Part shown: piece by piece, positions 1 through 64,000 of the stretch
How the letters are laid out: each line of letters starts with the position of its first letter
Numbering within the stretch: the first letter of the stretch is position 1
Source: Candidatus Woesebacteria bacterium RIFCSPLOWO2_01_FULL_44_24b
Lineage (GTDB): Bacteria; Patescibacteriota; Microgenomatia; UBA8517
Direction of reading: 5' to 3'
DNA: 64,000 nt
Assembly (NCBI GenBank): GCA_001793235.1
Contig: MGHM01000004.1
Coordinates: forward strand, 34,467-98,466
Made by a program: the position numbers and the translations under genes
Notes under the pieces: generated by a model
Databases searched by the model: none
Told to the model about the DNA's origin: nothing
The model's input: only the letters and a program-made list of their open reading frames with translations

Positions 1-286
1 AAATTTCAGTGGGGTCCCCTGCCGTGCCCGCTCTAATGAACTAATTGCGCTCGCCTATAAAAAATACGGCAAAAAACTAGTAATAGTCGGTTGCGGAGGA
101 GTTTTTGATGCCCGGGATGCGTATGAAAAAATTAAACTCGGGGCATCCTTGGTGATGATGATAACCGGTATGATATATGAAGGTCCACAGCTTATTGGCA
201 GAATCAATAAGGATTTGGTCAGGCTCCTCCATGAAGACGGCTACAAAAATAACTCCGAAGCCGTAGGGGCATATAATCAAATTTGA
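1..286 (+). CDS. pyrD: dihydroorotate dehydrogenase, C-terminal fragment (5' end lies outside the window)
   Basis: Frame 2 translates without stops to ...KKLVIVGCGGVFDARDAYEKIKLGASLVMMITGMIYEGPQLIGRINKDL...EAVGAYNQI*, the typical class 2 DHODH C-terminus. The stop TGA is at 284-286. There is no start codon because the window cuts the gene. Confidence 0.7.
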   Translation, partial: NFSGVPCRARSNELIALAYKKYGKKLVIVGCGGVFDARDAYEKIKLGASLVMMITGMIYEGPQLIGRINKDLVRLLHEDGYKNNSEAVGAYNQI

Positions 287-324
287 GGGTTGCAAAATAC
301 CCGTCATTTGCTACATTTGTAGAT

Positions 325-579
325 ATGCCTAAGCCTCCCCCAGATAAAGTTCAAGAAGAAGTAGACGAACAGGAAGCTATAAATTATGGTACTGGTTATA
401 CTGAAGGAGACCATGAAGTGTTTGATAATACAAAGGAAATGGTCAAAGATGTAGCCGGAAATGAGCCTGAAGAAGGCAAGCCCTTCTCAATAGCAGAAGA
501 AATAGATAAAGATACTGAAGATGAAAAAGACCAGCCCCATTCAGATGACCCAGTAGAGGACAAGGATTCTGAAGAATAA
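325..579 (+). CDS. highly acidic low-complexity hypothetical protein (D/E-rich)
   Basis: ORF 283..579 with an ATG at 325 (MPKPPPDKVQEE...DKDSEE). The protein is extremely acidic and probably disordered, with no recognisable domain. Confidence 0.35.
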   Translation: MPKPPPDKVQEEVDEQEAINYGTGYTEGDHEVFDNTKEMVKDVAGNEPEEGKPFSIAEEIDKDTEDEKDQPHSDDPVEDKDSEE

Positions 580-611
580 CTTCAATTTTGGTATAATAGT
601 TTAGTTTTCTT

Positions 612-689
612 GGTGGCTGTAGCTCAGTTGGTTAGAGCGGTCGCTTGTGGAGCGACAGGTCGAGGGTTCGAGACCCTTCAGCCACCCCA
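612..689 (+). tRNA. tRNA-His (anticodon GTG) with encoded G-1 and CCA
   Basis: The sequence GGTGGCTGTAGCTCAGTTGGTTAGAGC...GTCGCTTGTGGAGCGAC...GGGTTCGAGACCC...CAGCCACCCCA forms a cloverleaf with anticodon loop TTGTGGA. The extra 5' G is typical of tRNA-His. Confidence 0.9.
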
Positions 690-837
690 AATTATTACAC
701 CCCAAGACCAAGTTAAAACCTTTGATATAATTAACATTATATCGATAATCCGCTTTAATGCTAAACTTATTAAAATCGGCTCGTGGACTATACTCCAGCT
801 GCCCAAAAGCGCAAGTGCGAAACTTCCATCACGAGGC

Positions 838-1254
838 ATGACAATGGTTAAGGGAACTGTAAATGGTTTACCTTTCCAATCTGTGCTCGAACCAGATGGC
901 CGTGGAAGCCATTGGTTCAGGGTAGACAAAACTTTGGGGCAGGCAGGAGACACAGTAAAGCTCGCAATTGAACCTTCAAATGAATGGACGAGACCAGAGG
1001 TGCCGGCGGACTTTAGGAAAGCTCTCTCGGGTGCGCCAAAGGCACACTCACTATGGATGGAAATCACGCCAAACGCTCAATGGGATTGGATTCGCTGGAT
1101 ACGCGCTGTCAAGCTTAAGGAAACTCGCCAAAAACATATTGAAGTTGCGCTATCTAAACTTAACAAAGGGATTAGAAGGCCGTGCTGTTTCAACCGTAAC
1201 CTCTGTTCCGAGCCCTATGTATCAAACAATTGGCTGCTCCGTTCGGTAGGTTAA
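838..1254 (+). CDS. DUF1905 / YdeI-like (bacteriocin-protection family) protein
   Basis: The track ORF 610..1254 starts inside tRNA-His, so it is trimmed to the ATG at 838 (MTMVKGTVNGLPFQSVLEPDGRGSHWFRVDK...ITPNAQWDWIRWIRAVKLKETRQKHIE). The pattern is characteristic of DUF1905 plus a YdeI C-terminal domain. Confidence 0.55.
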   Translation: MTMVKGTVNGLPFQSVLEPDGRGSHWFRVDKTLGQAGDTVKLAIEPSNEWTRPEVPADFRKALSGAPKAHSLWMEITPNAQWDWIRWIRAVKLKETRQKHIEVALSKLNKGIRRPCCFNRNLCSEPYVSNNWLLRSVG

Positions 1255-1258
1255 CCCA

Positions 1259-1780
1259 TTAAAATTCAGGAGGATTTGAAGAATTATAATAAAAGTCACA
1301 AAGGTCAATGTTTTCTACGGTCTCGCCGGCCATGACTGCAACTTCGATATGTTCACGGGCGTTTTCTGCGGCGCATGTAGTTTCCAAACCGGTTGGACAA
1401 GTTGTGGTGTGATAGCCATATAGAGGTTCACCATTTGGATCCGGCATGGCCTTGTAGCGAAGAATATAAGTACCTGTTAACACTCCAATTGAGTATGTTG
1501 CGCCCTCTCCACCTCCGGTTCCAAAATATTCTTCTGAAACTATAGCATTAGAAGTAATATTCTTGGCTTCAATTGCACCTGCCGGTAAGAATTCCGATGG
1601 ATAGCAAAGCTTGCCGGTAATTGTTCCATTTATCCCGGCAGAACCCGGTGAAGTTGCAGTAGGTGCGGCCGAAGCGGTTGGCTGAACAGGAGTTACACCT
1701 GTCGGCTTTTGGCTTGAGACAAGCAAAAGAGTAGTTAATAAAACGGCAAGGCCTATGATTATGATGGCAGCATATTTCAT
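1259..1780 (-). CDS. secreted hypothetical protein (signal peptide, Cys-containing)
   Basis: There is an N-terminal hydrophobic signal (MKYAAIIIIGLAVLLTTLLLVSS) followed by a Pro/Thr/Ala-rich linker. No known domain was recognised. Confidence 0.45.
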   Translation of the reverse strand: MKYAAIIIIGLAVLLTTLLLVSSQKPTGVTPVQPTASAAPTATSPGSAGINGTITGKLCYPSEFLPAGAIEAKNITSNAIVSEEYFGTGGGEGATYSIGVLTGTYILRYKAMPDPNGEPLYGYHTTTCPTGLETTCAAENAREHIEVAVMAGETVENIDLCDFYYNSSNPPEF

Positions 1781-1788
1781 GGCTTTTT

Positions 1789-4369
<2,581 letters not shown>

Positions 4370-4389
<20 letters not shown>

Positions 4390-5875
4390 TTGTGCCCCTT
4401 GTCTTTACAAAATTTTCTTTGAGTTTGTTCGCTTCGGCTAGAATCTCATTTTGATCTTCTTCTGAAAAATCTTCTTTTCTGGCAATATCCGTCAAAGTTT
4501 TCTTAAATTTATTTTTAATCTTATTCATGAGTTCCGCTCTAAACTCTGTAACCAGTTGAACTTCTATATCATCAAAAACACCCGAGTTTGCAAGAAATAT
4601 TGTTACTACCTGCTCGGCCATACCAATTGGGCTGTATTGCGGCTGTTTTAGGATCTCAACTACCCGCTTTCCTCGCTCGATTTTATCCTTTGTTGCGGCG
4701 TCTGTGTCTGCGGCAAACTGCGCAAATGTCGCAAGCTCCCAATACTGGGACAGTTCAAGCCTGAGTTTTCCTGCAACGCGCTTCATGGGTTTGCTTTGTG
4801 CGGCTCCACCGACACGCGAGACGGACAGGCCAACGTTAAGTGCAGGTTTCACGCCCGCAAAAAACAAATCAGGCTCCAGATAAATCTGGCCATCGGTTAT
4901 GGAAATAACATTTGTTGGAATATATGCGGAGACATCTCCCGCTTGAGTTTCAATGATAGGAAGGGCAGTCAAAGAACCGCCGCCGTTTTTCTTATTCAGT
5001 CTGCATGCGCGCTCCAAAAGCCTTGAGTGAAGGTAAAAGACATCTCCAGGGTATGCCTCACGGCCGGAAGGTCGCCTCAGGAGCAAAGACAACTCACGAT
5101 AACTCCATGCATGTTTTGTTAAGTCATCATAAACAATCAAGACGTCTTGCCCTTTTTCCATAAAATACTCGCCGATTGCAGTTCCCACATATGGCGCTAT
5201 GTAGCGAAGGCTGGCCGAGTCGGAGGCGGTGGCTGCAACAACAATTGTATTTTTCAGAGCATCGAATTCTTCAAACTTTTCAATAACCGCGGCAACTTTC
5301 CCCCGTTTTTGGCCAATTGCCACATAAATACTTATGACACTCTGGTCTTTCTGGTTAATTATCGTGTCCACCGCAAGTGCGCTTTTACCGGTCCCCCGGT
5401 CTCCAATAATAAGTTGGCGCTGGCCTCGGCCAATGGGAATCATGGCGTCCACCGCCAAGATCCCGGTAAGAAGAGATGTGTCAACCGATTGCCTGTCAAC
5501 AATCCCAGGGGCGGTTCTCTCAACCGGCATTAATTTGTCAACTTTATAATCCCCCTTGCCATCGAGATACTCGCCAAGCGGGTTTATGACCCGGCCAAGA
5601 AGATCTTTCCCGGCACCGATTTTCAAAGTGTCCCTTGTGAGGTTCACCATGTTTCCACGAGAAACTTCTTCGTAGCCGCCCAAAATAACCGCGCCGATTT
5701 TGTCTTCCTCAAGGTTCATGATAAGTGCCCTGCTTGCGCCTATACTAACAACTTCACCAAACATAGCCTCGGGCAGCCCCTTAATCCAAACCACACCATC
5801 CCCGGCCGCGCTAACTTCTCCCGCGGCTTCGTCATTTACCTTAGCATTCTTTATTTTTTGTGTAAGGCTTATCAC
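4370..5875 (-). CDS. atpA: F0F1 ATP synthase subunit alpha
   Basis: Contains the P-loop GDRGTGKSA plus typical alpha N-terminal and nucleotide-binding domains. Confidence 0.95.
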
Positions 5876-5877
5876 CG

Positions 5878-6366
5878 TTAACTCCTATGCACCTGGCTTG
5901 CGATTTGCGCAAGTTTAGATTCCAGTTTTTTGTCTGCTTTTTCGCCAAGCGCTTTTTCAATAACTACAAGTGAAGTTGCAAGAACATCCTTCTCGTAGTC
6001 TTTAACCAACTTAGTGCGCTCAGCCGCAATTTCACTCTTTGCCTTTTCAAGCAGTCTTTTGACATCATTCTGTACACTAGCAAGTGTTTCTTTCTTCAGT
6101 TTTGCAGCCTCAAGTCTACTTGCGCGCAGGTTTTGTGTTTTTTCCTCCTGCAGTTTTTTAAGCATCTGGGCGCGCTCTCTTTCAACACTTTCTTTTTGAG
6201 AGCTTATTTGGGCTGTAGCATCATCAATCCTTGCCAGATCAGCCTTTTTGGCATGAATTGCCTTTAAAACCGGCTTGTATAGATAACGATTCAATAAAAA
6301 TACCAAAATGCCAAAGTTCACTACCTGAAAAATCATCACTCTTGGGTCAATTCCTAGTTTTTCCAT
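5878..6366 (-). CDS. atpF: F0F1 ATP synthase subunit b (no delta gene follows)
   Basis: 162 aa with an N-terminal TM helix and then a long charged coiled coil. It is positioned between atpE and atpA. Confidence 0.8.
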
Positions 6367-6380
6367 TTGTACCTCTCTAA

Positions 6381-7394
<1,014 letters not shown>

Positions 7395-7398
<4 letters not shown>

Positions 7399-7613
7399 TT
7401 TTTGATTCTTCTTCCTATTTTTTGCGCGCGCCAGATACCAATCGGTACACCCATAATTATACCAATAATTATAAAAAGCGGGGTAGTGGAAAGTGTTTTA
7501 TCAATAAACACTCCCACAATAAGCAAAACAACAGGTAAAGCTACAAGGGTAAAGGTGATACTTGTAGCTTCTTCAAATGCTCGCGCTAAATCTCGTATTT
7601 CTGTGCTTTTCAT
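7395..7613 (-). CDS. small membrane protein at head of atp operon (AtpI/AtpZ-like)
   Basis: 72 aa with two TM helices, overlapping the atpB start by 4 nt at the position usually held by atpI. The call rests on position and topology only. Confidence 0.4.
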
Positions 7614-7664
7614 AAATACCTGAAAGTAATTCGAAGTTATTAAGCTATTTTAAGTTAAACTAGC

Positions 7665-8114
7665 TTATATTTCAACCGGATTGATAGAGTTTGCTTTCCC
7701 ATCCTCGTCCAGTGTCGCAAAATAACCGAGTACCGTTACCTCCGGGTACTCATGTGTAATTATTTCTTTAATCTCAGAAATATCAGATGTGTGTTTTTCC
7801 AGCTCTGCTCGACTCCCAGACACTAAACTATTGCCGTACTTACCGCAATTTTGATGATTTATTATGTGCACTCCCTTTGTCCCGTGAAGTTTAATCGATA
7901 ATTTTATTTGAGAGAGTAACGCATCTCTGTCCCCTGCGGCACCGGCAACAGCAATTCTATCGTGGTCTCCGTACAAACTCCGCTCCTCTATCCAATCAGC
8001 AATCAGCTTCTGGAACCTAAAGTCCATACAGGTAGCAACTGCTGCACTTATTTCATGATTTTCTTTACTCACAGCGGATATTTTATACCCTTGAGAATAC
8101 AAAAAGCAACACAA
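7665..8114 (-). CDS. beta-class carbonic anhydrase-like protein (short form)
   Basis: The zinc-ligand motifs CxDxR (CMDFR) and HxxCG (HQNCG) occur with appropriate spacing. The track start is a TTG, so the real start is uncertain. Confidence 0.4.
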   Translation of the reverse strand: MCCFLYSQGYKISAVSKENHEISAAVATCMDFRFQKLIADWIEERSLYGDHDRIAVAGAAGDRDALLSQIKLSIKLHGTKGVHIINHQNCGKYGNSLVSGSRAELEKHTSDISEIKEIITHEYPEVTVLGYFATLDEDGKANSINPVEI

Positions 8115-8457
8115 AAGCCGGGATTAGTGCCAGATAAATAATAATTGCAGGTTTAGCAAAGTGGAGCCAATATAAACTCAGGTAATAATAAGGCTTATAT
8201 GAGTGCTTAATTAGTACAAGCGCTGGCAATTTCTTTAACAAAGCTGATGCAACTCTAAAAACGTAAATAATTATTAAAGATGCCCAAACAACTGAGGTAA
8301 CCAAACCAATATTTGAGCGGAGAAAACTCATTGTAATTAAGGCTGTAAAAATTAATTGTATAGTTTGAAGCGAAAATCCGGCTTTATTTTTGAAAAACGT
8401 GGAGTCAATAAATAAGTAGTTAATTATTATAAAAAGAACAATTAGGGCCGCTATCAT
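8083..8457 (-). CDS. hypothetical integral membrane protein
   Basis: 124 aa with 3-4 predicted TM helices. It overlaps both neighbouring genes. Confidence 0.3.
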   Translation of the reverse strand: MIAALIVLFIIINYLFIDSTFFKNKAGFSLQTIQLIFTALITMSFLRSNIGLVTSVVWASLIIIYVFRVASALLKKLPALVLIKHSYKPYYYLSLYWLHFAKPAIIIYLALIPAFVLLFVFSRV

Positions 8458-9332
8458 ATTAAACTACTAATAAAAACTTGAGCAAGCCAAACAAGAATAA
8501 CTATGTTAACAATCAGATGAACCTGAAGTTGAATTTTTCCACTGATGTCGATAGCTGCAATACCGCTTGTGTCGGTTTTCATTTTCAGAGAAAAAACTAA
8601 AGGCATTGCAACAAGCACAGGAAAAATTAACCACACAGGAAAGGTTTTGTAATAAATTGCCGTCAAAAAGGCAACGGCCCCAAACACAATAGAAATATTT
8701 TTAAGCCACTCTGCCCTTTTTTTACCAACCAAAAGCGTAGTATTTTTGAGCCCGGCTTTGGCATCAGCCATATAATCTCTTAATTGATTGTACAATTGAC
8801 CGTAAATTGAAAAGAGAATTACGCCTGCAGTCAAAATCCAAATCTCTTTTACCTCATAGCTGAAAGCGGTAAAACCCGAAACAAGAAGAAGCCCGGAAAG
8901 CATCAAAGAATGGGAAACGATATCGGTAACCGGGTAAGCTTTAAGGCGAACTTTGCGCCAGGAATATAGGTGCGACAAGAGAAGTGTAGTTAAGCCTACT
9001 CCAAAAGTAATTTTATTGGTGAGAGCAAATAGAAATAGGGCTACTAAAGCAAGGGCTCTGGCCACTGTGTATGCTTGGTCTCGGCTTATGCGACCCGCAG
9101 AAATGGGGTTTCGTTTTGCCTTTTTGGCATCTATTGCATCATCCTCCGCGTCTTCAATGTCATTTACCATGAAGGCATAGCTCACTGTTGCCATGTTGGC
9201 GAGGACAACAAAAATTAACTTGCTATCGAGTACCGCGCCATTGGCAGAGGCAATAATGGCGCCAAGGACGGTTAAGGGAACGGTAAAGGGCAAATGCTCC
9301 CGCCAGCGCGTAAGCTGCCTGAAAGACTTCAT
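8454..9332 (-). CDS. UbiA-family prenyltransferase
   Basis: Polytopic membrane protein with an Asp-rich NDIEDAEDD motif (NDxxDxxxD) and a second D-rich loop (YNQLRDYMADAKAG). Confidence 0.65.
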   Translation of the reverse strand: MKSFRQLTRWREHLPFTVPLTVLGAIIASANGAVLDSKLIFVVLANMATVSYAFMVNDIEDAEDDAIDAKKAKRNPISAGRISRDQAYTVARALALVALFLFALTNKITFGVGLTTLLLSHLYSWRKVRLKAYPVTDIVSHSLMLSGLLLVSGFTAFSYEVKEIWILTAGVILFSIYGQLYNQLRDYMADAKAGLKNTTLLVGKKRAEWLKNISIVFGAVAFLTAIYYKTFPVWLIFPVLVAMPLVFSLKMKTDTSGIAAIDISGKIQLQVHLIVNIVILVWLAQVFISSLI

Positions 9333-9338
9333 GGTCTA

Positions 9339-9845
9339 TTATGGAGTGTTAAAATCCAAAAGGTCAACCTTACCATTTTCAATAATCATCAAGGTTCCTG
9401 TTTTGGGGTAATCCATCAGGTTTTGCTCTTCATACTTACCTGTAGTCAAAAGATACTTAAGCGCAGAAATGACTGCTCCATGAGTGCAGATCAAATATGT
9501 TAGGTCTTCTTTTGACTCAAGCTCAGCTACAAGCTTTTTCATGCGAAGCTTAAACCCGGCAAAAGAATTATCCATATATTCAATAAGGAGCGGGTATTTC
9601 TCAAATTTCTTCCCTGTAATACCCGAGACAATATCTGAAGTTTGAACACATCTTAGAAGCTCGGAGGTGAGGTTCCGGTTCGTTTGCACATTTTTTAAGT
9701 ACTCCCCCAGTTTTTTTATTGCAGGAATTCCTTCGGGGAGAATTTTTCTGACATATTCTTTGTCGCCATAGTCAACGTCATTTTTGCTGTTTATAGTTTC
9801 GCCGTGGCGGAAGATGTAGTAGTTATTCCTCAATGATGTCAACAA
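9339..9845 (-). CDS. histidine phosphatase (phosphoglycerate mutase-like) family protein
   Basis: The N-terminal RHGET catalytic motif (YIFRHGETINS) and a later conserved His (LICTHGAVI) are present. Confidence 0.6.
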   Translation of the reverse strand: MLTSLRNNYYIFRHGETINSKNDVDYGDKEYVRKILPEGIPAIKKLGEYLKNVQTNRNLTSELLRCVQTSDIVSGITGKKFEKYPLLIEYMDNSFAGFKLRMKKLVAELESKEDLTYLICTHGAVISALKYLLTTGKYEEQNLMDYPKTGTLMIIENGKVDLLDFNTP

Positions 9846-10488
9846 AATTAATTTTTACGGGATTGACGGGTTTGGACTTCTCTCCACCCACACTTACTGT
9901 GGTTTCAGCTGTTGCGATTTTATCAATCACCTCCAAGCCTTCGGTGGCTTTACCAAAAATAATGTAATTTTTGGGCAAAGGGTAGTCAGCATGCATAAGA
10001 AAAAACTGACTACCATTGGTATTGGGGCCTGAGTTTGCCATGGCAATGGTCCCGCGAGTGTACTCACCCGTGAACGGTTCATCGTCAAAGCGATATCCCG
10101 GGCTCCCGTCTCCGTTGCCCGTCGGGTCCCCACCTTGAATCATGAAGCCATCAATCACTCTATGAAAAATTGTGTTGGCATAAAAATTGTTTCTTGCAAG
10201 ATAAACAAAATTATTCACCGTAATTGGTGTCGTCAAGGCATTTAATTCAACGGTAATATCACCCTCGGTTGTGTGCAGCACAGCTTTATATTTTTTCGCC
10301 GTGTCGATTGTCATTTCAGGCTTTTGCAAGCTTGTTTCGCTATTCATATTTGTTTCTAGCTCCGCAGTCGGCTGTGGAGTTGGCTCTGCCGGCTTCCCGG
10401 CCTCTTCTTTAGGCTTTTGCCTAAACATCGTAAAAGCCACCAGAACAACAACTCCTACCGCGACTAGTGCATATATCATTCTATTCAT
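9823..10488 (-). CDS. ppiB: peptidyl-prolyl cis-trans isomerase, cyclophilin type, membrane-anchored or secreted
   Basis: Contains the cyclophilin core FHRVIDGFMIQGGDPTGNGDGSPGY...GTIAMANSGPNTNGSQFF and an N-terminal TM/signal segment. Confidence 0.85.
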   Translation of the reverse strand: MNRMIYALVAVGVVVLVAFTMFRQKPKEEAGKPAEPTPQPTAELETNMNSETSLQKPEMTIDTAKKYKAVLHTTEGDITVELNALTTPITVNNFVYLARNNFYANTIFHRVIDGFMIQGGDPTGNGDGSPGYRFDDEPFTGEYTRGTIAMANSGPNTNGSQFFLMHADYPLPKNYIIFGKATEGLEVIDKIATAETTVSVGGEKSKPVNPVKINFVDIIEE

Positions 10489-10506
10489 ATTAACATTAAT
10501 TACTTA

Positions 10507-11829
10507 TTATTTTCTTGTTATTGTATAGCTTACGGGATGATATAAAAACACCGCAGGAGCATCTTCCAACAAAAATCTTTGGAAGTCAAGATAAATTTTC
10601 TTTCTCTCCTCATGATTAAGCTCAACCCTTCCATCTTCAAGAAGTTTATCGTTTCTGGGATTTGAATATTTAGCAACATTAGTACTCGTTTGAGTGGTGT
10701 GCCAAACTGCATACTGGTCGGGGTCGCGTGGAACGTCGTAAATAGCTAAAAAAGCGTCGTACTGCTCGGGCAAAATAGAAGTTACGTGCAAGTCAGTCTT
10801 GACTTCAAGCTCATTCCAAAAGTTAACTATTTTTTCGGCTATAGGCAAAAGCGTCGGGCTAGTACTCAGGTTTATTTTAAGCTCGCCATTGAGCTCCTCG
10901 ATAAGCTCCTTGGCGCGCTCAAGATCATAAGAATAATCTTTGATGAGGGGATTATATGCCCAGGATTCGGGCGATATCGGGCCAAGGGCGCGCGGGCCGC
11001 CGAAGGAGTCTTTATCAATTGCGTAGCTTAAAGCTTGCCGCAAGGGCTTATTTTCCGGTCCCTTAAAGACCTGGCTCTCGTTATTAAAAAACACTGCCAC
11101 TATGCGGTCTTTCCTAACGGTACTTTCAACCTCCGAATTACTCCATGAATCAAAAGGTTTTGGGTCCAAGGCATCAACGATTGAATCAATTTGCCCCAAC
11201 TGATAGGCAATTTTCGTTCCGTCTTCCGAAGGATAGAACCTTATAATCTTTTTTTCTCCCGAGCCGTTTGCGAGCACAAGCTCCTCAACGAAAGTCCCGT
11301 TAAGATACAAATTGACCACTTTCCACTCGCCTGTCCCAAGTAAGCCTTTTTTGAAAGTAGGCCTTGAGACTATTGTGGGAAAAGGCGAGAACGGTGAGCT
11401 TAACTTAAACTTAATAGTATAGGCATCCGGACGCTCAATTGTTGTGTCTTCAAAAGAATATTGAATGGAATTGGCTGTTACCTCAGAGCCATCGTGCCAA
11501 ACCAGCCCTTTTTTAAGATAAAAGGTCCACTCTCGCCCGTTCCCCACCACCTCCCATTTTTCGGCTAGCGCGGGTACTACCACACCGTTCGTCTCTGTTT
11601 TAGTAAGACCTTCGCCCAACATTGAAAGAACCGAAAGCGGAAGTTCCTGTGTATTGTATCTGCCTGTAATGCCGATATATTCGGTTTTATTCACCAATAG
11701 CCGTGGCAGCATAAAACTGGCAAGCGAAAAAAACAAGAGTCCGAACACGATCCCCACAAAAAGAATTACTCTAAACCTTATCAAAAAAGCGGATAGGAAT
11801 CGAAACCAATAGCGAAGACGGGTTTGCAT
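10507..11829 (-). CDS. ABC transporter substrate-binding protein, family 5 (peptide/nickel type), orphan
   Basis: N-terminal TM anchor followed by ...AEKWEVVGNGREWTFYLKKGLVWHDGSEVTANSIQYSF..., typical of SBP_bac_5. No permease or ATPase genes are adjacent. Confidence 0.6.
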   Translation of the reverse strand: MQTRLRYWFRFLSAFLIRFRVILFVGIVFGLLFFSLASFMLPRLLVNKTEYIGITGRYNTQELPLSVLSMLGEGLTKTETNGVVVPALAEKWEVVGNGREWTFYLKKGLVWHDGSEVTANSIQYSFEDTTIERPDAYTIKFKLSSPFSPFPTIVSRPTFKKGLLGTGEWKVVNLYLNGTFVEELVLANGSGEKKIIRFYPSEDGTKIAYQLGQIDSIVDALDPKPFDSWSNSEVESTVRKDRIVAVFFNNESQVFKGPENKPLRQALSYAIDKDSFGGPRALGPISPESWAYNPLIKDYSYDLERAKELIEELNGELKINLSTSPTLLPIAEKIVNFWNELEVKTDLHVTSILPEQYDAFLAIYDVPRDPDQYAVWHTTQTSTNVAKYSNPRNDKLLEDGRVELNHEERKKIYLDFQRFLLEDAPAVFLYHPVSYTITRK

Positions 11830-11836
11830 AAAGCTT

Positions 11837-12049
11837 TCAAAAAATCAGCGATGCAAGCGAAACCGATATGAACAGAAAGGTGAGAACAAAAGTAAATTTA
11901 AAAATCACTCCTTCCAAGCCGCGCCTGGTTGAGCTTATGGACAAGCCACCCCAAACTCTGCCAAACCCGGTCCCTTTAACTTGAAGAAGGACTACTATAA
12001 CCAACAGAACAGATATTACGATTTGAAAAACAAGAAGTATCGCCATCAG
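11837..12049 (-). CDS. secG: preprotein translocase subunit SecG
   Basis: Contains VLLQVKGTGFG...RRGLE with two TM helices. The track ORF 11837..12106 is trimmed to an internal Met to avoid overlap. Confidence 0.55.
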   Translation of the reverse strand: MMAILLVFQIVISVLLVIVVLLQVKGTGFGRVWGGLSISSTRRGLEGVIFKFTFVLTFLFISVSLASLIF

Positions 12050-12066
12050 GGTATTATATAACACCG

Positions 12067-12471
12067 CTATTTGCGAATCCAATTTATAAGCGCGGTAAAG
12101 AACCAAATAAGTATTGAGAAAGCCAAATATGCCCAGGCTCCCCGCTCAAAATCGATGGCAGGGAAATCGAAAAATGTTGTACTAAAGCCCGAAAAATGAA
12201 AGCCCGTTACTTCAAACTCGGAGAGGGCCACGTCCACTATAAACAACGTAAGTGTATGGCCAACAATTCTAAACAGTCCAAGGGTAGCCAGATTTAGGGG
12301 TAGAAGAAGAATATTAATCAGAGGGCGAACGGAAAACATGGCAACCCCAAGCACAATTCCCGTAATGATAAAGCCTTCTGCCTGGTTTTGGAAAGTGAGC
12401 CCGCCGGCAACTTGCGCCGCAATATAAAGCCCTGCCAGCTCAACTAAAATTACCCTTAAAATTCTCTTCAT
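12067..12471 (-). CDS. 4-TM membrane protein (DUF360 / phage-holin-4-like family)
   Basis: 134 aa with four hydrophobic helices. Called from family resemblance only. Confidence 0.35.
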   Translation of the reverse strand: MKRILRVILVELAGLYIAAQVAGGLTFQNQAEGFIITGIVLGVAMFSVRPLINILLLPLNLATLGLFRIVGHTLTLFIVDVALSEFEVTGFHFSGFSTTFFDFPAIDFERGAWAYLAFSILIWFFTALINWIRK

Positions 12472-12532
12472 AGTTCATTATAACTATAACGACTGCAATA
12501 TTAAAATCAACAAAAGTGTTAAAATACTCTAT

Positions 12533-12844
12533 ATGAAAAGTATGGCAGACCAGAAAGCATCCAGATGGAAGCACCCTGGTGGAAAATTAAGGCGTATGGG
12601 CCCTTCTGCACTCTCAGAGAGAGAATTGCTGGCAATAATCCTGGGATCTGGTACAAACGGCAAATCGGCTCTTAAAATTTCAGATGAGATACTGGATACA
12701 TATGCTAACTTACGAGGGCTTATGGGAGTGCCTCTCAAAGAGTTAATGAAAATTAAAGGCCTAAAGGAAGTTAAAGCAACCAAAATTGCCGCCATGTACG
12801 AAGCTAGCAGAAGAATATTAAAACACATCGAAAATGACACCTGA
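12533..12844 (+). CDS. radC: RadC N-terminal (HhH) domain only. Truncated radC lacking the JAB/MPN domain (possible pseudogene)
   Basis: ...LSERELLAIILGSGTNGKSALKISDEILDTYANLRGLMGVPLKELMKIKGLKEVKATKIAAMYEASRR matches the RadC/UPF0758 N-terminal helix-hairpin-helix. The ORF stops at 12844, 11 nt into the methyltransferase gene. No JAMM motif (HxHx7Sx2D) follows in any frame. Confidence 0.55.
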   Translation: MKSMADQKASRWKHPGGKLRRMGPSALSERELLAIILGSGTNGKSALKISDEILDTYANLRGLMGVPLKELMKIKGLKEVKATKIAAMYEASRRILKHIENDT

Positions 12845-15434
12845 CGAGTTCGAATCAAAAATACCAGTCTATAAAATCTCTGCCCAAAAGCAGCTTAATC
12901 GCCAAGTCCCTCCTGCAGCACACACTCCAATGTACATCTGGCATAAGTATTGGTCCAGAAAAACCTGGAATGTCATTGCTGAATTTGTAAAAACATATTG
13001 CCCTGAAAATGGAATCGTTTTTGATCCCTTTGCTGGTAGTGGGATAGTTGCAATGGAAGCTTTAAAAAATAAAAGACGGGCAATAGTCGCAGATATTTCC
13101 CCAATTGCTACAGAAATTACAAGGCTTACCATCAAGCCTGTTTCGGTTGAAAAGCTCCACGAAGTTTATAAAACAGTAGAAGGCAAAGTAAAAGACAAGA
13201 TTCTAGATTTATACAAAACAAAGTGTAGAAAATGTGGCAATGAATTCCCGTTGACTTGTGCTATATGGAAACAAAAAAGGCAGTCTTCTGACAAGCCCAT
13301 CTCGCGAGAGTGTATAGATATCCGGTATAAAGCATGCCCTAAATGTGGTGATAGAAAGGAAAAAGACAATCCTCCAAATTCCTTTGACTTTGAAAAACTA
13401 AAACAGATTGACGAGATGGAAATAAAAGAATGGTACCCAAAAAACAGGCTATATCACATTAACGGTAAACCATTCATGAAAAAAGAAAAATACGAATCTG
13501 TAGATGAATTATTTACTAAAAGAAATCTTCAGGCTCTTGCGTGGCTGATGGAAGCCATAGAGGAGGAAACAAATAGAGATTTAAGAGACTTTTTGAAGAT
13601 TGCTTTTACTTCAATGGTCCATTTATGTACGACCATGTGCCCAATATCTGAGGGGGGTCATTTCACTCCTTATAGTTCGGCCTGGACCCAACAAAGTTAT
13701 TGGTTCCCATCCGGGCCGTTCATGGAACAAAATGTTTGGCTTAAATTTGAAGGTTCAATGATTGGCAATCAAGGTTTGCTCAACGGAAAGAATGAGAGTA
13801 ATAAGTACTTTAAAGATGTAAAATTCGCTCAATCTTTTGAAGAAGTTGTGAATGGTGAAGCTGACATTTTTATCTACACTGGTTCGTCTTTTGATCTTAT
13901 TAAGCAAATGCGTAATGTATCTGGCAATTCTGGATGCGCGGATTATATTTTTACTGACCCACCATACGATTCTTCAATCCAATATGGGGAACTTGCCTAC
14001 ATGTGGATTTCCTGGCTTAAAAAAGATGAAGGGTACCTTGAAAAGATAGCGACAGATGAAGTTATACACAACAAACAGCAAGAAAAAAGTTTCGACACCT
14101 ACCATTCCTTACTTTCTAGGAGCTTTGAAGAAATGTATTCAGTTTTGAAACCAGATGCCTATTTGACTGTCACATTTCATAACCCTACATTTAAAGTCAG
14201 AAACGCGACAATTCGGGCAGGGGTTATTGCAGGCTTTGAACTGCAAAAAATCCACCATCAGGAATTGGCACGAGCCTCTGCAAAATCGCTTTTACAACCA
14301 TTTGGTTCCGCGCAAGGTGACTTTTACTTGCGATTTTTCAAGCCTCCACAGGACGAAAAATCGATAGAGCCTGAAGCAATAGATGAAGCTAGATTTGAAA
14401 AAATAGTAATAGACACAGCAACTCAAATTATTGCTGAGCGCGGCGAGCCCACACCGTATACAATTCTCATTAATGCGATTGACCCGGAACTTGCTAAAAG
14501 AGGATTTTTCTCTGAGCTAAAAACAGGATTAAACATTAATACTGTTCTTGAGTCGCGTTTAAACAACGAATTCACTCTAGTTAAAGCAAAATTAGGTGGA
14601 GCTGAGGGTGACCTTTGGTGGTTTAGTAATCCGTCAAATATTTCTCATCTTGAAAAAATACCCCTAAGCGAGCGCGTTGAACAAACAGTTTTGCGATTTC
14701 TTCAAAAGCAGGGAAGGTCTACTTTTACTGAAGTGTGGGATGCTGTTAGTAGAGAGTTTCCTAACTCACTCACTTCAGACCAAATGAGCATTAAAGATGC
14801 ACTCAAAGCTTACGCGAAGCCTATCTCTGGAGGCAACTGGCTCATCAAACCAAATTCCAAACAAGGAGAGATAGAGCGAGACCACACAATTATTATTGCC
14901 ACACTTGCCAAAATTGGAAAATCTCAAGGATATGATATATGGATTGGAAAAGTTGAGCAGTCTCACATAATTCCTGAGTCTATGAACGGAGGGAAAAAGT
15001 TAGGAGAACTTGTAACATACAAAAATATTAGATCACTTACAAACATACAAAACCCTGATACAGTAGAAGATATTGACTTACTTTGGATAAAAGATGACCA
15101 AATCGTTTGTGCATTCGAAATTGAATCTACTACTTCTATGACAAGTGGATTGCAAAGAGGGTCAAATATTGATAGTTCTGTACCAAAATTTCTAGTAATG
15201 CCTGAAGAAAGAGAGTCGCAATTATTTCAAAAAATGAAATCTCCGATGTTTATCGAACGCTTTCAAAACGACAGTTGGAAAGTTATATACTTTGGTGCTT
15301 TAACAGAAGAGTATATGAAGTCGAAAGGGAAAACTAATATATTTAAGTTAGAGAACAAAAAGGTCGTAGATAAGATGTCTCAAAAAACTTCTAAAAATCA
15401 ACTTGATTTGTTCAATAATAAGTTGAAAAGTTAG
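12834..15434 (+). CDS. DNA (N6-adenine/N4-cytosine) methyltransferase, 866 aa, with inserted zinc ribbon and C-terminal winged-helix plus PD-(D/E)xK-like region
   Basis: SAM motif I is HKYWSRKTWNVIAEFV...VFDPFAGSGIVAMEA at about 13000-13050, and catalytic motif IV is TDPPYDSS at about 13957-13980. A CxxC...CxxC segment (CRKCGN...CPKCGD) lies between them. The C-terminal 350 aa contain IDLLWIKDDQIVCAFEIEST. The gene is AT-richer than its neighbours. Confidence 0.75.
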   Translation: MTPDEFESKIPVYKISAQKQLNRQVPPAAHTPMYIWHKYWSRKTWNVIAEFVKTYCPENGIVFDPFAGSGIVAMEALKNKRRAIVADISPIATEITRLTIKPVSVEKLHEVYKTVEGKVKDKILDLYKTKCRKCGNEFPLTCAIWKQKRQSSDKPISRECIDIRYKACPKCGDRKEKDNPPNSFDFEKLKQIDEMEIKEWYPKNRLYHINGKPFMKKEKYESVDELFTKRNLQALAWLMEAIEEETNRDLRDFLKIAFTSMVHLCTTMCPISEGGHFTPYSSAWTQQSYWFPSGPFMEQNVWLKFEGSMIGNQGLLNGKNESNKYFKDVKFAQSFEEVVNGEADIFIYTGSSFDLIKQMRNVSGNSGCADYIFTDPPYDSSIQYGELAYMWISWLKKDEGYLEKIATDEVIHNKQQEKSFDTYHSLLSRSFEEMYSVLKPDAYLTVTFHNPTFKVRNATIRAGVIAGFELQKIHHQELARASAKSLLQPFGSAQGDFYLRFFKPPQDEKSIEPEAIDEARFEKIVIDTATQIIAERGEPTPYTILINAIDPELAKRGFFSELKTGLNINTVLESRLNNEFTLVKAKLGGAEGDLWWFSNPSNISHLEKIPLSERVEQTVLRFLQKQGRSTFTEVWDAVSREFPNSLTSDQMSIKDALKAYAKPISGGNWLIKPNSKQGEIERDHTIIIATLAKIGKSQGYDIWIGKVEQSHIIPESMNGGKKLGELVTYKNIRSLTNIQNPDTVEDIDLLWIKDDQIVCAFEIESTTSMTSGLQRGSNIDSSVPKFLVMPEERESQLFQKMKSPMFIERFQNDSWKVIYFGALTEEYMKSKGKTNIFKLENKKVVDKMSQKTSKNQLDLFNNKLKS

Positions 15435-16690
15435 GCTTCCCTAATCGCTTTACTTACAAGTTTATGATGGTAGCTTCTCGCAAAGCGGTGGGCTTCATCG
15501 CGCAGTCTTTGAACCAGTTTTTTTGCCGGACTTTCAGGGAGCTCAAACTCATGAAATTCGCCTTGGGTTTTCAAAATTAAAGTCTCCTCACGCTTGGCTA
15601 AGCCAACTACCGGCACTTCGTTGATCACCTCAAGTGCCGCCGAGAGCTGACCTTTACCACCGTCGACTATTATTAAATCCGGTTTTCCCCATGTTTCAAA
15701 CCTGTGTTTCCTTTTAATTAGTACAGATTTTAAAGACCCTACATCATCACTTTTCTTTTTGTCTGAAACTTTATAGTGCCTGTAAAGAGTCTTATCCGGC
15801 TCCCCGTCAATAAAAGTCACCATGGATGCCGTGGGATAAGTGCCTGCCAAGTGGGCCACGTCAAAACATTCGATTCTGTTTAGGTTTTTTATTTCGAAAA
15901 ATTGTACCAAAATCTTTTTTAAACTTATGAGCTCGTTCTCTCTAATATCCTCCAATAGGTTCGGGTTTTCAATATAGCCATCGTCAAGCTCCTCACGGGT
16001 GGTCGTGTAGCTTAGGGCTTCAAGTTTTCTTTTGACATGAGCAGCCTCTTCAAATTTTTCGAGTTTTGAATAATTTGTCATTTCAAGCTCTAACTGATTC
16101 ATTATTAACTTGGATTTACCGGCTAAAATTGCGTTAACCCTTCGCACATTGAGCAAATAGTCTTTTCTTAGTTCCGGATTTTTAACAACCTCGCTTGGGC
16201 ATGGATTGCAAAGCCCGATTTGACTGTAGACACACGGGCGTTTGCCGGGCTTGTGAGTACTGAACGGAAAAATTCTTCGCACAAGTTTTAATACCCGCTT
16301 GGGTGCATTACCGTTTATAAAAGGCCCATAAACATGTTTTAGCTTTTGCTTAGTTAACTCCCTTTGGCGCAAAAGTATTATGCGTGGTAACTCATCAGGA
16401 GTAATTCCAATATAGAGCGAGCTTTTGTCATCCCTCAGAGCAAAATTATATTTCGGCTCATATTTACGGACTAACTTAGCTTCAAGTAAAAGCGCCTCAA
16501 ATTCGGAGGAAACAGGAATGTAATTTAGGAATTTTGCCGTGCTCACCATCTTGGCGGTTTTCGGTGCTAGTCCGCCAGCAAAATAAGAACGAACACGGTT
16601 TTTCAGGTTTTTGGCCTTGCCTACATAAATTACCCGCCTGTGGGCATCGCGAAAAAGATAAACACCGGACAGCTCCGGAGGTAGCTTCAT
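15431..16690 (-). CDS. uvrC: excinuclease ABC subunit C, short form lacking the C-terminal (HhH)2 domain
   Basis: GIY-YIG domain (LPPELSGVYLFRDAHRRVIYVGKAKNLKNRVRSYF), a UVR/UvrB-interacting segment (EKFEEAAHVKRKLEAL) and an RNase-H-like endonuclease domain (IECFDVAHLAGTYPTASMVTF...IVDGGKGQLSAA). The start is trimmed to MKLPPE at 16690, with an ATGA overlap onto the upstream gene. Confidence 0.85.
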   Translation of the reverse strand: MKLPPELSGVYLFRDAHRRVIYVGKAKNLKNRVRSYFAGGLAPKTAKMVSTAKFLNYIPVSSEFEALLLEAKLVRKYEPKYNFALRDDKSSLYIGITPDELPRIILLRQRELTKQKLKHVYGPFINGNAPKRVLKLVRRIFPFSTHKPGKRPCVYSQIGLCNPCPSEVVKNPELRKDYLLNVRRVNAILAGKSKLIMNQLELEMTNYSKLEKFEEAAHVKRKLEALSYTTTREELDDGYIENPNLLEDIRENELISLKKILVQFFEIKNLNRIECFDVAHLAGTYPTASMVTFIDGEPDKTLYRHYKVSDKKKSDDVGSLKSVLIKRKHRFETWGKPDLIIVDGGKGQLSAALEVINEVPVVGLAKREETLILKTQGEFHEFELPESPAKKLVQRLRDEAHRFARSYHHKLVSKAIREA

Positions 16691-18453
16691 TTTCTTCTCC
16701 TTATATAAATAACGACACCCGCTACACAAAAAACAACAGTTAAGCTGATTGCAATAACGTCCCTAGCTAGAGCAGGGTTTTTGTTGGTGGCAAACTCCTC
16801 GCGTGCATTTCCGACGTAAAGCTCGGCCGTTTCTGGCATCGAACTTCCCAAAAAGCCATAGGGGACAGTAAACTCAAGAATTCTTTTTTCATAAGGTAAA
16901 AGAGTTGTGAGATTGCTTTCATATTTTTTTGCACTGTCAAAAAAAAGTTCCACCTTCTGGTCATACAAGGCCGCGGGCCCGGGATTTTCAATTTCAGCCA
17001 CAAGCACCAGTCCTTGAAAAGGTAGGCTCCCCCGCTGTGAGATTGAGATTGCCGGAATCGAGCTTGTATTTTGAGGCAACTCTCCCAGAGCAACGAATAC
17101 ATCCTTTTGAGGGTTAGCTCCCAATTTGTACGAGCCGGGGGGGATGGGGAGCTCGGGGCTCACGCCATGCATAACAAAGTTTATGTGCCGCATGTCGAGC
17201 TTTGTGAAATAGTCAACTCCGCCGGTTGTCTTGCCCCAAGTCGGGTCTACCGGTACCCAGAGGTCACGCTCGCTATCCCAATATTCGGGCCACGCATGAA
17301 GCACATCGGCAACAAGGGCTAAAGGTCTTAAACTCGTGTTGTCTGTATATGCATAACCATTCACTTCGCGGGCCGGTATTCCCTTCGCGCGCGCAAGAGC
17401 AATAAAAAGGTCAGTGAATTCGGTGCAAATCGATTCGGCAGGGTTTTCGAGCGCCGACAGAGCCCCTAACCTTTTGCTCCCCGTAGTGACTTTCTCATAG
17501 TTATAATTCAAGGTATTGACGACGTAATCATAAATTTCTTTCGGACTAGCCAAGCCATTGGCAATTTCTACAACCTTTGGATCTTCTACTTGCCAATATA
17601 CACTTCCTTCAAGAGGGCTGTTTGATGCAAATTGCCTCCATGGAGACGCGAAAACCTGTACTACACCGATTGCGCGAACGTCGAGTCTCTCGCGTGCGTG
17701 AAGATTATAAACCGCGAGCCAATTGCCGTCAGGGTCCACTAATATGTTATCCGGTTTGGGGCTAACAGACTGATAGAAAATTTTTTGAAAAGAAGTATCC
17801 GGAGGGAGCGCAACTTCCATTTCAGTCGGAAGTGCCAGGGGGTTTTGAAGATGGTAGGTAAGATCAAAAGAGAATACCTGAAATTTACCAAACGCAGCAC
17901 TTACGCCCAAAGTAACAACTGCCTTATCAAAATAATAAGTCGTAAATCCCCCCGTACCAAGTTCATTGTCAGGAGGCGGCGACATGTATGAATGCGCACC
18001 AAAACTGTTCGGAACCTTAAGCCTGATTAAGTAAGTATCGAATGTTTCTGTCGCGAGCTTGGGTATTGAAACTTCAGTTACATCTCCGGAAACTCTGACC
18101 ACAGACGCATCCAAATACTCTATCGTAAAATTTTGCGAATTACCCTCTCCCACAATAGACTCGTCAAAAAGAACTTTAAGTTTTACTACATCACCTTTAG
18201 TGAGCTCGACCTCGAGTTCCCCATCTTCGGTAAAGGCACGCGCCTGACTAACTTCGGCGCCCTTCAAAGAAAGAGTGAAATCTGTAGCATGGACCTCGGT
18301 TGTTGCATTGGTAATGGAAATTTCCTGAGTGACTTTGGTTGCACTTCCGTCAACTTCATAAGTGGCCTCACCCGAAACCAAAAAGTCATCAGTGGCATAT
18401 GCAATTTTTGGGGATAGTATCAGTAAAAAAAATACAGCAATAAATTTCTTCAT
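16687..18453 (-). CDS. secreted transglutaminase-like domain protein with C-terminal TM anchor
   Basis: Signal peptide, a long beta-rich N-terminal region, then a transglutaminase core Cys-His-Asp triad (ICTEFTDLFIALARAKGIPAREVNGY...HAWPEYW...D) and a terminal hydrophobic helix followed by RRRK. Confidence 0.7.
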   Translation of the reverse strand: MKKFIAVFFLLILSPKIAYATDDFLVSGEATYEVDGSATKVTQEISITNATTEVHATDFTLSLKGAEVSQARAFTEDGELEVELTKGDVVKLKVLFDESIVGEGNSQNFTIEYLDASVVRVSGDVTEVSIPKLATETFDTYLIRLKVPNSFGAHSYMSPPPDNELGTGGFTTYYFDKAVVTLGVSAAFGKFQVFSFDLTYHLQNPLALPTEMEVALPPDTSFQKIFYQSVSPKPDNILVDPDGNWLAVYNLHARERLDVRAIGVVQVFASPWRQFASNSPLEGSVYWQVEDPKVVEIANGLASPKEIYDYVVNTLNYNYEKVTTGSKRLGALSALENPAESICTEFTDLFIALARAKGIPAREVNGYAYTDNTSLRPLALVADVLHAWPEYWDSERDLWVPVDPTWGKTTGGVDYFTKLDMRHINFVMHGVSPELPIPPGSYKLGANPQKDVFVALGELPQNTSSIPAISISQRGSLPFQGLVLVAEIENPGPAALYDQKVELFFDSAKKYESNLTTLLPYEKRILEFTVPYGFLGSSMPETAELYVGNAREEFATNKNPALARDVIAISLTVVFCVAGVVIYIRRRK

Positions 18454-18464
18454 GGCCTAGTTTA

Positions 18465-21365
18465 CTACAAAGTGTGCTCGAGAAACTTTCCGGTGTGTGT
18501 TTTTGCATTTTTAATTTCATTTGGCTCCCCCTCAGCGACTACTCGCCCGCCAAGCTCCCCACCTTCGGGGCCCAGTTCAATTAGCCAATCAGCATTTTTA
18601 ATGACATCTAAGTTGTGCTCTATGACAATTACCGTGTTGCCACGCTCGACCAGAATCTTCAAGACCGCAACCAACTTTTCCAGATCTGCAAAATGAAGAC
18701 CGGTCGTTGGCTCGTCCAAAATATAAACCGTTTTTCCTGTAGCTTTTTTAGATAACTCAGTCGCAAGTTTAACTCGCTGGGCCTCGCCTCCCGAGAGAGT
18801 CGTTGCTGCTTGCCCAAGCTCCATGTAGTCAAGCCCGACGGCCTTCAAGGTCTCAAGCTTTGCAACTATATTTTTATAAACATGGAAAAACTCAAGTGCT
18901 TCCTCAACAGTCATTGCAAGAACCTCGGCTATACTTTTTCCTTTATATGTCACTTCCAAGGTCTGACTACCGTAGCGCGCACCGTGGCAAACTTCACAAT
19001 CAACCCAAATGTCCGGCATAAACTGCATCTCAATTTTGATTTTGCCCTGGCCTTCACAGACTTCGCAGCGCCCACCTTTGACGTTAAAGCTGAATCTGCC
19101 TTTTTTAAAGCCCAAGGTTTTGGCTTCACGAGTAAGCGCAAATACATCGCGAATTAAATCAAACACTTTTGTATAAGTCGCGGGGTTACTTCTCGGGGTT
19201 CGCCCAATTGGCGCCTGATCAATAAGGACCACTTTATCTATTAATTCATCCCCTTCAATTCGTGTAAATTCACCCGCCTGCTCCCTGTGATATTTATTAA
19301 GAGATTTAGCGAGGGCGTGGTAAAGGGTCTCAACCACAAGGGTTGACTTGCCGGATCCAGAAACTCCAGTCACCGCTATGAACTTGCCCAAGGGGAAATG
19401 TACATCTATATTTTTAAGATTAAACTGACTTGCACCAAAAAGACCTAAGTTTCCGCCTCCGTTTTGGGAAACTTTAGGAAAGCGAATTACGCGCCTTCCA
19501 GATAAATACTTGCCGGTGAGAGACTCACCGCCTTTAATCTCCTCCAGAGTCCCTTGGGCAACCACACCACCACCGTGTTTACCAGCTCCCGGGCCAAAGT
19601 CAAAAACATAGTCGGCAGAGCTTATTACATCACGGTCATGCTCCACCACCACAACGGTATTCCCCAAATCTCTGAGCTTTTTTAATGTAGCAATCAAAAG
19701 TTCGTTATCCCGGGGATGAAGGCCAATAGTGGGCTCATCCAAGACATACAAAACTCCCGTAAGGCCTGAGCCAATTTGGCTGGCCAGGCGTATGCGAGCA
19801 GCCTCCCCTCCAGAAAGCGTATTAGCCGCGCGAGAGACAGTCAAATAGTCAAGCCCGACGTTAATGAGAAAATTAAGTCTGGCGATAATTTCTTTGAGTA
19901 CCAGGCCTGCAATCTCACTCTCACGATTTGACAGGATTTTTCCGTCTTTTAGCTCCTTTGCCCAAACCAATGTGTCTTTCACAGCTATATCAGTAACCTC
20001 ACTTATATTCTGGCCATTGATTGTGATACTCAAAGCTTCTTTTTTAAGCCTCGCTCCGTGGCAGTCCTCACAAACTACCTCGGTCATGTATTTTTCAATG
20101 CCACTTTTAATGTAGTCCGAGTCACTTGTGTGGTAGCGCCGCTCAAGCTCAGTCAAAACCCCCGGCCAGGCTTCAGTTATATAAGTCATCCTGCCAAAAC
20201 GATTTGTGCCCTCTACCCGGTAAGTCTTGCCACTCGTTCCTTCCAACAAAATCTTTTTCTGATCTGGAGTATATTTTTTAATTGCCATATCCGGGTCAAT
20301 GCCGTTTTCCTGTAGTGCCGCCAAAATGAGTCTCGAAAGCCAAGTATCGTGTTCAAAAGTGGAAGCATACGGAATTACACCGCCTTCAAGCACAGAAAGC
20401 TCAGGCGCAAGTACGCGAGCTGGATCCACTTTCAAGATTCTCCCCAGCCCTGCGCAAGTTGGGCAAGCTCCATGGGGAGAGTTGAAAGAGAAAGTTCTTG
20501 GCTCAAGCTCGGGAAGGCTGATGTTATCAACTGGACAAGCAAATTTTTCTGAAAAAAGGTGGTCCTCAAAAACTTTTGGGTATTCCGGCATTTCGAAGCC
20601 GCTATCAAATATCTTACTCACGACCGCCGAGCCATCCGAAAGCTTGAGAGCCTGCTCGATGCCGTCATTAACACGAGTGCTAAGGCTTTTGACAAATAGC
20701 TCATCTTTTAAGTCATTTGTCGAAGCTGAAATTCTGTCGATCACCACATCTATCGAGTGCTTATTGGTTTTGATTAACACGAAATCTTCATCCAAATCGT
20801 GAATTTCTCCATCTAACCGGACACGCCTGTAACCTTTGGACTTCAAGTTTGCAAAAAGCGCACTGAATTCCCCTTTTCTGTCTTTGATAATGGGAGCAAA
20901 GATCATAAACCTGGCTTGTTTTCCTGCCCCTCCCATAATTAAATCCATCACAGCACCTGCTATTTGCTCAGTAGTCTGGCTTGAAATTTCACGGCCACAA
21001 ATCGGGCAATGCGGGTGACCCGCTCGCGCCCAGAGTAGCCGCAGATAGTCATAAATCTCAGTAACCGTTCCAACTGTCGAGCGCGGATTGTGAGAAGTAG
21101 TTTTTTGGTCAATGGAGATGGCGGGCGAGAGCCCTTCAATCAAGTCAACATCAGGTTTGCCCATAATCCCCAAAAATTGCCTGGCATAAGTGGACAGGGA
21201 CTCAACGTAGCGTCTTTGCCCTTCGGCGTAAATCGTGTCAAAAGCTAAGGAACTTTTGCCACTACCCGAGACTCCAGTAAAAACAACCAGCTTGTTTTTG
21301 GGAATATCAATATCAATATTTTTGAGGTTATGCTGTCTAGCCCCCCGGACTTTAATATAATCCAT
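18465..21365 (-). CDS. uvrA: excinuclease ABC subunit A
   Basis: Two ABC ATPase modules with zinc fingers. The canonical N-terminus MDYIKVRGARQHNLKNIDIDIPKNKLVVFTGVSGSGKSSL begins at the second ATG (21363-21365). The first ATG (21377) overlaps the TATAAT -10 box. Confidence 0.95.
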   Translation of the reverse strand: MDYIKVRGARQHNLKNIDIDIPKNKLVVFTGVSGSGKSSLAFDTIYAEGQRRYVESLSTYARQFLGIMGKPDVDLIEGLSPAISIDQKTTSHNPRSTVGTVTEIYDYLRLLWARAGHPHCPICGREISSQTTEQIAGAVMDLIMGGAGKQARFMIFAPIIKDRKGEFSALFANLKSKGYRRVRLDGEIHDLDEDFVLIKTNKHSIDVVIDRISASTNDLKDELFVKSLSTRVNDGIEQALKLSDGSAVVSKIFDSGFEMPEYPKVFEDHLFSEKFACPVDNISLPELEPRTFSFNSPHGACPTCAGLGRILKVDPARVLAPELSVLEGGVIPYASTFEHDTWLSRLILAALQENGIDPDMAIKKYTPDQKKILLEGTSGKTYRVEGTNRFGRMTYITEAWPGVLTELERRYHTSDSDYIKSGIEKYMTEVVCEDCHGARLKKEALSITINGQNISEVTDIAVKDTLVWAKELKDGKILSNRESEIAGLVLKEIIARLNFLINVGLDYLTVSRAANTLSGGEAARIRLASQIGSGLTGVLYVLDEPTIGLHPRDNELLIATLKKLRDLGNTVVVVEHDRDVISSADYVFDFGPGAGKHGGGVVAQGTLEEIKGGESLTGKYLSGRRVIRFPKVSQNGGGNLGLFGASQFNLKNIDVHFPLGKFIAVTGVSGSGKSTLVVETLYHALAKSLNKYHREQAGEFTRIEGDELIDKVVLIDQAPIGRTPRSNPATYTKVFDLIRDVFALTREAKTLGFKKGRFSFNVKGGRCEVCEGQGKIKIEMQFMPDIWVDCEVCHGARYGSQTLEVTYKGKSIAEVLAMTVEEALEFFHVYKNIVAKLETLKAVGLDYMELGQAATTLSGGEAQRVKLATELSKKATGKTVYILDEPTTGLHFADLEKLVAVLKILVERGNTVIVIEHNLDVIKNADWLIELGPEGGELGGRVVAEGEPNEIKNAKTHTGKFLEHTL

Positions 21366-21410
21366 ACGACCTATCATTATACCAGATATTTGTTCGGGTT
21401 TTGTAAGTAG
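21366..21410 (-). promoter_or_regulatory. uvrA promoter with extended -10 (TGGTATAAT) and an upstream conserved motif shared with the uvrB/lexA region (candidate SOS operator)
   Basis: In gene orientation the region reads CTACTTACAAAACCCGAACAAATATCTGGTATAATGATAGGTCGTATG. The same arrangement (CTACTAACATTACCCGAAC...TGTATAATGAT) is found upstream of uvrB. Confidence 0.5.
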
Positions 21411-21425
21411 GTTGATTCGAATAAT

Positions 21426-21728
21426 CTAACTTGAAGCAAAGGATTTTTCGAGTTTATTCACTTTTTCCCGCAATTCTTCAAACTCCTCCCTTGAGACTGA
21501 TGTAGACTTTATCAGCTTTATTTTTCCATTAACAATTCTGTCGTTAACAGTAATCTTTTCATCTAAATCTTTCACCTGATCGCTTAAACCATCCACTTTC
21601 TTTTCTAGTTTATCAAGCCTGGCATTGCTTTCATCAAACATTTTTTGCATACCGGAAAGTATTGTGTCTACGGCTTCCATTAGCATAACTTCATTAACTA
21701 ACTTAGAGTCTCCATTTCCTTTTGGCAT
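21426..21728 (-). CDS. coiled-coil hypothetical protein (100 aa)
   Basis: ORF with charged heptad-like repeats (KLEKKVDGLSDQVKDLDEKI). No domain was recognised. Confidence 0.4.
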   Translation of the reverse strand: MPKGNGDSKLVNEVMLMEAVDTILSGMQKMFDESNARLDKLEKKVDGLSDQVKDLDEKITVNDRIVNGKIKLIKSTSVSREEFEELREKVNKLEKSFASS

Positions 21729-21761
21729 TTGAAAATCAGTATATCATAATTCCAACTCCCT

Positions 21762-21800
21762 AACTTTATCCCTAATCTCAATTGCCAGCTCAAAAACTCA
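21762..21800. repeat. duplicated copy of the uvrB 3' end (direct repeat of 23149-23185)
   Basis: 29 of 32 nt in the core match. On the minus strand 21741-21800 translates to *VFELAIEIRDKVRELEL*, the same peptide as the UvrB C-terminus with synonymous differences. The copy lies outside any annotated ORF. Confidence 0.7.
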
Positions 21801-21809
21801 TAACAATTT

Positions 21810-23135
21810 TTATTCTTCATCCAGGAGGCCCCATCTGCTCAGAACTTCATTCTTAAGCTGCCTAACTCTCTCGTGACCTATCCCATATCTCTGGCCAATT
21901 TCTTTTAAAGTTGTTTTGCTGGACGCGGCAGATAATTCATAATATTCCACAATAACATTGTAACTTCTTTCGTCAGTTGCTCTAAGATTTTCAAGGGCGT
22001 TATCATTATCAGCAAGATAACTAACCAATCTTCGCCACATTTCCCAGCGCCCAATTGGCAAATCCTCGGGAGGTAACTTTTCACCCACTATAAATCCATT
22101 CCTGAATTCATCCCATTGTATTCTATCTGTCTCAGCTCGTTTTACCCTCTCTAATTTATTCCGAAGTGCTTTAGCCCGATCGACATATCTGCTGGCAACT
22201 ATGTCTGTGAATCCAAGATTCAACAATACTGCGTTTGAGCCATTCTGAACTGAATGATAAGAAATACCAAGTTCTTCTGCTATCTTAACCATTGAATTAG
22301 ATTTAGACGAGAGAAACATAGCGTCGGCAACATCGATTTCTGGGAATTCATATTTTCTTAGTTCTGCTAGAAACAGCTTTTTTTCTGGATCTTTTAAAGC
22401 CTCAACAACAAACTTTCTTTTGTTTTCATGCTCTTCAGTTATTATCCCTTCGTCATAGTACACACTGTTTCTGTCTCTTTGAACTCTTATTTCGATACCC
22501 TTTTCAGACAATATTTTTTTTGCAGCTTGAGAAACATGCGTCGTCATAATAGAAGGGGGGACCTGAATAACCTCTAATTCTGGAGCCTGGTCAAGTATAC
22601 GCTCTAAACTTGACTGACTGAGAAGTGGTGGTTTTGAAATATGAAGTATCCTTGTCTTCCTGTTTATTGCGGCCAAATCTTCAAGCTCTGATACCTGTAA
22701 ATACCCCTTGCTTGCAAGATATCTATCATCAGGTTTGTCACTTTTGTCAATTTTAAGCCTGCTACGACGTCGTGGCTGACTATGAGTGGGACCGAAATCT
22801 TCTTGCGATTCTTCTGCGTGTTCGATGCCAAGTAAGTTCTCAACCTCACGTTTATTAGTTTGAACTTGTTTTCTAACAAATGCCAATATCGTATTGTCTC
22901 CTAAGTCTTTTTGAGGAGTTGTCAATAAGTCAGACAATTTTTGGTCTTGGTCAAGTTCATCCCAAAATGCTTTAATTGACCCATCCGAAGTCACAAAATC
23001 ATAGACTCCTCTAACTGCTTTTAACATAATGTCATTTGCCTCATCGCCAAGTTCCGGTTCCAAAACCCTGCAAAGATTTTGGTAAAACTCAGATTCAGGT
23101 AATTGATAGTTTAAGTTGCGTTCAGTCGATGTCAT
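21810..23135 (-). CDS. hypothetical protein with two C-terminal sigma-70-region-4-like HTH motifs. It is a single-gene insertion within the uvrB 3' end
   Basis: 441 aa. The C-terminal half contains NSMVKIAEELGISYHSVQN and TLKEIGQRYGIGHERVRQLKNEVLSRW, both region-4-like. The N-terminal 240 aa are unassigned. The ATG overlaps the uvrB stop (ATGA). Confidence 0.55.
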   Translation of the reverse strand: MTSTERNLNYQLPESEFYQNLCRVLEPELGDEANDIMLKAVRGVYDFVTSDGSIKAFWDELDQDQKLSDLLTTPQKDLGDNTILAFVRKQVQTNKREVENLLGIEHAEESQEDFGPTHSQPRRRSRLKIDKSDKPDDRYLASKGYLQVSELEDLAAINRKTRILHISKPPLLSQSSLERILDQAPELEVIQVPPSIMTTHVSQAAKKILSEKGIEIRVQRDRNSVYYDEGIITEEHENKRKFVVEALKDPEKKLFLAELRKYEFPEIDVADAMFLSSKSNSMVKIAEELGISYHSVQNGSNAVLLNLGFTDIVASRYVDRAKALRNKLERVKRAETDRIQWDEFRNGFIVGEKLPPEDLPIGRWEMWRRLVSYLADNDNALENLRATDERSYNVIVEYYELSAASSKTTLKEIGQRYGIGHERVRQLKNEVLSRWGLLDEE

Positions 23136-25144
23136 TCTAATTCTCGTACTTTATCCCTAATTTCAATTGCCAACTCGAAGTTAAGAGCCTCGGCGGCGAG
23201 TTTCATCTCCCGCCTTAACTTTCTCGCCAGCCTTTTTTTGTCCATCGGGGTAAGAGCATCAAGTTCAATATCGGGAAGCCTTGCATAAGTAATATCCCGG
23301 TCCTCAAGGGCCAAACTGGCAGCTTCTACATCGCGGTCAACAAGTTTTTCGCGGATTGGCTTTTCAATCGGCGTTGGAACGATGCCAAGTTTTTTATTCA
23401 TAGCAAGCTGATACTCTCGCCTGCGATCAACTTCGTCTAAAGCCCTCTTCATGGAGCCTGTGATACTGTCGGCATACAAAATCACTTTACCTTCAATGTG
23501 GCGCGCGGCACGGCCCATTGTCTGAATCAAGGTGACATCGCTTCGCAAAAAACCCTCTTTGTCGGCATCCAAAATCGCGACCAAAGAAACCTCTGGCAAA
23601 TCAAGGCCTTCACGAAGCAAATTTATCCCCACCAAACAGTCATATTTGCCGCTTCTTAAGTCATCCAGAATGTCAGTTCTATCAAGAGTGTGCACATCCG
23701 AGTGCAGATAGGCTACATCAATACCCTGCTCTTTCAGGTATTCCGCCAGGTCCTCGGCAGTGCGCTTGGTCAAAGTAGTCACTAAAGTTCGCTGGCCTTT
23801 TAATTTTTTGAGTTTAATTTCTTCAATTACATCAGAAACTTGAGTTTTAATCGGGCGCACTTCCACCTCCGGGTCGGGAATCCCAGTTGGCCGTACAAGC
23901 TGCTCAACAATATTTTTCTTCCCGGACATAGTCTTTTCCCACTCTGCCGGTGTTGCCGAAGTCGCAATAAATCTCGGGATTCTACGCATAAATTCTTCAA
24001 AAGTTAATGGACGGTTGTCGTAGGCAGCAGGAAGCCTAAAGCCATAATCAATTAAAGTTTTCTTCCGTGACAAATCCCCCGCATACATGCCACGAACTTG
24101 GGGGAAAGAAATGTGCGACTCATCGGCTATGACGAGCCATTTATTTCCATAAGCCTCCTGAAAGTAGTCCAAGAGGCTGTGGGGGGCATCTCCGGGAGCA
24201 CGGCCGTCAAAGTATCTGGAGTAATTTTCAATACCTTTGACATAGCCGATTTCCTCAATCATCTCAAGGTCATAAGTAACTTTTTGCTTTATTCTATTGG
24301 CCTCAAGAATCTTGCCCTGGCTCTCAAAAAACCCAACTCGCTCCGTGAGGTCAGAACGGATTTTTTCAAAAACCTGCTTGTTGTTTGTTGGATCTGTAAT
24401 AAAGTGCTTAGAGGGAAAAAGCATAAAGGCGGTGGACAGCTTTTCAAGAAGCTTGCCCGAAATCGGATCAATTATATTCACAGTCTTAATTTTGCCTTCT
24501 GCAATCTCTAAGTCCACACCTTGATCCTGATAGGAAGGGAAAATTGAAATAGTGTCACCACGGACGCGAAAAGTGCCTCTATGGAAGCCAAACTCACCGC
24601 GCTCATATTGAAGGTCAACGAGCCTGTCAATTATTTGCTCACGGGTGATGCGCATTCCGGGGGCAAACTCAAAAACGAATTTGCCGTACTCTTTTGGTGA
24701 ACCGATATTATAAATACAGCTGACCGAGGCTACAACTATCACATCTTTTCTGGTTAAAATATTTGCCGTTGCCTCAAGCCTGAGCTTATCTATTAGCTCA
24801 TTTATATCTGAATCTTTTTCAATATACGTGTCTGTTGAGGGAATGTAGGCTTCTGGTTGATAGTAATCATAGTAGCTCACGAAATAGCTCACAGCATTTT
24901 CCGGGAAAAAATCCCTGAACTCCTGATAAAGCTGGGCGGCCAGAGTTTTGTTGTGAGAAATTATTAAAGTCGGCATCTGAAGCTTCTCGATAGTATTGGC
25001 AACCGTAAAAGTTTTTCCAGAACCGGTTACACCAAGAAGAACTTGATACTTCTCGTTATTTTTTACTCGCTCAACAAGTGCATCAACAGCTTTCTTCTGA
25101 TCACGCACCGGCGAGAATCTTGATTTAATCTTGAATTTCCCCAT
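23132..25144 (-). CDS. uvrB: excinuclease ABC subunit B
   Basis: Contains helicase motifs (GVTGSGKTF), a beta-hairpin region and the C-terminal UvrC-interaction helix ...FELAIEIRDKVRELE*. Confidence 0.95.
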   Translation of the reverse strand: MGKFKIKSRFSPVRDQKKAVDALVERVKNNEKYQVLLGVTGSGKTFTVANTIEKLQMPTLIISHNKTLAAQLYQEFRDFFPENAVSYFVSYYDYYQPEAYIPSTDTYIEKDSDINELIDKLRLEATANILTRKDVIVVASVSCIYNIGSPKEYGKFVFEFAPGMRITREQIIDRLVDLQYERGEFGFHRGTFRVRGDTISIFPSYQDQGVDLEIAEGKIKTVNIIDPISGKLLEKLSTAFMLFPSKHFITDPTNNKQVFEKIRSDLTERVGFFESQGKILEANRIKQKVTYDLEMIEEIGYVKGIENYSRYFDGRAPGDAPHSLLDYFQEAYGNKWLVIADESHISFPQVRGMYAGDLSRKKTLIDYGFRLPAAYDNRPLTFEEFMRRIPRFIATSATPAEWEKTMSGKKNIVEQLVRPTGIPDPEVEVRPIKTQVSDVIEEIKLKKLKGQRTLVTTLTKRTAEDLAEYLKEQGIDVAYLHSDVHTLDRTDILDDLRSGKYDCLVGINLLREGLDLPEVSLVAILDADKEGFLRSDVTLIQTMGRAARHIEGKVILYADSITGSMKRALDEVDRRREYQLAMNKKLGIVPTPIEKPIREKLVDRDVEAASLALEDRDITYARLPDIELDALTPMDKKRLARKLRREMKLAAEALNFELAIEIRDKVRELE

Positions 25145-25145
25145 G

Positions 25146-25223
25146 AAGCATCATTATACAATATTTGCTACTTGACACGTTCGGGTAATGTTAGTAGTAT
25201 GATTTTACAAACAAAATACAAAC
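25146..25223. promoter_or_regulatory. divergent uvrB / lexA control region with an extended -10 for uvrB, a TTGACA-17-TAGTAT promoter for lexA and a conserved candidate operator
   Basis: Plus strand reads ATCATTATACAATATTTGCTACTTGACACGTTCGGGTAATGTTAGTAG. The 19-mer GTTCGGGTAATGTTAGTAG (25179-25197) sits in the lexA promoter spacer and is near-identical to the 19-mer upstream of uvrA. There is an imperfect inverted repeat CTACTTGACA-N11-TGTTAGTAG. Confidence 0.5.
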
Positions 25224-25850
25224 ATGGCACCCATACTTTACAGACGTCAGAGACAAATTGTTGATTTTATACAGCAATATATTCAAGCAAATAGTACAGC
25301 CCCAACACTTCGCCAAATCGCCGATGCCATCGGAGTATCTTCACTCGCCACAGTCCATGAGCACCTTGCATCTTTGCAATATAAAGGCATAATCAAGCGA
25401 AAATCCGGGAAAAACCGATCCATTGAATTGGTAGACAAAACTCTCGACTTTCATATGGAAAAGGCAGTAGAGGTTCCAATTCTTGGCTTCATTGCCGCAG
25501 GTAAACCAATTGAGCCATACACAGACCCGCATGCAAAAATATTTATTGGCCCGGCATTTATATCGAGTAAAAAACGTGTTTATGTACTTCAAGTCCGCGG
25601 GGAAAGTATGATCGAGGAGCAAATCCGCGACGGGGATTATGTTGTTGTTGAAGAAACCGAGGAAGCCAGAAACGGCCAGATAGTGGTGGCGCTTTTAGAT
25701 AACGGCATGGCAACCTTAAAGCGCTTTTTCAAAGAAGCCACCAGAATCCGCCTTGAGCCAGCAAACGCTACAATGGCCCCGATTTTCGTCAAAAACGTCA
25801 CCATTCAAGGTAAAGTCGTCGGGCTTATCCGAAAATACCACTCAACCTAG
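25224..25850 (+). CDS. lexA: LexA repressor (S24 peptidase)
   Basis: N-terminal winged HTH, Ala-Gly cleavage site (IAAGKPIEP), catalytic Ser (VRGESM) and Lys (ATLKRF). Confidence 0.85.
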   Translation: MAPILYRRQRQIVDFIQQYIQANSTAPTLRQIADAIGVSSLATVHEHLASLQYKGIIKRKSGKNRSIELVDKTLDFHMEKAVEVPILGFIAAGKPIEPYTDPHAKIFIGPAFISSKKRVYVLQVRGESMIEEQIRDGDYVVVEETEEARNGQIVVALLDNGMATLKRFFKEATRIRLEPANATMAPIFVKNVTIQGKVVGLIRKYHST

Positions 25851-25851
25851 A

Positions 25852-27519
25852 CTATCTTCTTCTGGTTCTCATAAGTGGAGCCAGTAAATTTCTACCAGTC
25901 ATTGCCGTTGCCGGAGAAACACCCAATAGCGCGCAGATGGTTGGCGCAATATCGGCCAATATCCCAAAAGGAAGCATTTGAGCCTTACCAACAAAATCCT
26001 TCGAAACCGCGATAAAGGGAACCGGGTTATTGCTGTGCTCAGTGCTCACTTCCCCGTTATGCATAATCATTTCCTCGGCATTGCCGTGGTCGGCAGTAAC
26101 AAGCATGACTCCTCCGTAAGCCAGAATAAAGCGGGACAGCTCCCCAATGCATGCGTCAACCGCTTCCACCGACTTTATTGCTGCAGAGAGGTTTCCGGTG
26201 TGCCCAACCATGTCGGCATTGGCGAAATTTACCAGGGCAAAGGAATAAACATGATCTTTAACAAGTCTTGTGTATACCGCGCGAGTTAATTCGTAGGCAG
26301 ACATTTCTGGCTTTAAATCATACGTTGCCACTTTCGGGGAGGGAACTATAATCCTATCTTCACCCATATCAGCTCGCTCGTTTTGACCATTAAAATAGTA
26401 GGTTACAAATCTTTCCTTTTCGCTCTCTGCGGCCCGAAGCTGCCTCATGTTATTTAAGGCAACCACTCTACCTAGCGGCATTTTTACATTTTCAGGCGGA
26501 AAAGCAACTTTTGCTCCAAGCCCGCTAAGCTCACGGCTATACTCTGTCATCATTACAAAAAAAAGATTGGAGATTTTTGGCCCGCGCTTAAACACAATGG
26601 TGTCTTTTTTGGGAGGCTCGTGCTTATGCTCATATTCCACGGCGTATGGGTCAAATTCGCGTGCTTGACTGGCTTTCTCAAAATTATCCATTACAAAAGC
26701 TCGCGTAAGCTGCCGAGGTCTATCAATTCTGAAGTTAAAAAAAATAACTGAGTCGCTTGCTCCAATCACCGCTTTAGGCTTACCACTGGAATTAACTATT
26801 AGCGTGGGCTCTATAAACTCATCAGAAATCGAGTTCTCATACGAAAGTCTAATGGCTTCCTCCACGCTGGCAGATTTTTTGCCTTCACCTTTTGTAAGCG
26901 CGAAATAGGCTTTTTGGGTTCTGTCCCACCGAAGATCTCTATCCATCGCCCAATAGCGCCCCATAATGGATGCAATTTCTCCGATGCCTTCTTTTGCGAG
27001 AACCTCTTTAAGCTGGGAAACATAAGCCATGCTTGCGTTGGGCGGGGAATCTCTTCCGTCGGTGAATATATGAATAAAAAGGTTTTTGACTCTCTGGGTA
27101 TGGGCAAGATGAATAAGAGCAAAAAGATGCTCGATGCTTGAATGCACTCCCCCTGGTCCTAGAAGACCCATAAAATGAAGCTTGGTGTTGTTTTTTGTAC
27201 TATACCTGCAAGCGGCAAGTAGTGTTTCATTCTCAAAAAACGCGCTATCCGCTATGGACATGTTAATGCGAGCCAAATCCTGATAAACTATCCTTCCCGC
27301 TCCCAAGTTCAAGTGCCCCGTTTCTGTGTTTCCCACTTCACCACGAGGTAGCCCGACCGCTTCTCCGGAGGCTCTAAGCTGGGTATGCGGATAAGCCACC
27401 CAAAAACGATTGATGTTTGGAGTCTTTGCCTGGCTGATTGCGTTACCCGGCCCTGCGGGAGCCATCCCCCAGCCATCCAAAACCGTAAGGAGTACAAAGG
27501 GCTTTGAAATTACGGTCAT
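25852..27519 (-). CDS. gpmI: 2,3-bisphosphoglycerate-independent phosphoglycerate mutase
   Basis: Metalloenzyme domain pattern LTVLDGWG...TGHLNLGAGR...ADHGN. Confidence 0.9.
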   Translation of the reverse strand: MTVISKPFVLLTVLDGWGMAPAGPGNAISQAKTPNINRFWVAYPHTQLRASGEAVGLPRGEVGNTETGHLNLGAGRIVYQDLARINMSIADSAFFENETLLAACRYSTKNNTKLHFMGLLGPGGVHSSIEHLFALIHLAHTQRVKNLFIHIFTDGRDSPPNASMAYVSQLKEVLAKEGIGEIASIMGRYWAMDRDLRWDRTQKAYFALTKGEGKKSASVEEAIRLSYENSISDEFIEPTLIVNSSGKPKAVIGASDSVIFFNFRIDRPRQLTRAFVMDNFEKASQAREFDPYAVEYEHKHEPPKKDTIVFKRGPKISNLFFVMMTEYSRELSGLGAKVAFPPENVKMPLGRVVALNNMRQLRAAESEKERFVTYYFNGQNERADMGEDRIIVPSPKVATYDLKPEMSAYELTRAVYTRLVKDHVYSFALVNFANADMVGHTGNLSAAIKSVEAVDACIGELSRFILAYGGVMLVTADHGNAEEMIMHNGEVSTEHSNNPVPFIAVSKDFVGKAQMLPFGILADIAPTICALLGVSPATAMTGRNLLAPLMRTRRR

Positions 27520-28791
27520 TTAACTTAAAGTTAGCTCAATTTCGATGGAGCTGAGTCTATTGTATTTTACAACTCTCTCTCCGCGTGCCGGAGCTCCAAA
27601 TTTTACATAGTCCGCACCAATTCCCACTGCAAACTCCGCAATAAAGGTGTCGTTGGTCTCTCCCGAGCGGTGAGATACTATTACTTTCCACCCAGCCGAG
27701 CGGGACATCTTAACTACATCCAGGGTTTCCGAAACCGTTCCGATCTGATTAGGTTTTACTAAAATGCCATTACATGCGCCCTCCGTTATCGCTTTTTGCA
27801 CACGTTTAGGATTTGTAGCTAAAATGTCATCCCCCACTATTGTTACCTGATTCCCTAAAACCTGCTTTATCTTCTTCCACCCTTCCCAGCCATCCTCGTA
27901 AAGCGGATCCTCTAAAACTGCCAGGTGATACATGCTATTTATTTCTTTGTAGTACTCAATTAATAAGTCCTCATTCAAGGGAGCAGACTTGTCGCGAATT
28001 GTGTAGACGTTATTTTCATAAAAAGAATCAGCCGCCACATCCAACCCCAAAAATACATCCCGTCCCAATTGGTAACTGGTCTGGCGAATTGCCTCCACCA
28101 AAACCTCGAGAGCATCTGCGTTTGTAAATAAGTTGGGTGCATAGCCTCCCTCATCACCAACCGAGTGAATGGCGCCGCGGTGAGCTAAATTTTCACCAAT
28201 CAAAAGATAAACCTCGACTCCCATCCTGAGCCCTTCTGAAAATTGTTTAGATGAAGCCGGAATAACGAAAAATTCCTGAAAATCAAGGTTGCCCGCCCCA
28301 TGAAGCCCTCCGTTTATCATGTTAAAAAGCGGGGTTGGAGCGTGCATTCGCGCCTCAATGCCATGAGCTACCGCAAGTTTATTAATCCATTGATACAAGT
28401 GAAGCTTTTGAGCCATGGCACCGGCTTTACAGACCGCCATCGATACCGCCAGAATGCTATTAGCTCCAAGCCTTGACTTGTTTTCCGTTCCGTCAAGTTC
28501 AATCAATTTTTTATCAATCCCCAGCTGGTCAGTGGCATCAAAACCTGCAGTCGAAAGCGTAGGGCTAATTATCTGGTTAACGTTATTAACAGCTTTTAAG
28601 ACGCCTTTACCGCGATAGCGTGAGGTGTCTTTGTCACGCAGCTCCAAGGCTTCATGCGAGCCGGTAGATGCTCCTGAGGGCACTGAAGCCACGGCCACGA
28701 TTCCGCTATCCAGCTGGCAGGCAGCCTCAACCGTCGGCGTTGCTCTTGAGTCTAATATTTCTCTGGCCCAAACTCGTTGTATTCTTGGCAT
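27520..28791 (-). CDS. eno: enolase
   Basis: Conserved pattern ...SGETEDTFIA(E)FAV... Confidence 0.95.
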   Translation of the reverse strand: MPRIQRVWAREILDSRATPTVEAACQLDSGIVAVASVPSGASTGSHEALELRDKDTSRYRGKGVLKAVNNVNQIISPTLSTAGFDATDQLGIDKKLIELDGTENKSRLGANSILAVSMAVCKAGAMAQKLHLYQWINKLAVAHGIEARMHAPTPLFNMINGGLHGAGNLDFQEFFVIPASSKQFSEGLRMGVEVYLLIGENLAHRGAIHSVGDEGGYAPNLFTNADALEVLVEAIRQTSYQLGRDVFLGLDVAADSFYENNVYTIRDKSAPLNEDLLIEYYKEINSMYHLAVLEDPLYEDGWEGWKKIKQVLGNQVTIVGDDILATNPKRVQKAITEGACNGILVKPNQIGTVSETLDVVKMSRSAGWKVIVSHRSGETNDTFIAEFAVGIGADYVKFGAPARGERVVKYNRLSSIEIELTLS

Positions 28792-28792
28792 A

Positions 28793-31069
28793 TTATTTGA
28801 TTATATCTGCTTCAGTTCTGGCAATTACATCCCGAACTCGTTCAATCGCATCGGGGTTCACCGAAATACTTGTAATTCCATAGCGTACAAGCCGCTCAAC
28901 CAAGTCCTCATAGGTCGACGGTGCCTGGCCGCAAATTGAACTACTAATCTTATATTTATTGCATATCCTTATAGTCCTTCGCAAGGCCCAACGAACAGCC
29001 TTTGCGCGCTCATCAAAAGCTTCAGCCACTTCAGCGTTGTCGCGGTCCGTCCCCAATATAAGCATTGTCAAGTCATTACTGCCGATTGAAACCCCGTCAA
29101 TACCTACTTTTATGAAGTCCACTAGCTGAATCACATTAACCGGCAGCTCAACCATCATCCACAGTTTAAACGTAGAACTCTCAAAAAATCCCTCAGCGGC
29201 AATAAGCCTGCGAACTTTCGCAAGCTCCTCAGGCGAGCGGACATACGGAATCATCATCCACAGGTTGTCGTAATTTTCGCGGACCTTTTTGATGGCCTGA
29301 AGCTCCAGGTTGAAAACATCGGGGTGCGTTACATAGCGAAATGCTCCTCGAAAACCCATTAGGGGGTTGCTTTCCTCCGGCTCCCAAGCTTTGCCGCCGG
29401 GAAGTGCACGGTATTCATTGGTTTTGAAGTCAGTTGCCCGATAAACAACCGGTTTATTTTTGAAAGCCTCACAAAACTTGGTTAAGTCCCGGGCAAGTTT
29501 ATCGATAAAATCCTGCTGTTTTTTTTGCTTTATGGCCTCTTTGGGGTGAATACCGATGTTGGCAATCATAAACTCGGCGCGAAGAAGTCCTACGCCATCT
29601 ACGTGTCTTTTGGCAATTTCACGGACGCGGTCCGGCTCACCCAAATTAACATAAACCCGTGTCGCAGTTCTTACCTTTTTATATTTCTTTTTTCCGCCGG
29701 CTGGCGGATTAACTTCCTCTTTAACAACTTTCGCACCCATGTAAACTACTCCTTTGCCACCATCAACGGTTACTTTGTCGCCGTCTGAAAGCTTGGTTGT
29801 GGCTTCTTTGGTCCCAACCACACAAGGGACTCCAAGCTCGCGTGAGACTATTGCAGCGTGCGAAGTTAAGCCACCTTCGTTTGTAACAATTGCCACGGCT
29901 CGCTTCATTGCAGGCACATAATCAGGTGAGGTCATTGGGGCTACTAAAACATCCCCCTCGGTAACCTTTCCAATTTCTTTAGGAGACTTAAGAACTTTTA
30001 CAGTACCGCTTCCAATCCCCGGGCTTGCCGCTGCCCCTCGAAGAATCGGGGCATCTGCCATTTTCATGCCTCCTTCAGCCATAGATTTTGTGGTTCTTCC
30101 AATAGTTGTAACCGGACGGGTTTGGGTAATAAAGATTTTCTTACCGTTCTTTGCCCATTCAATATCCTGAGGGAAATAATAATGAGCCTGAAGCTTGGCG
30201 GCTAACTTGGCAAGAGCCACCACCTCTTCATTTGAGATCTTTTGTTTGTCGCGGAGGCGTTGGGGGACCTCCCTTTCCTCGGTCTTTTCACCGGTACGAA
30301 TTAACTGAACCCGTTGGTCGGAGATTTCCTTGGATAAAATCATAAAGGTTTCCTTTTGAACAACATAAGTGTCCGGGACTACCGAGCCTTGAACTATCAT
30401 TTCACCCAGTCCCCACACTGCCTCTACTATGATTTTGTCTTTGTCGTTCGTTACCGGGTCAATTGAAAACATAACTCCCGAAACTTCAGCAGGAACCATC
30501 TCCTGAACTATTACTGATATTTTTACCCGCTCGTGCTTGATTTTATTCTCTTCGCGGTAAAAAATAGCACGGGCCGTAAATAACGAAGCCCAACAGGCTT
30601 TTACGTTTTCCAAAAGGTTTGCATCCCCACGGACGTTCAGGTAAGTTGCCTGCTGACCTGCAAACGAGGCTCCTGGCAAGTCCTCCGCGGTAGCGCTTGA
30701 GCGAACTGCAACAAGCGCTCTTTTAAATCTCCCGGAGAGCTTCTTGTAACCTTTTATAGTCTCATGGGCAACAAGCTCAGGCATTCGGCAGGACACAATT
30801 TTCTTCTGAATTTTTCGCGAAGCATTCTCAAGGCTTTCAGGGTTTTTTACATCAGTATCGGCCAAAACATCATACAGATATTTTTGAAGCTCATTTTCCT
30901 CAATGAATCGGTCATAACCCTCAACCGTAATCGCAAATCCGTTGGGGACAGGAAACCCGGCCTGAGTCATTTCTCCGAGGTTGGCACCTTTTCCGCCTAC
31001 AATGGGGATATCGTGTTTATCAATTTCCTTAAAAAAAACTATGATAGGCCGGACAGCTGCCATACACAT
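28793..31069 (-). CDS. ppsA: phosphoenolpyruvate synthase (pyruvate, water dikinase)
   Basis: PPDK_N ATP-grasp region, a phosphohistidine domain (GGLTSHAAIVSRELGVPCVVG) and a PEP-utilising C-terminal TIM barrel. Total length 758 aa. Confidence 0.8.
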   Translation of the reverse strand: MCMAAVRPIIVFFKEIDKHDIPIVGGKGANLGEMTQAGFPVPNGFAITVEGYDRFIEENELQKYLYDVLADTDVKNPESLENASRKIQKKIVSCRMPELVAHETIKGYKKLSGRFKRALVAVRSSATAEDLPGASFAGQQATYLNVRGDANLLENVKACWASLFTARAIFYREENKIKHERVKISVIVQEMVPAEVSGVMFSIDPVTNDKDKIIVEAVWGLGEMIVQGSVVPDTYVVQKETFMILSKEISDQRVQLIRTGEKTEEREVPQRLRDKQKISNEEVVALAKLAAKLQAHYYFPQDIEWAKNGKKIFITQTRPVTTIGRTTKSMAEGGMKMADAPILRGAAASPGIGSGTVKVLKSPKEIGKVTEGDVLVAPMTSPDYVPAMKRAVAIVTNEGGLTSHAAIVSRELGVPCVVGTKEATTKLSDGDKVTVDGGKGVVYMGAKVVKEEVNPPAGGKKKYKKVRTATRVYVNLGEPDRVREIAKRHVDGVGLLRAEFMIANIGIHPKEAIKQKKQQDFIDKLARDLTKFCEAFKNKPVVYRATDFKTNEYRALPGGKAWEPEESNPLMGFRGAFRYVTHPDVFNLELQAIKKVRENYDNLWMMIPYVRSPEELAKVRRLIAAEGFFESSTFKLWMMVELPVNVIQLVDFIKVGIDGVSIGSNDLTMLILGTDRDNAEVAEAFDERAKAVRWALRRTIRICNKYKISSSICGQAPSTYEDLVERLVRYGITSISVNPDAIERVRDVIARTEADIIK

Positions 31070-31126
31070 TCATATTACTTAGGATTAACTCTTATGACAA
31101 GGCCCGTCTGACGGGCCAAGAAGTGT

Positions 31127-32140
31127 TTAGACCAACTTTTCCTTAAAATAATCCACCCAGGGGATGGCAAGAGGATCTTCCTGGTAAAGCGCGCCAAGAT
31201 ACATTTGGACGTAGCTCCCAAGCTGAATCACTTCGAATACCTGCTTTAATTTATTATCTCCGACCATTTTATATTCGTAAGTGGCGACATTATTTTTTTC
31301 AACAACCTCTTTTGTTAAGGGGTACCTCTTTTGAATTCTCTCATGGTAAAGCCCGGAGCTAAAAAATATAAACAGCAATTTTGAAGTAACGTCATTAGGA
31401 TTCTTCAGACCTTCCATCAAGTGATGATTAAGCTCGGGGATATCAAAGCTAGCAGAAAAACTTTTAGCAGACTCATTAAGCTGGTTTTTAACCACATGTA
31501 CGGCTCCTGTTAGATGCTCGCTGGCAACCAGAATCGGCGTTTTACCGCGAATTATACCGGCCAATTCCTCTGCCTTTGTTTTAAGCTCCCCCTGTTCAAC
31601 TTTCAAAAAATCAACTACTTCAAGAATTTCGTTATCGGTTTCGTTTATCGCTCCGCAATTTGATAGAGCACCAAAAATAGCACCAATTGAGTAGCCTACT
31701 GCAAGCCTTGGCTGATTTGACGGATTAAACTTGGGGTTTAGGATATAAACCGGGAGATTATTTGCTCTAGCTAAATCGATCAATTTCCCGCCGGCTGCAA
31801 TGACAAAAACGGGCAACTTTTTCTCGATTGCCTGGTTTAAACACGATACTGTTTCTTCGGTATTTCCGGAATAACTTGATGCAATTATCAGAGTTTGACT
31901 GTCAACATAACTTGGCAAAGAATAATCGGTCAGCACGTCTATCGAAGCGGAAGATTTATCGGACGCATACGCTTTGACAACCCGCCCGCCCAAGGCGGAA
32001 CCACCCATACCACATACCAAAACTCTTTTGAAATTCTTGAAGGTTACCGGAAGAGTAACTTTTCGTGACTCCTCCCACGCCTCCCAAAGCTGATCCGGCA
32101 AAAAGTTTACTGTATCCAAAACGTCTTTATTCAAATCCAT
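31127..32140 (-). CDS. bifunctional phosphoglucose/phosphomannose isomerase (SIS domain)
   Basis: SIS domain VLVCGMGGSALGG and the archaeal/bacterial PGI-PMI family pattern. Confidence 0.7.
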   Translation of the reverse strand: MDLNKDVLDTVNFLPDQLWEAWEESRKVTLPVTFKNFKRVLVCGMGGSALGGRVVKAYASDKSSASIDVLTDYSLPSYVDSQTLIIASSYSGNTEETVSCLNQAIEKKLPVFVIAAGGKLIDLARANNLPVYILNPKFNPSNQPRLAVGYSIGAIFGALSNCGAINETDNEILEVVDFLKVEQGELKTKAEELAGIIRGKTPILVASEHLTGAVHVVKNQLNESAKSFSASFDIPELNHHLMEGLKNPNDVTSKLLFIFFSSGLYHERIQKRYPLTKEVVEKNNVATYEYKMVGDNKLKQVFEVIQLGSYVQMYLGALYQEDPLAIPWVDYFKEKLV

Positions 32141-33551
32141 GAATATTTACCCCCTGGCTCCAATCTATTTGTTTATATTTTTCCAAGATTCTTTTAACTT
32201 CCACCTTTAGCTTATCGTACTGCTCTTGCGTTCTTCCTTCAAACTTTATAGTTATATATGGTCCGTTCTGGCTTGCACGAATTATAAGCATCTCGTCTTT
32301 TGAGTCCGCACGAAAGCCGTCGATGTCAGTATATTCTGCGTCCGGGAAAAGGGCTTTAACATCCTTCGAAATCTCTTCGTCTATAAGTTTAAATTTAATA
32401 TCGTCTGCCAAACCTAATTTTATTTCAGGACTTGATACATATTTTGGAAGCTCGTCTACTGCCTGCTTCAAAGTTTTGCCAGTTCGCTTTAAATACTGCA
32501 ATAGTCTTAATGTCCCAAAAGCGCCATCATCATGACCATAAAAATTGTCCATAAAAAAGAAATGCCCGGACAATTCACCACCAAATGGTGCTCTTTCTTC
32601 TTTAACTTTGGCTTTAATAAAACTGTGGCCGGTCAGCCACAAAACCGGCTTACCTCCCGCTTCGGTAATTGCATCAGACGCGGTTTTGGAACAAAGTGCA
32701 TTAAAAATAATTAGGCTGCCGGGCAAATAATGGAGGATATCTTTAGCAAACAAAGCCACAAGCACATCATTCCAGATTGGGTTACCCTCACCGTCCACAA
32801 AACCAACTCTGTCTCCGTCTGAGTCATATGCAAGGCCCAAATTGGCTTTTTCTTTTTTTACTCTTTCAGCTAAACGCTCCAAAACATCTTTTTCTGTTGG
32901 GTCTGGGGTTCCCAACGGGAAGGATGGATCTAATTCGGTATTTTGCTCGACTACATCACATCCAGCTTCTCTCAAAATTTCGGGCAAAAATTTACCAGTC
33001 GTGGCATTCAAGGAATCTACCACCACTTTAAGTCCCGAATCATGTATCCTTGCCCTCTTAAACAAATCTGCTTTGTATGCAGGAAACACATCATCCTCGC
33101 GATAATTTCCTTTCACCCCCCAGGTTTTAAATTCTCCTGACTCTACCAACACTTTTAATTCTTGAATTTCTTTGGTAATTAGAGTGTCAGAAAACCCAAC
33201 ACCGAGCTTGAGTCCATTAAATTCCTTCGGATTGTGTGAAGCGGTCACAATTGCTCCACCCTTGGAAAGATAATGGTATTGTGCAAAATACATAATTTGG
33301 GTAAGCGTTAAGCCAATATCTATAACGTCTATTCCTGATTCCAAAAGAGCGCTCACGAATGCCTTTTGGTAGACAGGAGAAGTCTCCCGAATATCCCGGC
33401 CAACTACACACTCCCTAATTTGTCTGCCATATAAAAATGTCGCGTAAGCTTTTCCTATTGTGTAATAAACATCTTCGTTTAATTGCTCACCGACGAGGCC
33501 TCGAATGTCGTAGCCTCGAAATATTGAGGGGTCGATTTTCGGTTCACTCAT
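32127..33551 (-). CDS. phosphomannomutase/phosphoglucomutase (alpha-D-phosphohexomutase)
   Basis: Active-site TASHNP and metal-binding DSDGDR loops. Confidence 0.8.
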   Translation of the reverse strand: MSEPKIDPSIFRGYDIRGLVGEQLNEDVYYTIGKAYATFLYGRQIRECVVGRDIRETSPVYQKAFVSALLESGIDVIDIGLTLTQIMYFAQYHYLSKGGAIVTASHNPKEFNGLKLGVGFSDTLITKEIQELKVLVESGEFKTWGVKGNYREDDVFPAYKADLFKRARIHDSGLKVVVDSLNATTGKFLPEILREAGCDVVEQNTELDPSFPLGTPDPTEKDVLERLAERVKKEKANLGLAYDSDGDRVGFVDGEGNPIWNDVLVALFAKDILHYLPGSLIIFNALCSKTASDAITEAGGKPVLWLTGHSFIKAKVKEERAPFGGELSGHFFFMDNFYGHDDGAFGTLRLLQYLKRTGKTLKQAVDELPKYVSSPEIKLGLADDIKFKLIDEEISKDVKALFPDAEYTDIDGFRADSKDEMLIIRASQNGPYITIKFEGRTQEQYDKLKVEVKRILEKYKQIDWSQGVNIHGFE

Positions 33552-34219
33552 ACCAGTTTTTCGATAATTAACATTTCAAGCATTAATTTTGTGTCCGTGT
33601 CGCTGGTTTTACTTTTATAATCAAGCTCAGCCAGTGAATCAATTGTATCGACAAGTCCAGCTTTTGTAAACTTACGGACTTGGCTTTCAAGTTTTGCCTG
33701 CCTCCAACTTGAGGCACTCATGCCTTTGGCCCCGTTCACTACCCAATACAAATCACGAAGTTGACGGGCTAACATTGCAACCACAAATTCTACAGCCTCT
33801 GTCGCAATCACTTTTTCAAAAAGTACTAAACTTTTTTTACTGTTACCCGGGTAAAAAGAGTCCACAAACTGCCAGACTAGTACAGGCAAATCAAAAGTCT
33901 CATACTTAGCGGTCTTGGGTAGTGCGTTTCTAAATAATGTCGGCACCTTCCCTTCGACAAAAACAAGAAGACTGCCTTCGTATTTGTCTGCGTTTTTAGA
34001 TAACCACTTCAATTCCTCCGATTTTAGTTTCTTAATGCCATCTATCGAGTATAAAATATCAGTTGTGAAAAGGTTTGTGGAAACCAACTGTTCAGGCAGC
34101 GGTTTAGCAACCTGAATGGGAACCACATCCCAATTTTTTTTCTTCACCCCAGCAATTATCTGTGTATATCTGGCACGAGCTCGGGCAGTGTCGTCCCCTT
34201 GTAGTACAACTATCTTCAT
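33548..34219 (-). CDS. holA: DNA polymerase III delta subunit-like (short)
   Basis: 223 aa. A clamp-loader delta-like C-terminal helical domain (KTSDTDTKLMLEMLIIE) is present. The call rests on weak similarity. Confidence 0.45.
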   Translation of the reverse strand: MKIVVLQGDDTARARARYTQIIAGVKKKNWDVVPIQVAKPLPEQLVSTNLFTTDILYSIDGIKKLKSEELKWLSKNADKYEGSLLVFVEGKVPTLFRNALPKTAKYETFDLPVLVWQFVDSFYPGNSKKSLVLFEKVIATEAVEFVVAMLARQLRDLYWVVNGAKGMSASSWRQAKLESQVRKFTKAGLVDTIDSLAELDYKSKTSDTDTKLMLEMLIIEKLV

Positions 34220-34617
34220 TTTTGTTTATAAGCAGCCAGGAAGCTTCTTAATTTATCATGAAAGCTTCCCTTGTGATGCCGGGTGTGGGGAAGTAGTGCG
34301 CCTGAGAAGTTTTTCGGGATATGCGCAAGCTCATGAAAGAGGACTTCAACTTGTTTGTGTTTCGGAAGCGGATCGAATTTTTCAGAGATTACCTCAATAC
34401 AATAGCTTGCAGGTATGCCAAGAGTTTCCTGCCAAATCCTGCCCATGCCCCAGATCCTTGCATATGCCCTTGCAGTCGAATAGGTGGAGCGCACACAATA
34501 AACCTTGTCCAAGTCAATCCAGTTTAAGTCAACGCTTTTAACTAAATTTGTCAATTCTTTCTTTACGTCCTCGGCTTTTTCCCAGGAGACAGGTTTGTAG
34601 GCTCGTCTACGGCGCAT
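34216..34617 (-). CDS. putative zinc metallopeptidase (HExxH, SprT/DUF45-like)
   Basis: 133 aa with FHELAHIP followed by two downstream His residues (HTRHH). Confidence 0.4.
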   Translation of the reverse strand: MRRRRAYKPVSWEKAEDVKKELTNLVKSVDLNWIDLDKVYCVRSTYSTARAYARIWGMGRIWQETLGIPASYCIEVISEKFDPLPKHKQVEVLFHELAHIPKNFSGALLPHTRHHKGSFHDKLRSFLAAYKQK

Positions 34618-35104
34618 GGTACGTCATTTTAACATGGCAATAAGCCACAGCAAGCGCGTCCGCGGCATTGTCAAAGTGAGTTTTCTTTTTGGCTTGACTT
34701 CTTATTGATGCGCCGAAAATTGAGCGCAAAGCTTGCTGCATCTGCTTTTTGTCAGAGCGACCATTGCCGGAAACAACCTTTTTTATAGTTCCCGGTGCGT
34801 ACTCAACTATTGGAAGCTTAAAATCCGCCGCTGCCAAAAACATCACTCCCTGAGCCTGCCCTACGGCTATTGCAGTTTTTGCGTTCGCCGCAAAAAAGAC
34901 TTTCTCAATTGCCATAACATCGGGCTCGCCACTCCGTATAATTTCCCGTACATGGTCATAAATCATACTCAGCCGCTCAGCGTGGGTGAAGCTTTTTTTG
35001 GTCTCAATAAGATCAAACTCAAGAGGTATAAGGCCGCGGCCGTTGGCCTCAAGTAATGAGTAGCCAGTAGTGGCAGTTCCCGGGTCAATTCCAAGGACAA
35101 TCAT
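34607..35104 (-). CDS. ruvC: crossover junction endodeoxyribonuclease RuvC
   Basis: Begins MIVLGIDPGTATTGYSLLE and has the RuvC acidic catalytic residues. Confidence 0.85.
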   Translation of the reverse strand: MIVLGIDPGTATTGYSLLEANGRGLIPLEFDLIETKKSFTHAERLSMIYDHVREIIRSGEPDVMAIEKVFFAANAKTAIAVGQAQGVMFLAAADFKLPIVEYAPGTIKKVVSGNGRSDKKQMQQALRSIFGASIRSQAKKKTHFDNAADALAVAYCHVKMTYHAP

Positions 35105-35146
35105 GCTACATTCATCTTAGATGAAATCCTAAAAGAAGCAAGTTTG

Positions 35147-35476
35147 TTAGTTTTCTTTTATACTCACTTGATTTGTGAAAAGTATCACGTCCCCCTCAAG
35201 CATAATGACTGCATCAACCATATTTTTTGGCCTTTGTCCAAGATGTTTTTCAATAACTCCATAAATTCCAATCTCACGCTTAGACAAATTTCGAACTGAC
35301 TCTTCGTCAGTATACATCCCGCTAACCATATTTTTAACGTGTTGATATGTGTAACCCAATTTTGAAGCCACTTCTTTATTGCTATAGCCATTTATTCTCA
35401 GCTCTAAGATTGCAGCTTGAGTAGAATTGAATGGATTAATTGGAGTTACAGTAAAAAATTTACCTTTTTCTTGCAT
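35147..35476 (-). CDS. small LuxR/GerE-type HTH protein
   Basis: NSTQAAILELRINGYSNKEVASKLGYTYQHVKNMV matches a LuxR-type HTH. Trimmed to the ATG at 35476 to limit overlap with rplS. Confidence 0.4.
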   Translation of the reverse strand: MQEKGKFFTVTPINPFNSTQAAILELRINGYSNKEVASKLGYTYQHVKNMVSGMYTDEESVRNLSKREIGIYGVIEKHLGQRPKNMVDAVIMLEGDVILFTNQVSIKEN

Positions 35477-35921
35477 TTTTAGGGCTTCGTCTTTTATCAG
35501 AAATTCTTTTTGAAGGCTTTTTCTTAGGCTTCTTAGGCTTTGTATCTTTCGCCGATTTTTTTGCCTCTTCATGGCGCCTTGCTCGAGTATAGATTTTTTC
35601 TATTTCGCGCTTACTCTTTTTGCGGATGTAATAAAGCTTTGCTTGCCTGACCCCGCTCTTGCCACGCCTTACAACATCAACTTTTTCAACCAAAGGAGAA
35701 TAAAGCGGGAAAATCTGCTCAATTCCGATGCCAGCTTCACCCACTCTTCGAACTATAAAACTTTTGCCGTTATCTTTACCGCGAATGCCTATTACGGTGC
35801 CTTCAAAAACTTGACTGCGGCTGCCCTTTTCGTCTTGTGACTTGTTTGTCAAAAGAAGATGAACACGCACAACATCTCCAACTCCAAAAGTGGTTTCCTT
35901 ATGTACTGCTTCTATTGCCAT
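35460..35921 (-). CDS. rplS: 50S ribosomal protein L19 with a Lys-rich C-terminal extension
   Basis: Contains the L19 core (FGVGDVVRVHL...GTVIGIRGKDNGKSFIVRRV...GIGIEQIFPLYSP). The roughly 45-aa tail is KKPKKKPSKR-rich. Confidence 0.8.
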   Translation of the reverse strand: MAIEAVHKETTFGVGDVVRVHLLLTNKSQDEKGSRSQVFEGTVIGIRGKDNGKSFIVRRVGEAGIGIEQIFPLYSPLVEKVDVVRRGKSGVRQAKLYYIRKKSKREIEKIYTRARRHEEAKKSAKDTKPKKPKKKPSKRISDKRRSPKNARKR

Positions 35922-35962
35922 GAGGTGTATTATACTCAAAATCCTTCAGCTAAACAACTCGT

Positions 35963-38900
35963 TTATTGCGAAGCAACAAACTTGTTTATTGTGCTAGAGA
36001 GTTTTTCTTCCCAAGCCACACCAAAAGGTACTGCAATTTTGTCTCCCGAGCTGCCTTCAAAAATCAAACTCACATGCTGCTCCCCCGGGTGAGCCTTTAA
36101 AATTGTCTTCAACTTAACCAGCTTTTGGTTATCAACTCCTTTGGGAATAGTAATAAAAAAATTACCGTTACCGTTAAGTGCCGCTTGAGTTTCAACTACA
36201 TCCACCAAAATCGATAATTGCTCATCTCTTTGATCAATTTTCCCTGTTAAAAGAACACCAGAGTATCTTGGCCAAATGTCGCGGGTCACGGCATAAAGCT
36301 TGGGGAAAATTACTACGTCAATGCTACCGGTTTCATCTTTAACTGTAACAAAAGCCATCTCAGCCGCAGACTTGCGGGTTACTACTTTTCTGAACTCCGT
36401 TACTACGCCAGCTATCTTGACCACACCGCCTTCAACCTCCTTAATATCGTCAACTCGATGGGTTCGATAAGTAATAAGCTCGCCCAAAACCTCTTCTATA
36501 GGCCGAGCTGAGAGTGAAAACCCCAAGAGCTCCTTTTCAAAGTTCTGGAGTTCATCTTCAGTAAATTCTTTGGTTCCAGAAATCTGGGCGACTTCAATAG
36601 AGTCTTCAGGCTCCACCTCGTCACCGTCAAAAAGCCCTTGCTGGCCATTGTCTACTCCTGGTTTCACTTTTTCCCTTATTTCCTCCATTACTTCCATGAC
36701 AGAAGCTCGAGGGCCAAAAGGCAACATTGCTCCAACTTTAACAAGGCTCTCGAGAACTTTTTTGTTGACGCGGCGCGAGTCCACCCGGGCAAAAAAGTCC
36801 GCTAAAGACATAAATTTACCATTATCCCGTACTTCAAGAATTGCCTCAATTGCAGCCTTGCCAACGTTTTTAATTGCCGAAAGCCCAAATCGGATTGCTT
36901 TTTTATCCAAAGATTCCTCGTCGCCCACAATTTTAAACCCTACAGCGCTTTCGTTAATGTCCGGCGGCAAGATCTTAATGCCCATTCGTCTGCACTCACT
37001 AATGGCAGAGGTAATTTTATCCGCATCTCCGCTCTCGGCGGTCATCAAAGCAGCCATATACTCAACAGCATAATTCGCCTTCATGTACGCAGTTTGGTAA
37101 GCCACTATTCCGTAACTCGCGGCATGTGCTTTGTTAAAGCCGTAGGCTTGAAAAGGCTCAAAAAGCTTCCAAAGCATTTCGGCAAAATTCTTGGTTTGAC
37201 CATTTGCAACTATCCCCGCTTCAAATTTTTCTTTTTGCGCGGCCATTTCCTCCGGAATTTTCTTTCCAACCGCTTTCCTGAATTTATCCGCTTCTTCCCA
37301 AGAGTAACCGGCCAAATCCAAAGCACAAAAAAGCAAATCGTCCTGGTAAACCAAAAGACCATAAGAGGCCCCCAAAAACTTCTCCATTCTTGGATCTAAA
37401 AATTTAACTTTGGAAGGGTTATGTTTTCGTTCAATATATTCTGGAATGGTTTGCATAGGACCAGGTCGATACAGGGCAACCATGGCCATTAGGTCTTCCA
37501 CTCGCTCCGGCTTCAGCTCTATGAGCCACTTGGTCATTCCGGAGCTGGCAAGCTGAAAGACACCCATAGTTTCACCACGCCCAAGCATTTCATAAGTCTT
37601 TCTATCATCAAGTGGAATATTCCTTAAATCCACTCTTTTGCCATGGACTTCCTCGACTATATCCACACATGAGCCTAAAATTGACAGGTTTCTAATGCCT
37701 AAAACATCAAATTTAATAAGCCCAACATCCTCGCAGGCATGCATTTCATATTGGGTAATAATTTTGTCCCCCTTGGGATCCTTTTGAATCGGTGTGAAAT
37801 CTGTTAACGTTGTAGGGGAAACAACAACACCAGCGGCATGAACAGATACGTGCCTGGCGCTCCCTTCAACTTGGTGCGCCAAGTCAAGAATTTTCTTAGT
37901 ATCAGGGTCTCTTTCATACAATGTTTTAAGCTCCGGGCTTGTGTCCAGGGCTTTAGGCACGTCAATGGGAAAACCTTGTTTCGGCGGAGGAATTAGCTTC
38001 GAAATCCGGTCCCCCACAGCATACTCATATCCTAATACCCGGGCCACATCCCGTGCTGCGGCCCGCGCGAGCATGCGCCCAAAAGTACAAATCTGGGCAA
38101 CCCTGTCATGGCCATATTTTTCACCAATATAATTAATTATTTCATCTCTTCTATTGTCAGAGACATCAAAATCGATGTCGGGTGGGCTTGGCCTGAAAGG
38201 ATTTAAAAAGCGCTCAAAAGGCAAATAATATTTTAATGGGTCAACTGTCGTTATCCCCAAAACATAAGAGACCAAAGAGCCCGCGGCCGAACCTCTGGTG
38301 TTTGTTACAATCCCCTGGGAATTTGCCCAATTGACCATATCCATCATAATTAGAAAATAGGGCGCGTATCCTTTGTCACATATGATTTTAAGCTCATGCT
38401 CAAGGCGCTCTTTTTCTTCTTTACCTGCTTTGCCAAATTTTTCCTTAAGCCTCTCGTGTGCTGTTTTTCTTAAGTATTCATCATCAGCTAAACCTTGAGG
38501 GACTTCATATTTTGGAAAAAACCATTTGCCCAAAGTGCTAATTTCAAGGTTGCATTTATTTGCAATCTTGACTGTATTTTTGATGGCCTCGGGAATGTCG
38601 GGGAAAAGCCCGGCCATTTCTTCAGGAGACTTAACGTAATACTCAGGCGTATCAATAAAGCGGATTCTTTTTGTATCAGCCACATCTTTGCCGGTTGCCA
38701 CACAAACAAGTGCATCCTGGGCATCGGCATCTTCTTTATTCAAATAATGAGCGTCATTGGTGGCAACAACGGCAATTCCAAGTTCCCCCGAAAGTTTCAT
38801 AACTCCTTCGTTTATTTTTTTTTCATAAGCTACCATTTTTTCCTGCTCCTCACGGATTTCAGCAGATATTGAAGTACTAATGTGTTCATGATACTTGTGC

Positions 38901-39433
38901 CTTTGGACCTCAAGGTAATAATCGTCACCAAACACATCCACAAACCACTGGGCCGTTTTTTTTGCGCCATCATAGTCATTCTTAATAAAATGCGAGGCGA
39001 GCTCGCCGGCGGGGCATGCAGAAGTGCAAATTAGGCCTTTGGAGTATTTTGCCAGCGCATCATTACTTATTCTTGGCCTGTAGTAGTAACCTTCCAGATG
39101 CGCAATTGAGGTAATTTTCATCAGATTTTTGTAGCCTTCTTCATTTTTAGCCAAAAGAAGTAAATGAAAATTCTGAAACCTTTCTCCCTTTTCCGGCCGG
39201 ATTTTGTGGTCCTCCCGGCAAGTGTAGGCTTCCATTCCCAGAATGGGTTTAACACCGTCTTTGTGGCACTGCTTATAAAATTCAATCGCTCCATACATTG
39301 CCCCATGGTCGGTAACGGCAACCGTATCCATGCCCATTTCTTTTATACGGGTTGTCAGCTTTTTGGTTTTAGTTAAGCCATCCAAAAGGCTGTATTCGGT
39401 GTGCAAATGAAGATGAACAAACTTACCTGCCAT
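35963..39433 (-). CDS. dnaE: DNA polymerase III subunit alpha
   Basis: PHP domain (HLHLHTEYSLLDG), palm, fingers and OB domains. Total length 1156 aa. Confidence 0.95.
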   Translation of the reverse strand: MAGKFVHLHLHTEYSLLDGLTKTKKLTTRIKEMGMDTVAVTDHGAMYGAIEFYKQCHKDGVKPILGMEAYTCREDHKIRPEKGERFQNFHLLLLAKNEEGYKNLMKITSIAHLEGYYYRPRISNDALAKYSKGLICTSACPAGELASHFIKNDYDGAKKTAQWFVDVFGDDYYLEVQRHKYHEHISTSISAEIREEQEKMVAYEKKINEGVMKLSGELGIAVVATNDAHYLNKEDADAQDALVCVATGKDVADTKRIRFIDTPEYYVKSPEEMAGLFPDIPEAIKNTVKIANKCNLEISTLGKWFFPKYEVPQGLADDEYLRKTAHERLKEKFGKAGKEEKERLEHELKIICDKGYAPYFLIMMDMVNWANSQGIVTNTRGSAAGSLVSYVLGITTVDPLKYYLPFERFLNPFRPSPPDIDFDVSDNRRDEIINYIGEKYGHDRVAQICTFGRMLARAAARDVARVLGYEYAVGDRISKLIPPPKQGFPIDVPKALDTSPELKTLYERDPDTKKILDLAHQVEGSARHVSVHAAGVVVSPTTLTDFTPIQKDPKGDKIITQYEMHACEDVGLIKFDVLGIRNLSILGSCVDIVEEVHGKRVDLRNIPLDDRKTYEMLGRGETMGVFQLASSGMTKWLIELKPERVEDLMAMVALYRPGPMQTIPEYIERKHNPSKVKFLDPRMEKFLGASYGLLVYQDDLLFCALDLAGYSWEEADKFRKAVGKKIPEEMAAQKEKFEAGIVANGQTKNFAEMLWKLFEPFQAYGFNKAHAASYGIVAYQTAYMKANYAVEYMAALMTAESGDADKITSAISECRRMGIKILPPDINESAVGFKIVGDEESLDKKAIRFGLSAIKNVGKAAIEAILEVRDNGKFMSLADFFARVDSRRVNKKVLESLVKVGAMLPFGPRASVMEVMEEIREKVKPGVDNGQQGLFDGDEVEPEDSIEVAQISGTKEFTEDELQNFEKELLGFSLSARPIEEVLGELITYRTHRVDDIKEVEGGVVKIAGVVTEFRKVVTRKSAAEMAFVTVKDETGSIDVVIFPKLYAVTRDIWPRYSGVLLTGKIDQRDEQLSILVDVVETQAALNGNGNFFITIPKGVDNQKLVKLKTILKAHPGEQHVSLIFEGSSGDKIAVPFGVAWEEKLSSTINKFVASQ

Positions 39434-40745
39434 GGATATATGATATCAGGGTTTCCTTAATAAGTTCTATTTTTCCTTTGCCCTTCAACTCTTTTTGGAC
39501 CATACCAATCAAGAAACCCAGGACTTGTTCCTTGCCCGCTTGGTAATCTTTTACCGCCTTGCCATTATCTAAGACAACTTTTTTAATTGCCTCTTCAACA
39601 TCGGCTTGCGAAGCATAGTCTACATTTTGTAACTCCACTAACTTTTTAACTAGACCAGCCGGCTCCGCGAACTTTCCATCGAGGTTTTGATTTACCATTA
39701 CACCCGCTATTTCTTTTTCGGAAATGTTGTACTGTTTTGCCAAAGCAAGGGCAGTCTCAAAATAATCTGCCCGAGCCCTTTCTTGCACCAGCACCTCTAT
39801 GTAGTTGGCAGATAACCCAAGCTTTTGGTATTTACCTCTTTTCTGACTTGGTAGTTCTGGAAATTTAAATTTTAAATTTTTAATTTTTAATTCGCCAATT
39901 CTAATCGGTGGAATATCCGGCTCCGGAAAATATCTATAGTCCTGAGCTTCTTCTTTGCTTCTTTGAGAAAATGTGCGGTCCCTGTCCTCATCATAACCGC
40001 GCGTTTCTTGTTTAATTTTTTTGCCATCCTCCAAGAGCTCAGCTTGCCTTTTGATTTCGGCATCTAACGCTTTAGTCAAATACCTGAAAGAATTGATATT
40101 TTTTAGCTCAACCTTATAGTCTGGTAATTCGTTTACTCTTTTACTCTCTTGCTCTTTTACTCTTAGTGAGATATTTGCCTCAAGTCTCATGGAGCCCTTT
40201 TCCATGTCGGCCGTTGAAATTCCCAGGTACCGGACAGTTAGTTGAATCTCTTTTAAGAATTTAACAACCGCATCTACACTTCTAAAGTCCGGCTCGGTAA
40301 CAAGCTCCACCAGTGGCACACCGCTTCTGTTGAAATCCACCAGTGAAACTTTCTTCCCGTTTAAATTGGTGTGAATCAGCTTTCCAGTATCCTCCTCCAT
40401 ATGGACCCTTTTAATCCGAATACTCTCATACTTACCGTTTATGCAAAACGGCAAATCATACTGACTAATCTGAAAACTCTTTGGCAAATCCGGATAAAAA
40501 TAGTGCTTGCGGTCAAACTTACTAAACTCGGAAACCTCGCAATTCAGGGCCAGGCCAAACCTTATGCAATTTTCAATCGCCAATTTATTGGCCGCGGGAA
40601 GCGCCCCGGGAAGCCCTAAACATACCGGGCACACCTGAGTATTTGGAGAAACACCAAAGTGCTCAGCCGGGCAGCCACAAAACATTTTTGATTTGGTCGA
40701 GAGTTCAATATGGACCTCAAGCCCAATTATTGGTTCAAAGTTCAT
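39423..40745 (-). CDS. gatB: Asp-tRNA(Asn)/Glu-tRNA(Gln) amidotransferase subunit B
   Basis: N-terminal IGLEVHIEL...CGCP signature and a GatB/YqeY C-terminal domain. Confidence 0.9.
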   Translation of the reverse strand: MNFEPIIGLEVHIELSTKSKMFCGCPAEHFGVSPNTQVCPVCLGLPGALPAANKLAIENCIRFGLALNCEVSEFSKFDRKHYFYPDLPKSFQISQYDLPFCINGKYESIRIKRVHMEEDTGKLIHTNLNGKKVSLVDFNRSGVPLVELVTEPDFRSVDAVVKFLKEIQLTVRYLGISTADMEKGSMRLEANISLRVKEQESKRVNELPDYKVELKNINSFRYLTKALDAEIKRQAELLEDGKKIKQETRGYDEDRDRTFSQRSKEEAQDYRYFPEPDIPPIRIGELKIKNLKFKFPELPSQKRGKYQKLGLSANYIEVLVQERARADYFETALALAKQYNISEKEIAGVMVNQNLDGKFAEPAGLVKKLVELQNVDYASQADVEEAIKKVVLDNGKAVKDYQAGKEQVLGFLIGMVQKELKGKGKIELIKETLISYIHGR

Positions 40746-41962
40746 AATTTTCTACTTACAAAAAAAGCTATTAATCCAACAACTCCCAGCATTGTCATCG
40801 TGAGTGCCACTCCAAAAACTTCTGTAATAGTAGCGGAAAATATAACAGGCAACACTGTCGCCGCAGTTGTAATAAACCAAATGCTCCCGAAGACGCGCCC
40901 TAATTTATCTTTGGGTGTTGCAAGCTGCAAGTGAGTAAGCGTGGGAATAAGACTTCCAACGTAAGAAGCACCGGCTATAAAAAAACATACCACTGAAAGC
41001 GTTCTGCCTAACCAAAAGGGGAGTATTGGGGCAACTACACCAAGCAAAACCAATACCAAAGATAAACTGAAAAGTGAAATTTCAATAACCCGCCTTCGGG
41101 GAAACCCATGAGATATCGCTTTGGAAACAACCATCGTGGCAATCAAAGCCCCGACTGCACCGGGAAATACGATGGTTATCCCGGCAAGGCTTGGGCGCAC
41201 TCGTACAATATTTTCAGCTAAAGCGGGAATTGTTACCAAGACAACTGATAGCGCAACCTGAAGGCCAATTAGAATAAAGAAAGGCAAAAACACCCTTCGC
41301 GTATCCTTGATAAACTGATAGCCCTCCAAAAGTTCTTGGAAAAACTTGACGATGCCTCCTGCGAAATCACGCGGGATGTGCTCGAGAGGGGGAAGCTTCG
41401 GGAGTAAACTAACCGAGCTTACGGCAACAAGAAGTAAAAGAGAGCTTAACACCAAACTGCTTCTAAGCCCTAAATATTCATAGGAAATACCCGCTAATAG
41501 GAACCCGAAAGCAAGGGATAATTGGACCGTCACAAAAAACAGGCTATTTGCAAAGGGTAAGATTTTCTTCTTAACCAGAATTGGGATGGACGCAGCCTCG
41601 GCAGGAATATAAAACTGGTTCGCAAGCGAATAAATAAAAACTATCCCATAAGCTAAGTAAATAAACCTGGAATATAAAAGCGAATAAACCGATATAATTA
41701 CAGCTTGAAGCAGAAGAGTTACCACGAGTGCCCGTCTTTTATCCACCAAATCTGCGGTAACTGAGGCAATTGGGCCAAAAATTATGGCAGGGAGCGCGTA
41801 TGCCAGCCAGACCAGAGAAGTCGCGATTGTCGAACCGGTTTTCTCAAACAGATAAATGAGCATCAAGAAACTCAAAGTGTTTACTACAACCTGGGAAATA
41901 ATCTGTGAAACCCAAAGATGTGTGAATTTACGGTTACCTAAAAGTGTTACTATTTCTTTCAT
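40742..41962 (-). CDS. MFS transporter (inserted between gatA and gatB)
   Basis: Twelve predicted TM helices with the usual MFS loop patterns. ATGA overlaps link it to both gat genes. Confidence 0.7.
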   Translation of the reverse strand: MKEIVTLLGNRKFTHLWVSQIISQVVVNTLSFLMLIYLFEKTGSTIATSLVWLAYALPAIIFGPIASVTADLVDKRRALVVTLLLQAVIISVYSLLYSRFIYLAYGIVFIYSLANQFYIPAEAASIPILVKKKILPFANSLFFVTVQLSLAFGFLLAGISYEYLGLRSSLVLSSLLLLVAVSSVSLLPKLPPLEHIPRDFAGGIVKFFQELLEGYQFIKDTRRVFLPFFILIGLQVALSVVLVTIPALAENIVRVRPSLAGITIVFPGAVGALIATMVVSKAISHGFPRRRVIEISLFSLSLVLVLLGVVAPILPFWLGRTLSVVCFFIAGASYVGSLIPTLTHLQLATPKDKLGRVFGSIWFITTAATVLPVIFSATITEVFGVALTMTMLGVVGLIAFFVSRKL

Positions 41963-43362
41963 GATTGAGGCGTTTTTGTGTGATAATCCGTTTGCTTTTG
42001 AAACTTTTTGCCCAAAGAAAACAAAATATTCTCTTCGAATTTTCTACCCATCAACTGAATTCCCAGAGGAAGATTATTCTTAGTAAATCCGGTGGGTATG
42101 GCAAGCGATGGAATTCCCGTTAAATTGGCTGTTGCCGCAAAAATATCCGTCAAATACATTTCCAGTGGGTCGGCAGCCTTCTCGCCCAACTTAAACGGCG
42201 GGGTAGGAGCAACGGGTGCAAGTAAAACGTCCACGTCTTCAAAAACTTTATTTACTTCCTCAATTAAAACTGTGCGAACTTTCATGGCTTTATTGTAATA
42301 CGCGTCATAATAACCGGAAGACAATACAAAAGTTCCAAGCATTATCCTTCGTTTAGCCTCCATTCCAAAAGTGCTTCTATCATTTCCATACCTGATGCCG
42401 TCGTATCTGCCCAAATTAGAACTGACCTCCGCCGGCTGGATTATGTAGTAAACCGATATAGCGTATTTAGTATTTGGCAAACTAACTTCAACTACACTAT
42501 GACCGTTGTCTGTAAGCCAATTGGCAAAACTATCGATCGAACTTTTAACTTCATCGCTTATCCCCTGTTCTACGAACTCCTTGGGAATTCCCACCTTATA
42601 TTTATTTTCACCGGTTAATTTTTGATATTTACGATCTATCAATGTGCTATCTTTCCCTTCCGGCCCGGAAGTTATAGCAAAAACTTTCTCGCTATCTTCT
42701 ACAGAGTGGGTAATATGGCCCATTGTATCAAGTGAACTTGCCATCGCTACTACTCCATAGCGCGAGACCGCGCCGTATGTAGGTTTTAGGCCGGTTACGC
42801 CGCAATAGTTTGAAGGTAATCTAATAGACCCGCAAGTATCTGAGCCGGGGGATATTAAAGCCATATTGGCGGCAACAGCCACTGCCGAGCCACTTGAGCT
42901 TCCACCCGGTACATAGTCTTTGTTCCAGGGATTGCGGGTTACACCAAAATCGGAGTTCTCCCCGGAGCTCCCGTGTGCCCAAGCGTCACAATTGGTCTTC
43001 CCTACCAAGATCGCGCCAGCTGCCTCTAACCTCTCAAAAACCGTTGAAGAGTAAGCTGGAACGTAATTTTCCAATACTCGTGACGCGGCAGTGGTTCTTA
43101 TGCCTTTTGTTAAGTACAGATCCTTCATTGCCAAAGGCACGCCAAGAAGTGGAAATTCCCCGAAAGCGTTGGGGTTATTGTTGATTACTTCTTGCATTTC
43201 CCTCGCCTTTTGATAAGCATAGTCATCAGTAATCGTAATAAAAGCATTTAAATCGTGATTCGCATTAATTCTTGCAAAATAGGCATCCAGCAATTCAACC
43301 AACGAGTATTCTTTATTTTTTAATGCAGTGTAAAGCTCATTTATGGTAAGCGGAGTTTTCAT
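41959..43362 (-). CDS. gatA: Glu-tRNA(Gln) amidotransferase subunit A (amidase)
   Basis: Amidase signature GGSSSGSAVAVAA and the Ser-cisSer-Lys triad context. Confidence 0.9.
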   Translation of the reverse strand: MKTPLTINELYTALKNKEYSLVELLDAYFARINANHDLNAFITITDDYAYQKAREMQEVINNNPNAFGEFPLLGVPLAMKDLYLTKGIRTTAASRVLENYVPAYSSTVFERLEAAGAILVGKTNCDAWAHGSSGENSDFGVTRNPWNKDYVPGGSSSGSAVAVAANMALISPGSDTCGSIRLPSNYCGVTGLKPTYGAVSRYGVVAMASSLDTMGHITHSVEDSEKVFAITSGPEGKDSTLIDRKYQKLTGENKYKVGIPKEFVEQGISDEVKSSIDSFANWLTDNGHSVVEVSLPNTKYAISVYYIIQPAEVSSNLGRYDGIRYGNDRSTFGMEAKRRIMLGTFVLSSGYYDAYYNKAMKVRTVLIEEVNKVFEDVDVLLAPVAPTPPFKLGEKAADPLEMYLTDIFAATANLTGIPSLAIPTGFTKNNLPLGIQLMGRKFEENILFSLGKKFQKQTDYHTKTPQS

Positions 43363-43661
43363 AGGTCCTTGTCAATTACTTGGGGTACAACAAACGCTCC
43401 ATTGTGAGTTTTATCCGTACCAGATAACACCTCGTCATTTGTCAGAATTCTGGTTGCATCTACTTGGTCTTCTCGAAGCACATCTTCCAAACCAGTTGTT
43501 TGACTTGTGGGTGAAACATCGTCCGTACGGAGTTTTTTAAGTTCCTTGAAATAATTTATAACATCTGACAACTGATCCTTTAGAGTCGTGGTCTCCTTTT
43601 TAGAAAGTGTTAAGTTAGCAAGCCTAGAAAGGTGAAGAATCTCGTCGGTGGTGAGCCCGCT
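43359..43661 (-). CDS. gatC: Glu-tRNA(Gln) amidotransferase subunit C
   Basis: Begins LTTDEILHLSRLANLTLSKKE...LSDVINYF. The track ORF is trimmed to the internal Met to give a protein of about 100 aa. Confidence 0.75.
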   Translation of the reverse strand, partial: SGLTTDEILHLSRLANLTLSKKETTTLKDQLSDVINYFKELKKLRTDDVSPTSQTTGLEDVLREDQVDATRILTNDEVLSGTDKTHNGAFVVPQVIDKDL

Positions 43662-43770
43662 CATTAACGTATAATACCACAAGCCGTTAATTTTTAAATT
43701 TGGCATTCTGGGCAAGCTTCAAGACTGATAAAGTGTTGTGTACGCCTGTCTTTAGTAATAAAATACCTCA

Positions 43771-44367
43771 ATGGCTGTTAGAAAAACTATTCAAATCGGT
43801 GACCCCAGGCTTAAAGCTCCTAATAAAGAAGCCAAAGATTTTTCGGCCCCAAAAATCAAGAAAGTCATCAAAGACTTAAAAGATACGATGATTAAAAACG
43901 ATCTTATTGGGCTTGCTGCGCCCCAAATTGGTGAAAACTATAAAATCTTTGTAACTCAACCCAGAAAAACAAAAGCAAGACGCCTTCCTAAAGGAGATAA
44001 ATTCCGGGTCTATATAAACCCAAAAATTACTTATTTTTCCAAAAAGCAAAATATTATTTACGAAGGCTGTGGCAGTGTTCTGAATGGAACATTATTTGGT
44101 CCCGTCAAAAGGCCAGAAGAGATAAAAGTTGTTGCTCGGGATGAAAACCAAAAAAAGTTTCAGGTTCATTGTAATGGAATACTTGCGCGAGTAATCCAGC
44201 ATGAATATGACCACCTTGATGGTATTGAGTTCACGGAAAAAATCTATGATTACAAAAAATTAATGGCCAAAGATTTTTATATTAAAAATATCAGAAATTC
44301 AAAAGCGCAACTCTCCGCTTCAAATATTACTATCCGTGAGTATATAATACTCAATGGGAAAAATTGA
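43771..44367 (+). CDS. def: peptide deformylase
   Basis: Carries the three PDF motifs GLAAPQIG, EGCGS and QHEYDHLDG. Confidence 0.9.
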   Translation: MAVRKTIQIGDPRLKAPNKEAKDFSAPKIKKVIKDLKDTMIKNDLIGLAAPQIGENYKIFVTQPRKTKARRLPKGDKFRVYINPKITYFSKKQNIIYEGCGSVLNGTLFGPVKRPEEIKVVARDENQKKFQVHCNGILARVIQHEYDHLDGIEFTEKIYDYKKLMAKDFYIKNIRNSKAQLSASNITIREYIILNGKN

Positions 44368-44857
44368 GGAAGTTATTTACGAAAACTACAAAAAAGCAAT
44401 CACCGAGGGTGATTACGACCAAGCCAAGCGCGCGGTTGAGCTTGGAAAAGTACTAAAAGAAAAAATTGATACCGAACAGTTTGTTGATTACGACTCGCTC
44501 AAAGTCCCCATAACTCAAATCATCGGAAAGCATTTCAACCCATTCCCCTATAAATACCATGAAATTCAGGGAGTTGTCGAGCTCACAACTGTCGTTATCA
44601 CATTAACTGAGCAGGAAAATAAACTTTTTGGGCTTTTTAGCAGGAATGAAACAAAGGGCAAAAGCATAAAAGTTGTTACAAAACAACTTATAGCTCAACA
44701 CATGTGGGGTAAAGAGTTTGTAGCCAATAGTCTGATTAGGATAAATATCTGGAGGTTGAGAAAGAAAATTGAACCAGATATTACATATCCGCAGCTCCTA
44801 ATAAGTCTACCCGAGCGTGGCTATATCTTTTTGGGTAATAAAGTTGACTATTTTTAG
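44354..44857 (+). CDS. orphan OmpR/PhoB-type winged-helix DNA-binding protein with no receiver domain
   Basis: The C-terminal 100 aa match trans_reg_C (LTEQENKLFGLF...IWRLRKKIEPD...LISLPERGYIF). The N-terminal 65 aa are unassigned. The gene overlaps the def end by 14 nt. Confidence 0.5.
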   Translation: MGKIEEVIYENYKKAITEGDYDQAKRAVELGKVLKEKIDTEQFVDYDSLKVPITQIIGKHFNPFPYKYHEIQGVVELTTVVITLTEQENKLFGLFSRNETKGKSIKVVTKQLIAQHMWGKEFVANSLIRINIWRLRKKIEPDITYPQLLISLPERGYIFLGNKVDYF

Positions 44858-45439
44858 AACTTGTGAAAATTTATATTCTACTTTGTAACCTTTTAGTTAC
44901 GGCAAATTGGCCCCGAGTAAATCTCTTATTCATTGGCAAAAACGACTTTAGATCGTTAATTGGGAAATATTATTCCAAGTCAAACAAATTATAAATACTA
45001 TATGCATCTTTTATTTTAGAATCAATCTCTCTATATAAGATTCAATATTAGCCTTAAAATGAGAGAATAAATTAGATTCGAGCTCAGAGTTTTCATCTTA
45101 AAAACCTTCAAATAGCACTCCGAAATGTAGATTGCCAGAAAAATCGATGGCATTAGTTTCCCGAATGATTGTCATTATCTATATTTATTATAAGACGTTA
45201 AACGCCAGATTGAGCCTAGTCATCACTAACGCCAATATATCGGCTTAAAGTATGAAAGTGTAATTCTATTGTCTCTGAAATTTAGCTCAAAATGATTGCT
45301 AATATTACTATCGGCTATATTATTATGGGATATAACTATGTCAACCAATTTATGACTCTTGTTTGACTAATTTTATAAAAAGAAGATTAATCGCAATTAT
45401 ATTGCTCTTGTAATTCGCTATTTATACGTTACAGAAATG

Positions 45440-46363
45440 CTACATCATCTGCTCAAGAGCCTTGATTCGCTCCTCAACTGGAGGGTGAGTATTAAATAAA
45501 CTCGAAAAGGAGCTTCTGGCGTCGCCAATTTTATTCTTAAAGGGATTTTCAATATAAAGATGTGCCGTTGCTTTATTTGCTGCTTCAAGTGGCTCAGTGT
45601 CCATAGAGATCTTATTCAACGCGGAAATAAGCCCCGAAGGCTGACGCGTGATGGCAACCGACCCGGCATCCGCCGAAAACTCACGCCGTCTTGAAATGGC
45701 AAGTTTAATTAGCTGGCCAATAAAAGGGGATAATATGGCAAAAACCAAGCCAATTAACATAATTACCCCGGCGCCTTCTTTACGCCCGCGCCTACCTCCA
45801 CCCCAAAAACTAGCTCGCAGTAAAAAATCTGCCAAGAGCGCCACGGTTCCGACTAAAACCGTAACAACAGACATAAGTAAGATATCGTAGTTTTTGACAT
45901 GGATCAGCTCGTGGGCAACTACACCCTCAAGTTCTGTACGATTAAGCCGCGATATAAGCCCTGTAGTGGCTACAACCACTGCGTGCTCGGGGTTTCTGCC
46001 TGTTGCGAATGCGTTCATGGCTGTATCATCAATCACATAAAGCTTGGGCTTAGGGATGCCGGCTGCTATGGCCAAATTCTCGGCCACTGTGTAGAAATCA
46101 AATTCGCGTTTTCTATCCGCAGGCCGAGCCCCACTAATGCCAAGCACGATCTTGTCGCTAAAATAATAACTGCCAATACTCATTAAACCCGAGATTATAA
46201 AAGCAATTCCCACAATACCCAAGCCTCCGGCATCATAGCCCCAATAAGTACTCAACCCAGTTGCAATAAAATATGTGGCAGCGGTAATAAAGGCCACAAA
46301 AAGTGCCATTATCAAAAATGACTTTCGCTTGTTGGCAGCAGCCACCTCATAGATGTTTTGCAC
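45440..46363 (-). CDS. htpX: zinc metalloprotease HtpX (M48)
   Basis: Two N-terminal TM helices followed by HELIHV. Confidence 0.85.
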   Translation of the reverse strand: MQNIYEVAAANKRKSFLIMALFVAFITAATYFIATGLSTYWGYDAGGLGIVGIAFIISGLMSIGSYYFSDKIVLGISGARPADRKREFDFYTVAENLAIAAGIPKPKLYVIDDTAMNAFATGRNPEHAVVVATTGLISRLNRTELEGVVAHELIHVKNYDILLMSVVTVLVGTVALLADFLLRASFWGGGRRGRKEGAGVIMLIGLVFAILSPFIGQLIKLAISRRREFSADAGSVAITRQPSGLISALNKISMDTEPLEAANKATAHLYIENPFKNKIGDARSSFSSLFNTHPPVEERIKALEQMM

Positions 46364-46374
46364 AGCTAATTATA

Positions 46375-46959
46375 CTACTCTAGGTTTACCTTTGGAGTTT
46401 TGGTTTCCGAAGCACTAACTTCAACATGCTCGCCGCTCTCGGGAGTTATGAGCCCCTTTTGCTCTTCAAATTTAAACATGTTGGCTACAATGTTTGTGGG
46501 AAAAGTTGCACGCTTAACATTATAATCCGCGGTCAAATCAATCACCAAGCGCCTAGCATACATCACTTTATCTGAGGTGTCGCGAAGCTCATCCATGAGT
46601 TTACCCACAACGCTATCTGACTTAATTTCCGGGTTATCCTCCACCATAATCTGAAGCTTTGGCAAAACTGCTGCCAGCTGGCTCCCGGCATCGGCCATCT
46701 TTTGGACGTCATTTGATTTAACTGCTGAATCTATTTGCCTTCTGGCATCCGTCAGCATCTTAAATATCCCCTTCTCCTGCTTTAAGTAACCCTTTACTGA
46801 AGACTCCAAATTTGGAATCAAGTCTGCCTGGCGCTTAAGCTGGTTGCCGATTTCCTGAACTGCAGCCTTAATGCGGGCTTTGCTTGAAACAAAGAAGTTG
46901 TAAGTGGAAATTATCCATACAACTATTAAAACCAGAGGGACAAGAACTAAGAATGGCAT
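46375..46959 (-). CDS. lemA: LemA family protein
   Basis: A TM anchor followed by a LemA helical domain (NFFVSSKARIKAAVQEIGNQLKRQADLIPNL). Trimmed to the internal Met. Confidence 0.75.
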   Translation of the reverse strand: MPFLVLVPLVLIVVWIISTYNFFVSSKARIKAAVQEIGNQLKRQADLIPNLESSVKGYLKQEKGIFKMLTDARRQIDSAVKSNDVQKMADAGSQLAAVLPKLQIMVEDNPEIKSDSVVGKLMDELRDTSDKVMYARRLVIDLTADYNVKRATFPTNIVANMFKFEEQKGLITPESGEHVEVSASETKTPKVNLE

Positions 46960-47074
46960 ACAACTTATTGTAGCACCTTTGTAAACTGGTGCAAGCAGAG
47001 CATGTGAATTAACATAATTCACACCGTTTGTTTATTTACAAAGCACATTGCAATTTGTTAAGTTGCTTTAGTAA

Positions 47075-48259
47075 ATGGGACGCAAAATAGAGTTTGATAC
47101 TTCTCGCCCTTCATATGACATATACAGACCGGAAGTGTTTGCTCAGATTATTAAAGCCACACATTTACCAGATGTAGACTCATTGGAAAAGTTAGTTGGT
47201 AAAAACAACACCGGACTTTCAACTCTTTTAGAAAGCCAAAGGCGCTATGCTGCTATTTTCCATATAATACCTGGACTTGATCAGATGGATGACTTTCAAA
47301 CTGAAATTCGTTTGTCATCCAGATGTGAAATTCCTATTTCTGATATCTCAATATGGTATGGCATAAAAGAAAAAATTAAATTCGAATTTTATCCATGGGC
47401 ACAACATGCTTCTAAGGGTGATGTCGATTCATATGACTTAGCACTTAAAAAAATGGAGGACTTTATTGACCTTAGATGGAACGGGAGTGTTTCAGGTCTA
47501 CTTTACAGAGCTCTTAGATATCAAAAGTTGTTACCTAAAATTATTGCAAATGAACAACGATATAACCGGTTTACCGCATTTCCGGAAGGCATGGAAAGGA
47601 TGATGCAAAAAAATATATTTGAGGATGATGAAAACGAAGAAGAGAGTATAAATACCTCCCTTGGTTTCTCAAAAAATTCTTATAGGTCAATTTTTGAAGG
47701 AATCCCTCTTAATTACATACCAAACATAATTGCAAGTCTGCCCAACCAGCTTTATATAGACATCAGCCTATGGAGACTAGGTTATCAAAATACTGACCTA
47801 TCAGAAGAGGGGTTGTGTAATCAGATTCATCCTCTTGCCCAAAATCTTACGGTTGGACAAAAGATTGAATTTGTCAGAGATCATGCAAAAAAAGCTAAAA
47901 AATACTTAATAAAGGCAATAAGCCTTCAAGATTATGGTGGCTATCCAACTTTCGATTTCGTGGATCTAACGGGGAGGATAGTAAAACCTCTACCTTATTT
48001 TTATAAAAGTGGAATTATGATTAATACTGGGGGAATTCGTGAGAAGATTCTGCTTATCAGAAACGAGCTTAACGAACGGAATCCAAAGTTCAAAGCCTTA
48101 ACAAAAAGACAGAGAGAAGTACTGCAACTCCTCTCCGAAACTGACGGGAGAGGTACTTTGGTTTATACTAACAAACAAGTGGCTGCCGTGTGGGGAATAA
48201 ATGAAGCGGTTATTCAAATTTGCGCTCAAACTGCATTGAAACGTTTAAATACTAACTAA
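47075..48259 (+). CDS. hypothetical protein with a C-terminal LuxR/sigma-70-r4-type HTH
   Basis: 394 aa. The C-terminus LTKRQREVLQLLSETDGRGTLVYTNKQVAAVWGINEAVIQICAQTALKRL is LuxR-like. The N-terminal 330 aa are unassigned. Confidence 0.5.
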   Translation: MGRKIEFDTSRPSYDIYRPEVFAQIIKATHLPDVDSLEKLVGKNNTGLSTLLESQRRYAAIFHIIPGLDQMDDFQTEIRLSSRCEIPISDISIWYGIKEKIKFEFYPWAQHASKGDVDSYDLALKKMEDFIDLRWNGSVSGLLYRALRYQKLLPKIIANEQRYNRFTAFPEGMERMMQKNIFEDDENEEESINTSLGFSKNSYRSIFEGIPLNYIPNIIASLPNQLYIDISLWRLGYQNTDLSEEGLCNQIHPLAQNLTVGQKIEFVRDHAKKAKKYLIKAISLQDYGGYPTFDFVDLTGRIVKPLPYFYKSGIMINTGGIREKILLIRNELNERNPKFKALTKRQREVLQLLSETDGRGTLVYTNKQVAAVWGINEAVIQICAQTALKRLNTN

Positions 48260-50021
48260 TAACCAACAATTTTTCAAAGTCTGGCAAGCTTTTTGTATTT
48301 ACAATATCCCCCTTTGTCGCCCAGCCGCGGCGGGCCATTGCAACTCCGTAGCGCATATTATCCATTCCGTCTTTGTGATGCGAGTCGGTTCCCAGGGTCA
48401 ATTTCACACCAAGCTTAACTGCATCCCGGATTAAAAAGTCGGGCAAATCCAGCCTGTGAGGATCGGCGTTTATCTCAATCCATTTGCCATTTTTCAAGCA
48501 AAAATCAAAAATTTTCTCCCAATTAAGCTCCACCCCTTCCCGCTTTTCAAGAAGTCTCGCTGTCGGGTGGGCAAATATTTTAACCCTGGGATGGTCAAGC
48601 CCAGCGAGTACTCTTTTGGTCATCTCCTCGCGAGATTTTTTAAAACTCGAATGAATTGAGACCAAAGCAAAGTCAAGCATTTCTAACCCTTTATCGTCAA
48701 CGGGGAGTCTACCGTCCGGCAGCATATCAATTTCTAAGCTATTAAACGCTTTTATTTCTTTCACGCGCTCGTTTACACGAATAACTTTCTCCTGCTTTCC
48801 TTTCAAAATATCCAGTATTTGTTGGTAATTATGACCTCTCTGACTGGGATTGTGTTCAGTAAAAGCGATATATTCATAATTAAGCTCTTTTGCTTTTTGC
48901 ATAAGCTCCTCCATACTTGAAGCTCCAACATCATGGCTGGTTTCAATATCAAAACTACTGTGCATCTGCAGATCCCCTTTTATGTCTTTGAGGTCAACCA
49001 ATTTTGGCAAGTTGTTTTTTAAAGCCGCCTCGATTTCTCCAGCTCCCTCCCGAAGCTCGGGCGGGATCCAAGCCATCCCAAGTTTCTTATAAAACTTTTC
49101 TTCATCGGCAACCGGGGTAAGTTTCCCTTTAACCTTTATACCGTGCTCACTAAGACTCATTCCTTGCTTGAGTGCATACTCACGAAGGGCAACGTTATGG
49201 TGCTTGGAGCCCGTAAAATGCTGCAGCAAGGCCCCATAAGTGGCGGGTGACTCAACTTTAAGGTCAGCCCGGACGTTCCCGGGCAAAAGAAGCGAGGCGG
49301 ACTTCGCACCCCGGTTTATTACACGAATTTTGTTTGGATAGCCAGTAAACCTGTCTAAAACACTTTTGGAATCTTCGGAGGCAACAGAAAGGTCAACATC
49401 ACCAACAGTTGGAGCGCTCCTGCGCAAACTGCCAAGCTTATCAATTAGCTTAACACCCTTACTCACACTCATCCATTCAATGATTTTATCGGCGTATTCT
49501 TCGGCGGTAGAAAGAAGCATCCTGGCTGGCGGTTTTTCCTTATATTCCGCAATTGCAGTCAAAATATCGCTCTGTGACTCTTCACCAAAGCCGGGAAGCT
49601 TTGCAATGTCTCCGGCCCCGGCATGTTTTTTGAGTACCTCCAGGGTGTTTTTGTCCGGCAAGTGAAGCTCCTCAGCAAGGCGGTAAGCTTTTTTTGGCCC
49701 AATGCCTTCTACGTCCAATAGAGCCAGCGCGGCCTTGGGAATGCCTCTCAACACTTTCTCAAAGTGCCTTGACTTCCCACTCCTAAAGATCTCGTTTAAA
49801 TGCGCTGCAATACTTGTGCCAATCCCGGAAACATCATCCAGGTCTCCCTCATCAAAAATATCCTTTGCCTCGGTTCCCAAGTGCTCAATGGCATCCGCCG
49901 CGCGGTTATAAGCAATTATCCGAAACTTATTTTTGTTCTCGTTTTCTATCTGGTATGAAGCGGCAACGGCACGAAATAGCTCTGCAATCTCACCATTGGT
50001 CATATCTTTATGAATTTTCAC
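48252..50021 (-). CDS. polX: DNA polymerase X family protein with C-terminal PHP phosphoesterase domain
   Basis: Pol-beta-like HhH and nucleotidyltransferase N-terminal region (GDVDL) and a PHP domain ([11 protein letters not shown]...FTEHNP). Confidence 0.85.
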
Positions 50022-50042
50022 TGAGTTATTATGGCAACCAAA

Positions 50043-50297
50043 CTATTCATGCAGACAGTTCTTAAGCATAGCTTTTAATCTCCTCCAGCCTGCAGTACTT
50101 TTAAAATACTTCTCACATTCTAGAGCATCTTCTTTAGACTTAAAAGCCGAATAATATATTAATTCATAAGGAACATATGGTTTTGTCGCAGCATTTTCAC
50201 CTTTATTATGGCTTTTCAATCTTACTTTTAAATCGGGAGTGTATCCAAGATATAATTTGTCGTTCTTAAAACTCCGAAGAATATAGAAGTAATACAT
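50043..50297 (-). CDS. GIY-YIG nuclease family protein (YhbQ-like)
   Basis: 84 aa matching the GIY-YIG pattern YYFYILRSFKNDKLYLGYTPDLKVRLKSHN. Confidence 0.7.
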   Translation of the reverse strand: MYYFYILRSFKNDKLYLGYTPDLKVRLKSHNKGENAATKPYVPYELIYYSAFKSKEDALECEKYFKSTAGWRRLKAMLKNCLHE

Positions 50298-50354
50298 TGT
50301 GGCGGGCTACAATTCAGGCTCGCTACGTTCACAAGCCTCGCGAGCTGAATGTAG

Positions 50355-50428
50355 CGGGACCGACGGGGCTCGAACCCGCAACCTCTGCCGTGACAGGGCA
50401 GCACTCTGACCAATTGAGCTACGGTCCC
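50355..50428 (-). tRNA. tRNA-Asp (GTC), no encoded CCA
   Basis: The minus-strand sequence GGGACCGTAGCTCAATTGG...CTGCCCTGTCACGGCAG...GCGGGTTCGAGCCCCGTCGGTCCCG forms a cloverleaf with anticodon GTC. Confidence 0.85.
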
Positions 50429-50486
50429 AGACTAAGCGATTATATAACAGAAAGAGATTGTACTCAATGCTGCTATAATAAACGTC

Positions 50487-50888
50487 ATGCGGCGTGCAGT
50501 TGCTGTAGTAATAAAAGACAAAAAAGAGAGAGTGCTTCTGACCCAAAGAGGGAGAATTGCCAGAGATGAATTTGGTAAATGGGAAAACTGCGGTGGCGCA
50601 GTTGACGAAGGCGAAACCGAAGAGGAAGCCATAAAAAGAGAAGTCAGGGAAGAATTGGGCTGTGGCCTGGAAATCAAGAATGTCTTGTATAAGGATAAGT
50701 TTAAAACAGACAGCGGAACTAACTGGCAAGTAATTATTTTTGAAGGCAAGCTAATCGGCGAGCCTAAACCTCAAAATAAAGATGAAAACGCAGCCGTTAA
50801 ATGGTTCAAAAAAGAGGAGCTTAAAAACGTAAATTTAGCAACCTATACTAGACAAGATTTTATTAGGTTTGGCTGGATTAACAAGTAG
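50487..50888 (+). CDS. NUDIX hydrolase
   Basis: Nudix box GGAVDEGETEEEAIKREVREELG. Confidence 0.75.
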   Translation: MRRAVAVVIKDKKERVLLTQRGRIARDEFGKWENCGGAVDEGETEEEAIKREVREELGCGLEIKNVLYKDKFKTDSGTNWQVIIFEGKLIGEPKPQNKDENAAVKWFKKEELKNVNLATYTRQDFIRFGWINK

Positions 50889-50889
50889 C

Positions 50890-51339
50890 TTACTTCTTGA
50901 AGAAACTTGAAAGGTAGTGTTTGTAAAGGCTGCCCATTGTGACTATGCCTACTAACTTGCCGTGATCAACCACCGGCAGACGGCGGATGTTGTTTATAAT
51001 CATAAGGGAGCAGGCGACCAGGACGTGCCTGCCAGGCTCAATTGTGATTACATTTTTGGTCATAATATGCTTTGCAGTCAACTTACCAATATTCTCTGCC
51101 TCATGCTCAATACGCTCAAAATTTTTGTAATATTCAATATTTTTGTAGAATTTTTTCTCACTTGGGAAAAGCTTGTAAAGAAGATCTTTCTCCGAAATTA
51201 CACCAACTAATTTCCCCTCCTTATTGACGACAGTAATCCCGCTAATTTTCTTTGTAGCTAAGAGTTTTACAATTGTCTGAAAATCGGCACTATCATTTAC
51301 AGTGAAGACCCGCTTAAACATTACATCCCGAACCAACAT
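50890..51339 (-). CDS. CBS domain pair protein
   Basis: Two CBS motifs (VRDVMFKRVFTV... and AKHIMTKNVITIEP...). Confidence 0.75.
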   Translation of the reverse strand: MLVRDVMFKRVFTVNDSADFQTIVKLLATKKISGITVVNKEGKLVGVISEKDLLYKLFPSEKKFYKNIEYYKNFERIEHEAENIGKLTAKHIMTKNVITIEPGRHVLVACSLMIINNIRRLPVVDHGKLVGIVTMGSLYKHYLSSFFKK

Positions 51340-51579
51340 AGTAAATTATACACATTAATAGAAATATTTCAAAGCAGGTTTTGAATTTTTCACATTAGTT
51401 TTCACCGCTCAAATGTTAACTTGGATGCAAAGTTTACTCAAAATTGAGCTTAATTCCCCTTGACTTTTGAGCATACTTAATATAAATTCATTCAGCTTAA
51501 CTTTAGAGAGCCTGCTACTCCAAAGTTCATTTCCGAAGGGTGGTGAGCAAACATTAAAAATTTACTTAAAAGTTTAAAA

Positions 51580-52179
51580 TTGCACGAATCTACCATAAGC
51601 ACAGTCTTGGGATTTTTAGTTATAGTAGTGGTTGGTCTTCTTGTTGTTAATTACTTTAGAAATCTGGACTCAGGGGAGACTTTCCCCACATCAGCAACTA
51701 CCGAAGAAGGAAACGATCAAGAAACCTATACTGTGGCAGCAGGAGACTCACTCTGGACAATATCCGAAAAGGTATATGGTACCGGATACAATTGGGTAGA
51801 TATAAGAGACGCCAATGACATTCAAAACCCGAATGACGTAGAAGAAGGGCAAGTTCTTATTATTCCCGAACTTGAGGACCAAGGTGCTGAGCTTGCTGAA
51901 GCGGTGGTCACAAGTACACCCTCACCGGCGCCGACTATCTCACCAACTCCCAGTCCAACAGCCTCACCAAAAGGTGAAATTGCATCAGTTGAAACTATCA
52001 ACCAAATGCCCGAAGCAAACGCAGGCGGCAGCTACACTGTTGTGAAGGGTGACAATCTTTGGAATATCGCAGTTGCGGCATACGGAGATGGATTCAGGTG
52101 GGTCGACATAGCTCGCGCAAATCACTTGGCTAATCCACAAGTAATCCACGCAGGAAACGTTCTGACCATACCCGCTTGA
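51580..52179 (+). CDS. membrane-anchored protein with two LysM domains
   Basis: A TM helix followed by two LysM repeats (YTVAAGDSLWTISEKVYG..., YTVVKGDNLWNIAVAAYG...). The track start is a TTG. A strong promoter, TTGACT-N16-TATAAA, lies at about 51463-51490. Confidence 0.7.
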   Translation: MHESTISTVLGFLVIVVVGLLVVNYFRNLDSGETFPTSATTEEGNDQETYTVAAGDSLWTISEKVYGTGYNWVDIRDANDIQNPNDVEEGQVLIIPELEDQGAELAEAVVTSTPSPAPTISPTPSPTASPKGEIASVETINQMPEANAGGSYTVVKGDNLWNIAVAAYGDGFRWVDIARANHLANPQVIHAGNVLTIPA

Positions 52180-52257
52180 GTTTGATATAATAAGCTACTT
52201 GCGGGTATAAGAACATTTTGCTGGCGCAAAATAACCTTGAATCCGCTCATTGCATTT

Positions 52258-52328
52258 GCGGGTATAGTTGAATGGCCCAACACCACCTTCCCAAGGTGGG
52301 GATAGGGGTTCGATTCCCCTTACCCGCT
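52258..52328 (+). tRNA. tRNA-Gly (CCC)
   Basis: GCGGGTATAGTTGAATGG...CCACCTTCCCAAGGTGG...GGGGTTCGATTCCCCTTACCCGCT with anticodon loop TTCCCAA. Confidence 0.85.
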
Positions 52329-52407
52329 CACAGGAAGGCGCACTTTGTTGTGCCAAAGTAGCTCAGTTGGTAAGCATAGCTTGGCCACCTGCGCTAATTT
52401 GTAAGAT

Positions 52408-52483
52408 GCCAAAGTAGCTCAGTTGGTAGAGCAATCCCTTCGTAAGGGAAAGGTCGTGGGTTCGACTCCCACCTTTGGCTCCA
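52408..52483 (+). tRNA. tRNA-Thr (CGT) with encoded CCA
   Basis: GCCAAAGTAGCTCAGTTGGTAGAGCAATCCCTTCGTAAGGGAAAGGTCGTGGGTTCGACTCCCACCTTTGGCTCCA with anticodon CGT. Confidence 0.85.
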
Positions 52484-53196
52484 TGGCATACCGAATTTCT
52501 AGGCTAAAAAGACTTGAGGAAAAGCGGGCTGTCAGCTCGACTGTCAAATATATCGTTCTCACGGTTATAGTAATTTTTGTGCTTTTGAACTTTGGCTTGC
52601 CGGCACTTTCCAAGCTCACCGTGGTTATTGCAGATTTGGTCGGCCAAGAAAACTCGGATGACGATTCAAATTCCCCTCCACCTCCGCCTCCAAACATAAA
52701 AAGCCTTCCTGCCTTCACGAAAGACAGCTCAATAAGAGTCGAGGGGACCACGAGACCCGGATTCACGGTCTCAATTTTTTTCAATGACGAAAAAGTCGAG
52801 GTTTTGGCCAACGCAAGCGGCGAGTTTACCAGCTCATTCGACTTAAGTAAGGGCGAGAACACGGTTTCCGCATTCGTCACTAACAACGACGGGCAAGACA
52901 GTTCAAAAACCCAGACATTTACTGTCAATTTTGACAGCGACCCTCCCAAGCTTGAGATTATTACACCAACCAACGGGCAGCAATTCACAGGCCGCACTAA
53001 GCAAACCGAAATTCAAGCTCAAACCGAGGCTGAAGCACACGCAACTGTGAATGACAGAATTGCAATAGTGCGCGGGGACGGCAAGTTTGATTTTCCGGTA
53101 ACACTAAACGAGGGAGAAAACATTTTTAAGATAAAATCAACCGATCAGGCGGGAAACACAACCGAGCTTGAATTAAAGCTTAACTACACGCCTTGA
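52483..53196 (+). CDS. membrane-anchored protein with Ig-like beta-sandwich repeats
   Basis: The track ORF 52423.. starts inside tRNA-Thr, so it is trimmed to the ATG at 52483. It has a TM helix, a PPPPPP linker and two Ig-like repeats of roughly 90 aa. Confidence 0.45.
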   Translation: MAYRISRLKRLEEKRAVSSTVKYIVLTVIVIFVLLNFGLPALSKLTVVIADLVGQENSDDDSNSPPPPPPNIKSLPAFTKDSSIRVEGTTRPGFTVSIFFNDEKVEVLANASGEFTSSFDLSKGENTVSAFVTNNDGQDSSKTQTFTVNFDSDPPKLEIITPTNGQQFTGRTKQTEIQAQTEAEAHATVNDRIAIVRGDGKFDFPVTLNEGENIFKIKSTDQAGNTTELELKLNYTP

Positions 53197-54365
53197 CCCG
53201 TTTTACGGGTCCTTGAGATTATCGCTAGAATTACAAGCCAAATAATCACCCAAGGGTAGAAAAGGGTATTGCTAAATTGAGAATGAACAAGTACCGCCAG
53301 CGCTGAGGCGTTGAAAAGGTCTCCATATATATTTCCCGCTGTTAGTTTGGCAATTTGACCCAGCAAATTAAAAACAACCAAAAGTCCTAAAACTCCGGTA
53401 GTTGCAAGAATAAGTAAAAAGCTATTATCAAGCCCATAGCAGGAGTTTTTCTGTGCCGAAATATCTATACTCAGCCTCGCTTTTGCTTTACAAACATTAT
53501 TGTATCCGACTCCGAAAACCGGAGAGCTTAAGATAATCTCAAAACTTTCTTGATAGTTTTGTATTTTTTGAGAAATTGAGCTTACACGGGACAGTTTCAC
53601 CCCCTCCCCACCCGGGGTCCGGGGAAGTAAAACCACAATGACTGCAAAAGCAAAAACAAGAATCAATAGAAACTTCTTATTTCTATTCCAAAGAAGAACA
53701 AACAGGCCAATAATAAGAGCTAAAAAACTCGCACGCGAGTATGTGAACCCAAGTGTTATAAGCAAAAACACGACACTCAAAACAGCCCGCTTGGTCCTAG
53801 AAAGAAGAAAGTATGAAGTTGCTGTAAGTATACCCAGCACAAGTACTATGCCAGTAAAAGCGGGATCCATGAATGTCGAAGTAAGGCGAAAATAGTGGTC
53901 ATCCCAGCCCACTGCCTTTAAGCTTGTCAAGTCCGGAAAAAGAAAATATTGTACCCAGCCGAAAAGCGCCACAGACCCGCCAACCACCAACAAGGATTGT
54001 AAACAAAGTCCTCTTTTGGCTTTTGAAATTGGCCTATTTAACCAAAACAGCAAAAAAACCAAGTAAACCGTAAGACGAAATACATAAAACAAGCCATGAA
54101 TGTCAAAATTGCTTGTAAAAACTGATAATAAAAGACTAAAAGCTAAAACAACAATGATAGGAAGCAATAACCTAAAAATACTCTTGACTCTATATACTAT
54201 ATGCATGAAAATCACTGTGAAAAGTATCAAGGCGTCGATGGGGTGGGGTCTAAAACCTAAACCCAATAAATTCTGTGTATATATTCCAGGCAATTGACCT
54301 AGAGGAAAAATCGCCAAGATCAGGAGCAGTAAATAGTCAATTATTCGAGCTCTTGTTTTACCCAT
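53184..54365 (-). CDS. O-antigen ligase/polymerase (Wzy/WaaL)-like polytopic membrane protein
   Basis: About 10 TM helices and a large periplasmic loop with a FTYSRASFLAL pattern. It is located in a glycosyltransferase cluster. Confidence 0.5.
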   Translation of the reverse strand: MGKTRARIIDYLLLLILAIFPLGQLPGIYTQNLLGLGFRPHPIDALILFTVIFMHIVYRVKSIFRLLLPIIVVLAFSLLLSVFTSNFDIHGLFYVFRLTVYLVFLLFWLNRPISKAKRGLCLQSLLVVGGSVALFGWVQYFLFPDLTSLKAVGWDDHYFRLTSTFMDPAFTGIVLVLGILTATSYFLLSRTKRAVLSVVFLLITLGFTYSRASFLALIIGLFVLLWNRNKKFLLILVFAFAVIVVLLPRTPGGEGVKLSRVSSISQKIQNYQESFEIILSSPVFGVGYNNVCKAKARLSIDISAQKNSCYGLDNSFLLILATTGVLGLLVVFNLLGQIAKLTAGNIYGDLFNASALAVLVHSQFSNTLFYPWVIIWLVILAIISRTRKTGQGV

Positions 54366-55082
54366 AGCTTAGTCCATGCCAAAAATGAGTGAAAGCTCAT
54401 GAGGGTAGCAAAAACAAATCCATGAACCCCGTCTTTATATCCACTTTTGACAATAAAATTAATAATAAATTTTAACAGTGGCATAAAAATTATCTTTGTC
54501 AAACCAGACTTTTTGCCTTCTTCTTGATTACTTTCAGTATGAAGCGTAGAGTAACGATTAATCTTACCCAAGACCTCTGAAAGTGACTCGGAAGGGGAGT
54601 GGAGAAGGGGTGAGTGCATTTTGGAAACTCTTCCGGCTACCTTCCAGGTCTCATGAACACGGCGTCTCCAACGGCCTTTGCCGGCGCGGGCTAACCTAAG
54701 TAACCAAGTCTCTCCCCACTCCCCACCTACCATCTTCTTACCCATAAATATATCCTGCCGCTTAATTAAATAGCCTTCAGCTTTGGGATTTTTGAACTCA
54801 GAATTTATTTCGTTTATCAAATCTACCGGCACCCTCTCATCCGCATCAATGAAAAGCACCCACTCGCCCCTAGCCTTTCTGAGGCCAAAATTGCGCTGTG
54901 AGGCAAAATCATCACCTAAATTTCTTATATAAACTCTGGCGCCAAACTCCTTGGCCAGAACTCTTGTATTGTCTGTGGAATTATCGTCAATAACGATTAT
55001 TTCATTACACCAACTGAGGCTCTCCAAACACCCTGAAATTCTTTCTTCTTCGTTTTTGGTAAGTACTATTGCACTAATCATG
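54341..55082 (-). CDS. glycosyltransferase family 2
   Basis: ISAIVLTKNEEERI...IVIDDNSTDNT...DADERV (DxD). Trimmed to the MISAIV start, which overlaps the upstream stop as ATGA. Confidence 0.75.
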
Positions 55083-56304
55083 TCTTTTGCTTTAATGCTC
55101 TGGTCACAAACCAAATTTCCAAAGGCAAGCCAACTATCGCCCCGATAAGCGGAGCCCAAACAGTGCCTGTAAGGCCGTAATTTAAAGTAAGAGGCACAAT
55201 AGTCACTCCAAGCCCCAATATACTTACCAAAGTGACAAAAGTAATATATTTTTGCTTTTCAAGCGCAAGAAGAAGTGAGTTCATAGAGTTAGTCACCGCC
55301 TGAATCACCCCAAAGACGCTCAGTACGCGAACCAAGGGTACTGCTGGAAGCCACTGCTCCCCCAAAAAGATCTTTATTAGGTCTTCCCCGAAAACAAACA
55401 GAGTTAGGCCCAGAAGTGTCGCAACAGATACAATCACCACGGTAATCTTAATAAAGACTTGGCGGAGTCTGTGGGAGTCTATAGAAAGCTTGACATATGT
55501 CGGGAACATTACCCTGCCAAAAACATCTGTCACCTCGGAAATCGGCATGGAGCAAATTTTATAGGCTACTTGGTAAATCCCAAGCGAAGTCTCTCCTAAA
55601 AATCTCCCCACTACTCCGTCGTCGCCTTGCCTGAAGAGAAATTGGAAAAAACCTGCCCCAGTCACCCATTTGCCCTTCGAAAGTATTTCCCGGAGTTTGA
55701 CGGAATTAAACTCAAGACTGGGCCTGGGACTTACAAACACAAATGACATGACTAATTCCAAAAGTGCACCTGCGATCAAGCCCCAGACTATCCCAACCGA
55801 GGACTGTGTCACTAAGGAAACTAAAACCGCCACACCTGAATCGACTGCGAAAACGACAAAACGGAACCAAAACTCTGTTCCAAAACGAAGCTCTTTTTGA
55901 AAACGCACTATTGCCGGGTTAATAAACCCTCTTATCAAAGAGACGAGACTAATGAGATATACCAAATTTCTCGACTCGGGAGAATTGAAAAAGCTGGATG
56001 CAAACGGCGCAAGAACAACCAGAATCAAGGAAATCAGGCACCCACGCAAAATCGACACCACCCATGCGGTGTTGAGATACTCATTTATGCCCTTTTTCTT
56101 CTGGACTAGTACTACATTTATGCCAGTTTCCATGAGTATTTCTAAAAAAGTAATCGTAAGTGAAGCTATACCAAATATCCCAAACTGCGCAGGGGACAAA
56201 ATTCGAGCTAGAACTATGGTCCTTACAAAGGCTATAAAGCGCGTTAACGCACGAAAAGCTCCTACCCAGGTCACTCCCCAGAGAGTCTTTCTAAAGTAAC
56301 CCAT
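55078..56304 (-). CDS. polysaccharide flippase (MOP/Wzx family)
   Basis: 408 aa with about 12 TM helices and a Wzx-like pattern. Confidence 0.65.
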   Translation of the reverse strand: MGYFRKTLWGVTWVGAFRALTRFIAFVRTIVLARILSPAQFGIFGIASLTITFLEILMETGINVVLVQKKKGINEYLNTAWVVSILRGCLISLILVVLAPFASSFFNSPESRNLVYLISLVSLIRGFINPAIVRFQKELRFGTEFWFRFVVFAVDSGVAVLVSLVTQSSVGIVWGLIAGALLELVMSFVFVSPRPSLEFNSVKLREILSKGKWVTGAGFFQFLFRQGDDGVVGRFLGETSLGIYQVAYKICSMPISEVTDVFGRVMFPTYVKLSIDSHRLRQVFIKITVVIVSVATLLGLTLFVFGEDLIKIFLGEQWLPAVPLVRVLSVFGVIQAVTNSMNSLLLALEKQKYITFVTLVSILGLGVTIVPLTLNYGLTGTVWAPLIGAIVGLPLEIWFVTRALKQKT

Positions 56305-56320
56305 AAGCTATTGTACTACG

Positions 56321-57304
56321 CTAGCTACTCACAGTATGAAGTCTTCGATGTCTTCGAAGGGGTGTCACAAAGCCTGAGGCAAACCCCGCAATCACGGACA
56401 AGTCAGTAATTATTTGCACCACCGGAACGAGCATTAAGGCCATCTGGTCGGTAACTTCTTCACGCTTGCCCCACAAGGAGCCAAAAACATAAACGGTAAA
56501 ACCAAGGGTAGTAATATAGAGGAAAAACAAACTGTAAAAAGACAGACCGAAACACAACATGCCCAATGCCCACTTAAGGTAAACCGCCGGAATATTGGTG
56601 TTTACCGTCGCCAAACTCTCGCATGGGTGTCGCCAGGTACCGGTTTGAGAAATCCCTGCGGTGTAGCTAAAAATCTTTCTCGCACTTTCTCCAAAGGTCT
56701 TCGGAGCATGCCAATAAACCAATGCCTCCGGAACACGCTCAATTCTTATACCCTTTTGCAAAAGTTTATAATTAAAGAGATTATCCTCTCCAGACCACTG
56801 CAAGTCTTCGGAATAGCCATGAAGATCTTTCCAAATCTTTTTCCTAATCGCCATAGAGCGGCCTGTTGGCATATAACTTCTCGGATCTAACATCTTTGAA
56901 GTGACTCCGATAAATGGGCTGACTGCCCGGGCCACTGCGGTTTTAGCGACTATTCTGTAAAAGCCGGCAGACACGCCAACTTCTTGGTCCTTGAGGGGTC
57001 TAACGAGCCTTTTGAGCCAGTGCTTGTGCGCCACACAACTGCCGTCAATTTGGGCAATTATGGGAAAGCGAGCCTCTTCAATGCCAAAATTTCTGCCCTG
57101 AGCTTTGTTTAATTTCTCGCTTAATGCTCTGAAGTCTTCGTGCTTTGCTTCATAATCTTCGAGTACTGCTAAAGTATTGTCCTTAGAACCGCCGTCAACC
57201 ACAATTATTTCATCGGGCTTCCTGGACTGGTGCAAAATCGAGTCCACCAGCTCGCGGATTGTATCTTCGTTATTGAGTACGGTTGCTACAACGGTTACTT
57301 TCAT
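56321..57304 (-). CDS. glycosyltransferase family 2 with C-terminal TM segments
   Basis: MKVTVVATVLNNEDTIRELVDSILHQS...IIVVDGGSKDNT... (DxD). Confidence 0.7.
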   Translation of the reverse strand: MKVTVVATVLNNEDTIRELVDSILHQSRKPDEIIVVDGGSKDNTLAVLEDYEAKHEDFRALSEKLNKAQGRNFGIEEARFPIIAQIDGSCVAHKHWLKRLVRPLKDQEVGVSAGFYRIVAKTAVARAVSPFIGVTSKMLDPRSYMPTGRSMAIRKKIWKDLHGYSEDLQWSGEDNLFNYKLLQKGIRIERVPEALVYWHAPKTFGESARKIFSYTAGISQTGTWRHPCESLATVNTNIPAVYLKWALGMLCFGLSFYSLFFLYITTLGFTVYVFGSLWGKREEVTDQMALMLVPVVQIITDLSVIAGFASGFVTPLRRHRRLHTVSS

Positions 57305-57398
57305 TTCTCTCCCAAATTAGACAATTATACTATGAACCTGGGTTAAGATTCAAAAAACTGCAAGAATTAGCCAAAGATTATTTTGTTATACTGAAATT

Positions 57399-59180
57399 GT
57401 GAAGAAATCTTTAGTTTATGGCTTAAAAGCACTATCACTTTCATGGAAAGCTAATGGGATTTACTCAATAATTGCAATTGTCGGTGCAGTTTATGACAGC
57501 ACTCTCTACCCTTTTATCCAAGTTTTTCTCCTGGCAAGGGCTTTAGATTTATTTTCCAGTGACCAACCAGTTACACTTTCTGATTTAAATTGGATAATAA
57601 TAAGCTATCTTGTAGCTTCAGTTATTAAGCTCACATTAAAAAGCATTACAGATGTTAAAGAGGCATATTTACAGGTCAGATTCGAGGGCTACCTTGATTT
57701 ACAGGTCAGTAAAAAACTGACAGAGCTAGACCCGGCTACTTTTGAAAATCCCGAATTCCAAAACTTATTGGCTCAAATCGAAGGAGTTACAGGCTCCCTC
57801 CAAGCCCATTTCATGCGCTTTATCGGGCTTATTAACGCGGTGTTCAAGTTTGCAACTGCCGCCATTGTTGTTTCGGTAACATTCCCTTTATTTGCCCCAA
57901 TCATTTTAATCGCTACAATCCCTATTTACATTGTTTACGACAGGTTTAGAATTTCCACCTGGCCATTTTATGTCGAAAAAAGATCGTTGGTTACCCGAGT
58001 AACTCAGTATATTAAAAATCTTCTGTCATCAGATTCCACCTCGAAAGAATCGATAATCTTTAAAACCGGTGGTACGCTTCTTTCCAAAATAGAAAAGCAC
58101 CAGCAGATTTATTTCAAAGACTTTGACAATATAAATAGTCCCTGGACCGTAAAAATTCTACTCGTAAAATTTATTCAGTTCGGAGCGTTTATCTATACAC
58201 AATATCTTAATTTAAGCAGGGTCCTGGCTGGCACATTAAGCATTGGTAACTTTGCCCTGATCTTCCAGCAATCTCTAAACCTGACTTTGGGAGCCGAAGA
58301 AATATTAAGCATGTACTCCAGCATGTCCGCACGAAACAAATATATTGATAAATATTTTGAATTTATGAATACTCCCAAAGCTATCAATTCACCTACAAAA
58401 CCCGCAAGTCTCCCACAAACGCCTTATCCACCGGTTATTGAATTTAAGAATGTGACTTTCAAGTACCCCAAAACTCAAAGAAGCATACTTAAAAAATTCA
58501 ATTTAACTATAAATCCGGGAGAGAAAATTGCACTCGTTGGGGAAAACGGTGCCGGGAAAACAACCATCATCAAACTATTATTGCGCTTCTACGACCCAAC
58601 CGAAGGAGAAATTTTAATTAATGGAGTAAATATTAAGGAACTAAATCTTGAAGAATGGCACAAGCTAGTTGGAGCTTTGTTTCAAGACTTCATCAAATAC
58701 CAATTTACTTTCAAGGAAAATGTTTACATTGGTAACCTATCAAAAATAGACAATGAAAAGTTACTCAGAGAAGCAATCGCTAAGTCCGGCGCAAGTGCAT
58801 ATGTTGGCAAGTTACCTGAAGGAATTAATCAAGTTGTAGGCAAGATGTTTGAGAAAGGAATCGATTTGTCGGGTGGCCAGTGGCAAAAGTTGGCGTTGGC
58901 CCGCGCATTTTTCCGAGATGCACCCCTTCTGATACTTGATGAGCCCACAAGCGCCATTGACGCAAAAGCTGAGTATGAAATCTTTCAAAACGTTCAAAAA
59001 CTTCAGAAGGACAAGACTGTCATAATTATTTCTCACAGATTTTCTACCGTAAGAAACGCCGACAGAATCTTAGTTTTGCAAGGCGGCAAAATTATTGAAG
59101 AGGGCAACCACAAAAAACTACTTGCGAAGGATGGTTTATATGCGGAGCTCTTTGAACTTCAGGCAAGGGGCTACAAATAA
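57399..59180 (+). CDS. ABC exporter with fused permease and ATPase
   Basis: An N-terminal 6-TM domain followed by Walker A GENGAGKTT, the signature LSGGQWQKLALARA and Walker B LILDEPTSAID. Confidence 0.85.
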   Translation: MKKSLVYGLKALSLSWKANGIYSIIAIVGAVYDSTLYPFIQVFLLARALDLFSSDQPVTLSDLNWIIISYLVASVIKLTLKSITDVKEAYLQVRFEGYLDLQVSKKLTELDPATFENPEFQNLLAQIEGVTGSLQAHFMRFIGLINAVFKFATAAIVVSVTFPLFAPIILIATIPIYIVYDRFRISTWPFYVEKRSLVTRVTQYIKNLLSSDSTSKESIIFKTGGTLLSKIEKHQQIYFKDFDNINSPWTVKILLVKFIQFGAFIYTQYLNLSRVLAGTLSIGNFALIFQQSLNLTLGAEEILSMYSSMSARNKYIDKYFEFMNTPKAINSPTKPASLPQTPYPPVIEFKNVTFKYPKTQRSILKKFNLTINPGEKIALVGENGAGKTTIIKLLLRFYDPTEGEILINGVNIKELNLEEWHKLVGALFQDFIKYQFTFKENVYIGNLSKIDNEKLLREAIAKSGASAYVGKLPEGINQVVGKMFEKGIDLSGGQWQKLALARAFFRDAPLLILDEPTSAIDAKAEYEIFQNVQKLQKDKTVIIISHRFSTVRNADRILVLQGGKIIEEGNHKKLLAKDGLYAELFELQARGYK

Positions 59181-59197
59181 ACTTGTGTTGTTCGATG

Positions 59198-59269
59198 TGG
59201 ATCCGGATGGAATCGAACCATCGACCTTTCCGATGTGAACGGAACGCTCTACCGCTGAGCCACGGATCC
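59198..59269 (-). tRNA. tRNA-Val (CAC)
   Basis: The minus-strand sequence GGATCCGTGGCTCAGCGGTAGAGCGTTCCGTTCACATCGGAAAGGTCGATGGTTCGATTCCATCCGGATCCA has anticodon loop TTCACAT. Confidence 0.85.
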
Positions 59270-59279
59270 TAATATCAGG

Positions 59280-59876
59280 TTGCCCATATTATACCAAAAG
59301 ATTATAATAATCCTTGTCATGATGAATAAACTTGGGTCATTTATACTCGAACTTTTGCAGGTTGTGGTCTTTGCAATCTCAATATTTTTATTTGTCTACC
59401 TGCTTATTCTGCAGCCTCATAAAATCAAAGGCGCTTCGATGGAGCCCAATTTCCAAGACGGCGAATATCTTTTGACTGACAAAGTCAGCTACCGCCTTGG
59501 CGAGCCCGCTCGCGGTGATGTAGTAGTTTTTAAAGCACCTCCAACGTACAAAGATGAGTTTATCAAGCGCATTATCGGTCTTCCCGGGGAGCAAGTTACA
59601 ATAAAGGAAGGCAAAATTTATATAAACGCGCGTGAGCTTTCCGAAGAATACCTCCCGGCAGACATCAGGATTGTCCCCGGCAGGTACCTTCAAGAGGGCC
59701 AGACAGTGACGGTCCCCGCAAATTCCTACTTTATGCTAGGGGACAACAGGGACCACTCGCTTGATTCGAGAAACATCGGCCCGATTGAGCGGCAATATAT
59801 TACTGGCCGCGCCTGGTTTGTTTATTGGCCGGTATCAAAAGTCGGAACCGTGACCCCACCGGTTTACCTTTTTTAA
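59280..59876 (+). CDS. lepB: signal peptidase I
   Basis: Catalytic Ser (GASMEPNF), catalytic Lys (KRIIGLPGE) and GDNRDHSLDSR boxes. Confidence 0.85.
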   Translation: MPILYQKIIIILVMMNKLGSFILELLQVVVFAISIFLFVYLLILQPHKIKGASMEPNFQDGEYLLTDKVSYRLGEPARGDVVVFKAPPTYKDEFIKRIIGLPGEQVTIKEGKIYINARELSEEYLPADIRIVPGRYLQEGQTVTVPANSYFMLGDNRDHSLDSRNIGPIERQYITGRAWFVYWPVSKVGTVTPPVYLF

Positions 59877-59880
59877 TTAC

Positions 59881-60723
59881 TTAAGGAGTTACCAAGCCCC
59901 TGTAGAGCTTCTGAAGTTTATCCTCTGTTTCGGCCAAAGTCCCCTTCATGATAAATGTAACTTTAGTCTGACTGCGGGAGCGGATTAATTTCACCTGAGT
60001 TCGGCCATCATCTTCATTTTCAGCTTTCAGCGCAGTTTGCATTTCATTTTGCATCTTGTCAATTTCGTCGGAAATCACAAGCACTCTCTGGGTCTGAGTT
60101 TTGGGCCTTGGCGCCTGACTTGCTCGCGCCTTCATTCGGCGGGCCAAGTCCTCGGCACGGCGGACCGAACCACTTTCACGAAGGATCGTTTTATAGGCCT
60201 CCATTACAAGATTAACGTCGTCTATCGAGGCCAACGCGCGTGCGTGACCTTCAGTGATAAGTTGGCTTAAAAGCCCATCTTTCAAGGCATCGGGAAGAGT
60301 CAAAAGGCGCATGGAGTTACTCACATATGCAACCGACTTACCGATTCGAACGGCGATTTCACTCGTGGTCAGGCCAAACTCGTTCATAAGCCTCTCAAAG
60401 CCCTTAGCGCGGTCAAGAGCATTTAAGTCAACCCTTTGAACATTTTCAACCAAAGCCATCTCAAGCATGCCTTTAGGTGTAGTTTCGCGAATGACTGCCG
60501 GGACGTGAGTAAGCCCCGCAAGTTTTGAAGCTCGCCAGCGCCGCTCACCTGCTACTATTTGGTATCCTGCGGGTGTTTTGGCCACGACCAGAGGCTCAAG
60601 AATTCCGTGCTCTTTAATAGAGTCAACCAGGTCAACCAAGCTTTCTGGAGTAATCACCCCACGAGGCTGTAGTGGATTGGGTTGCAGCTCCTCGACGAGG
60701 ATTTGGATAATTTCTTCGGCCAT
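59881..60723 (-). CDS. parB: chromosome partitioning protein ParB/Spo0J
   Basis: ParB box (QIVAGERRWRASKLAGL) plus an HTH. Confidence 0.85.
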   Translation of the reverse strand: MAEEIIQILVEELQPNPLQPRGVITPESLVDLVDSIKEHGILEPLVVAKTPAGYQIVAGERRWRASKLAGLTHVPAVIRETTPKGMLEMALVENVQRVDLNALDRAKGFERLMNEFGLTTSEIAVRIGKSVAYVSNSMRLLTLPDALKDGLLSQLITEGHARALASIDDVNLVMEAYKTILRESGSVRRAEDLARRMKARASQAPRPKTQTQRVLVISDEIDKMQNEMQTALKAENEDDGRTQVKLIRSRSQTKVTFIMKGTLAETEDKLQKLYRGLVTP

Positions 60724-60740
60724 AAAAAAGTTATGAGTTA

Positions 60741-60989
60741 TTAGTTAACAGTTATTAGTTTCTTGCCAAATTTCTGACCAAATTCAACTACTCCCGTTTT
60801 AAGAGCGAACAAAGTGTGGTCACGGCCGACACCCACATTGCTTCCAGCCGATAATTTAGTACCTCTCTGGCGGACCAAAACAGCTCCGGTCATAACCGGT
60901 TCGCCGTTCGCCACCTTAAGTCCAAGACGCTTACCTTTGGGGTTTACATGCTGACTTGCCTTAGCTCCACCTGCTTTATGCTTTGACAT
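60741..60989 (-). CDS. rpmA: 50S ribosomal protein L27
   Basis: ...[24 protein letters not shown]... Confidence 0.9.
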
Positions 60990-61050
60990 GAGTCAATATT
61001 AAACAAACTTTTCACACATGTCAAGTGACCGACTGTTATACGGTGTGAGA

Positions 61051-61350
61051 TTATTTGATACTTACTACTTGAAGTCTCGTCAATTGTGCCCGGGAACCAA
61101 TATGTTTTCTATATCGGGATTTGGCTTTGTACTTGAAAACATGAATTTTCTCGCCTTTCTCGTCAGCCAATTTTTTAAGCGTTACTTTGACTCCTTTTAC
61201 CAAAGGCTCGCCAACTTTTACTTTTTCCTCGTCCCGAACCAAAAGAACCTCGGGCTCAAGCTTTGTGTCTCCCAATTTGTCCACCAAAATCTCTTCTTTC
61301 TCCGTAACTTTATACTGCGCACCCCTGATACGAATCACTGCGTACTTCAT
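61051..61350 (-). CDS. rplU: 50S ribosomal protein L21
   Basis: MKYAVIRIRGAQYKV... Confidence 0.9.
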   Translation of the reverse strand: MKYAVIRIRGAQYKVTEKEEILVDKLGDTKLEPEVLLVRDEEKVKVGEPLVKGVKVTLKKLADEKGEKIHVFKYKAKSRYRKHIGSRAQLTRLQVVSIK

Positions 61351-61393
61351 AACAGATGTATTTTAGCCTGAATGTGGTTGAATTACAAGTCCA

Positions 61394-62455
61394 CTAACTC
61401 TCTCTCTTCACCTGAATCAACATTCCAAAAGTTGCCATTGTGGCTATAAGCGAGCTGCCGCCTGCGGAAACCAAAGGCAAAGGCTGGCCGGTAATGGGTA
61501 GTAGTCCCATATTCATACCAACATGGATCAGGACTTGAATAAACAAAGTGGTGAAAACCCCTGCTGCAAAGGCCCGGGCAACCGGGTTTATTGCGTTTTC
61601 CAAAATAATCACAATTCTATAAAGCACAAAGAATGTTAAAGCAATTACGAGCCCTGCCCCAACAAAGCCCAACTCCTCGGCAATACTAGCAAATATAAAG
61701 TCCGTATGCCGCTCCGGCAAAAAAGCAAGCTGGGTTTGAATTCCCTCGCCCAGTCCCCGTCCAGTGAACATACCCGAGCCTACTGCAATCATGGACTGAA
61801 TGCTGTTGTATCCTGCACCCGCGGGGTCTGCGACTGGCGAAATCAAGGCCATCACTCGGGCTTTTTGATATGGTGCCAAAATAAGCCATAAAAACGGGCT
61901 CACCGCGAGTATTGTGGCTCCAATAAATAGAAGCATCTTTTTGTTGTATTTTAAGGACAACCCGACACCGGCAAAACCAGCAATCGTCAGCGCGGCAACC
62001 CCTAGTGAGGGCTGAAGTAAAATTAACACTACGGGAAGCAGAAGAAGTACAAAAGCTTGGGCCAGAATTTTGACAGACAGCTCACGATCAACTAAAAAAT
62101 TGGCGAAAAAGAGGATTAAAAAAGGCCTGACAAGCTCTGTAGGCTGAATTGTAAAGTTGCCAATTTGAATCCAGCGGGTTGCTCCTCTGGTAACCTCTCC
62201 AATAATCAGTGGCAAAATGAGAAATATTATGCTTAGAAAGTAAACGTGTTTTGAAAAGAGGGACAAAATATCAAACTCAATTTGAGAAAATACAAGAAAG
62301 GCTAGAATGCCCAGAATGATGTATATAAAATAAGTTGGAAAAACCTCGGGAGCTATTGATCGGAGAGCCATAAGCCCCATAACTATGAGCCCTGCCATCC
62401 CCACAATTAGCGCGGGTTCCCGCTTAAAAACCGAGATAATCAAGGACTTGTTCAT
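61394..62455 (-). CDS. FtsW/RodA/SpoVE family peptidoglycan glycosyltransferase
   Basis: 10-TM SEDS protein with the conserved C-terminal pattern ...PLPLVSAGGSSL... Confidence 0.8.
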   Translation of the reverse strand: MNKSLIISVFKREPALIVGMAGLIVMGLMALRSIAPEVFPTYFIYIILGILAFLVFSQIEFDILSLFSKHVYFLSIIFLILPLIIGEVTRGATRWIQIGNFTIQPTELVRPFLILFFANFLVDRELSVKILAQAFVLLLLPVVLILLQPSLGVAALTIAGFAGVGLSLKYNKKMLLFIGATILAVSPFLWLILAPYQKARVMALISPVADPAGAGYNSIQSMIAVGSGMFTGRGLGEGIQTQLAFLPERHTDFIFASIAEELGFVGAGLVIALTFFVLYRIVIILENAINPVARAFAAGVFTTLFIQVLIHVGMNMGLLPITGQPLPLVSAGGSSLIATMATFGMLIQVKRES

Positions 62456-64000
62456 TTGGGGGTAACTTTGAATTCGCCTTGTGCGAGACTCACTATCAAG
62501 GCTTTTTTCTTGATTTCTCCTTCAAACTCTTTTGGCCACTGGGGAAGCACGACATCAATATTTTGATCAAGCCTTGTGCCCAAGCGCTTCCTTTCATCCT
62601 GGATTTGGCGGATAAGCTTCCGCGCCTCCCCTTCGGCTTTAAGTTCTGGAGTGATGTTTGTATCAAGCTCAACCTTCATCTCATCTCCACCCCTCACAAC
62701 TACTTCTTTAACGTTCACTTCGTCTTTAAAAAGTTCTCTCAGCCAACTATCAAGTTGCTTTATTCCATACACATCAGCCTTTGCTAGAGGTTGCCTTACT
62801 GGAATTTGCAGCGTCTTGCGCTCAGCATGAGCTTTCTCGACAAGAATAAGATAATCTTTCATACCAGAAATGAGTTGTGAGTCCTGGGCCTTTCTTAATG
62901 CTTTTGGCCAGTTTTCTAAATGCACGGATTCCTTTTCAGTCAAATTAGTAAACATGATGTCGCTTAGATAAGGAGTAAAGGGCGCCAACAAAAGAGATAT
63001 GTTAACTAAAACAACATAGGTTGTGTTGAAAAAGCCGTCATCTCTTCTTGTTCTTGACCTTCTTACATAAATATTTGAAAGGTCTTCTATAAAACTTTCT
63101 ATCGCCACTGTGGCCTTTTGAGTATCGTAAGAATCTAACGAACTAGTGACAATCCTGATTGTCTCTTGTAATCTGGCACTTATCCAATAATCTAACTTGC
63201 TCTTGCTTACTATTACATCTCCCTTGGGCTTCCAGCCACTTAGGCTGGCATAAGTTACAAAATAGTTATAGATATTCCAAAGCTTTAAATGAAACTGCCT
63301 GCGCGTTTCATCTGCCAGGCGATAACCAAAAAGCATGTTTTCAGAAGGATTAGCACGCGAGTACATCCAGCGCATGACATCAGCTCCCATTTTATCCGCC
63401 CCTTCGTTAAATTCTATTGAGTTGCCCCAAGACTTATGCATTGGCCTGCCATCCTCAGCTAAAAGTGTCGCAAACCCAAGCACGGTCTTGAAAGGATTAG
63501 TATTTTCCAAAACCGTACTCATTGCAACGAGTGAATAAAACCAGTTTTTAAATTGGCCCGGGAAGCTCTCGGTTATAAAATCCGCCGGGAACCACTTTTC
63601 CCACTCTTTTCGGTTTTTCAGATAAAGCGGCTCACCCTGGTTATTTTCCTCTATAGTTGAGAAAGGAACTATTCCAGCGTCCAGCCAAACATTACCAACG
63701 TCTGGAAGTCTCTCTACTTTTTCGCCGCATTTGGCGCACTTAATCTTGACTTCATCAATCCACGGCTTGTGCGGCGTGTGTCCCTCAAACTTTTCCCAGC
63801 CTTCTATTGCTTTTTCTTTCAACTCTTCCCGGCTCCCAATAACCTCGAAATTACCACATTTATTGCACTCATAAATTGGAAGAGCCAAGCCCCAATAGCG
63901 ATTGGGTTTACTTATAAGCCAATCGTGCATGTTATTGAGCCAGTCAAGTTCCCGCTCCAACCCAAACTCTGGAATCCACTTTATTTTTTTGACCACTGCC
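62452..64000 (-). CDS. ileS: isoleucine--tRNA ligase, C-terminal portion (5' end beyond the window)
   Basis: KMSKS-type motif (MHKSWGNS), an anticodon-binding helical domain and C-terminal CxxC zinc-binding pairs. Valyl-tRNA synthetase cannot be excluded. Confidence 0.65.
   Translation of the reverse strand, partial: AVVKKIKWIPEFGLERELDWLNNMHDWLISKPNRYWGLALPIYECNKCGNFEVIGSREELKEKAIEGWEKFEGHTPHKPWIDEVKIKCAKCGEKVERLPDVGNVWLDAGIVPFSTIEENNQGEPLYLKNRKEWEKWFPADFITESFPGQFKNWFYSLVAMSTVLENTNPFKTVLGFATLLAEDGRPMHKSWGNSIEFNEGADKMGADVMRWMYSRANPSENMLFGYRLADETRRQFHLKLWNIYNYFVTYASLSGWKPKGDVIVSKSKLDYWISARLQETIRIVTSSLDSYDTQKATVAIESFIEDLSNIYVRRSRTRRDDGFFNTTYVVLVNISLLLAPFTPYLSDIMFTNLTEKESVHLENWPKALRKAQDSQLISGMKDYLILVEKAHAERKTLQIPVRQPLAKADVYGIKQLDSWLRELFKDEVNVKEVVVRGGDEMKVELDTNITPELKAEGEARKLIRQIQDERKRLGTRLDQNIDVVLPQWPKEFEGEIKKKALIVSLAQGEFKVTPK

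What the first reader, a model, noticed from the sequence alone, without database searches (positions are those of the whole stretch)
12834..15434. 866-aa solitary DNA methyltransferase with zinc ribbon and a C-terminal PD-(D/E)xK-like region, convergent with uvrC
SAM motif I (FDPFAGSG, with the preceding HxxxxRKxxxV helix) lies near the N-terminus. The DPPY catalytic motif comes about 310 aa later. A CxxC-N40-CxxC zinc ribbon is inserted between them. After the methyltransferase core there are about 380 further residues, including a winged-helix-like segment and IDLLWIKDDQIVCAFEIEST. The latter resembles the D...(D/E)x(K/E) core of restriction-endonuclease-fold nucleases. No separate restriction gene is adjacent. 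The gene is AT-richer than its neighbours, and its start overlaps the truncated radC. Possibilities are a single-chain type IIC/IIG-like restriction-modification enzyme, an orphan methyltransferase with a novel target-recognition/effector domain, or a component of an uncharacterised defence module. The stop codon overlaps the uvrC stop on the opposite strand.
Basis: partly seen in the sequence, partly recalled or inferred. Interest (0 to 1): 0.6.

Follow-up and report, generated by a model that had tools for sequence, protein, structure and literature searches.

The report
Fused restriction-modification enzyme with DNA-binding partner
The 866-aa gene is a horizontally acquired single-chain methyltransferase-plus-nuclease of restriction-modification type, and the "broken radC" upstream is really a small DNA-binding partner gene that travels with it in more than 20 bacterial phyla, so this is an uncharacterised two-gene variant of a known kind of system.

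Summary
The ORF and almost all described motifs are real. The 866-aa protein has five parts:
- a split adenine-type DNA methyltransferase (FDPFAGSG ... DPPY) in Dam-like alpha order;
- a 260-aa inserted domain with a Cys4 zinc ribbon;
- two winged helices;
- a C-terminal domain of the NmeDI restriction-enzyme family (Pfam NmeDI_C);
- candidate catalytic residues D748, E762 and E764, unchanged in 81 of 81 homologs.

The gene is not solitary, and the upstream ORF is not a truncated radC.

[quoted passage not shown] It usually overlaps the start codon. It co-diverges with the enzyme (Mantel r = 0.84). In 20 loci it is a tandem duplicate, which suggests a dimer.

No third gene is conserved. A syntenic relative lacks the cassette, and the enzyme gene has GC 0.377 against a 0.43 background, so the cassette is an insertion.

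Best reading: a combined (Type IIC, BtgZI-like layout) restriction-modification enzyme with a Type IIS-style cleavage module and a new HhH accessory protein. Activity, target site and the partner's role are untested. No fold search confirmed the nuclease fold.

The parts
12472..12532 (+). 61-bp intergenic region upstream of the cassette, presumed to hold the promoter
   Evidence: It lies between the divergent ORF 12067..12471 (-) and the small gene. No + strand sigma-70 consensus was found, and site counts were at shuffle level. No operator-like k-mer is shared across 53 loci.
12533..12844 (+). Small partner gene of 103 aa: a stand-alone RadC-N-type helix-hairpin-helix domain (UPF0758_N) with a conserved W-x-HPGGKL N-terminal motif and no JAB domain
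   Evidence: Pfam UPF0758_N, E = 8.8e-20. NCBIfam RadC models match only positions 3-83 of 212 and score below cut-off. The top 120 homologs are all 93-150 aa with UPF0758_N only. The gene is directly upstream of the enzyme in 73 of 82 loci. Reverse test 3 of 3. Mantel r = 0.84.
12834..12844 (+). 11-nt overlap between the partner gene's end (stop TGA at 12842-12844) and the enzyme's ATG, suggesting translational coupling
   Evidence: Sequence GAAAATGACACCTGA. In other loci the spacing is mostly -14, -4, -1 to +2 nt.
12834..15434 (+). 866-aa methyltransferase-nuclease fusion gene
   Evidence: AF2 model pLDDT 82, pTM 0.70.
12924..13133 (+). SAM-binding half of the methyltransferase (residues 31-100), including HKYWSRKTWNV and motif I FDPFAGSG (13020-13043)
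   Evidence: Pfam N6_N4_Mtase model positions 165-215 match residues 42-92. D64, P65 and G68-G70 are invariant.
13134..13913 (+). Inserted, mostly helical domain (residues 101-360), presumed target-recognition domain, with a Cys4 zinc ribbon at C131/C134/C168/C171 (13224-13346)
   Evidence: The cysteines are invariant. The position between motif I and motif IV matches E. coli Dam, the best Foldseek hit (4rtj, E = 3e-4). Mean pairwise identity is 55%.
13914..14348 (+). Catalytic half of the methyltransferase (residues 361-505), with motif IV DPPY at 13956-13967
   Evidence: DPPY is kept in 81 of 81 sequences. PADLOC PglXI E = 2e-44 and MTase_II E = 3e-37.
14385..14849 (+). Two winged-helix domains (WH1 residues 518-600, WH2 residues 611-672)
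   Evidence: AF2 C-terminal model pLDDT 86.8. Foldseek hits are tandem-WH proteins (Rpc5 tWHD2, ESCRT-II, cullin WHB, forkhead), best E = 2e-3. These are the most conserved non-catalytic parts, at 65% and 68% identity.
14868..15338 (+). C-terminal NmeDI-type cleavage domain (residues 679-835). Candidate active site D748, E762, E764 (15075-15125) plus K785.
   Evidence: Precomputed Pfam PF27126 NmeDI_C on the identical protein P0001. PADLOC REase_II PDLC03534, E = 2.5e-6. D748, E762 and E764 are kept in 81 of 81 sequences and in distant stand-alone relatives. Predicted helix-strand order is compatible with a PD-(D/E)xK core. The fold was not confirmed by any fold search.

Best explanation
Window 12533-15434 is a horizontally acquired two-gene cassette.

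Gene 2 encodes a single-chain combined (Type IIC) restriction-modification enzyme with these parts:
- An N6-adenine-type methyltransferase (motif IV DPPY). Its SAM-binding and catalytic halves are separated by a zinc-ribbon-bearing recognition insert, in the alpha-class, Dam-like order.
- Two winged helices.
- An NmeDI-type cleavage domain.
The winged helices plus cleavage domain resemble a FokI/NmeDI-style Type IIS module.

Inferred mechanism:
- The enzyme methylates its target site on host DNA.
- On unmodified incoming DNA, its single nuclease site (D748/E762/E764, a BamHI-like D...ExE variant) cuts at a short fixed distance from the site.
- A double-strand break would need two enzyme molecules.

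Gene 1 encodes a small non-sequence-specific helix-hairpin-helix DNA binder that is translationally coupled to the enzyme. It probably acts as a dimer. It is inferred to be an accessory subunit that tethers or bridges the enzyme on DNA or modulates cleavage.

Shown here: the architecture, the conservation, the gene pairing and the insertion.
Inferred only: the enzyme activities, cutting at a distance, and the partner's role.
For: Methyltransferase:
- Pfam N6_N4_Mtase matches in two separated pieces.
- PADLOC MTase_II and PglXI models match.
- Motifs I and IV are invariant.
- The best structural match is Dam.

Nuclease:
- Pfam NmeDI_C is precomputed on the identical protein and on all homologs.
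- The PADLOC REase_II model is 351 aa, the same length as R.NmeDI (PMC2095814). It hits the window domain at E = 2.5e-6 and relatives down to 1.5e-14.
- The domain superfamily has 1859 cluster representatives and the domain is always C-terminal.
- D748, E762 and E764 are invariant in 81 of 81 sequences and in distant stand-alone members.
- NmeDI is described as a Type IIS enzyme whose C-terminal part cleaves at 12/7 (PMC4081073).
- An unfused version exists, with the methyltransferase and the WH+nuclease as separate adjacent genes.

Architectural precedent:
- BtgZI has an N-terminal alpha-class methyltransferase and a C-terminal variant PD-(D/E)xK domain (PMC4081073).

Partner:
- Present in 73 of 82 loci.
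- Only two gene families are conserved in the flanks.
- Start/stop overlaps are typical.
- 48 loci have a single-domain partner and 20 have a tandem partner.
- Mantel r = 0.84, with 0 of 999 permutations reaching it.
- Reverse look-ups agree, 3 of 3.
- The RadC N-terminal region is an HhH domain (PMC3239186).

Insertion:
- GC 0.377 against 0.43.
- The syntenic relative L090 lacks the cassette.
Against: - No activity data exist for any family member.
- There is no sequence link to any older PD-(D/E)xK Pfam family and no PDB sequence hit.
- The third catalytic position is E, not K.
- About 10 loci lack the partner yet keep every catalytic residue, so the partner is not strictly required.
- The recognition parts are 55-68% identical across phyla. 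That is unusual for restriction enzymes under diversifying selection.
Confidence: 0.6

Rival explanations
1. It is a two-component system that is not classical restriction-modification. The HhH partner would be the key licensing or inhibiting subunit. For example, the pair could be an addiction-type or abortive module in which the partner restrains or activates the nuclease. Alternatively it could be a methylation-coupled DNA-processing system.
For: The pairing is tight and the two genes co-diverge. They are translationally coupled. The recognition domains are unusually conserved across phyla. The cassette often sits near toxin-antitoxin or defence genes. No known restriction-modification system with an HhH accessory turned up in the literature searches.
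Against: Partner-less loci keep intact nuclease and methyltransferase residues, which argues against an essential antitoxin. All domains of the large protein are ordinary restriction-modification parts. An unfused M | R arrangement exists.
Confidence: 0.17
2. It is an orphan methyltransferase whose C-terminal WH-WH-NmeDI_C region is a non-catalytic DNA-binding or targeting module.
For: There is no separate nuclease or second methyltransferase nearby. The nuclease fold is unconfirmed by fold search. The motif is ExE instead of ExK. NCBI annotates homologs simply as DNA methyltransferase.
Against: D748, E762, E764 and K785 are invariant, or nearly so for K785, over 81 sequences and in stand-alone relatives. 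The domain family is named for an active restriction enzyme (PMC2095814). Internal-deletion remnants (P0138, P0351) suggest a costly gene that decays.
Confidence: 0.12
3. The winged helices act as m6A readers, as in DpnI-type wH-fusion nucleases. The C-terminal module would then be modification-dependent (Type IV/IIM-like).
For: Prokaryotic wH-nuclease fusions can be m6A-dependent (PMC11037411). Two WH domains sit directly before the nuclease.
Against: Fusion to an adenine methyltransferase would make the enzyme attack its own product. The WH region gave no sequence or structural match to DpnI-type wH. That paper reports that methyltransferase genes are rare next to such enzymes (section heading).
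Confidence: 0.04
4. One reading: a solitary methyltransferase that landed in and truncated radC (and perhaps uvrC).
For: The upstream ORF matches only the N-terminal third of RadC models. uvrC lacks its HhH2 domain.
Against: The small ORF is a conserved partner in 73 of 82 loci from more than 20 phyla. Its relatives are all about 100 aa. The syntenic relative has no radC at this site, and its UvrC is equally short at 442 aa.
Confidence: 0.02

Closest known systems
BtgZI (Type IIC/IIS enzyme, GCGATG 10/14), as described in PMC4081073
   Same: A single chain with an N-terminal alpha-class methyltransferase and a C-terminal variant PD-(D/E)xK cleavage domain. The expected behaviour is cutting at a fixed distance outside the site.
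   Different: Homology could not be tested because the BtgZI sequence is not in the available tools. BtgZI's variant motif has Q in place of E, whereas here E replaces K. No HhH partner is reported for BtgZI.
R.NmeDI (Neisseria meningitidis, 351 aa, cuts 12/7 on both sides of RCCGGY; PMC2095814, PMC4081073)
   Same: The C-terminal cleavage domain is the same family (Pfam NmeDI_C; PADLOC REase_II model).
   Different: NmeDI is a stand-alone nuclease with a different N-terminal recognition domain (NmeDI-sized relatives). It works with a separate C5 methyltransferase and a Vsr protein. It has no winged-helix pair, no fused methyltransferase and no HhH partner.
MmeI/BpuSI-type Type IIG enzymes
   Same: Nuclease and adenine methyltransferase sit in one polypeptide. 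There is a single nuclease site, so transient dimerisation is needed.
   Different: Those have an N-terminal nuclease, a gamma-class NPPY methyltransferase, a C-terminal shared recognition domain and rapidly diverging specificity. Here the order is reversed, the methyltransferase has DPPY in alpha order, and the recognition parts are highly conserved.
FokI (Type IIS)
   Same: Winged-helix-type recognition subdomains are followed by a non-specific C-terminal cleavage domain with one active site (textbook knowledge of the FokI structure).
   Different: FokI has no methyltransferase domain. There is no detectable sequence or Foldseek similarity here.
RadC (UPF0758) proteins
   Same: The partner's whole length matches the RadC N-terminal HhH domain.
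   Different: It lacks the JAB/MPN domain that defines RadC. It has HPGGKL where, from my own recollection of RadC alignments (not tested here), RadC has RPRERL. It is tied to a restriction-modification-type gene.
BREX type 3 PglXI / DUF1156 methyltransferases
   Same: This is the best PADLOC match for the methyltransferase core and its insert (E = 2e-44).
   Different: None of the other BREX genes is present, and only two genes are conserved. PglXI has no NmeDI_C domain.

Membership tests
Type IIC (combined) restriction-modification enzymes | Methyltransferase catalytic motifs in the same polypeptide as an endonuclease domain | tested here: met
   FDPFAGSG and DPPY plus NmeDI_C lie in one 866-aa ORF. 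All are invariant.
Type IIC (combined) restriction-modification enzymes | Demonstrated DNA cleavage and methylation at a defined sequence | not testable with these tools
   No biochemical or methylome data exist. All homologs come from uncultured metagenome-assembled genomes.
Type IIG sensu stricto (MmeI/BpuSI-like) | N-terminal PD-ExK nuclease, gamma-class NPPY methyltransferase and C-terminal shared specificity domain | tested here: not met
   The nuclease is C-terminal. Motif IV is DPPY. Motif I precedes motif IV with a 260-aa insert, and Dam is the best structural match.
BtgZI-like Type IIC | N-terminal alpha-class methyltransferase plus C-terminal variant PD-(D/E)xK domain | tested here: inconclusive
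   The layout matches the description in PMC4081073. Sequence homology to BtgZI could not be tested.
NmeDI_C domain family (Pfam PF27126) | Significant match to the family model | tested here: met
   A precomputed Pfam hit exists on the 100%-identical P0001 and on all listed homologs. An independent PADLOC NmeDI-length REase_II model matches at E = 2.5e-6. PF27126 is absent from the local Pfam copy, so it was not re-scored here.
PD-(D/E)xK nuclease superfamily | alpha-beta-beta-beta-alpha-beta core with D at the start of strand 2 and (D/E)xK in strand 3 | tested here: inconclusive
RadC / UPF0758 | N-terminal HhH domain (UPF0758_N) | tested here: met
   Pfam E = 8.8e-20 over residues 13-82.
RadC / UPF0758 | C-terminal RadC-type JAB/MPN domain | tested here: not met
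   The protein ends at residue 103. NCBIfam RadC models match only positions 3-83 of 212 and score below cut-off. None of the 120 closest homologs has the domain.
BREX (type 3, PglXI) | Methyltransferase embedded in an operon with brxA, brxC, pglZ and brxHII | tested here: not met
   Only the partner gene is conserved in the flanks of 82 loci. The window's neighbours are housekeeping genes.
C-protein-controlled Type II restriction-modification | Small HTH controller with a conserved operator (C-box) upstream | tested here: not met
   The small protein is HhH, not HTH. No k-mer is shared above shuffle level in 53 upstream regions.

The most novel reading that the evidence does not exclude
The HhH partner is an obligatory functional subunit, making the pair a distinct two-component immune system. 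A dimeric, non-sequence-specific DNA clamp would bridge two methyltransferase-nuclease molecules or license their cleavage. That would be a way of controlling a fused restriction-modification enzyme not seen in any characterised system. The near-constant recognition domains would give one shared, long or unusual target across more than 20 phyla.
Probability: 0.2. Interest if true: 0.65.

Novelty: new variant of a known kind. Interest (0 to 1): 0.45.

Why it matters
If the reading holds, this is an uncharacterised, widely spread family of single-chain restriction-modification enzymes. It was found in 171 of about 185,600 species genomes, spanning more than 20 phyla, with more than 1300 proteins. 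Its domain order is rare: alpha-order methyltransferase first and NmeDI-type cleavage domain last.

It also has an accessory protein of a type not known to work with restriction enzymes. That would give the stand-alone RadC-N-type HhH proteins, now mislabelled "DNA repair protein RadC", their first functional context.

It could also supply a new cut-at-a-distance enzyme for laboratory use.

For annotation, it shows that these small ORFs are not gene fragments. It also shows that "DNA methyltransferase" understates what the large gene encodes.

Tried and rejected
- Foldseek of the C-terminal model against PDB and BFVD was dominated by the winged helices and gave no significant nuclease hit.
- Profile searches of PDB sequences with the nuclease domain found nothing.
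- A permissive Pfam scan of 25 domain members found nothing.
- P0138 (UPF0758_N + NmeDI_C in one 214-aa protein) was considered as a natural fusion that would prove interaction. It was rejected because the sequence shows an internal deletion joining partner residue ~72 to the middle of the nuclease domain.
- L089 was first read as a classical R-M pair with the convergent 269-aa methyltransferase. That was revised because the ORF upstream of the nuclease is the end of a family methyltransferase, so L089 is an unfused version.
- The idea of a controller protein with an operator was tested and not supported.
- Promoter, terminator and border-repeat scans were at background level.
- Truncation of uvrC by the insertion was rejected.
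- Literature searches for the gene pair, UPF0758 and BtgZI genetics gave nothing specific.
Full report
**1. Observation**

The ORF at 12834..15434 (+) exists and encodes 866 aa.
- HKYWSRKTWNV at residues 37-47
- FDPFAGSG at 63-70
- CRKC at 131-134 and CPKC at 168-171, so the spacing is 33 residues, not 40
- DPPY at 375-378
- IDLLWIKDDQIVCAFEIEST at 747-766

Pfam matches the beta-class N6_N4_Mtase model in a permuted way. The end of the model (positions 165-215) matches residues 42-92, and the DPPY half comes about 300 residues later.

The gene is AT-richer than its surroundings. Its GC is 0.377 and GC3 is 0.332, against 0.42-0.46 for neighbours. That is the 1.3rd percentile of 2.6-kb windows, and the nuclease part is lowest at 0.326.

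Its ATG overlaps the upstream ORF by 11 nt. Its TAG overlaps the uvrC stop on the other strand, read as TTAG.

The window protein is identical to a hypothetical protein of Candidatus Woesebacteria bacterium RIFCSPHIGHO2_01_FULL_44_21.

**2. Anatomy of the large protein**

The AlphaFold2 models are confident. The full-length model has pLDDT 82 and pTM 0.70. The model of residues 506-866 has pLDDT 86.8 and pTM 0.79. They give these parts:
- a disordered N-terminus
- a SAM-binding half (residues 31-100)
- a mainly helical insert with the Cys4 ribbon (101-360)
- a catalytic half (361-505)
- two winged helices (518-600 and 611-672)
- an alpha/beta domain (679-835)
- a disordered tail

The best structural match of the full model is E. 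coli Dam (4rtj, E = 3e-4, about 480 aligned columns). Dam is the textbook alpha-class enzyme, with the recognition domain inserted between motif I and motif IV. DPPY is the motif typical of N6-adenine enzymes, from general knowledge of methyltransferase motif IV.

PADLOC places the core closest to PglXI (E = 2e-44) and to Type II methyltransferase models (E = 3e-37).

**3. The C-terminal domain**

Every homolog, including the 100%-identical database entry, carries a precomputed Pfam hit, PF27126 NmeDI_C. My local Pfam copy lacks that model.

There is independent support. A PADLOC Type II restriction-enzyme model of 351 positions hits the domain. That is the published length of R.NmeDI (PMC2095814). 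The E-value is 2.5e-6 for the window domain and as low as 1.5e-14 for stand-alone relatives.

The 2014 Type II review describes NmeDI as a symmetric Type IIS enzyme that cuts 12/7 on both sides of RCCGGY. It describes Type IIS enzymes as a recognition domain plus a non-specific C-terminal cleavage domain (PMC4081073).

A domain-only profile finds 1859 cluster representatives in 1.84 billion proteins. The domain is always C-terminal, on proteins of several sizes.

D748, E762 and E764 are unchanged in 81 of 81 family members and in distant stand-alone members. K785 is K or R.

The predicted strand order fits a PD-(D/E)xK core of the BamHI-like D...ExE kind. D748 sits just before a beta-hairpin whose second strand ends in E762-x-E764. 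This remains an inference, for three reasons:
- Foldseek against PDB and against viral models returned only winged-helix matches.
- There is no sequence link to older nuclease families or to PDB chains.

The last ~275 residues are 34% identical (E = 8e-46) to a 293-aa stand-alone protein, P0214. In its contig, P0214 follows a separately encoded methyltransferase of this same family. So the WH-plus-nuclease unit can exist as its own polypeptide.

**4. The gene is not solitary**

In the first contexts examined, a 109-111-aa ORF with only the UPF0758_N domain lay directly upstream on the same strand.

A scan of one genome per species found the family in 171 genomes. It returned 80 loci from more than 20 phyla, all metagenome-assembled. 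The findings across these loci:
- The small gene is present immediately upstream in 73 of the 82 loci with room for it.
- Clustering all flanking ORFs shows only two conserved families, the enzyme and the small protein. The other recurrent clusters are antisense shadows inside the enzyme gene.
- Spacing is mostly -14, -4, -1 to +2 nt.
- The 120 closest relatives of the small protein are all 93-150 aa, and none has the RadC JAB domain.
- Starting from three of them on long contigs, the downstream gene is each time an 835-843-aa methyltransferase-NmeDI_C protein.
- Distances between partners and between enzymes correlate strongly (Mantel r = 0.84, 0 of 999 permutations reach it, n = 48).
- In 20 loci the partner is a tandem duplication of the domain. 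This is what is expected if the single-domain form works as a dimer.

The RadC N-terminal region is a helix-hairpin-helix DNA-binding domain (PMC3239186). No operator-like motif is shared upstream of the cassette in 53 loci, which argues against a sequence-specific controller protein.

About ten loci lack the partner but keep every catalytic residue. So the partner is not indispensable for tolerating the enzyme.

**5. Context in the window**

A metagenomic relative (UvrC 55% identical) has the same gene order: transglutaminase-like gene, uvrC, a homolog of ORF 12067..12471, a homolog of ORF 10507..11829, then PPIase. It has no cassette, and an unrelated 148-aa membrane-protein gene occupies the position instead. 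Its UvrC is also short, at 442 aa, with no HhH2 domain.

Together with the composition, this shows three things:
- 12533-15434 is an insertion.
- uvrC was not truncated.
- There was no radC here to truncate.

No border repeats or clear promoter or terminator signals were found.

**6. Mechanism proposed**

Shown:
- A two-gene, horizontally mobile cassette.
- An intact adenine-type methyltransferase and an intact NmeDI-family domain in one chain.
- A co-inherited HhH partner.

Inferred:
- The enzyme marks its site on host DNA.
- It cuts unmarked DNA a short distance away with its single nuclease site, as Type IIS and Type IIC enzymes do.
- A double-strand break therefore needs two molecules (behaviour described for Type IIC enzymes in PMC4081073).
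- The HhH dimer tethers, bridges or tunes this.

The recognition parts are more conserved than the nuclease. Mean pairwise identity is 55% for the insert, 65% and 68% for the two winged helices, and 48% for the nuclease. This suggests one shared specificity across the family, unlike MmeI-type enzymes.

Decay products occur: P0138, and P0351 with an internal deletion. That is consistent with a costly, dispensable gene.

**7. Comparison and novelty**

The layout matches the one atypical Type IIC enzyme singled out in the review, BtgZI. BtgZI has an N-terminal alpha-class methyltransferase and a C-terminal variant PD-(D/E)xK domain (PMC4081073). Homology to BtgZI could not be tested.

It is not a typical Type IIG enzyme, not a BREX component and not a RadC. 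See the membership table.

I found no paper describing this gene pair. The core is therefore a new family within a known kind. The conserved HhH partner is the new element, so I rate the finding as a new variant of a known kind.

Confidence:
- Architecture and gene pairing: about 0.9.
- Restriction-modification function: about 0.6.
- Any specific role for the partner: about 0.3.

Noticed in passing
window 15431-16729 (-); L090 1100-2428: UvrC here is only 432 aa and lacks the usual C-terminal (HhH)2 domain. It has GIY-YIG, UVR and RNase H-like endonuclease domains only. A syntenic relative without the cassette has a 442-aa UvrC that ends the same way, so this is a lineage trait of these Woesebacteria-like genomes.
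   Followed up: partly
L086 5001-5645 (P0138); P0351: Two decay products of the cassette. P0138 joins partner residues 1-72 to the middle of the nuclease domain and lies among PIN, NTP_transf_2/HepT, DUF559 and NYN genes. P0351 joins methyltransferase residues ~1-115 to WH2 plus the nuclease.
   Followed up: partly
L089 1-2282: An unfused version of the system. The end of a family methyltransferase ORF is followed by a separate WH+NmeDI_C gene (P0214). A convergent 269-aa SPPY beta-class methyltransferase and a 57-aa ORF lie next to them and may be a second system. The contig ends before any partner gene could be seen.
   Followed up: partly
P0415, P0434, P0426, P0225 (no window coordinates): NmeDI-sized (305-371 aa) stand-alone proteins carry the same cleavage domain behind a different N-terminal domain. 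In P0415 and P0225 that domain matches NCBIfam PRK00809 (E = 2e-8 and 8e-4; P0434 and P0426 gave no hit). So one cleavage domain is combined with different recognition modules.
   Followed up: no
P0369, P0371, P0386, P0387, P0390, P0430 and similar (no window coordinates): A 560-630-aa class, about 34% identical to the window protein, starts at a Met equivalent to window residue 261. It has only the DPPY half of the methyltransferase. Whether it is a split-gene variant or a set of truncated gene calls is unresolved.
   Followed up: partly
L091 2688-3839 and 6902-7462; L093 2817-3854; L004 13282-13851; L060 5339-7510: The cassette often lies next to toxin or defence-type genes: Fic upstream in two unrelated loci, a HEPN-like gene and an RnlA-DBD-like gene downstream, and a large KAP-like NTPase-looking ORF downstream in L060 (that last label is my reading of its sequence, with no domain scan). 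None of these is conserved across loci.
   Followed up: no
L084 (CVSM01000141.1, 2725 bp): One family member sits on a 2.7-kb contig of an assembly labelled Candidatus Pelagibacter ubique. Given its short length and its relatives, it is probably a contaminant contig rather than a Pelagibacter gene.
   Followed up: no
L017, L018, L020, L021, L024, L026, L029-L032, L036, L041, L045-L047, L049, L051, L056, L057, L063, L065: In about 20 loci the partner is a 183-225-aa tandem duplication of the HhH domain. These cluster in particular clades of the enzyme tree.
   Followed up: yes
window 16687-16729: The 588-aa ORF (16687..18453, -) upstream of uvrC overlaps the uvrC start region by 43 nt if the TTG start at 16729 is used. 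The uvrC start is probably the internal ATG a few codons downstream (MKLPPE...).
   Followed up: no

Follow-up and report, generated by a model that had tools for sequence, protein, structure and literature searches.

Published LexA motifs include two palindromes, GAAC-N4-GTTC and CTGT-N8-ACAG, and a direct repeat from Alphaproteobacteria, GTTC-N7-GTTC, which is also given for Acidobacterium capsulatum (PMC4951493, PMC8565304). A LexA motif from Patescibacteria was reported in 2017 by the Erill laboratory (Sanchez-Osuna, Barbe and Erill, Environ Microbiol, PMID 28618189), and is cited in PMC7739468 among the cases in which LexA recognizes a direct repeat. Table S2 of PMC8565304 lists the LexA proteins of one member of the Collierbacteria (Microgenomates) and one of the Parcubacteria as experimentally validated in that study (PMID 28618189). 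The 2017 work concerns the same superphylum, and the same Microgenomates group, as the Woesebacteria, and the validated proteins come from GW2011 groundwater genomes, a naming series shared with four of the relatives compared below (L008, L017, L020, L039).

The window analysed here, a stretch of 64,000 nucleotides from the genome of Candidatus Woesebacteria bacterium RIFCSPLOWO2_01_FULL_44_24b, contains a repeated element that lies upstream of uvrA and again between the divergent genes uvrB and lexA. Sequence comparison indicates that this element is very probably the LexA (SOS) operator of the bacterium, at which the lexA, uvrB and uvrA promoters would be blocked. The element is a degenerate direct repeat, TTCG-N7-TTNG, with a period of 11 bp. 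Its first half-site in Woesebacteria has a long, near-invariant form (TTCGGGT), and its second a relaxed one (R-TT-W-G).

In the alphaproteobacterial box and in the Woesebacteria element alike, two copies of a tetramer that contains TTC follow each other in direct orientation with a period of 11 bp, and the repeat overlaps lexA and uvr promoters (PMC4951493, PMC8565304). In the Woesebacteria, by contrast with that box, the repeated tetramer is TTCG, in a register shifted by one base (a G precedes TTC in 5 of 46 sites), with the first repeat extended to TTCGGGT and the second degenerate. The strict form GTTC-N7-GTTC is found in just one of 45 Woesebacteria and one of 33 outgroup lexA promoters, and the element does not follow the alphaproteobacterial consensus. 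The half-site also resembles the GTTCG of the Cheo box of Firmicutes and Actinobacteria (GAAC-N4-GTTC), from which the element differs in that its half-sites point in the same direction, with a period of 11 bp, and form no inverted repeat. An earlier note on this DNA had stated that the element does not match the classical LexA boxes, and this is borne out, as the palindromes GAAC-N4-GTTC and CTGT-N8-ACAG are absent from all 45 Woesebacteria and all 33 outgroup lexA upstream regions. The same note proposed a lineage-specific LexA operator; the operator reading stands, and the novelty was overstated, since a direct-repeat motif from Patescibacteria has been published and other phyla share the repeat. 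Because that motif is already in the literature, the Woesebacteria box is best classed as a further case of an established operator type, presumably matching the 2017 consensus. It is not novel in kind, and the current view of the SOS response is not overturned.

Two copies of the element in the window

The 19-mer CTACTWACAWWACCCGAAC occurs exactly twice in the 64 kb, against 0.08 copies expected, once 5′ of uvrA and once in the uvrB/lexA intergenic region. When up to three mismatches are allowed, the matches in the window are the same two sites only, and two or more matches were obtained in 0 of 100 shuffles. On the minus strand, the uvrA side reads CTACTTACAAAACCCGAAC (21410-21392), AAATATC, the extended −10 TGGTATAAT (21384-21376), the 10 nt GATAGGTCGT and the ATG (21365-21363). 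The uvrB side, on the same strand, reads CTACTAACATTACCCGAAC (25197-25179), a gap of 20 nt, the −10 TATAAT (25158-25153), the 8 nt GATGCTTC and the ATG (25144-25142). Both upstream sequences quoted in the earlier note are found verbatim in the window. The note had described them as one conserved motif of about 40 bp; the shared sequence is real, but what was taken for a single unit consists of an operator and an ordinary −10, with 10 nt between them at uvrA and 20 nt at uvrB. The sequence TGNTATAATGAT, which had been singled out as a specific shared motif, has four matches with at most one mismatch, compared with 1.2 expected, and is not significant when taken alone; it was rejected as a special element, being an ordinary −10. 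A candidate further site, ACCCGAAC at 15959, was likewise rejected, as it lies inside uvrC and such sequences are found at chance frequency.

Within the 19-mer, the predicted functional unit is the 16-bp direct repeat TTCG-N7-TTNG and not the 19-mer itself. The 5′ CTA of the 19-mer is part of the lexA −10 at the shared lexA/uvrB site, and is not kept in other uvrA boxes. The predicted LexA box upstream of uvrA occupies positions 21392-21407 (plus strand, GTTCGGGTTTTGTAAG, TTCG-N7-TAAG), and reads CTTACAAAACCCGAAC in the orientation of uvrA. The predicted box common to the divergent lexA and uvrB genes occupies positions 25179-25194 (plus strand, GTTCGGGTAATGTTAG, TTCG-N7-TTAG). The CGAAC half-site that had been noticed in the 19-mer does not hold as a conserved feature: the base that completes it is present in just 5 of 46 lexA sites, and the conserved core is ACCCGAA.

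A position weight matrix of 16 columns was built from the lexA sites of relatives alone, with the −35 and −10 positions excluded. Over the window, the two highest-ranking matches are the lexA/uvrB box (21.9 bits) and the uvrA box (17.3 bits), and the next match scores at most 11.6 bits. Matches at 51819-51834 (11.6 bits) and 51856-51871 (8.2 bits) are situated inside a gene with LysM repeats and were rejected as chance occurrences. Among 200 shuffled 64-kb windows, a score of 21.9 bits was reached in 0.5% and a score of 17.3 bits in 8%; the significance of the uvrA site therefore lies in its location and its conservation in relatives. Throughout about 300 kb of sequence from Woesebacteria relatives, all matches of at least 16 bits are 5′ of lexA/uvrB or of uvrA. 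The element is thus not common upstream of housekeeping genes in the roughly 360 kb of Woesebacteria sequence covered. The window also holds ruvC, dnaE and polX, and the scan of the window with the matrix found no box upstream of any of the three.

It could be argued that the 19-mer is a generic promoter element, either UP-like or −35-like, as it adjoins or sits within core promoters and has an A/T-rich centre. Such an element would hardly be limited to two copies in 64 kb when about 16 other promoters of the same −10 architecture are present, and, between lexA and the two uvr genes, its position relative to the −10 differs and its orientation is reversed. The invariant GC-rich core, TTCGGG, is moreover unlike any sigma-70 element, and a generic role is very improbable.

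The box in lexA promoters and the LexA protein

The lexA comparison set comprised the best 45 lexA loci of the genome collection, which belong to Woesebacteria or Microgenomates and have LexA identities of 67-87%; with the window, the set numbers 46. Further close relatives were taken from the best 120 LexA homologues listed, all of which are at least 73% identical. All 46 lexA promoters of this Woesebacteria set contain the reverse complement of the element, nTTCGGGTWWWRTTWG; their consensus (46/46) is TTGACA-nn-TTCGGGTWWWnTTnG-TA, in which the columns TTCGG, TT and G show little or no variation. The box fills the spacer that separates the −10 from a −35 of perfect sequence, TTGACA. In the window, the predicted lexA promoter spans 25172-25200 on the plus strand, with −35 TTGACA at 25172-25177, a 17-bp spacer at 25178-25194 that is almost wholly occupied by the box, and −10 TAGTAT at 25195-25200 (10 of 12 matches in the promoter scan). 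The relaxed repeat TTCG-N7-TTNG is found in 43 of the 45 Woesebacteria lexA promoters (control, 2.6). The second half-site is weak in both the lexA and the uvrA boxes, and that of uvrA (TAAG) deviates at a position where all 46 lexA sites have T.

The repeat extends well beyond the Woesebacteria. Outgroup LexA homologues with 41-51% identity were drawn from Gemmatimonadota, Acidobacteriota (Vicinamibacteria), Nitrospinota, Polarisedimenticolia and Eisenbacteria, and in 27 of 33 outgroup loci a clean TTCG-N7-TTCG lies between the −35 and −10 of lexA (control, 1.0). The lexA promoters of Gemmatimonadaceae carry two such boxes. Across these phyla, lexA is the sole gene common to all repeat-bearing promoters.

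The presence of the repeat co-varies with the recognition helix of LexA. All aligned LexA proteins whose genes have a repeat-bearing promoter share the helix S-[LVI]-A-T-[VI]-H-x-H. Six outgroup loci are without the repeat, and in all four of these that were aligned (L066, L070, L077, L080) the recognition helix is different. The helix S-x-A-T-V-H-x-H-L is one that we take to resemble that of Bacillus subtilis LexA. Alignment of the window's LexA to the E. coli and T. maritima LexA structures revealed an intact cleavage apparatus, with the AAG cleavage site (Ala-Gly), the serine (GESM) and the lysine (LKRF) all retained, and a linker that exceeds the E. coli one by about 7 residues. An identical LexA (100%) is encoded by Candidatus Woesebacteria bacterium RIFCSPHIGHO2_01_FULL_44_21.

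The earlier note's candidate SOS operator is supported by this conservation in lexA promoters, by the recurrence of the box at uvrB and uvrA and not elsewhere, and by the co-variation with the LexA helix across phyla. The site is common to divergently oriented lexA and uvrB genes in most Woesebacteria, and every instance found outside lexA promoters sits at uvr genes, so the box might instead be the operator of another factor, dedicated to excision repair, that appears in lexA promoters merely by way of the shared intergenic region. That proposal is improbable. The box stays in the lexA spacer when uvrB is not the neighbour, both where a non-uvr gene adjoins lexA (L019, L038, L044) and in two further loci (L042, L164), and no other regulator gene is conserved at the locus. 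Nor would such a factor explain a repeat that is found in the lexA promoters of other phyla and whose presence tracks the LexA recognition helix. LexA is accordingly favoured here as the likely ligand of the box.

Boxes upstream of uvrA and uvrB in related genomes

The arrangement upstream of uvrA (box, 7 nt, TGnTATAAT, 10 nt, ATG) is kept in two close relatives, and the box and −10 are kept in a third. In L161, with a LexA that is 91% identical to that of the window, the uvrA upstream region reads CTACTTACAAAACCCGAAT-ATATATC-TGATATAAT-GATAGGTTGT-ATG. The corresponding region of L162 (LexA 88% identical) reads GCCAATAAAACCCGAAT-AATATTT-TGATATAAT-AATAGTTTGT-ATG, although uvrA there directly follows uvrB. 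In L163 (LexA 89% identical), the box and TGGTAAAAT are kept and a leader of about 170 nt with repeats has been gained. Boxes in the same orientation precede uvrA in more distant lineages (L012, L026, L029, L081, L099, L100), and most other Woesebacteria uvrA genes have no box of their own.

With regard to uvrB, genes that have become separated from lexA carry their own repeat (L042, L164). An extra strict repeat, TTYG-N7-TTBGG, adjoins the −10 in 15 of 38 uvrB genes of relatives (for example CTTTCGCATTAACTTCGGG; control frequency 0.005). The 20-nt gap between box and −10 at the uvrB gene of the window is common to six relatives (L004, L014, L017, L018, L024, L075).

The interval between uvrB and uvrA is an insertion hotspot, with different genes in each close relative, and L161 has an evident duplicate of the uvrA promoter segment beside an inserted cassette. 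Both observations fit a history in which the uvrA copy is a non-functional remnant, a fragment duplicated either from the lexA-uvrB intergenic region or from a promoter cassette and moved along by rearrangement. The same may be said of the CTA that both window copies share and that is not conserved elsewhere, and of the off-consensus second half-site at uvrA. A remnant would not be expected to keep its box, spacing and −10 while the flanks diverge, as is seen in L161, L162, L163 and L100, nor would independent lineages be expected to have uvrA boxes in the same orientation at 8-10 or about 20 nt from the −10. It is quite unlikely that the uvrA copy is such a relic, and a second working operator is the preferred reading.

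The uvrA copy lies 16 nt past the stop codon of the upstream coiled-coil gene, a location that would also suit an element acting in RNA, whether by terminating that gene or by forming a structured leader. Folding gave no stable structure on either strand (z-scores of 0.96, −0.56, −0.13 and −0.31), a terminator scan of the window found none at the uvrA copy, and the box is upstream of the predicted transcription start at lexA, uvrB and uvrA alike. No Rfam family was detected at either site, a search of the window and eight loci having returned five tRNAs only. A function at the RNA level is effectively refuted by these results, which leaves the DNA operator as the reading followed below. As to the hairpins in the uvrA leaders of relatives, RNAalifold gave no consensus structure because the stems were placed out of register in the MAFFT alignment, and these hairpins were folded as single sequences instead.

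Gene organization and the predicted SOS regulon

Profile searches place uvrB at 23132-25144 on the minus strand (NCBIfam PRK05298, 939 bits) and lexA, divergent from it, at 25224-25850 on the plus strand (TIGR00498, 193 bits). The uvrA gene encodes 966 amino acids and occupies 18465-21365 on the minus strand (NCBIfam PRK00349, 1380 bits, residues 2-966 aligned; orthologue N-termini agree). Contiguous with uvrA, at 15431-18453 on the minus strand, are a transglutaminase-like gene (16687-18453) and uvrC, the latter confirmed by NCBIfam. The start codon of uvrC is probably the ATG at 16690, which overlaps the preceding stop codon as ATGA (16690-16687). As these genes abut or overlap, and the order uvrA, transglutaminase-like gene, uvrC recurs in L162, they probably form one operon transcribed from the uvrA promoter.

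Two genes are inserted between uvrB and uvrA (21426-23135, minus strand), encoding a 441-amino-acid protein and a 100-amino-acid coiled-coil protein, so that the minus-strand order is uvrB, the 441-amino-acid gene, the coiled-coil gene, the uvrA box, uvrA, the transglutaminase-like gene and uvrC. The 441-amino-acid protein has a C-terminus like sigma-70 region 4, and the start of its gene overlaps the uvrB stop codon; it is probably co-transcribed with uvrB, and would thereby come under the shared lexA/uvrB box. The coiled-coil gene has its own predicted promoter, TGATATACT, at 21735-21746.

In the proposed mechanism, a LexA dimer would bind two TTCG-like half-sites that are one helical turn (11 bp) apart and block RNA polymerase at three promoters. 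At lexA, the placement of the box between −35 and −10 suggests autoregulation, since LexA bound in the spacer would exclude RNA polymerase. The same box is 20 nt upstream of the uvrB −10, with conserved spacing, and so one operator would serve both divergent promoters. Relative to uvrB, the box would span about −48 to −33 and cover the −35 region, in a promoter that presumably depends mainly on its −10; such a location of the box is less typical for repression than overlap with the −10, which counts against the model at this gene. At uvrA, the second copy of the box would be at about −38 to −23, and the gaps between box and −10 at the two uvr genes differ by about one helical turn. Transcription of the transglutaminase-like gene and of uvrC probably starts from the uvrA promoter too. 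DNA damage would then lead to RecA-stimulated self-cleavage of LexA and to derepression of lexA, of uvrB with the region-4-like gene, and of the uvrA operon; recA itself was found neither in the 64-kb window nor in the loci compared.

The outcome would be a compact SOS regulon of lexA and the whole UvrABC excinuclease, with nucleotide excision repair at its centre. For an uncultivated bacterium with a reduced genome, this provides a regulatory annotation in the form of a minimal predicted SOS regulon with two operators. The correspondence between the helix S-L/V-A-T-V-H-x-H and the repeat TTCG-N7-TTCG amounts to a rule that is usable for predicting LexA regulons in several poorly studied phyla.

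A more speculative reading, which we consider possible but rather doubtful, is that the Woesebacteria operator is a derived and strongly asymmetric direct repeat (TTCGGGT / TTWG), perhaps undescribed, within a wider specificity class. If this is true, the mode of binding would be altered, most specific contacts would come from a single monomer, possibly with the aid of the longer linker, and one box would repress a pair of divergent promoters, of which one is leaderless. The TTCG-N7-TTCG code and the S-L-A-T-V-H-x-H helix would then unite the LexA proteins of Patescibacteria, Gemmatimonadota, Acidobacteriota (Vicinamibacteria), Nitrospinota and Eisenbacteria.

Promoters and start codons

Leaderless mRNAs are known among bacteria in Actinobacteria and Deinococcus. 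The promoters of the window resemble those of such mRNAs, as predicted from sequence, in that a −10 hexamer precedes the start codon by 5-10 nt and a Shine-Dalgarno sequence is absent. The claim that the −10 lies only 8-10 nt before the start codon is correct, the distance being 8 nt at uvrB and 10 nt at uvrA, with no GGAG-like or other Shine-Dalgarno sequence at either gene. Given this placement, the uvrB and uvrA mRNAs would be leaderless or nearly so, a reading that is well supported; the 10-nt gap at uvrA may leave a leader of 2-3 nt. In agreement with the near-leaderless promoters proposed earlier, a −10 at 6-10 nt from the start is conserved for uvrB and uvrA of relatives, the gap in uvrB orthologues being 6-9 nt. 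Among 45 lexA orthologues, 28 have a gap of 5-13 nt; in the window, 23 nt separate the lexA −10 from the ATG at 25224, and there is no Shine-Dalgarno sequence.

An extended −10 had been reported at both uvr genes. It is canonical (TGn) at uvrA; at uvrB, the sequence is TTGTATAAT, in which the TG abuts the hexamer, and the description does not hold. The uvrB orthologues of L003, L005, L014, L017 and L075 have TGnTATAAT or TGnTATACT.

The leaderless layout is a genome-wide habit and is not special to the SOS genes. A −10-like hexamer is found 5-10 nt before the start codon in 16 of 53 window genes, or 0.30 per gene compared with 0.022 per internal ATG, and a GGAG-like sequence precedes the start in just 5 of the 53. 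What commonly stands before a start codon in this lineage is thus a −10 hexamer and not a ribosome-binding site, a fact that bears on gene calling. The uvrA gene provides an example: the first ATG of the long open reading frame (21377-21375) falls inside TATAATG, as had been pointed out, and the frame as called reaches four codons too far, into the −10 of its own promoter. The real start at 21365, also proposed earlier, agrees with the family profile and with the N-termini of orthologues (MDYIKVRGARQHNLKN in the window; MDDKIKIRGARQHNLK and MENLIKVRGARQHNLKN in relatives).

Probable LexA boxes outside the window

Direct repeats of the form TTCG-N7-TTCG are found between the -35 and -10 elements of lexA outside Woesebacteria (comparison loci L045-L074 and L079), in Gemmatimonadota, Vicinamibacteria, Nitrospinota, Polarisedimenticolia and Eisenbacteria, with two such boxes in Gemmatimonadaceae. 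The repeat co-occurs with the LexA helix signature S-[LVI]-A-T-[VI]-H-x-H, and lexA loci whose LexA has other helices are without it. Within Woesebacteria, a search of the 70 nt upstream of uvrB revealed a second, strict direct repeat, TTYG-N7-TTBGG, adjoining the uvrB -10 in gene orientation at 15 of 38 loci (control, 0.005), including L001, L002, L006, L012, L013, L026-L029, L031, L032, L041 and L043; no such second repeat was found in the 70 nt upstream of the window uvrB. In those genomes two predicted LexA boxes would then govern uvrB.

The uvrB-uvrA interval

The interval between uvrB and uvrA is an insertion hotspot, occupied in the window and in three close relatives (L161, L163 and L164) by unrelated genes that differ from one genome to the next. 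The window insert (21426-23135) encodes a 441-aa sigma-70 region-4-like protein and a coiled-coil protein, that of L161 (3400-5894) a Gp49/HTH_3 (HigBA-like) pair, and those of L163 (3087-5562) and L164 (1615-2913) carry ORFs without known function that are other than those of the window and L161. A further relative, L162, has the interval without an insert. In L161 a third box (GTTCGGGTTTTGTAAG, 5396-5411, 17.3 bits against the weight matrix of relatives' lexA sites) adjoins the toxin-antitoxin-like cassette, and about 20 of its flanking bases are identical to the uvrA promoter segment, of which, by sequence, this box is a duplicate. The location of this copy beside the cassette suggests that the promoter segment was duplicated when the cassette inserted.

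uvrA leaders and gene starts

Most other Woesebacteria have a uvrA with a leader, in which a short, GC-rich predicted hairpin lies downstream of the gene's own TGnTATAAT promoter (L004, L015, L016, L018, L023, L024, L029, L032, L034, L081 and L084-L088). The hairpin has the pattern CCGNCGG, loop, CCGNYGG, with folding energies between -8 and -18 kcal/mol for 17 of the 19 sequences, and ends 4-10 nt before the start codon, a G-rich SD-like run being continuous with its 3′ arm. It has no match in Rfam, and may serve to stabilise the 5′ end or to control translation. In L163 a ~24-nt unit (AAGCAAAGCTTGCGGGCACGCCTA), present in three tandem copies, has been inserted between promoter and start codon of uvrA (~3075-3240, minus strand).

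As read from the window genes, the leaderless signature is genome-wide: a -10-like hexamer lies 5-10 nt before the start codon of 16 of 53 genes, ~14-fold over internal ATGs, and SD-like sequences precede only 5 of the 53 starts, mostly within the ATP synthase operon. With the -10 so close to start codons, automatic ORF starts may extend into it, as that of the window uvrA does. A transglutaminase-like gene separates uvrA from uvrC in the window and also in L162. Translation of uvrC probably begins at the ATG at 16690 (region 16687-16732). This codon follows an AAGGAG and shares bases with the transglutaminase-like stop codon (ATGA); it is favoured over the TTG at 16729 in the ORF list, which is probably wrong.

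Annotation of the window and its relatives

Rfam places five tRNA genes in the window (613-686, 50355-50428, 52258-52328, 52408-52480 and 59198-59269). The start of the 214-aa ORF at 610-1254 overlies the first of these, and this ORF is probably spurious, at minimum at its 5′ end. A Woesebacteria-like LexA (70-79% identity), along with uvrA-uvrB-lexA-pgm-eno synteny shared with Woesebacteria, occurs in many genome records that bear the title 'uncultured Gammaproteobacteria bacterium' (L002, L003, L007, L012, L016, L019, L024, L025 and others); the taxonomic labels of these records look mistaken.

Follow-up and report, generated by a model that had tools for sequence, protein, structure and literature searches.

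ORF441 is, to judge from its sequence, a real and intact protein gene with two homologous helix-turn-helix (HTH) domains of the sigma-70 region 4 type, and the segment that carries it is a recent insertion of foreign DNA in the end of uvrB, so that its place in a repair operon reflects splicing in and not membership of the pathway. With modest confidence, we favour the view that it is a horizontally acquired accessory protein, predicted to bind DNA, that rides on the uvrB operon. The gene occurs once in the window (the whole 64-kb stretch of DNA that was analysed), and the list of open reading frames holds no other long frame on either strand at 21810-23135. The exact protein is found on 21 contigs, with an identical context each time. 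Its neighbourhood is made up as follows:

15431-16729: uvrC, a GIY-YIG protein
18465..21377, reverse strand: uvrA, an open reading frame with Pfam UvrA domains on identical copies of the contig
21373..21417, reverse strand: promoter P2 of uvrA, which duplicates the uvrB promoter/operator (repeat families D3 and D14)
21426..21728, reverse strand: ORF100 (open reading frame list), a small coiled-coil protein and the native neighbour of uvrB
21744..21794, reverse strand: direct-repeat copy 2 (repeat family D1), the original end of uvrB (FELAIEIRDKVRELEL*), displaced and no longer translated
21795..23179, reverse strand: inserted segment of 1385 bp, comprising a replacement uvrB terminus, ORF441 and 15 nt, and bounded by the direct repeat
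21810..23135, reverse strand: ORF441 coding sequence, 441 amino acids, with DUF1699_N and two sigma-70-region-4-like HTH domains
23132..23135, reverse strand: ATGA overlap of the ORF441 start with the uvrB stop (TGA), read from the sequence
23132..25144, reverse strand: uvrB, an open reading frame with Pfam UvrB domains on identical copies of the contig
23134..23179, reverse strand: direct-repeat copy 1 (repeat family D1), the functional last 15 uvrB codons (FELAIEIRDKVRELE)
25150..25204, no strand assigned: divergent lexA/uvrB promoter with an operator-like element (AATCATACTACTAACATTACCCGAAC, uvrB strand), overlapping the lexA -35/-10
25224..25850, forward strand: lexA (LexA_DNA_bind and Peptidase_S24), divergent from uvrB

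The insertion is recorded in direct repeat D1, which brackets ORF441 with copies of 46 nt that are 83% identical and spaced 1385 nt apart. Both copies code for the last 15 codons of uvrB, and all eight of their nucleotide differences are synonymous, an outcome seen in none of 20,000 simulated sets of eight random substitutions. Copy 2 is colinear with the uvrB end, the intergenic stretch and the ORF100 start of L025 and L026, the closest relatives by uvrB (85.5% amino-acid identity between UvrB of the window and of L025). Neither locus has ORF441: uvrB is followed directly by the ORF100 homologue, an order also found in L058, and the two represent empty sites. Measured per 45 nt against the uvrB termini of L025 and L026, copy 2 differs at 5-6 positions and copy 1 at 10. 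Third codon positions have reached saturation between the window and L025, which hides any breakpoint of recombination within uvrB. An exact 27-mer of the relic finds no match in a metagenome collection, and the candidate role of copy 2 as a terminator or structured RNA was rejected (z = +0.5). The uvrB-uvrA spacer is variable; other lineages have an rve transposase and an LPD3 protein there, and a toxin-antitoxin pair lies downstream of uvrB in L025.

In the favoured reading, a 1385-bp segment from a related lineage would have brought ORF441 and joined uvrB 46 nt ahead of the stop codon, supplying its own copy of the last 15 codons. uvrB would thereby have been kept intact, and its native terminus pushed downstream as a relic. 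The preliminary description had proposed that ORF441 is co-transcribed with uvrB and translationally coupled to it, and the ATGA overlap at 23132-23135 bears this out; through that coupling, ORF441 would be driven by the lexA/uvrB promoter and operator.

The same arrangement could also be the work of the protein itself. ORF441 would then be a selfish single-gene mobile cassette whose HTH domains recognise the uvrB-uvrA site and promote its own insertion, an account that we consider quite improbable. On this account the insert is ORF441 alone, the interrupted uvrB end having been restored by a copy from another allele, and both the empty sites in L025 and L026 and the variable content of the spacer suit it. 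Its closest analogy lies in fungal mitochondria, where free-standing homing-endonuclease genes sit at the 3′ end of cob and atp6 with a displaced C-terminal duplicate (PMC6279837). As with these genes, and with integrative elements that restore a 3′ end, the host gene is intact, a foreign reading frame follows it and the native terminus is displaced; as with homing-endonuclease genes, there are occupied (window, +1385 bp) and empty (L025 and L026) alleles of the site. Here, however, a single HTH gene lies in a bacterial chromosome, and neither an endonuclease nor an integrase domain accompanies it. ORF441 is the sole open reading frame of the insert; genes for a recombinase, transposase or nuclease are absent from it, and Pfam finds no LAGLIDADG, GIY-YIG, HNH, PD-(D/E)xK or EDxHD nuclease domain in ORF441 or its family. 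PADLOC and PHROG searches of the insert and of ORF441 give no significant match; a PHROG ‘homing endonuclease’ match (E = 0.02, no passing stretch) falls over an HTH region. Inverted repeats are absent at 21795 and at 23179, which, together with the lack of an integrase or transposase, sets the insert apart from integrative elements and insertion sequences, and the direct repeat that is present consists of 46 nt of target sequence. ORF441 has no homologues in phage and plasmid collections, and the gene is present in single copy in the window. Passive transfer, for example by homology-facilitated illegitimate recombination, would account for the relic with no need for the protein to act.

The protein itself was modelled by AlphaFold with the family alignment (mean pLDDT 90.1; the single-sequence model, with a pLDDT of 42.6, is useless) and can be divided into five parts, all encoded on the reverse strand:

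aa 16-102, 22830..23090: N-terminal helical domain, with helices in the AlphaFold model
aa 140-222, 22470..22718: alpha/beta repeat domain, DUF1699_N, LRR-like (PF08004/PF28505, model, Foldseek)
aa 234-311, 22203..22436: first sigma-region-4-like HTH domain, from homology to the C-terminal domain
aa 315-346 and aa 354-368, 22032..22193: long connecting helix and PPxxLPxxRWExW motif, from the model and the consensus of the family alignment
aa 380-436, 21828..21998: C-terminal sigma-70 region 4 domain, Pfam Sigma70_r4, with the recognition helix H-E-R-V-R-Q

The N-terminal 240 residues, in which no feature had been recognised at first, thus contain the helical domain and the DUF1699/DUF1699_N domain. 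The helical domain has the motif LTxPxxxLxGxSPLxxLR and is lineage-specific, occurring in about 30 of 118 family members. A relationship with the DUF2384/Xre-MbcA-ParS toxin-binding domain was considered for it and dropped: one member gives a sub-threshold match (Xre_MbcA_ParS_C), and profile searches against PDB and Pfam are null. For the alpha/beta domain, PF08004 (DUF1699) scores 31.3 bits against ORF441, with a Pfam cut-off of 33.4; it matches 56 of the 118 family members (best E = 4.5e-14), and precomputed tables assign PF28505 (DUF1699_N) to the exact ORF441 protein without a weak mark. Beta-alpha units are visible in the model, viral LRR proteins match the domain in Foldseek (∼80 columns, probability 0.98), and His165 is nearly invariant (96% of the family). 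A serine or tyrosine recombinase was rejected for this domain, since the domain order differs and there is neither a catalytic Ser/Tyr pattern nor Pfam support. The ORF441 alpha/beta domain aligns with the N-terminal half of the profile for DUF1699 (PF08004)/DUF1699_N (PF28505), and in one family member, P0035, the match spans positions 5-115 of 130 and includes the first HTH; the bacterial ORF441 family differs in adding the long helix and the SigA-like region 4. Pfam describes DUF1699/DUF1699_N proteins as archaeal and uncharacterised. A literature search found nothing on DUF1699 function, the name being used for the human FAM83 protein family.

Two HTH segments resembling sigma-70 region 4 had been described in the C-terminal half, and both are upheld. 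The C-terminal segment matches Sigma70_r4 (PF04545) with 31.8 bits, above the Pfam cut-off of 24.1, as do 88 of the 118 family members; in the PDB, the family profile finds region 4 of SigA/RpoD with E = 2e-16, and the top Foldseek matches are sigma region 4 structures (rmsd 2.2-3.5 Å). The first HTH domain gives only weak generic HTH matches in Pfam, and hhalign identifies its residues 256-311 as a homologue of the C-terminal domain (probability 96.5%, E = 9e-10). The recognition-helix positions that contact the -35 element are conserved in 66-73% of the family, with the pattern T-R-E-R-x-R-Q; they are the equivalents of E. coli sigma70 R584, E585, R586, R588 and Q589. In ORF441 the first Arg is replaced by His, a point against the favoured reading. 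Because the E-R-x-R-Q residues of sigma region 4.2 are kept, the C-terminal domain probably recognises a -35-like element of the TTGACA type. The first HTH and the long helix may add specificity or allow dimerisation, and the LRR-like domain may bind a protein partner. ORF441 would thus act as a DNA-binding transcription factor, and we infer DNA binding at -35-like sites, expression upon DNA damage and an effect on transcription.

The last 60 residues of ORF441 form a bona fide region 4.1/4.2 domain, as in group 1 SigA/RpoD sigma factors. The absence of region 2 nevertheless bars the protein from being a sigma factor: Pfam detects neither Sigma70_r2 nor Sigma70_r3 in ORF441 or in any of the 118 family members, and NCBIfam sigma models align to residues 379-434 only, with scores far under their cut-offs. 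Unlike sigma-70 factors, it would be unable to bind a -10 element, and it has two region 4 domains in tandem, fused to one that is LRR-like. ORF441 shares with LuxR/GerE-type and other tetra-helical HTH regulators the order of an N-terminal partner or ligand module followed by a region-4-class HTH. It differs from LuxR/GerE regulators in having two HTH domains with no match to GerE (PF00196) in Pfam, and its sensor module is LRR-like and not a receiver, STAND ATPase or autoinducer-binding domain.

With its likeness to SigA region 4, the C-terminal domain could have as its partner not DNA but the beta-flap of RNA polymerase, or proteins that bind region 4. ORF441 might then mimic sigma region 4 as a decoy on the beta-flap, or titrate activators, anti-sigma-like factors or phage factors directed at SigA region 4, with the LRR-like part as a sensing or binding module. 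The nearest relative of the C-terminal domain is region 4 of a primary sigma factor, among its structural neighbours in the PDB is SigA region 4 bound to the beta-flap and WhiB proteins, LRR-like folds typically bind proteins, and the fast evolution and variable N-terminus of the family would fit an interface in conflict. A pure protein decoy would, however, have no need of the conserved DNA-contacting residues in the recognition helix, and PADLOC gives no match to models of known defence systems; we regard such a role as highly improbable.

The family was revealed by exhaustive HMMER searches, which yield ∼130 representatives (domain counts across the family are based on 118 members); word-indexed homology searches return ORF441 itself only, or are swamped by RpoD. 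A degenerate DNA pattern for PPxxLPxxRWExWQ gave five chance matches and no family member in GTDB genomes. The family is sporadic in CPR (Microgenomates-type) bacteria, uncharacterised and rapidly diverging: ORF441 shares 37-40% identity with P0003 and P0004, whereas UvrB is 84-86% identical between these lineages. The fused domains of longer members are uninformative. Among 11 homologue contexts, a location in the uvrB-uvrA spacer is found for the two closest homologues only, one adjoining uvrA (L001) and one downstream of uvrB (L002). P0015 has ruvCAB and dnaB as neighbours, and no repair genes surround P0005, P0018, P0021, P0024, P0033, P0038, P0040 or P0072. Most homologues are ordinary single genes amid housekeeping genes.

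ORF441 and its two closest relatives occupy three different positions in the spacer. This is above the expectation for a random passenger, which counts against the favoured reading; a role linked to repair would account for it, as would site-directed mobility. For self-promoted insertion, the three positions are joined by the patchy distribution, the fast sequence evolution and a 39-nt direct repeat that brackets the L002 gene, its copies 1347 nt apart; that repeat, however, is a functional promoter/operator and perhaps conserved on that account, and the ordinary settings of most homologues speak against mobility. It is very doubtful that the family as a whole consists of autonomous single-gene cassettes whose HTH domains direct integration into the uvrB-uvrA spacer together with a spare host-gene end. 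In that case the SOS-type promoter/operator or the end of uvrB would be the site recognised by the tandem sigma-region-4 protein, and the alpha/beta domain with its conserved His would perhaps be used for integration. If this were true, it would be a protein-only, HTH-based system of homing or integration with no recognisable nuclease or recombinase domain.

Control by LexA depends on the promoter shared by lexA and uvrB. The adjacency of lexA, noted in the preliminary description, is confirmed. Its proposal of LexA control of the uvrB unit is made plausible by an operator-like motif, AAAACCCGAA, that is conserved across the clade; this element occupies 25179-25204, immediately beside the lexA -35. 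Of 40 lexA/uvrB spacers of related loci, 32 have an ACCCGAA motif, at a density of 9.3 per kb against a background of 0.23 per kb (∼40-fold), and the Gram-positive Cheo box (GAAC-N4-GTTC) is absent from the lexA/uvrB spacer. The 26-nt pattern of the uvrA promoter P2 has two matches with none expected, and P2 is likewise present in L026. Putative LexA-type control of the uvrB-ORF441 unit is therefore plausible, as is damage-linked expression of ORF441 in its sub-lineage, since two copies of the operator/promoter element known from uvrB/lexA and uvrA flank P0004, and P0003 has a variant of the motif in its upstream region.

These elements bear on the initial suggestion that ORF441 is dedicated to the DNA-damage response, as a LexA-controlled regulator or an anti-sigma-like modulator with a functional tie to uvrB and uvrA. 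Coupling to uvrB, the neighbouring lexA, the positions of the two closest homologues, the motif copies at P0004 and P0003 and the location of P0015 all point that way, and competition at the lexA -35 is conceivable for a region 4 so like that of SigA. The gene is, however, demonstrably an insertion, and a family member is missing from all 80 related CPR uvrB loci that were compared, L025 and L026 included. The wider family proves to be scattered among unrelated housekeeping genes, an outcome that the initial suggestion had itself named as refuting it: eight other contexts are free of repair genes, and the operator-like motif is absent upstream of those checked (all but P0018, P0021 and P0040). 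A core regulator would not be expected at 37-40% identity while UvrB stays at ∼85%, and Pfam finds no anti-sigma domain in ORF441. Such a regulator is therefore unlikely. A second HTH protein of unknown function had been paired with ORF441 as another candidate beside repair genes. That protein, ORF394 (47075-48259), exists, lies beside PolX and is unrelated to ORF441; its supposed LuxR/GerE HTH is not significant (PF00196, E = 0.05, 13.7 bits, cut-off 23.5). Because of this, and because it has no relation to the ORF441 family, the pairing adds nothing.

The favoured reading, an acquired accessory DNA-binding protein, has consequences for a group of bacteria with a very small and little-known set of regulators. 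If a DNA binder based on SigA region 4 is made together with UvrB, it would represent a new transcription-factor architecture, combining an LRR-like domain with region 4 domains in tandem. The ORF441 case shows how misleading gene neighbourhood can be. The occupied and empty sites and the synonymous-only duplicate of the uvrB end constitute a rare, datable insertion that spared an essential gene in an uncultivated lineage, and the clade-wide AAAACCCGAA beside the lexA -35 is a candidate LexA operator of these bacteria.

The strongest direct repeat of the region, 46 nt long with 83% identity and a spacing of 1385 nt, exactly brackets ORF441, the 441-residue protein gene behind uvrB. ORF441 is the sole long ORF there when both strands are considered, and its coupling to uvrB and the proximity of lexA, both proposed in the preliminary description, are borne out by the gene order:

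Features of the uvr region
15431-16729, minus strand: uvrC, with GIY-YIG and UvrC RNase H domains
18465-21377, minus strand: uvrA, downstream of ORF441
21373-21417: uvrA promoter, closely copying the uvrB promoter/operator but ∼12 nt shorter
21426-21728, minus strand: ORF100, 100 codons, coiled-coil, downstream of ORF441
21744-21794 including the stop, minus strand: downstream repeat copy (relic), the same 15 residues as the upstream copy plus Leu-stop
21810-23135, minus strand: ORF441, 441 codons
23132-23135: ATGA, in which the ORF441 start codon overlaps the uvrB stop codon
23132-25144, minus strand: uvrB
23134-23179, minus strand: upstream repeat copy, the last 15 codons of uvrB
25150-25204: uvrB promoter/operator element, in the lexA/uvrB spacer (25145-25223)
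25224-25850, plus strand: lexA, divergent, preceding uvrB, with LexA_DNA_bind and Peptidase_S24 domains

A transglutaminase-like membrane protein gene also lies downstream of ORF441 on the same strand. The uvrB, uvrA and uvrC genes share one strand within 10 kb, with inserted or unrelated genes between them. Exact copies of the ORF441 protein lie on 21 contigs drawn from several samples, in an identical context every time; the database record, under Candidatus Woesebacteria RIFCSPHIGHO2_01_FULL_44_21, calls the protein hypothetical.

The two repeat copies differ at 8 nt spread over 7 codons, and all eight differences are synonymous. In simulations, eight random substitutions were never all synonymous (0/20,000 sets) and four were so in only ∼0.3% of trials, so the two copies diverged while each was a functional uvrB terminus, in separate lineages. 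The relic is outside any usable ORF, and a search for RNA structure in it found none. A search of metagenome contigs, with the C-terminal end of UvrB as query, recovered 80 related CPR loci; in the closest, L025 (UvrB 85.5% identity) and L026 (86%), uvrB is followed directly by an ORF100 homologue without ORF441, and in L026 the same uvrA promoter as in the window comes next. The relic, a short intergenic stretch and the ORF100 start are colinear with these empty sites, and of 45 nt the relic has 5-6 mismatches to the L025/L026 uvrB termini, the functional copy 10. The empty sites and the closer match of the relic to the native termini identify the 1385-bp segment 21795-23179 as an insertion that entered uvrB 46 nt upstream of the stop codon. 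It is made up of a uvrB terminus of foreign origin, ORF441 and a further 15 nt. ORF100, whose homologues lie directly 3′ of uvrB in L025, L026 and L058, was itself added to the ancestral uvrB-uvrA pair.

The inserted segment contains no second gene, its ends lack terminal inverted repeats, and no motif of a recombinase, transposase or nuclease is recognisable in it. Candidate routes are a single crossover with a circular cassette, homology-facilitated illegitimate recombination and homing-like invasion. The same layout is known from fungal mitochondria, where cob and atp6 are followed by endonuclease ORFs and then by a displaced C-terminal duplicate (PMC6279837).

For the wider family, the association with repair genes that the preliminary description set as a check did not emerge. 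None of the 80 uvrB loci contains a family member by HMM search; their usual order is divergent lexA and then uvrB-uvrA, the latter two separated by 0 to ∼1.8 kb, and long spacers hold assorted ORFans, a DUF1996 protein, an LPD3 protein, UppP or an rve transposase. Variable spacers are seen in L033, L038, L047, L081, L084, L090, L093, L097 and L098, and in L025 a Gp49/HigB-like toxin and XRE antitoxin pair lies past the ORF100 homologue. Among 11 recovered contexts of family members, the two closest homologues occupy the same uvrB-uvrA spacer at differing positions: P0003 (40% identity to ORF441) directly upstream of uvrA, and P0004 (37%) 1 kb downstream of uvrB, past two unrelated ORFs. P0015 adjoins ruvCAB and dnaB on the opposite strand. 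The remaining eight adjoin unrelated housekeeping genes (glycogen synthase, radical SAM, S1, ftsZ/ftsA, greA, HisRS, PMT and the S6-SSB-S18 cluster). A 4.4 kb stretch without called genes (L007 3600-8000) lies upstream of the homologue P0033. Phage and plasmid collections yielded no ORF441 homologues. Among these lineages UvrB is 84-86% identical whereas the ORF441 homologues are 37-40% identical, so the family either evolves very rapidly or was acquired separately in each lineage.

A 26-nt element occurs both in the uvrB/lexA spacer and upstream of uvrA (2 matches, none expected). In the lexA/uvrB spacers of loci L025-L104, ACCCGAA is present in 32 of 40, a density of 9.3 per kb where the background has 0.23 per kb, or ∼40-fold enrichment. 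Its usual form, AAAACCCGAA-N2-4-TGTCAA, abuts the lexA -35 hexamer and is a good candidate operator, presumably the LexA box of this CPR clade; the Gram-positive Cheo box GAAC-N4-GTTC is absent from the lexA/uvrB spacer of the window. Some spacers carry the motif as an inverted pair, and a third site, ACCCGAAC, inside uvrC at 15959-15966 is probably due to chance. An upstream motif is seen for only 3/67 related uvrA genes, since uvrA and uvrB usually share one transcript. P0004 is flanked by two 39-nt promoter/operator copies (L002 2074-2112 and 3421-3459; 90% identity, 1347 nt apart), a repeat that parallels the 46-nt, 1385-nt repeat of ORF441. With a motif variant upstream of P0003 and none upstream of more distant homologues, it is only in this sub-lineage that damage-linked expression is plausible.

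Overall, the observation in the preliminary description is confirmed and extended, and its interpretation finds support only in part. That the three closest family members cluster in one uvrB-uvrA spacer is left unexplained if ORF441 is a mere passenger, and is the main reason why two alternatives stay alive. That ORF441 is a dedicated damage-response regulator, as first proposed, draws on this clustering and on the operator-like motif; the gene is an insertion missing from all 80 related loci, and we consider this role rather unlikely. That it is a self-mobilising single-gene cassette would also account for the clustering, and is quite improbable for a segment of the content described.

The C-terminal segment of ORF441 matches Pfam Sigma70_r4 (31.8 bits; cut-off 24.1). 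An exhaustive HMMER search gathered ∼130 representatives of the family, whose conserved core is residues 145-441. A profile of 118 members matches SigA/RpoD region 4 in the PDB (E = 2e-16), and the AlphaFold model from their alignment is confident (mean pLDDT 90.1), its best PDB neighbours being sigma factors and region 4 of SigA in isolation (rmsd 2.2-3.5 Å). The middle HTH (residues 256-311) and the C-terminal domain are homologous (probability 96.5%, E = 9e-10, profile-profile); the dual region-4-like description is therefore correct, and the pair reflects an internal duplication. ORF441 is not a sigma factor, because Pfam regions 2 and 3 are found in no member.

The recognition helix reads H-E-R-V-R-Q; at the positions equivalent to E. 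coli sigma70 R584, E585, R586, R588 and Q589, the residue is conserved in 66-73% of family members. A protein that mimics region 4, and binds not DNA but RNA polymerase or region-4-binding proteins, would share the region-4 fold; this alternative is highly improbable.

The N-terminal part, described earlier as featureless, holds two domains. At residues 140-222 lies a beta-alpha repeat domain of four strands, labelled DUF1699_N in precomputed tables: DUF1699 scores 31.3 bits against ORF441 (cut-off 33.4) and matches 56/118 relatives (best E = 4.5e-14), and Foldseek finds a resemblance to leucine-rich-repeat proteins (∼80 aligned columns, probability 0.98). His165 is nearly invariant (96% of members). 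In the literature the name 'DUF1699' led only to the human FAM83 family. Residues 16-102 are a helical domain common to only ∼1/4 of the family, replaced in other members, the P0038 subgroup among them, by a zinc-finger N-terminus (CxHG...CxxC). Family variants include a tandem paralogue with a different N-terminus and the HTH-helix-region-4 module kept (L109 1944-3095 and 3213-4469), L011 8001-9842 and L008 8001-9068; P0072 has three additional region-4-like repeats. ORF441 is a putative HTH regulator whose combination of domains is new to the literature searched.

A second protein, ORF394, had been offered as a parallel with a C-terminal LuxR/sigma-r4 HTH. Its GerE match is insignificant (E = 0.05), a PDB search found no relatives, and it is unrelated to the ORF441 family and adds nothing to the argument. 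Its surroundings are:

43771-44367: 198-codon ORF, overlapping the next gene by 14 nt
44354-44857, plus strand: stand-alone OmpR/PhoB-type winged-helix protein (Trans_reg_C) without receiver domain
47075-48259, plus strand: ORF394
48252-50021, minus strand: PolX, convergent with ORF394, 3′ ends overlapping by 8 nt
50487-50888: NUDIX hydrolase

The best-supported reading, which we hold with moderate confidence, makes ORF441 an accessory DNA-binding protein that was gained by horizontal transfer and hitch-hikes on the uvrB operon. A -35-like element is the probable target of its SigA-like region 4, specificity or dimerisation may come from the first HTH together with the long helix, and the LRR-like domain may bind a partner. 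The signature of its insertion is unusually clear.

Follow-up and report, generated by a model that had tools for sequence, protein, structure and literature searches.

How is lexA controlled in an uncultivated Woesebacteria genome in which it shares a spacer of only 79 bp with uvrB, and do the two back-to-back promoters in that spacer answer to the same regulator? The window, a 64,000-nucleotide stretch of the genome of Candidatus Woesebacteria bacterium RIFCSPLOWO2_01_FULL_44_24b, encodes LexA at 25224..25850 (+) and UvrB at 23132..25144 (-; Pfam UvrB_inter, UvrB, UVR, and Helicase_C). This divergent arrangement, described in the original prediction, is kept in most of the 80 loci of our ortholog set, all of which encode a LexA 64–87% identical to that of the window.

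The 208-aa lexA product was identified by Pfam and structure alignment. It contains both expected domains (PF01726 LexA_DNA_bind, 9.5e-18; PF00717 Peptidase_S24, 2.4e-30) and aligns over its full length with the solved LexA structures 3k2z (2.4e-31) and 1jhh. The cleavage site, Ala92-Gly93, and the catalytic dyad, Ser128 (in GESM) and Lys166 (in TLKRF), align with the equivalent positions of solved E. coli LexA (7b5g), and cleavage-site and catalytic residues are invariant across 24 homologues. Moreover, the recognition helix VSSLATVHEHL is unchanged in 80/80 LexA orthologues, and the whole protein matches the LexA of Candidatus Woesebacteria bacterium RIFCSPHIGHO2_01_FULL_44_21 (Microgenomates, Patescibacteria) at 100% identity. 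Judged from its sequence, the encoded LexA is intact and typical.

The lexA promoter is formed by a -35 TTGACA (25172..25177, +), a 17-nt gap, and a -10 TAGTAT (25195..25200, +), as predicted; an independent promoter scan, which gives 25172-25200 10/12 matches, agrees with the sequence check. The 19-mer GTTCGGGTAATGTTAGTAG at 25179-25197 occupies this gap, again as predicted. Within the 19-mer we delimit a predicted LexA operator, TTCGGGTAATGTTAGTA (25180..25196, +), from an ortholog matrix, conservation, and repeat spacing. Its first unit reads TTCGGGT and its second, which starts 11 bp further on, TTAGTAG, so that the block fills the promoter spacer and contributes the first two bases of the -10.

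This architecture recurs throughout the clade. TTGACA-NN-TTCGGGTWWTRTTNGTA is found upstream of lexA in identical register in 51/80 loci, and in those 51 the block TTCGGGTWWTRTTNGTA fills the 17-nt spacer, its terminal TA beginning the -10; the -10 position in orthologs reads TATAAC, TATTTT, or TATATT. TTGACA stands 2 nt ahead of the operator in 51/51 aligned orthologs. Because the alignment was anchored on TTGAC, the invariance of these five columns follows from selection of the sequences. The unanchored columns 5-16 carry 0.4–2.1 bits each (mostly >1.2) and are strongly conserved. Only the -35 hexamer and the block are conserved. Recurrence of the exact architecture in 51/80 orthologous loci supports the earlier view that the 19-mer sits in the classic position for autorepression, and the 19-mer block is indeed conserved in the same register in orthologous lexA upstream regions. 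In its strict form the repeat described below is present in 51/80 lexA upstream regions as compared to 0.2% of random 150-nt windows, and in its relaxed form in 65/80 (0.2–1.4% of random windows, from strict to relaxed).

The predicted operator element is a direct repeat, TTYGG-N6-TTYGG, with an 11-bp period of about one helical turn. The pattern TTYGK-N6-TTYGK is 144-fold enriched in uvrB-lexA spacers, and N6 alone is enriched among spacings from N3 to N10. Sites that do not overlap a -10 have the consensus TTYGGRT-WWTG-TTYGGRT, a pair of equal units at the 11-bp period, and are found in both orientations; at the lexA promoter, unit 2 is bent towards TTNGTA and doubles as the start of the -10.

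With a scoring matrix built from 50 orthologous sites, the window excluded, 25180-25196 scores 25.6 bits and a site upstream of uvrA, at 21393-21409, 22.4 bits, while the next best score in the window is 11.3. Matches at 11.3 bits and below, at 51817-51833 and 51854-51870, were dismissed because they lie inside a LysM-domain coding sequence. Within the window, the motif is confined to lexA/uvrB and uvrA: the matrix finds no operator-like site at ruvC (34607-35104), dnaE (35963-39433), or the gene for a PolX-type polymerase with a PHP domain (48252-50021). Throughout the flanking DNA of the 80 loci (~800 kb), the maximum score away from lexA, uvrA, and uvrB is 15.7 bits. No recA gene was found in the window or in any of the 80 loci.

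Several features of lexA upstream regions lie outside this pattern. The window lexA has a 17-nt leader without a Shine-Dalgarno sequence. This leader is absent from the lexA of most orthologs, and in at least 16 orthologs the operator starts 26–27 nt ahead of the ATG, pointing to a leaderless lexA. TACAAACA occurs twice in the window leader, 11 nt apart (25206-25224, +); read on the minus strand, the leader contains TTTGT-N6-TTTGT, which matches the operator matrix weakly (7.0 bits) and may represent either a duplication of 11 bp or a degenerate site in reverse orientation. In the distant loci L055-L080 (e.g., L057, L059, L064, and L069), labelled Pacebacteria/Paceibacterota and encoding LexA at ~65% identity, the lexA upstream region carries at least three TTCGG-like units in tandem with an 11-bp period, often followed downstream by an inverted CCCGAA, as in TTCGGGAAATCTACGCCCGAAG. 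The form of these arrays suggests multi-dimer or mixed-orientation operators. The lexA upstream regions of L054, L058, and L068 (Blackburnbacteria-type) contain a variant operator, TTGACATACGGGTTTTGTTGGGGTA, in which ACGGG ... TGGGG replaces TTCGG ... TTYGG, although the recognition helix of their LexA is identical.

The copy of the 19-mer reported near uvrA proved to be real. GTTCGGGTTTTGTAAGTAG at 21392-21410, 15 nt upstream of the annotated uvrA ATG, is the only other match in the window at ≤3 mismatches; since the chance expectation is 0.01 and 0/100 shuffles gave two matches, we regard the repetition as genuine. It contains a second predicted LexA operator, TTCGGGTTTTGTAAGTA (21393..21409, +, antisense to uvrA), identified by its matrix score and its recurrence in orthologs. 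The site, TTCGGGT TTTG TAAGTAG, extends from about -24 to about -40 in the uvrA promoter and covers the -35 region. The claim that only the right half-site is intact in this copy was wrong, because the symmetry is that of a direct repeat and not of a palindrome; both direct-repeat units are kept, at 22.4 bits. On the uvrA strand, the sequence reads TACTTACAAAACCCGAA-caaatatc-TGGTATAAT-gataggtcgt-ATG(GATTAT...), where TGGTATAAT (21376..21384, -) is an extended -10. Given that this -10 overlaps the annotated ATG and that orthologs begin MDQFIRVRGA or MEQYIRVRGA, the true start of uvrA is probably the ATG at 21365 (Met5, MDYIKVRGA), in which case its mRNA appears to be leaderless or nearly so.

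Behind this second operator, uvrA (18465-21377), a transglutaminase-like gene (16687-18453), and uvrC (15431-16729), all on the minus strand and assigned from ORFs and Pfam, follow one another across an 11-nt gap and then an overlap, a tight packing that points to a probable operon (15431..21377, -). The closest relative, L001, has an identical uvrA operator in the same place, and L024, L030, and L035 have sites of 17–25 bits upstream of uvrA. The CCCGAA end of the operator lies 8–9 nt upstream of the uvrA -10 in the window, L001, L030, and L035, and 18 nt upstream in L024. Sites of ≥8 bits were found in 8 of the roughly 40 orthologs with room for a uvrA promoter (~0.5 expected), and none in the 12 loci where uvrA directly follows uvrB (gap <70 nt). 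The window has two extra genes between uvrB and uvrA, the latter having its own operator, as in L001; separation by a 441-aa gene and a 100-aa coiled-coil ORF (21426-21728) is peculiar to the window genome among the 80 loci. Next to uvrC, in the window's lowest-GC stretch (0.39), an 866-aa protein is encoded at 12834-15434 (+). Apart from a short N-terminal stretch that matches a DNA methylase (N6_N4_Mtase), the protein has no significant Pfam hit, and the gene may belong to a restriction-modification or mobile island.

On the other side of the lexA promoter, the uvrB -10 TATAAT (25153..25158, -) ends 8 nt before the ATG at 25144, and because of this short distance the uvrB mRNA also appears to be leaderless or nearly so. 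An extended -10 had been proposed here; the hexamer is perfect (25158-25153), although the TG lies one position closer than in the canonical TGn. Nor is the 19-mer just upstream of this -10, as had been stated: the operator edge is 21 nt upstream of the hexamer, which places the shared operator roughly between -34 and -50 in the uvrB promoter. That promoter also contains the lexA -35, which couples the two promoters physically.

The comparative data make uvrB a likely member of the LexA regulon in this clade. Orthologs with longer spacers usually have a second operator next to the uvrB -10. Such uvrB-proximal second sites of ≥8 bits number 11 in 5.4 kb (~0.4 expected), in both orientations, and uvrB-proximal sites are present in about 20 orthologs. 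The window spacer contains no uvrB-proximal operator. A reading with considerable weight, though somewhat short of probable, is accordingly that the shared site controls lexA only and that uvrB in the window genome has escaped LexA, with the uvrA copy remaining functional. This reading draws on the missing uvrB-proximal operator that many orthologs have, and on the shared site lying upstream of the -35 position where the -10 is a perfect TATAAT; with such a promoter, repression from -34 to -50 may be weak or absent. However, six loci of different subclades that have a single operator (the window, L015, L042, L060, L012, and L036) keep it 20–22 nt ahead of the uvrB -10 despite differences in the intervening sequence, and the coupling of the two promoters through the lexA -35 also speaks against escape. 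We consider it close to evenly balanced that repression from the single window site extends to uvrB, and partial co-repression through the shared site is possible.

Any control of uvrB would probably extend to the gene for a 441-aa protein whose C-terminal domain is a sigma-70 region 4 (21810..23135, -; Pfam PF04545). Since the start of this gene and the stop of uvrB share 4 nt, it is probably carried on the uvrB transcript. The 441-aa protein has no homologue in the 80 loci, and a search of 5.8 billion proteins returned only 100%-identical copies (full-length and one shorter form).

From what can be observed directly, namely the anatomy, conservation, and repeat spacing of the site, the genes it accompanies (lexA, uvrA, and uvrB), and an intact LexA, we infer that LexA is the binder and that binding represses. 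We hold it highly probable that 25180-25196 is the self-repression site of the LexA encoded immediately downstream. LexA is the likely binder because the motif is found most constantly in the lexA promoter and otherwise at DNA-repair genes, and because the invariant recognition helix agrees with the invariant TTCGG core. It is improbable, by contrast, that the block serves some other regulator, or acts as a special promoter element for nucleotide-excision-repair genes, with LexA binding elsewhere or not at all. The motif occurs only near lexA, uvrA, and uvrB in the 80 loci, a distribution that any dedicated factor would fit; yet the constancy of the lexA promoter site is a hallmark of autoregulation, the match between helix and core favors LexA itself, and direct-repeat LexA motifs are documented. 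Furthermore, the other LexA boxes tested have at least two mismatches among their 8–11 specified bases in the intergenic region, the alphaproteobacterial box excepted, and a core promoter element would not be expected at varying promoter positions and in both orientations, as the site is.

Under autorepression by LexA, the mechanism would run as follows. LexA would bind two tandem TTYGG-type half-sites whose starts are 11 bp apart and, seated between the -35 and the -10, would exclude RNA polymerase, so that lexA would repress itself; steric autorepression is suggested because the operator takes up the whole spacer and runs into the start of the -10. Upon DNA damage, RecA-stimulated self-cleavage of LexA at Ala92-Gly93, through Ser128 and Lys166, would free the promoter. 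Through the operator at 21393-21409, LexA would also control uvrA and probably the two genes behind it, the transglutaminase-like gene and uvrC. The uvrB promoter, which fires back-to-back from the spacer it shares with lexA, might be partially co-repressed.

The original prediction had instead cast the site as an imperfect inverted repeat at 25168-25197 and a target for a repressor dimer. On that reading, a LexA dimer would sit on it symmetrically, in the manner of E. coli or Bacillus. The repeat, CTACTTGACA-N11-TGTTAGTAG, is literally present, with 8/9 complementary pairs and a one-base bulge, and the majority of characterised LexA boxes are palindromic (PMC8565304), but it is neither above chance nor conserved. 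Perfect 5-bp inverted arms at this spacing number 75 in the window (~71 expected), and a repeat search with a 6-nt seed detected no inverted repeat. Aligned ortholog lexA upstream regions (n=50) have a median of 3/9 pairs, with none reaching 7. The outer arm pairs at 1.42/5 in orthologs, as compared to 1.51 ± 0.07 for shuffled partners; the left arm CTACT (25168-25172) carries <0.7 bits per column outside the -35 hexamer, shows no covariation with the right arm, and is missing at the uvrA site and the uvrB-proximal sites. The palindrome is thus specific to the window genome, at chance level, and effectively refuted by the comparative data, and a palindromic operator is very improbable.

We scanned metagenome and viral contigs with the exact operator, TTCGGGTTTTGTTAGTA, as the pattern. 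Among 119 matches in metagenome contigs, most are chance occurrences in unrelated DNA, and 17 have a -35 in register, of which 11 are lexA promoters. In L117, a match that lacks an in-register -35 lies 22 nt upstream of a uvrB gene. In viral contigs the pattern matched 46 times, never in a promoter-like context, and so gives no sign of phage operator use.

Several of the remaining promoter-like metagenome matches directly precede small, free-standing nuclease-like genes, LAGLIDADG-like and HNH genes among them, that adjoin tRNA genes or lie between them (L160:1242-1258, L198:158-174, L163:11112-11128, L095:484-500, L179:2652-2668, and L172:2152-2168). At these sites the -35 is in register, a -10 TAGTAT arises from the 3′ end of the operator, and an ATG follows 6–9 nt on. 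The genes encode LAGLIDADG_3 proteins in L160 and L179, an HNH protein in L172, and members of an unassigned 'LY.CEGAK' family in L095, L163, and L198. These matches may represent LexA-controlled selfish endonucleases in candidate-phyla-radiation bacteria. Such control of homing-endonuclease-like genes between tRNA genes, which lie outside the window, is the only part of this work that is possibly new.

A wider synthesis is speculative and, in our estimate, rather doubtful as a whole: a LexA regulon centred on nucleotide excision repair (uvrB, uvrA-uvrC) with compact, mostly leaderless promoters, in which one 17-bp direct-repeat operator, set between two overlapping back-to-back promoters, would switch lexA, uvrB, and the translationally coupled sigma-70 region 4 orphan, and which would also take in nuclease genes in candidate-phyla-radiation relatives. 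If it were true, selfish endonucleases in those relatives would be inducible by DNA damage. What the analysis provides is a well-supported predicted operator with the correct repeat structure in an uncultivated Woesebacteria genome, the correction of a tempting palindrome model, and nucleotide-excision-repair genes as likely SOS targets in this genome. Knowledge of LexA itself is unchanged, as autorepression, clade-specific motifs, and direct-repeat boxes were already established.

In E. coli, lexA is autorepressed through an operator that overlaps its promoter, and uvrA and uvrB are under LexA control. The window system follows the same logic, but the E. coli box, CTGT-N8-ACAG, is a palindrome of unrelated sequence (best spacer match 3/8 mismatches), and lexA does not lie divergently beside uvrB in E. 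coli. The Gram-positive Cheo box, GAAC-N4-GTTC, has a half-site, GTTCG, that shares the TTCG core with TTCGG; it is, however, inverted where the window site is tandem, and its best spacer match also has 3/8 mismatches. The helix-3 region of the window LexA, SSLATVHEHL, presumably resembles that of Bacillus LexA. None of the E. coli, Cheo, Xanthomonadales, Verrucomicrobia, cyanobacterial, Geobacter, Bdellovibrio, or Bacteroidetes boxes comes within one mismatch in the spacer.

LexA motifs differ by clade, and direct repeats are among them (PMC7739468; PMC8565304). The comparison with known LexA boxes that the original prediction proposed yielded one box within one mismatch, the alphaproteobacterial GTTC-N7-GTTC (PMC8565304), which has the same 11-bp period and a TTC core and to which the window site matches at 7/8 specified bases. 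Yet its leading G (position -1) is present in only 12/51 orthologs and its unit-2 C (+13) in 11/51, and the ortholog block extends 3′ as TTCGGGT, the GGGT extension being foreign to the alphaproteobacterial motif. The Balneolaeota LexA direct repeat, TTACACATATTTTWTACATA, which was found by motif discovery on lexA promoters and is experimentally bound (PMC7739468), is unrelated in sequence to the window site, and its regulon is centred on translesion polymerases. The predicted window operator is structurally closest to the alphaproteobacterial direct repeats, yet has a different half-site and belongs to a distant LexA lineage.

A LexA-binding motif and SOS network of the Patescibacteria were reportedly described by Sanchez-Osuna, Barbe and Erill (Environ Microbiol 2017, 19:3465). 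That study is one of three references given for the evolution of direct-repeat recognition by LexA (PMC7739468). It concerns the same superphylum and the same regulator, and the direct-repeat architecture for which it is cited fits the window site. Likened by this cited architecture rather than by consensus sequence, the window operator most likely corresponds to the Patescibacteria LexA motif of 2017.
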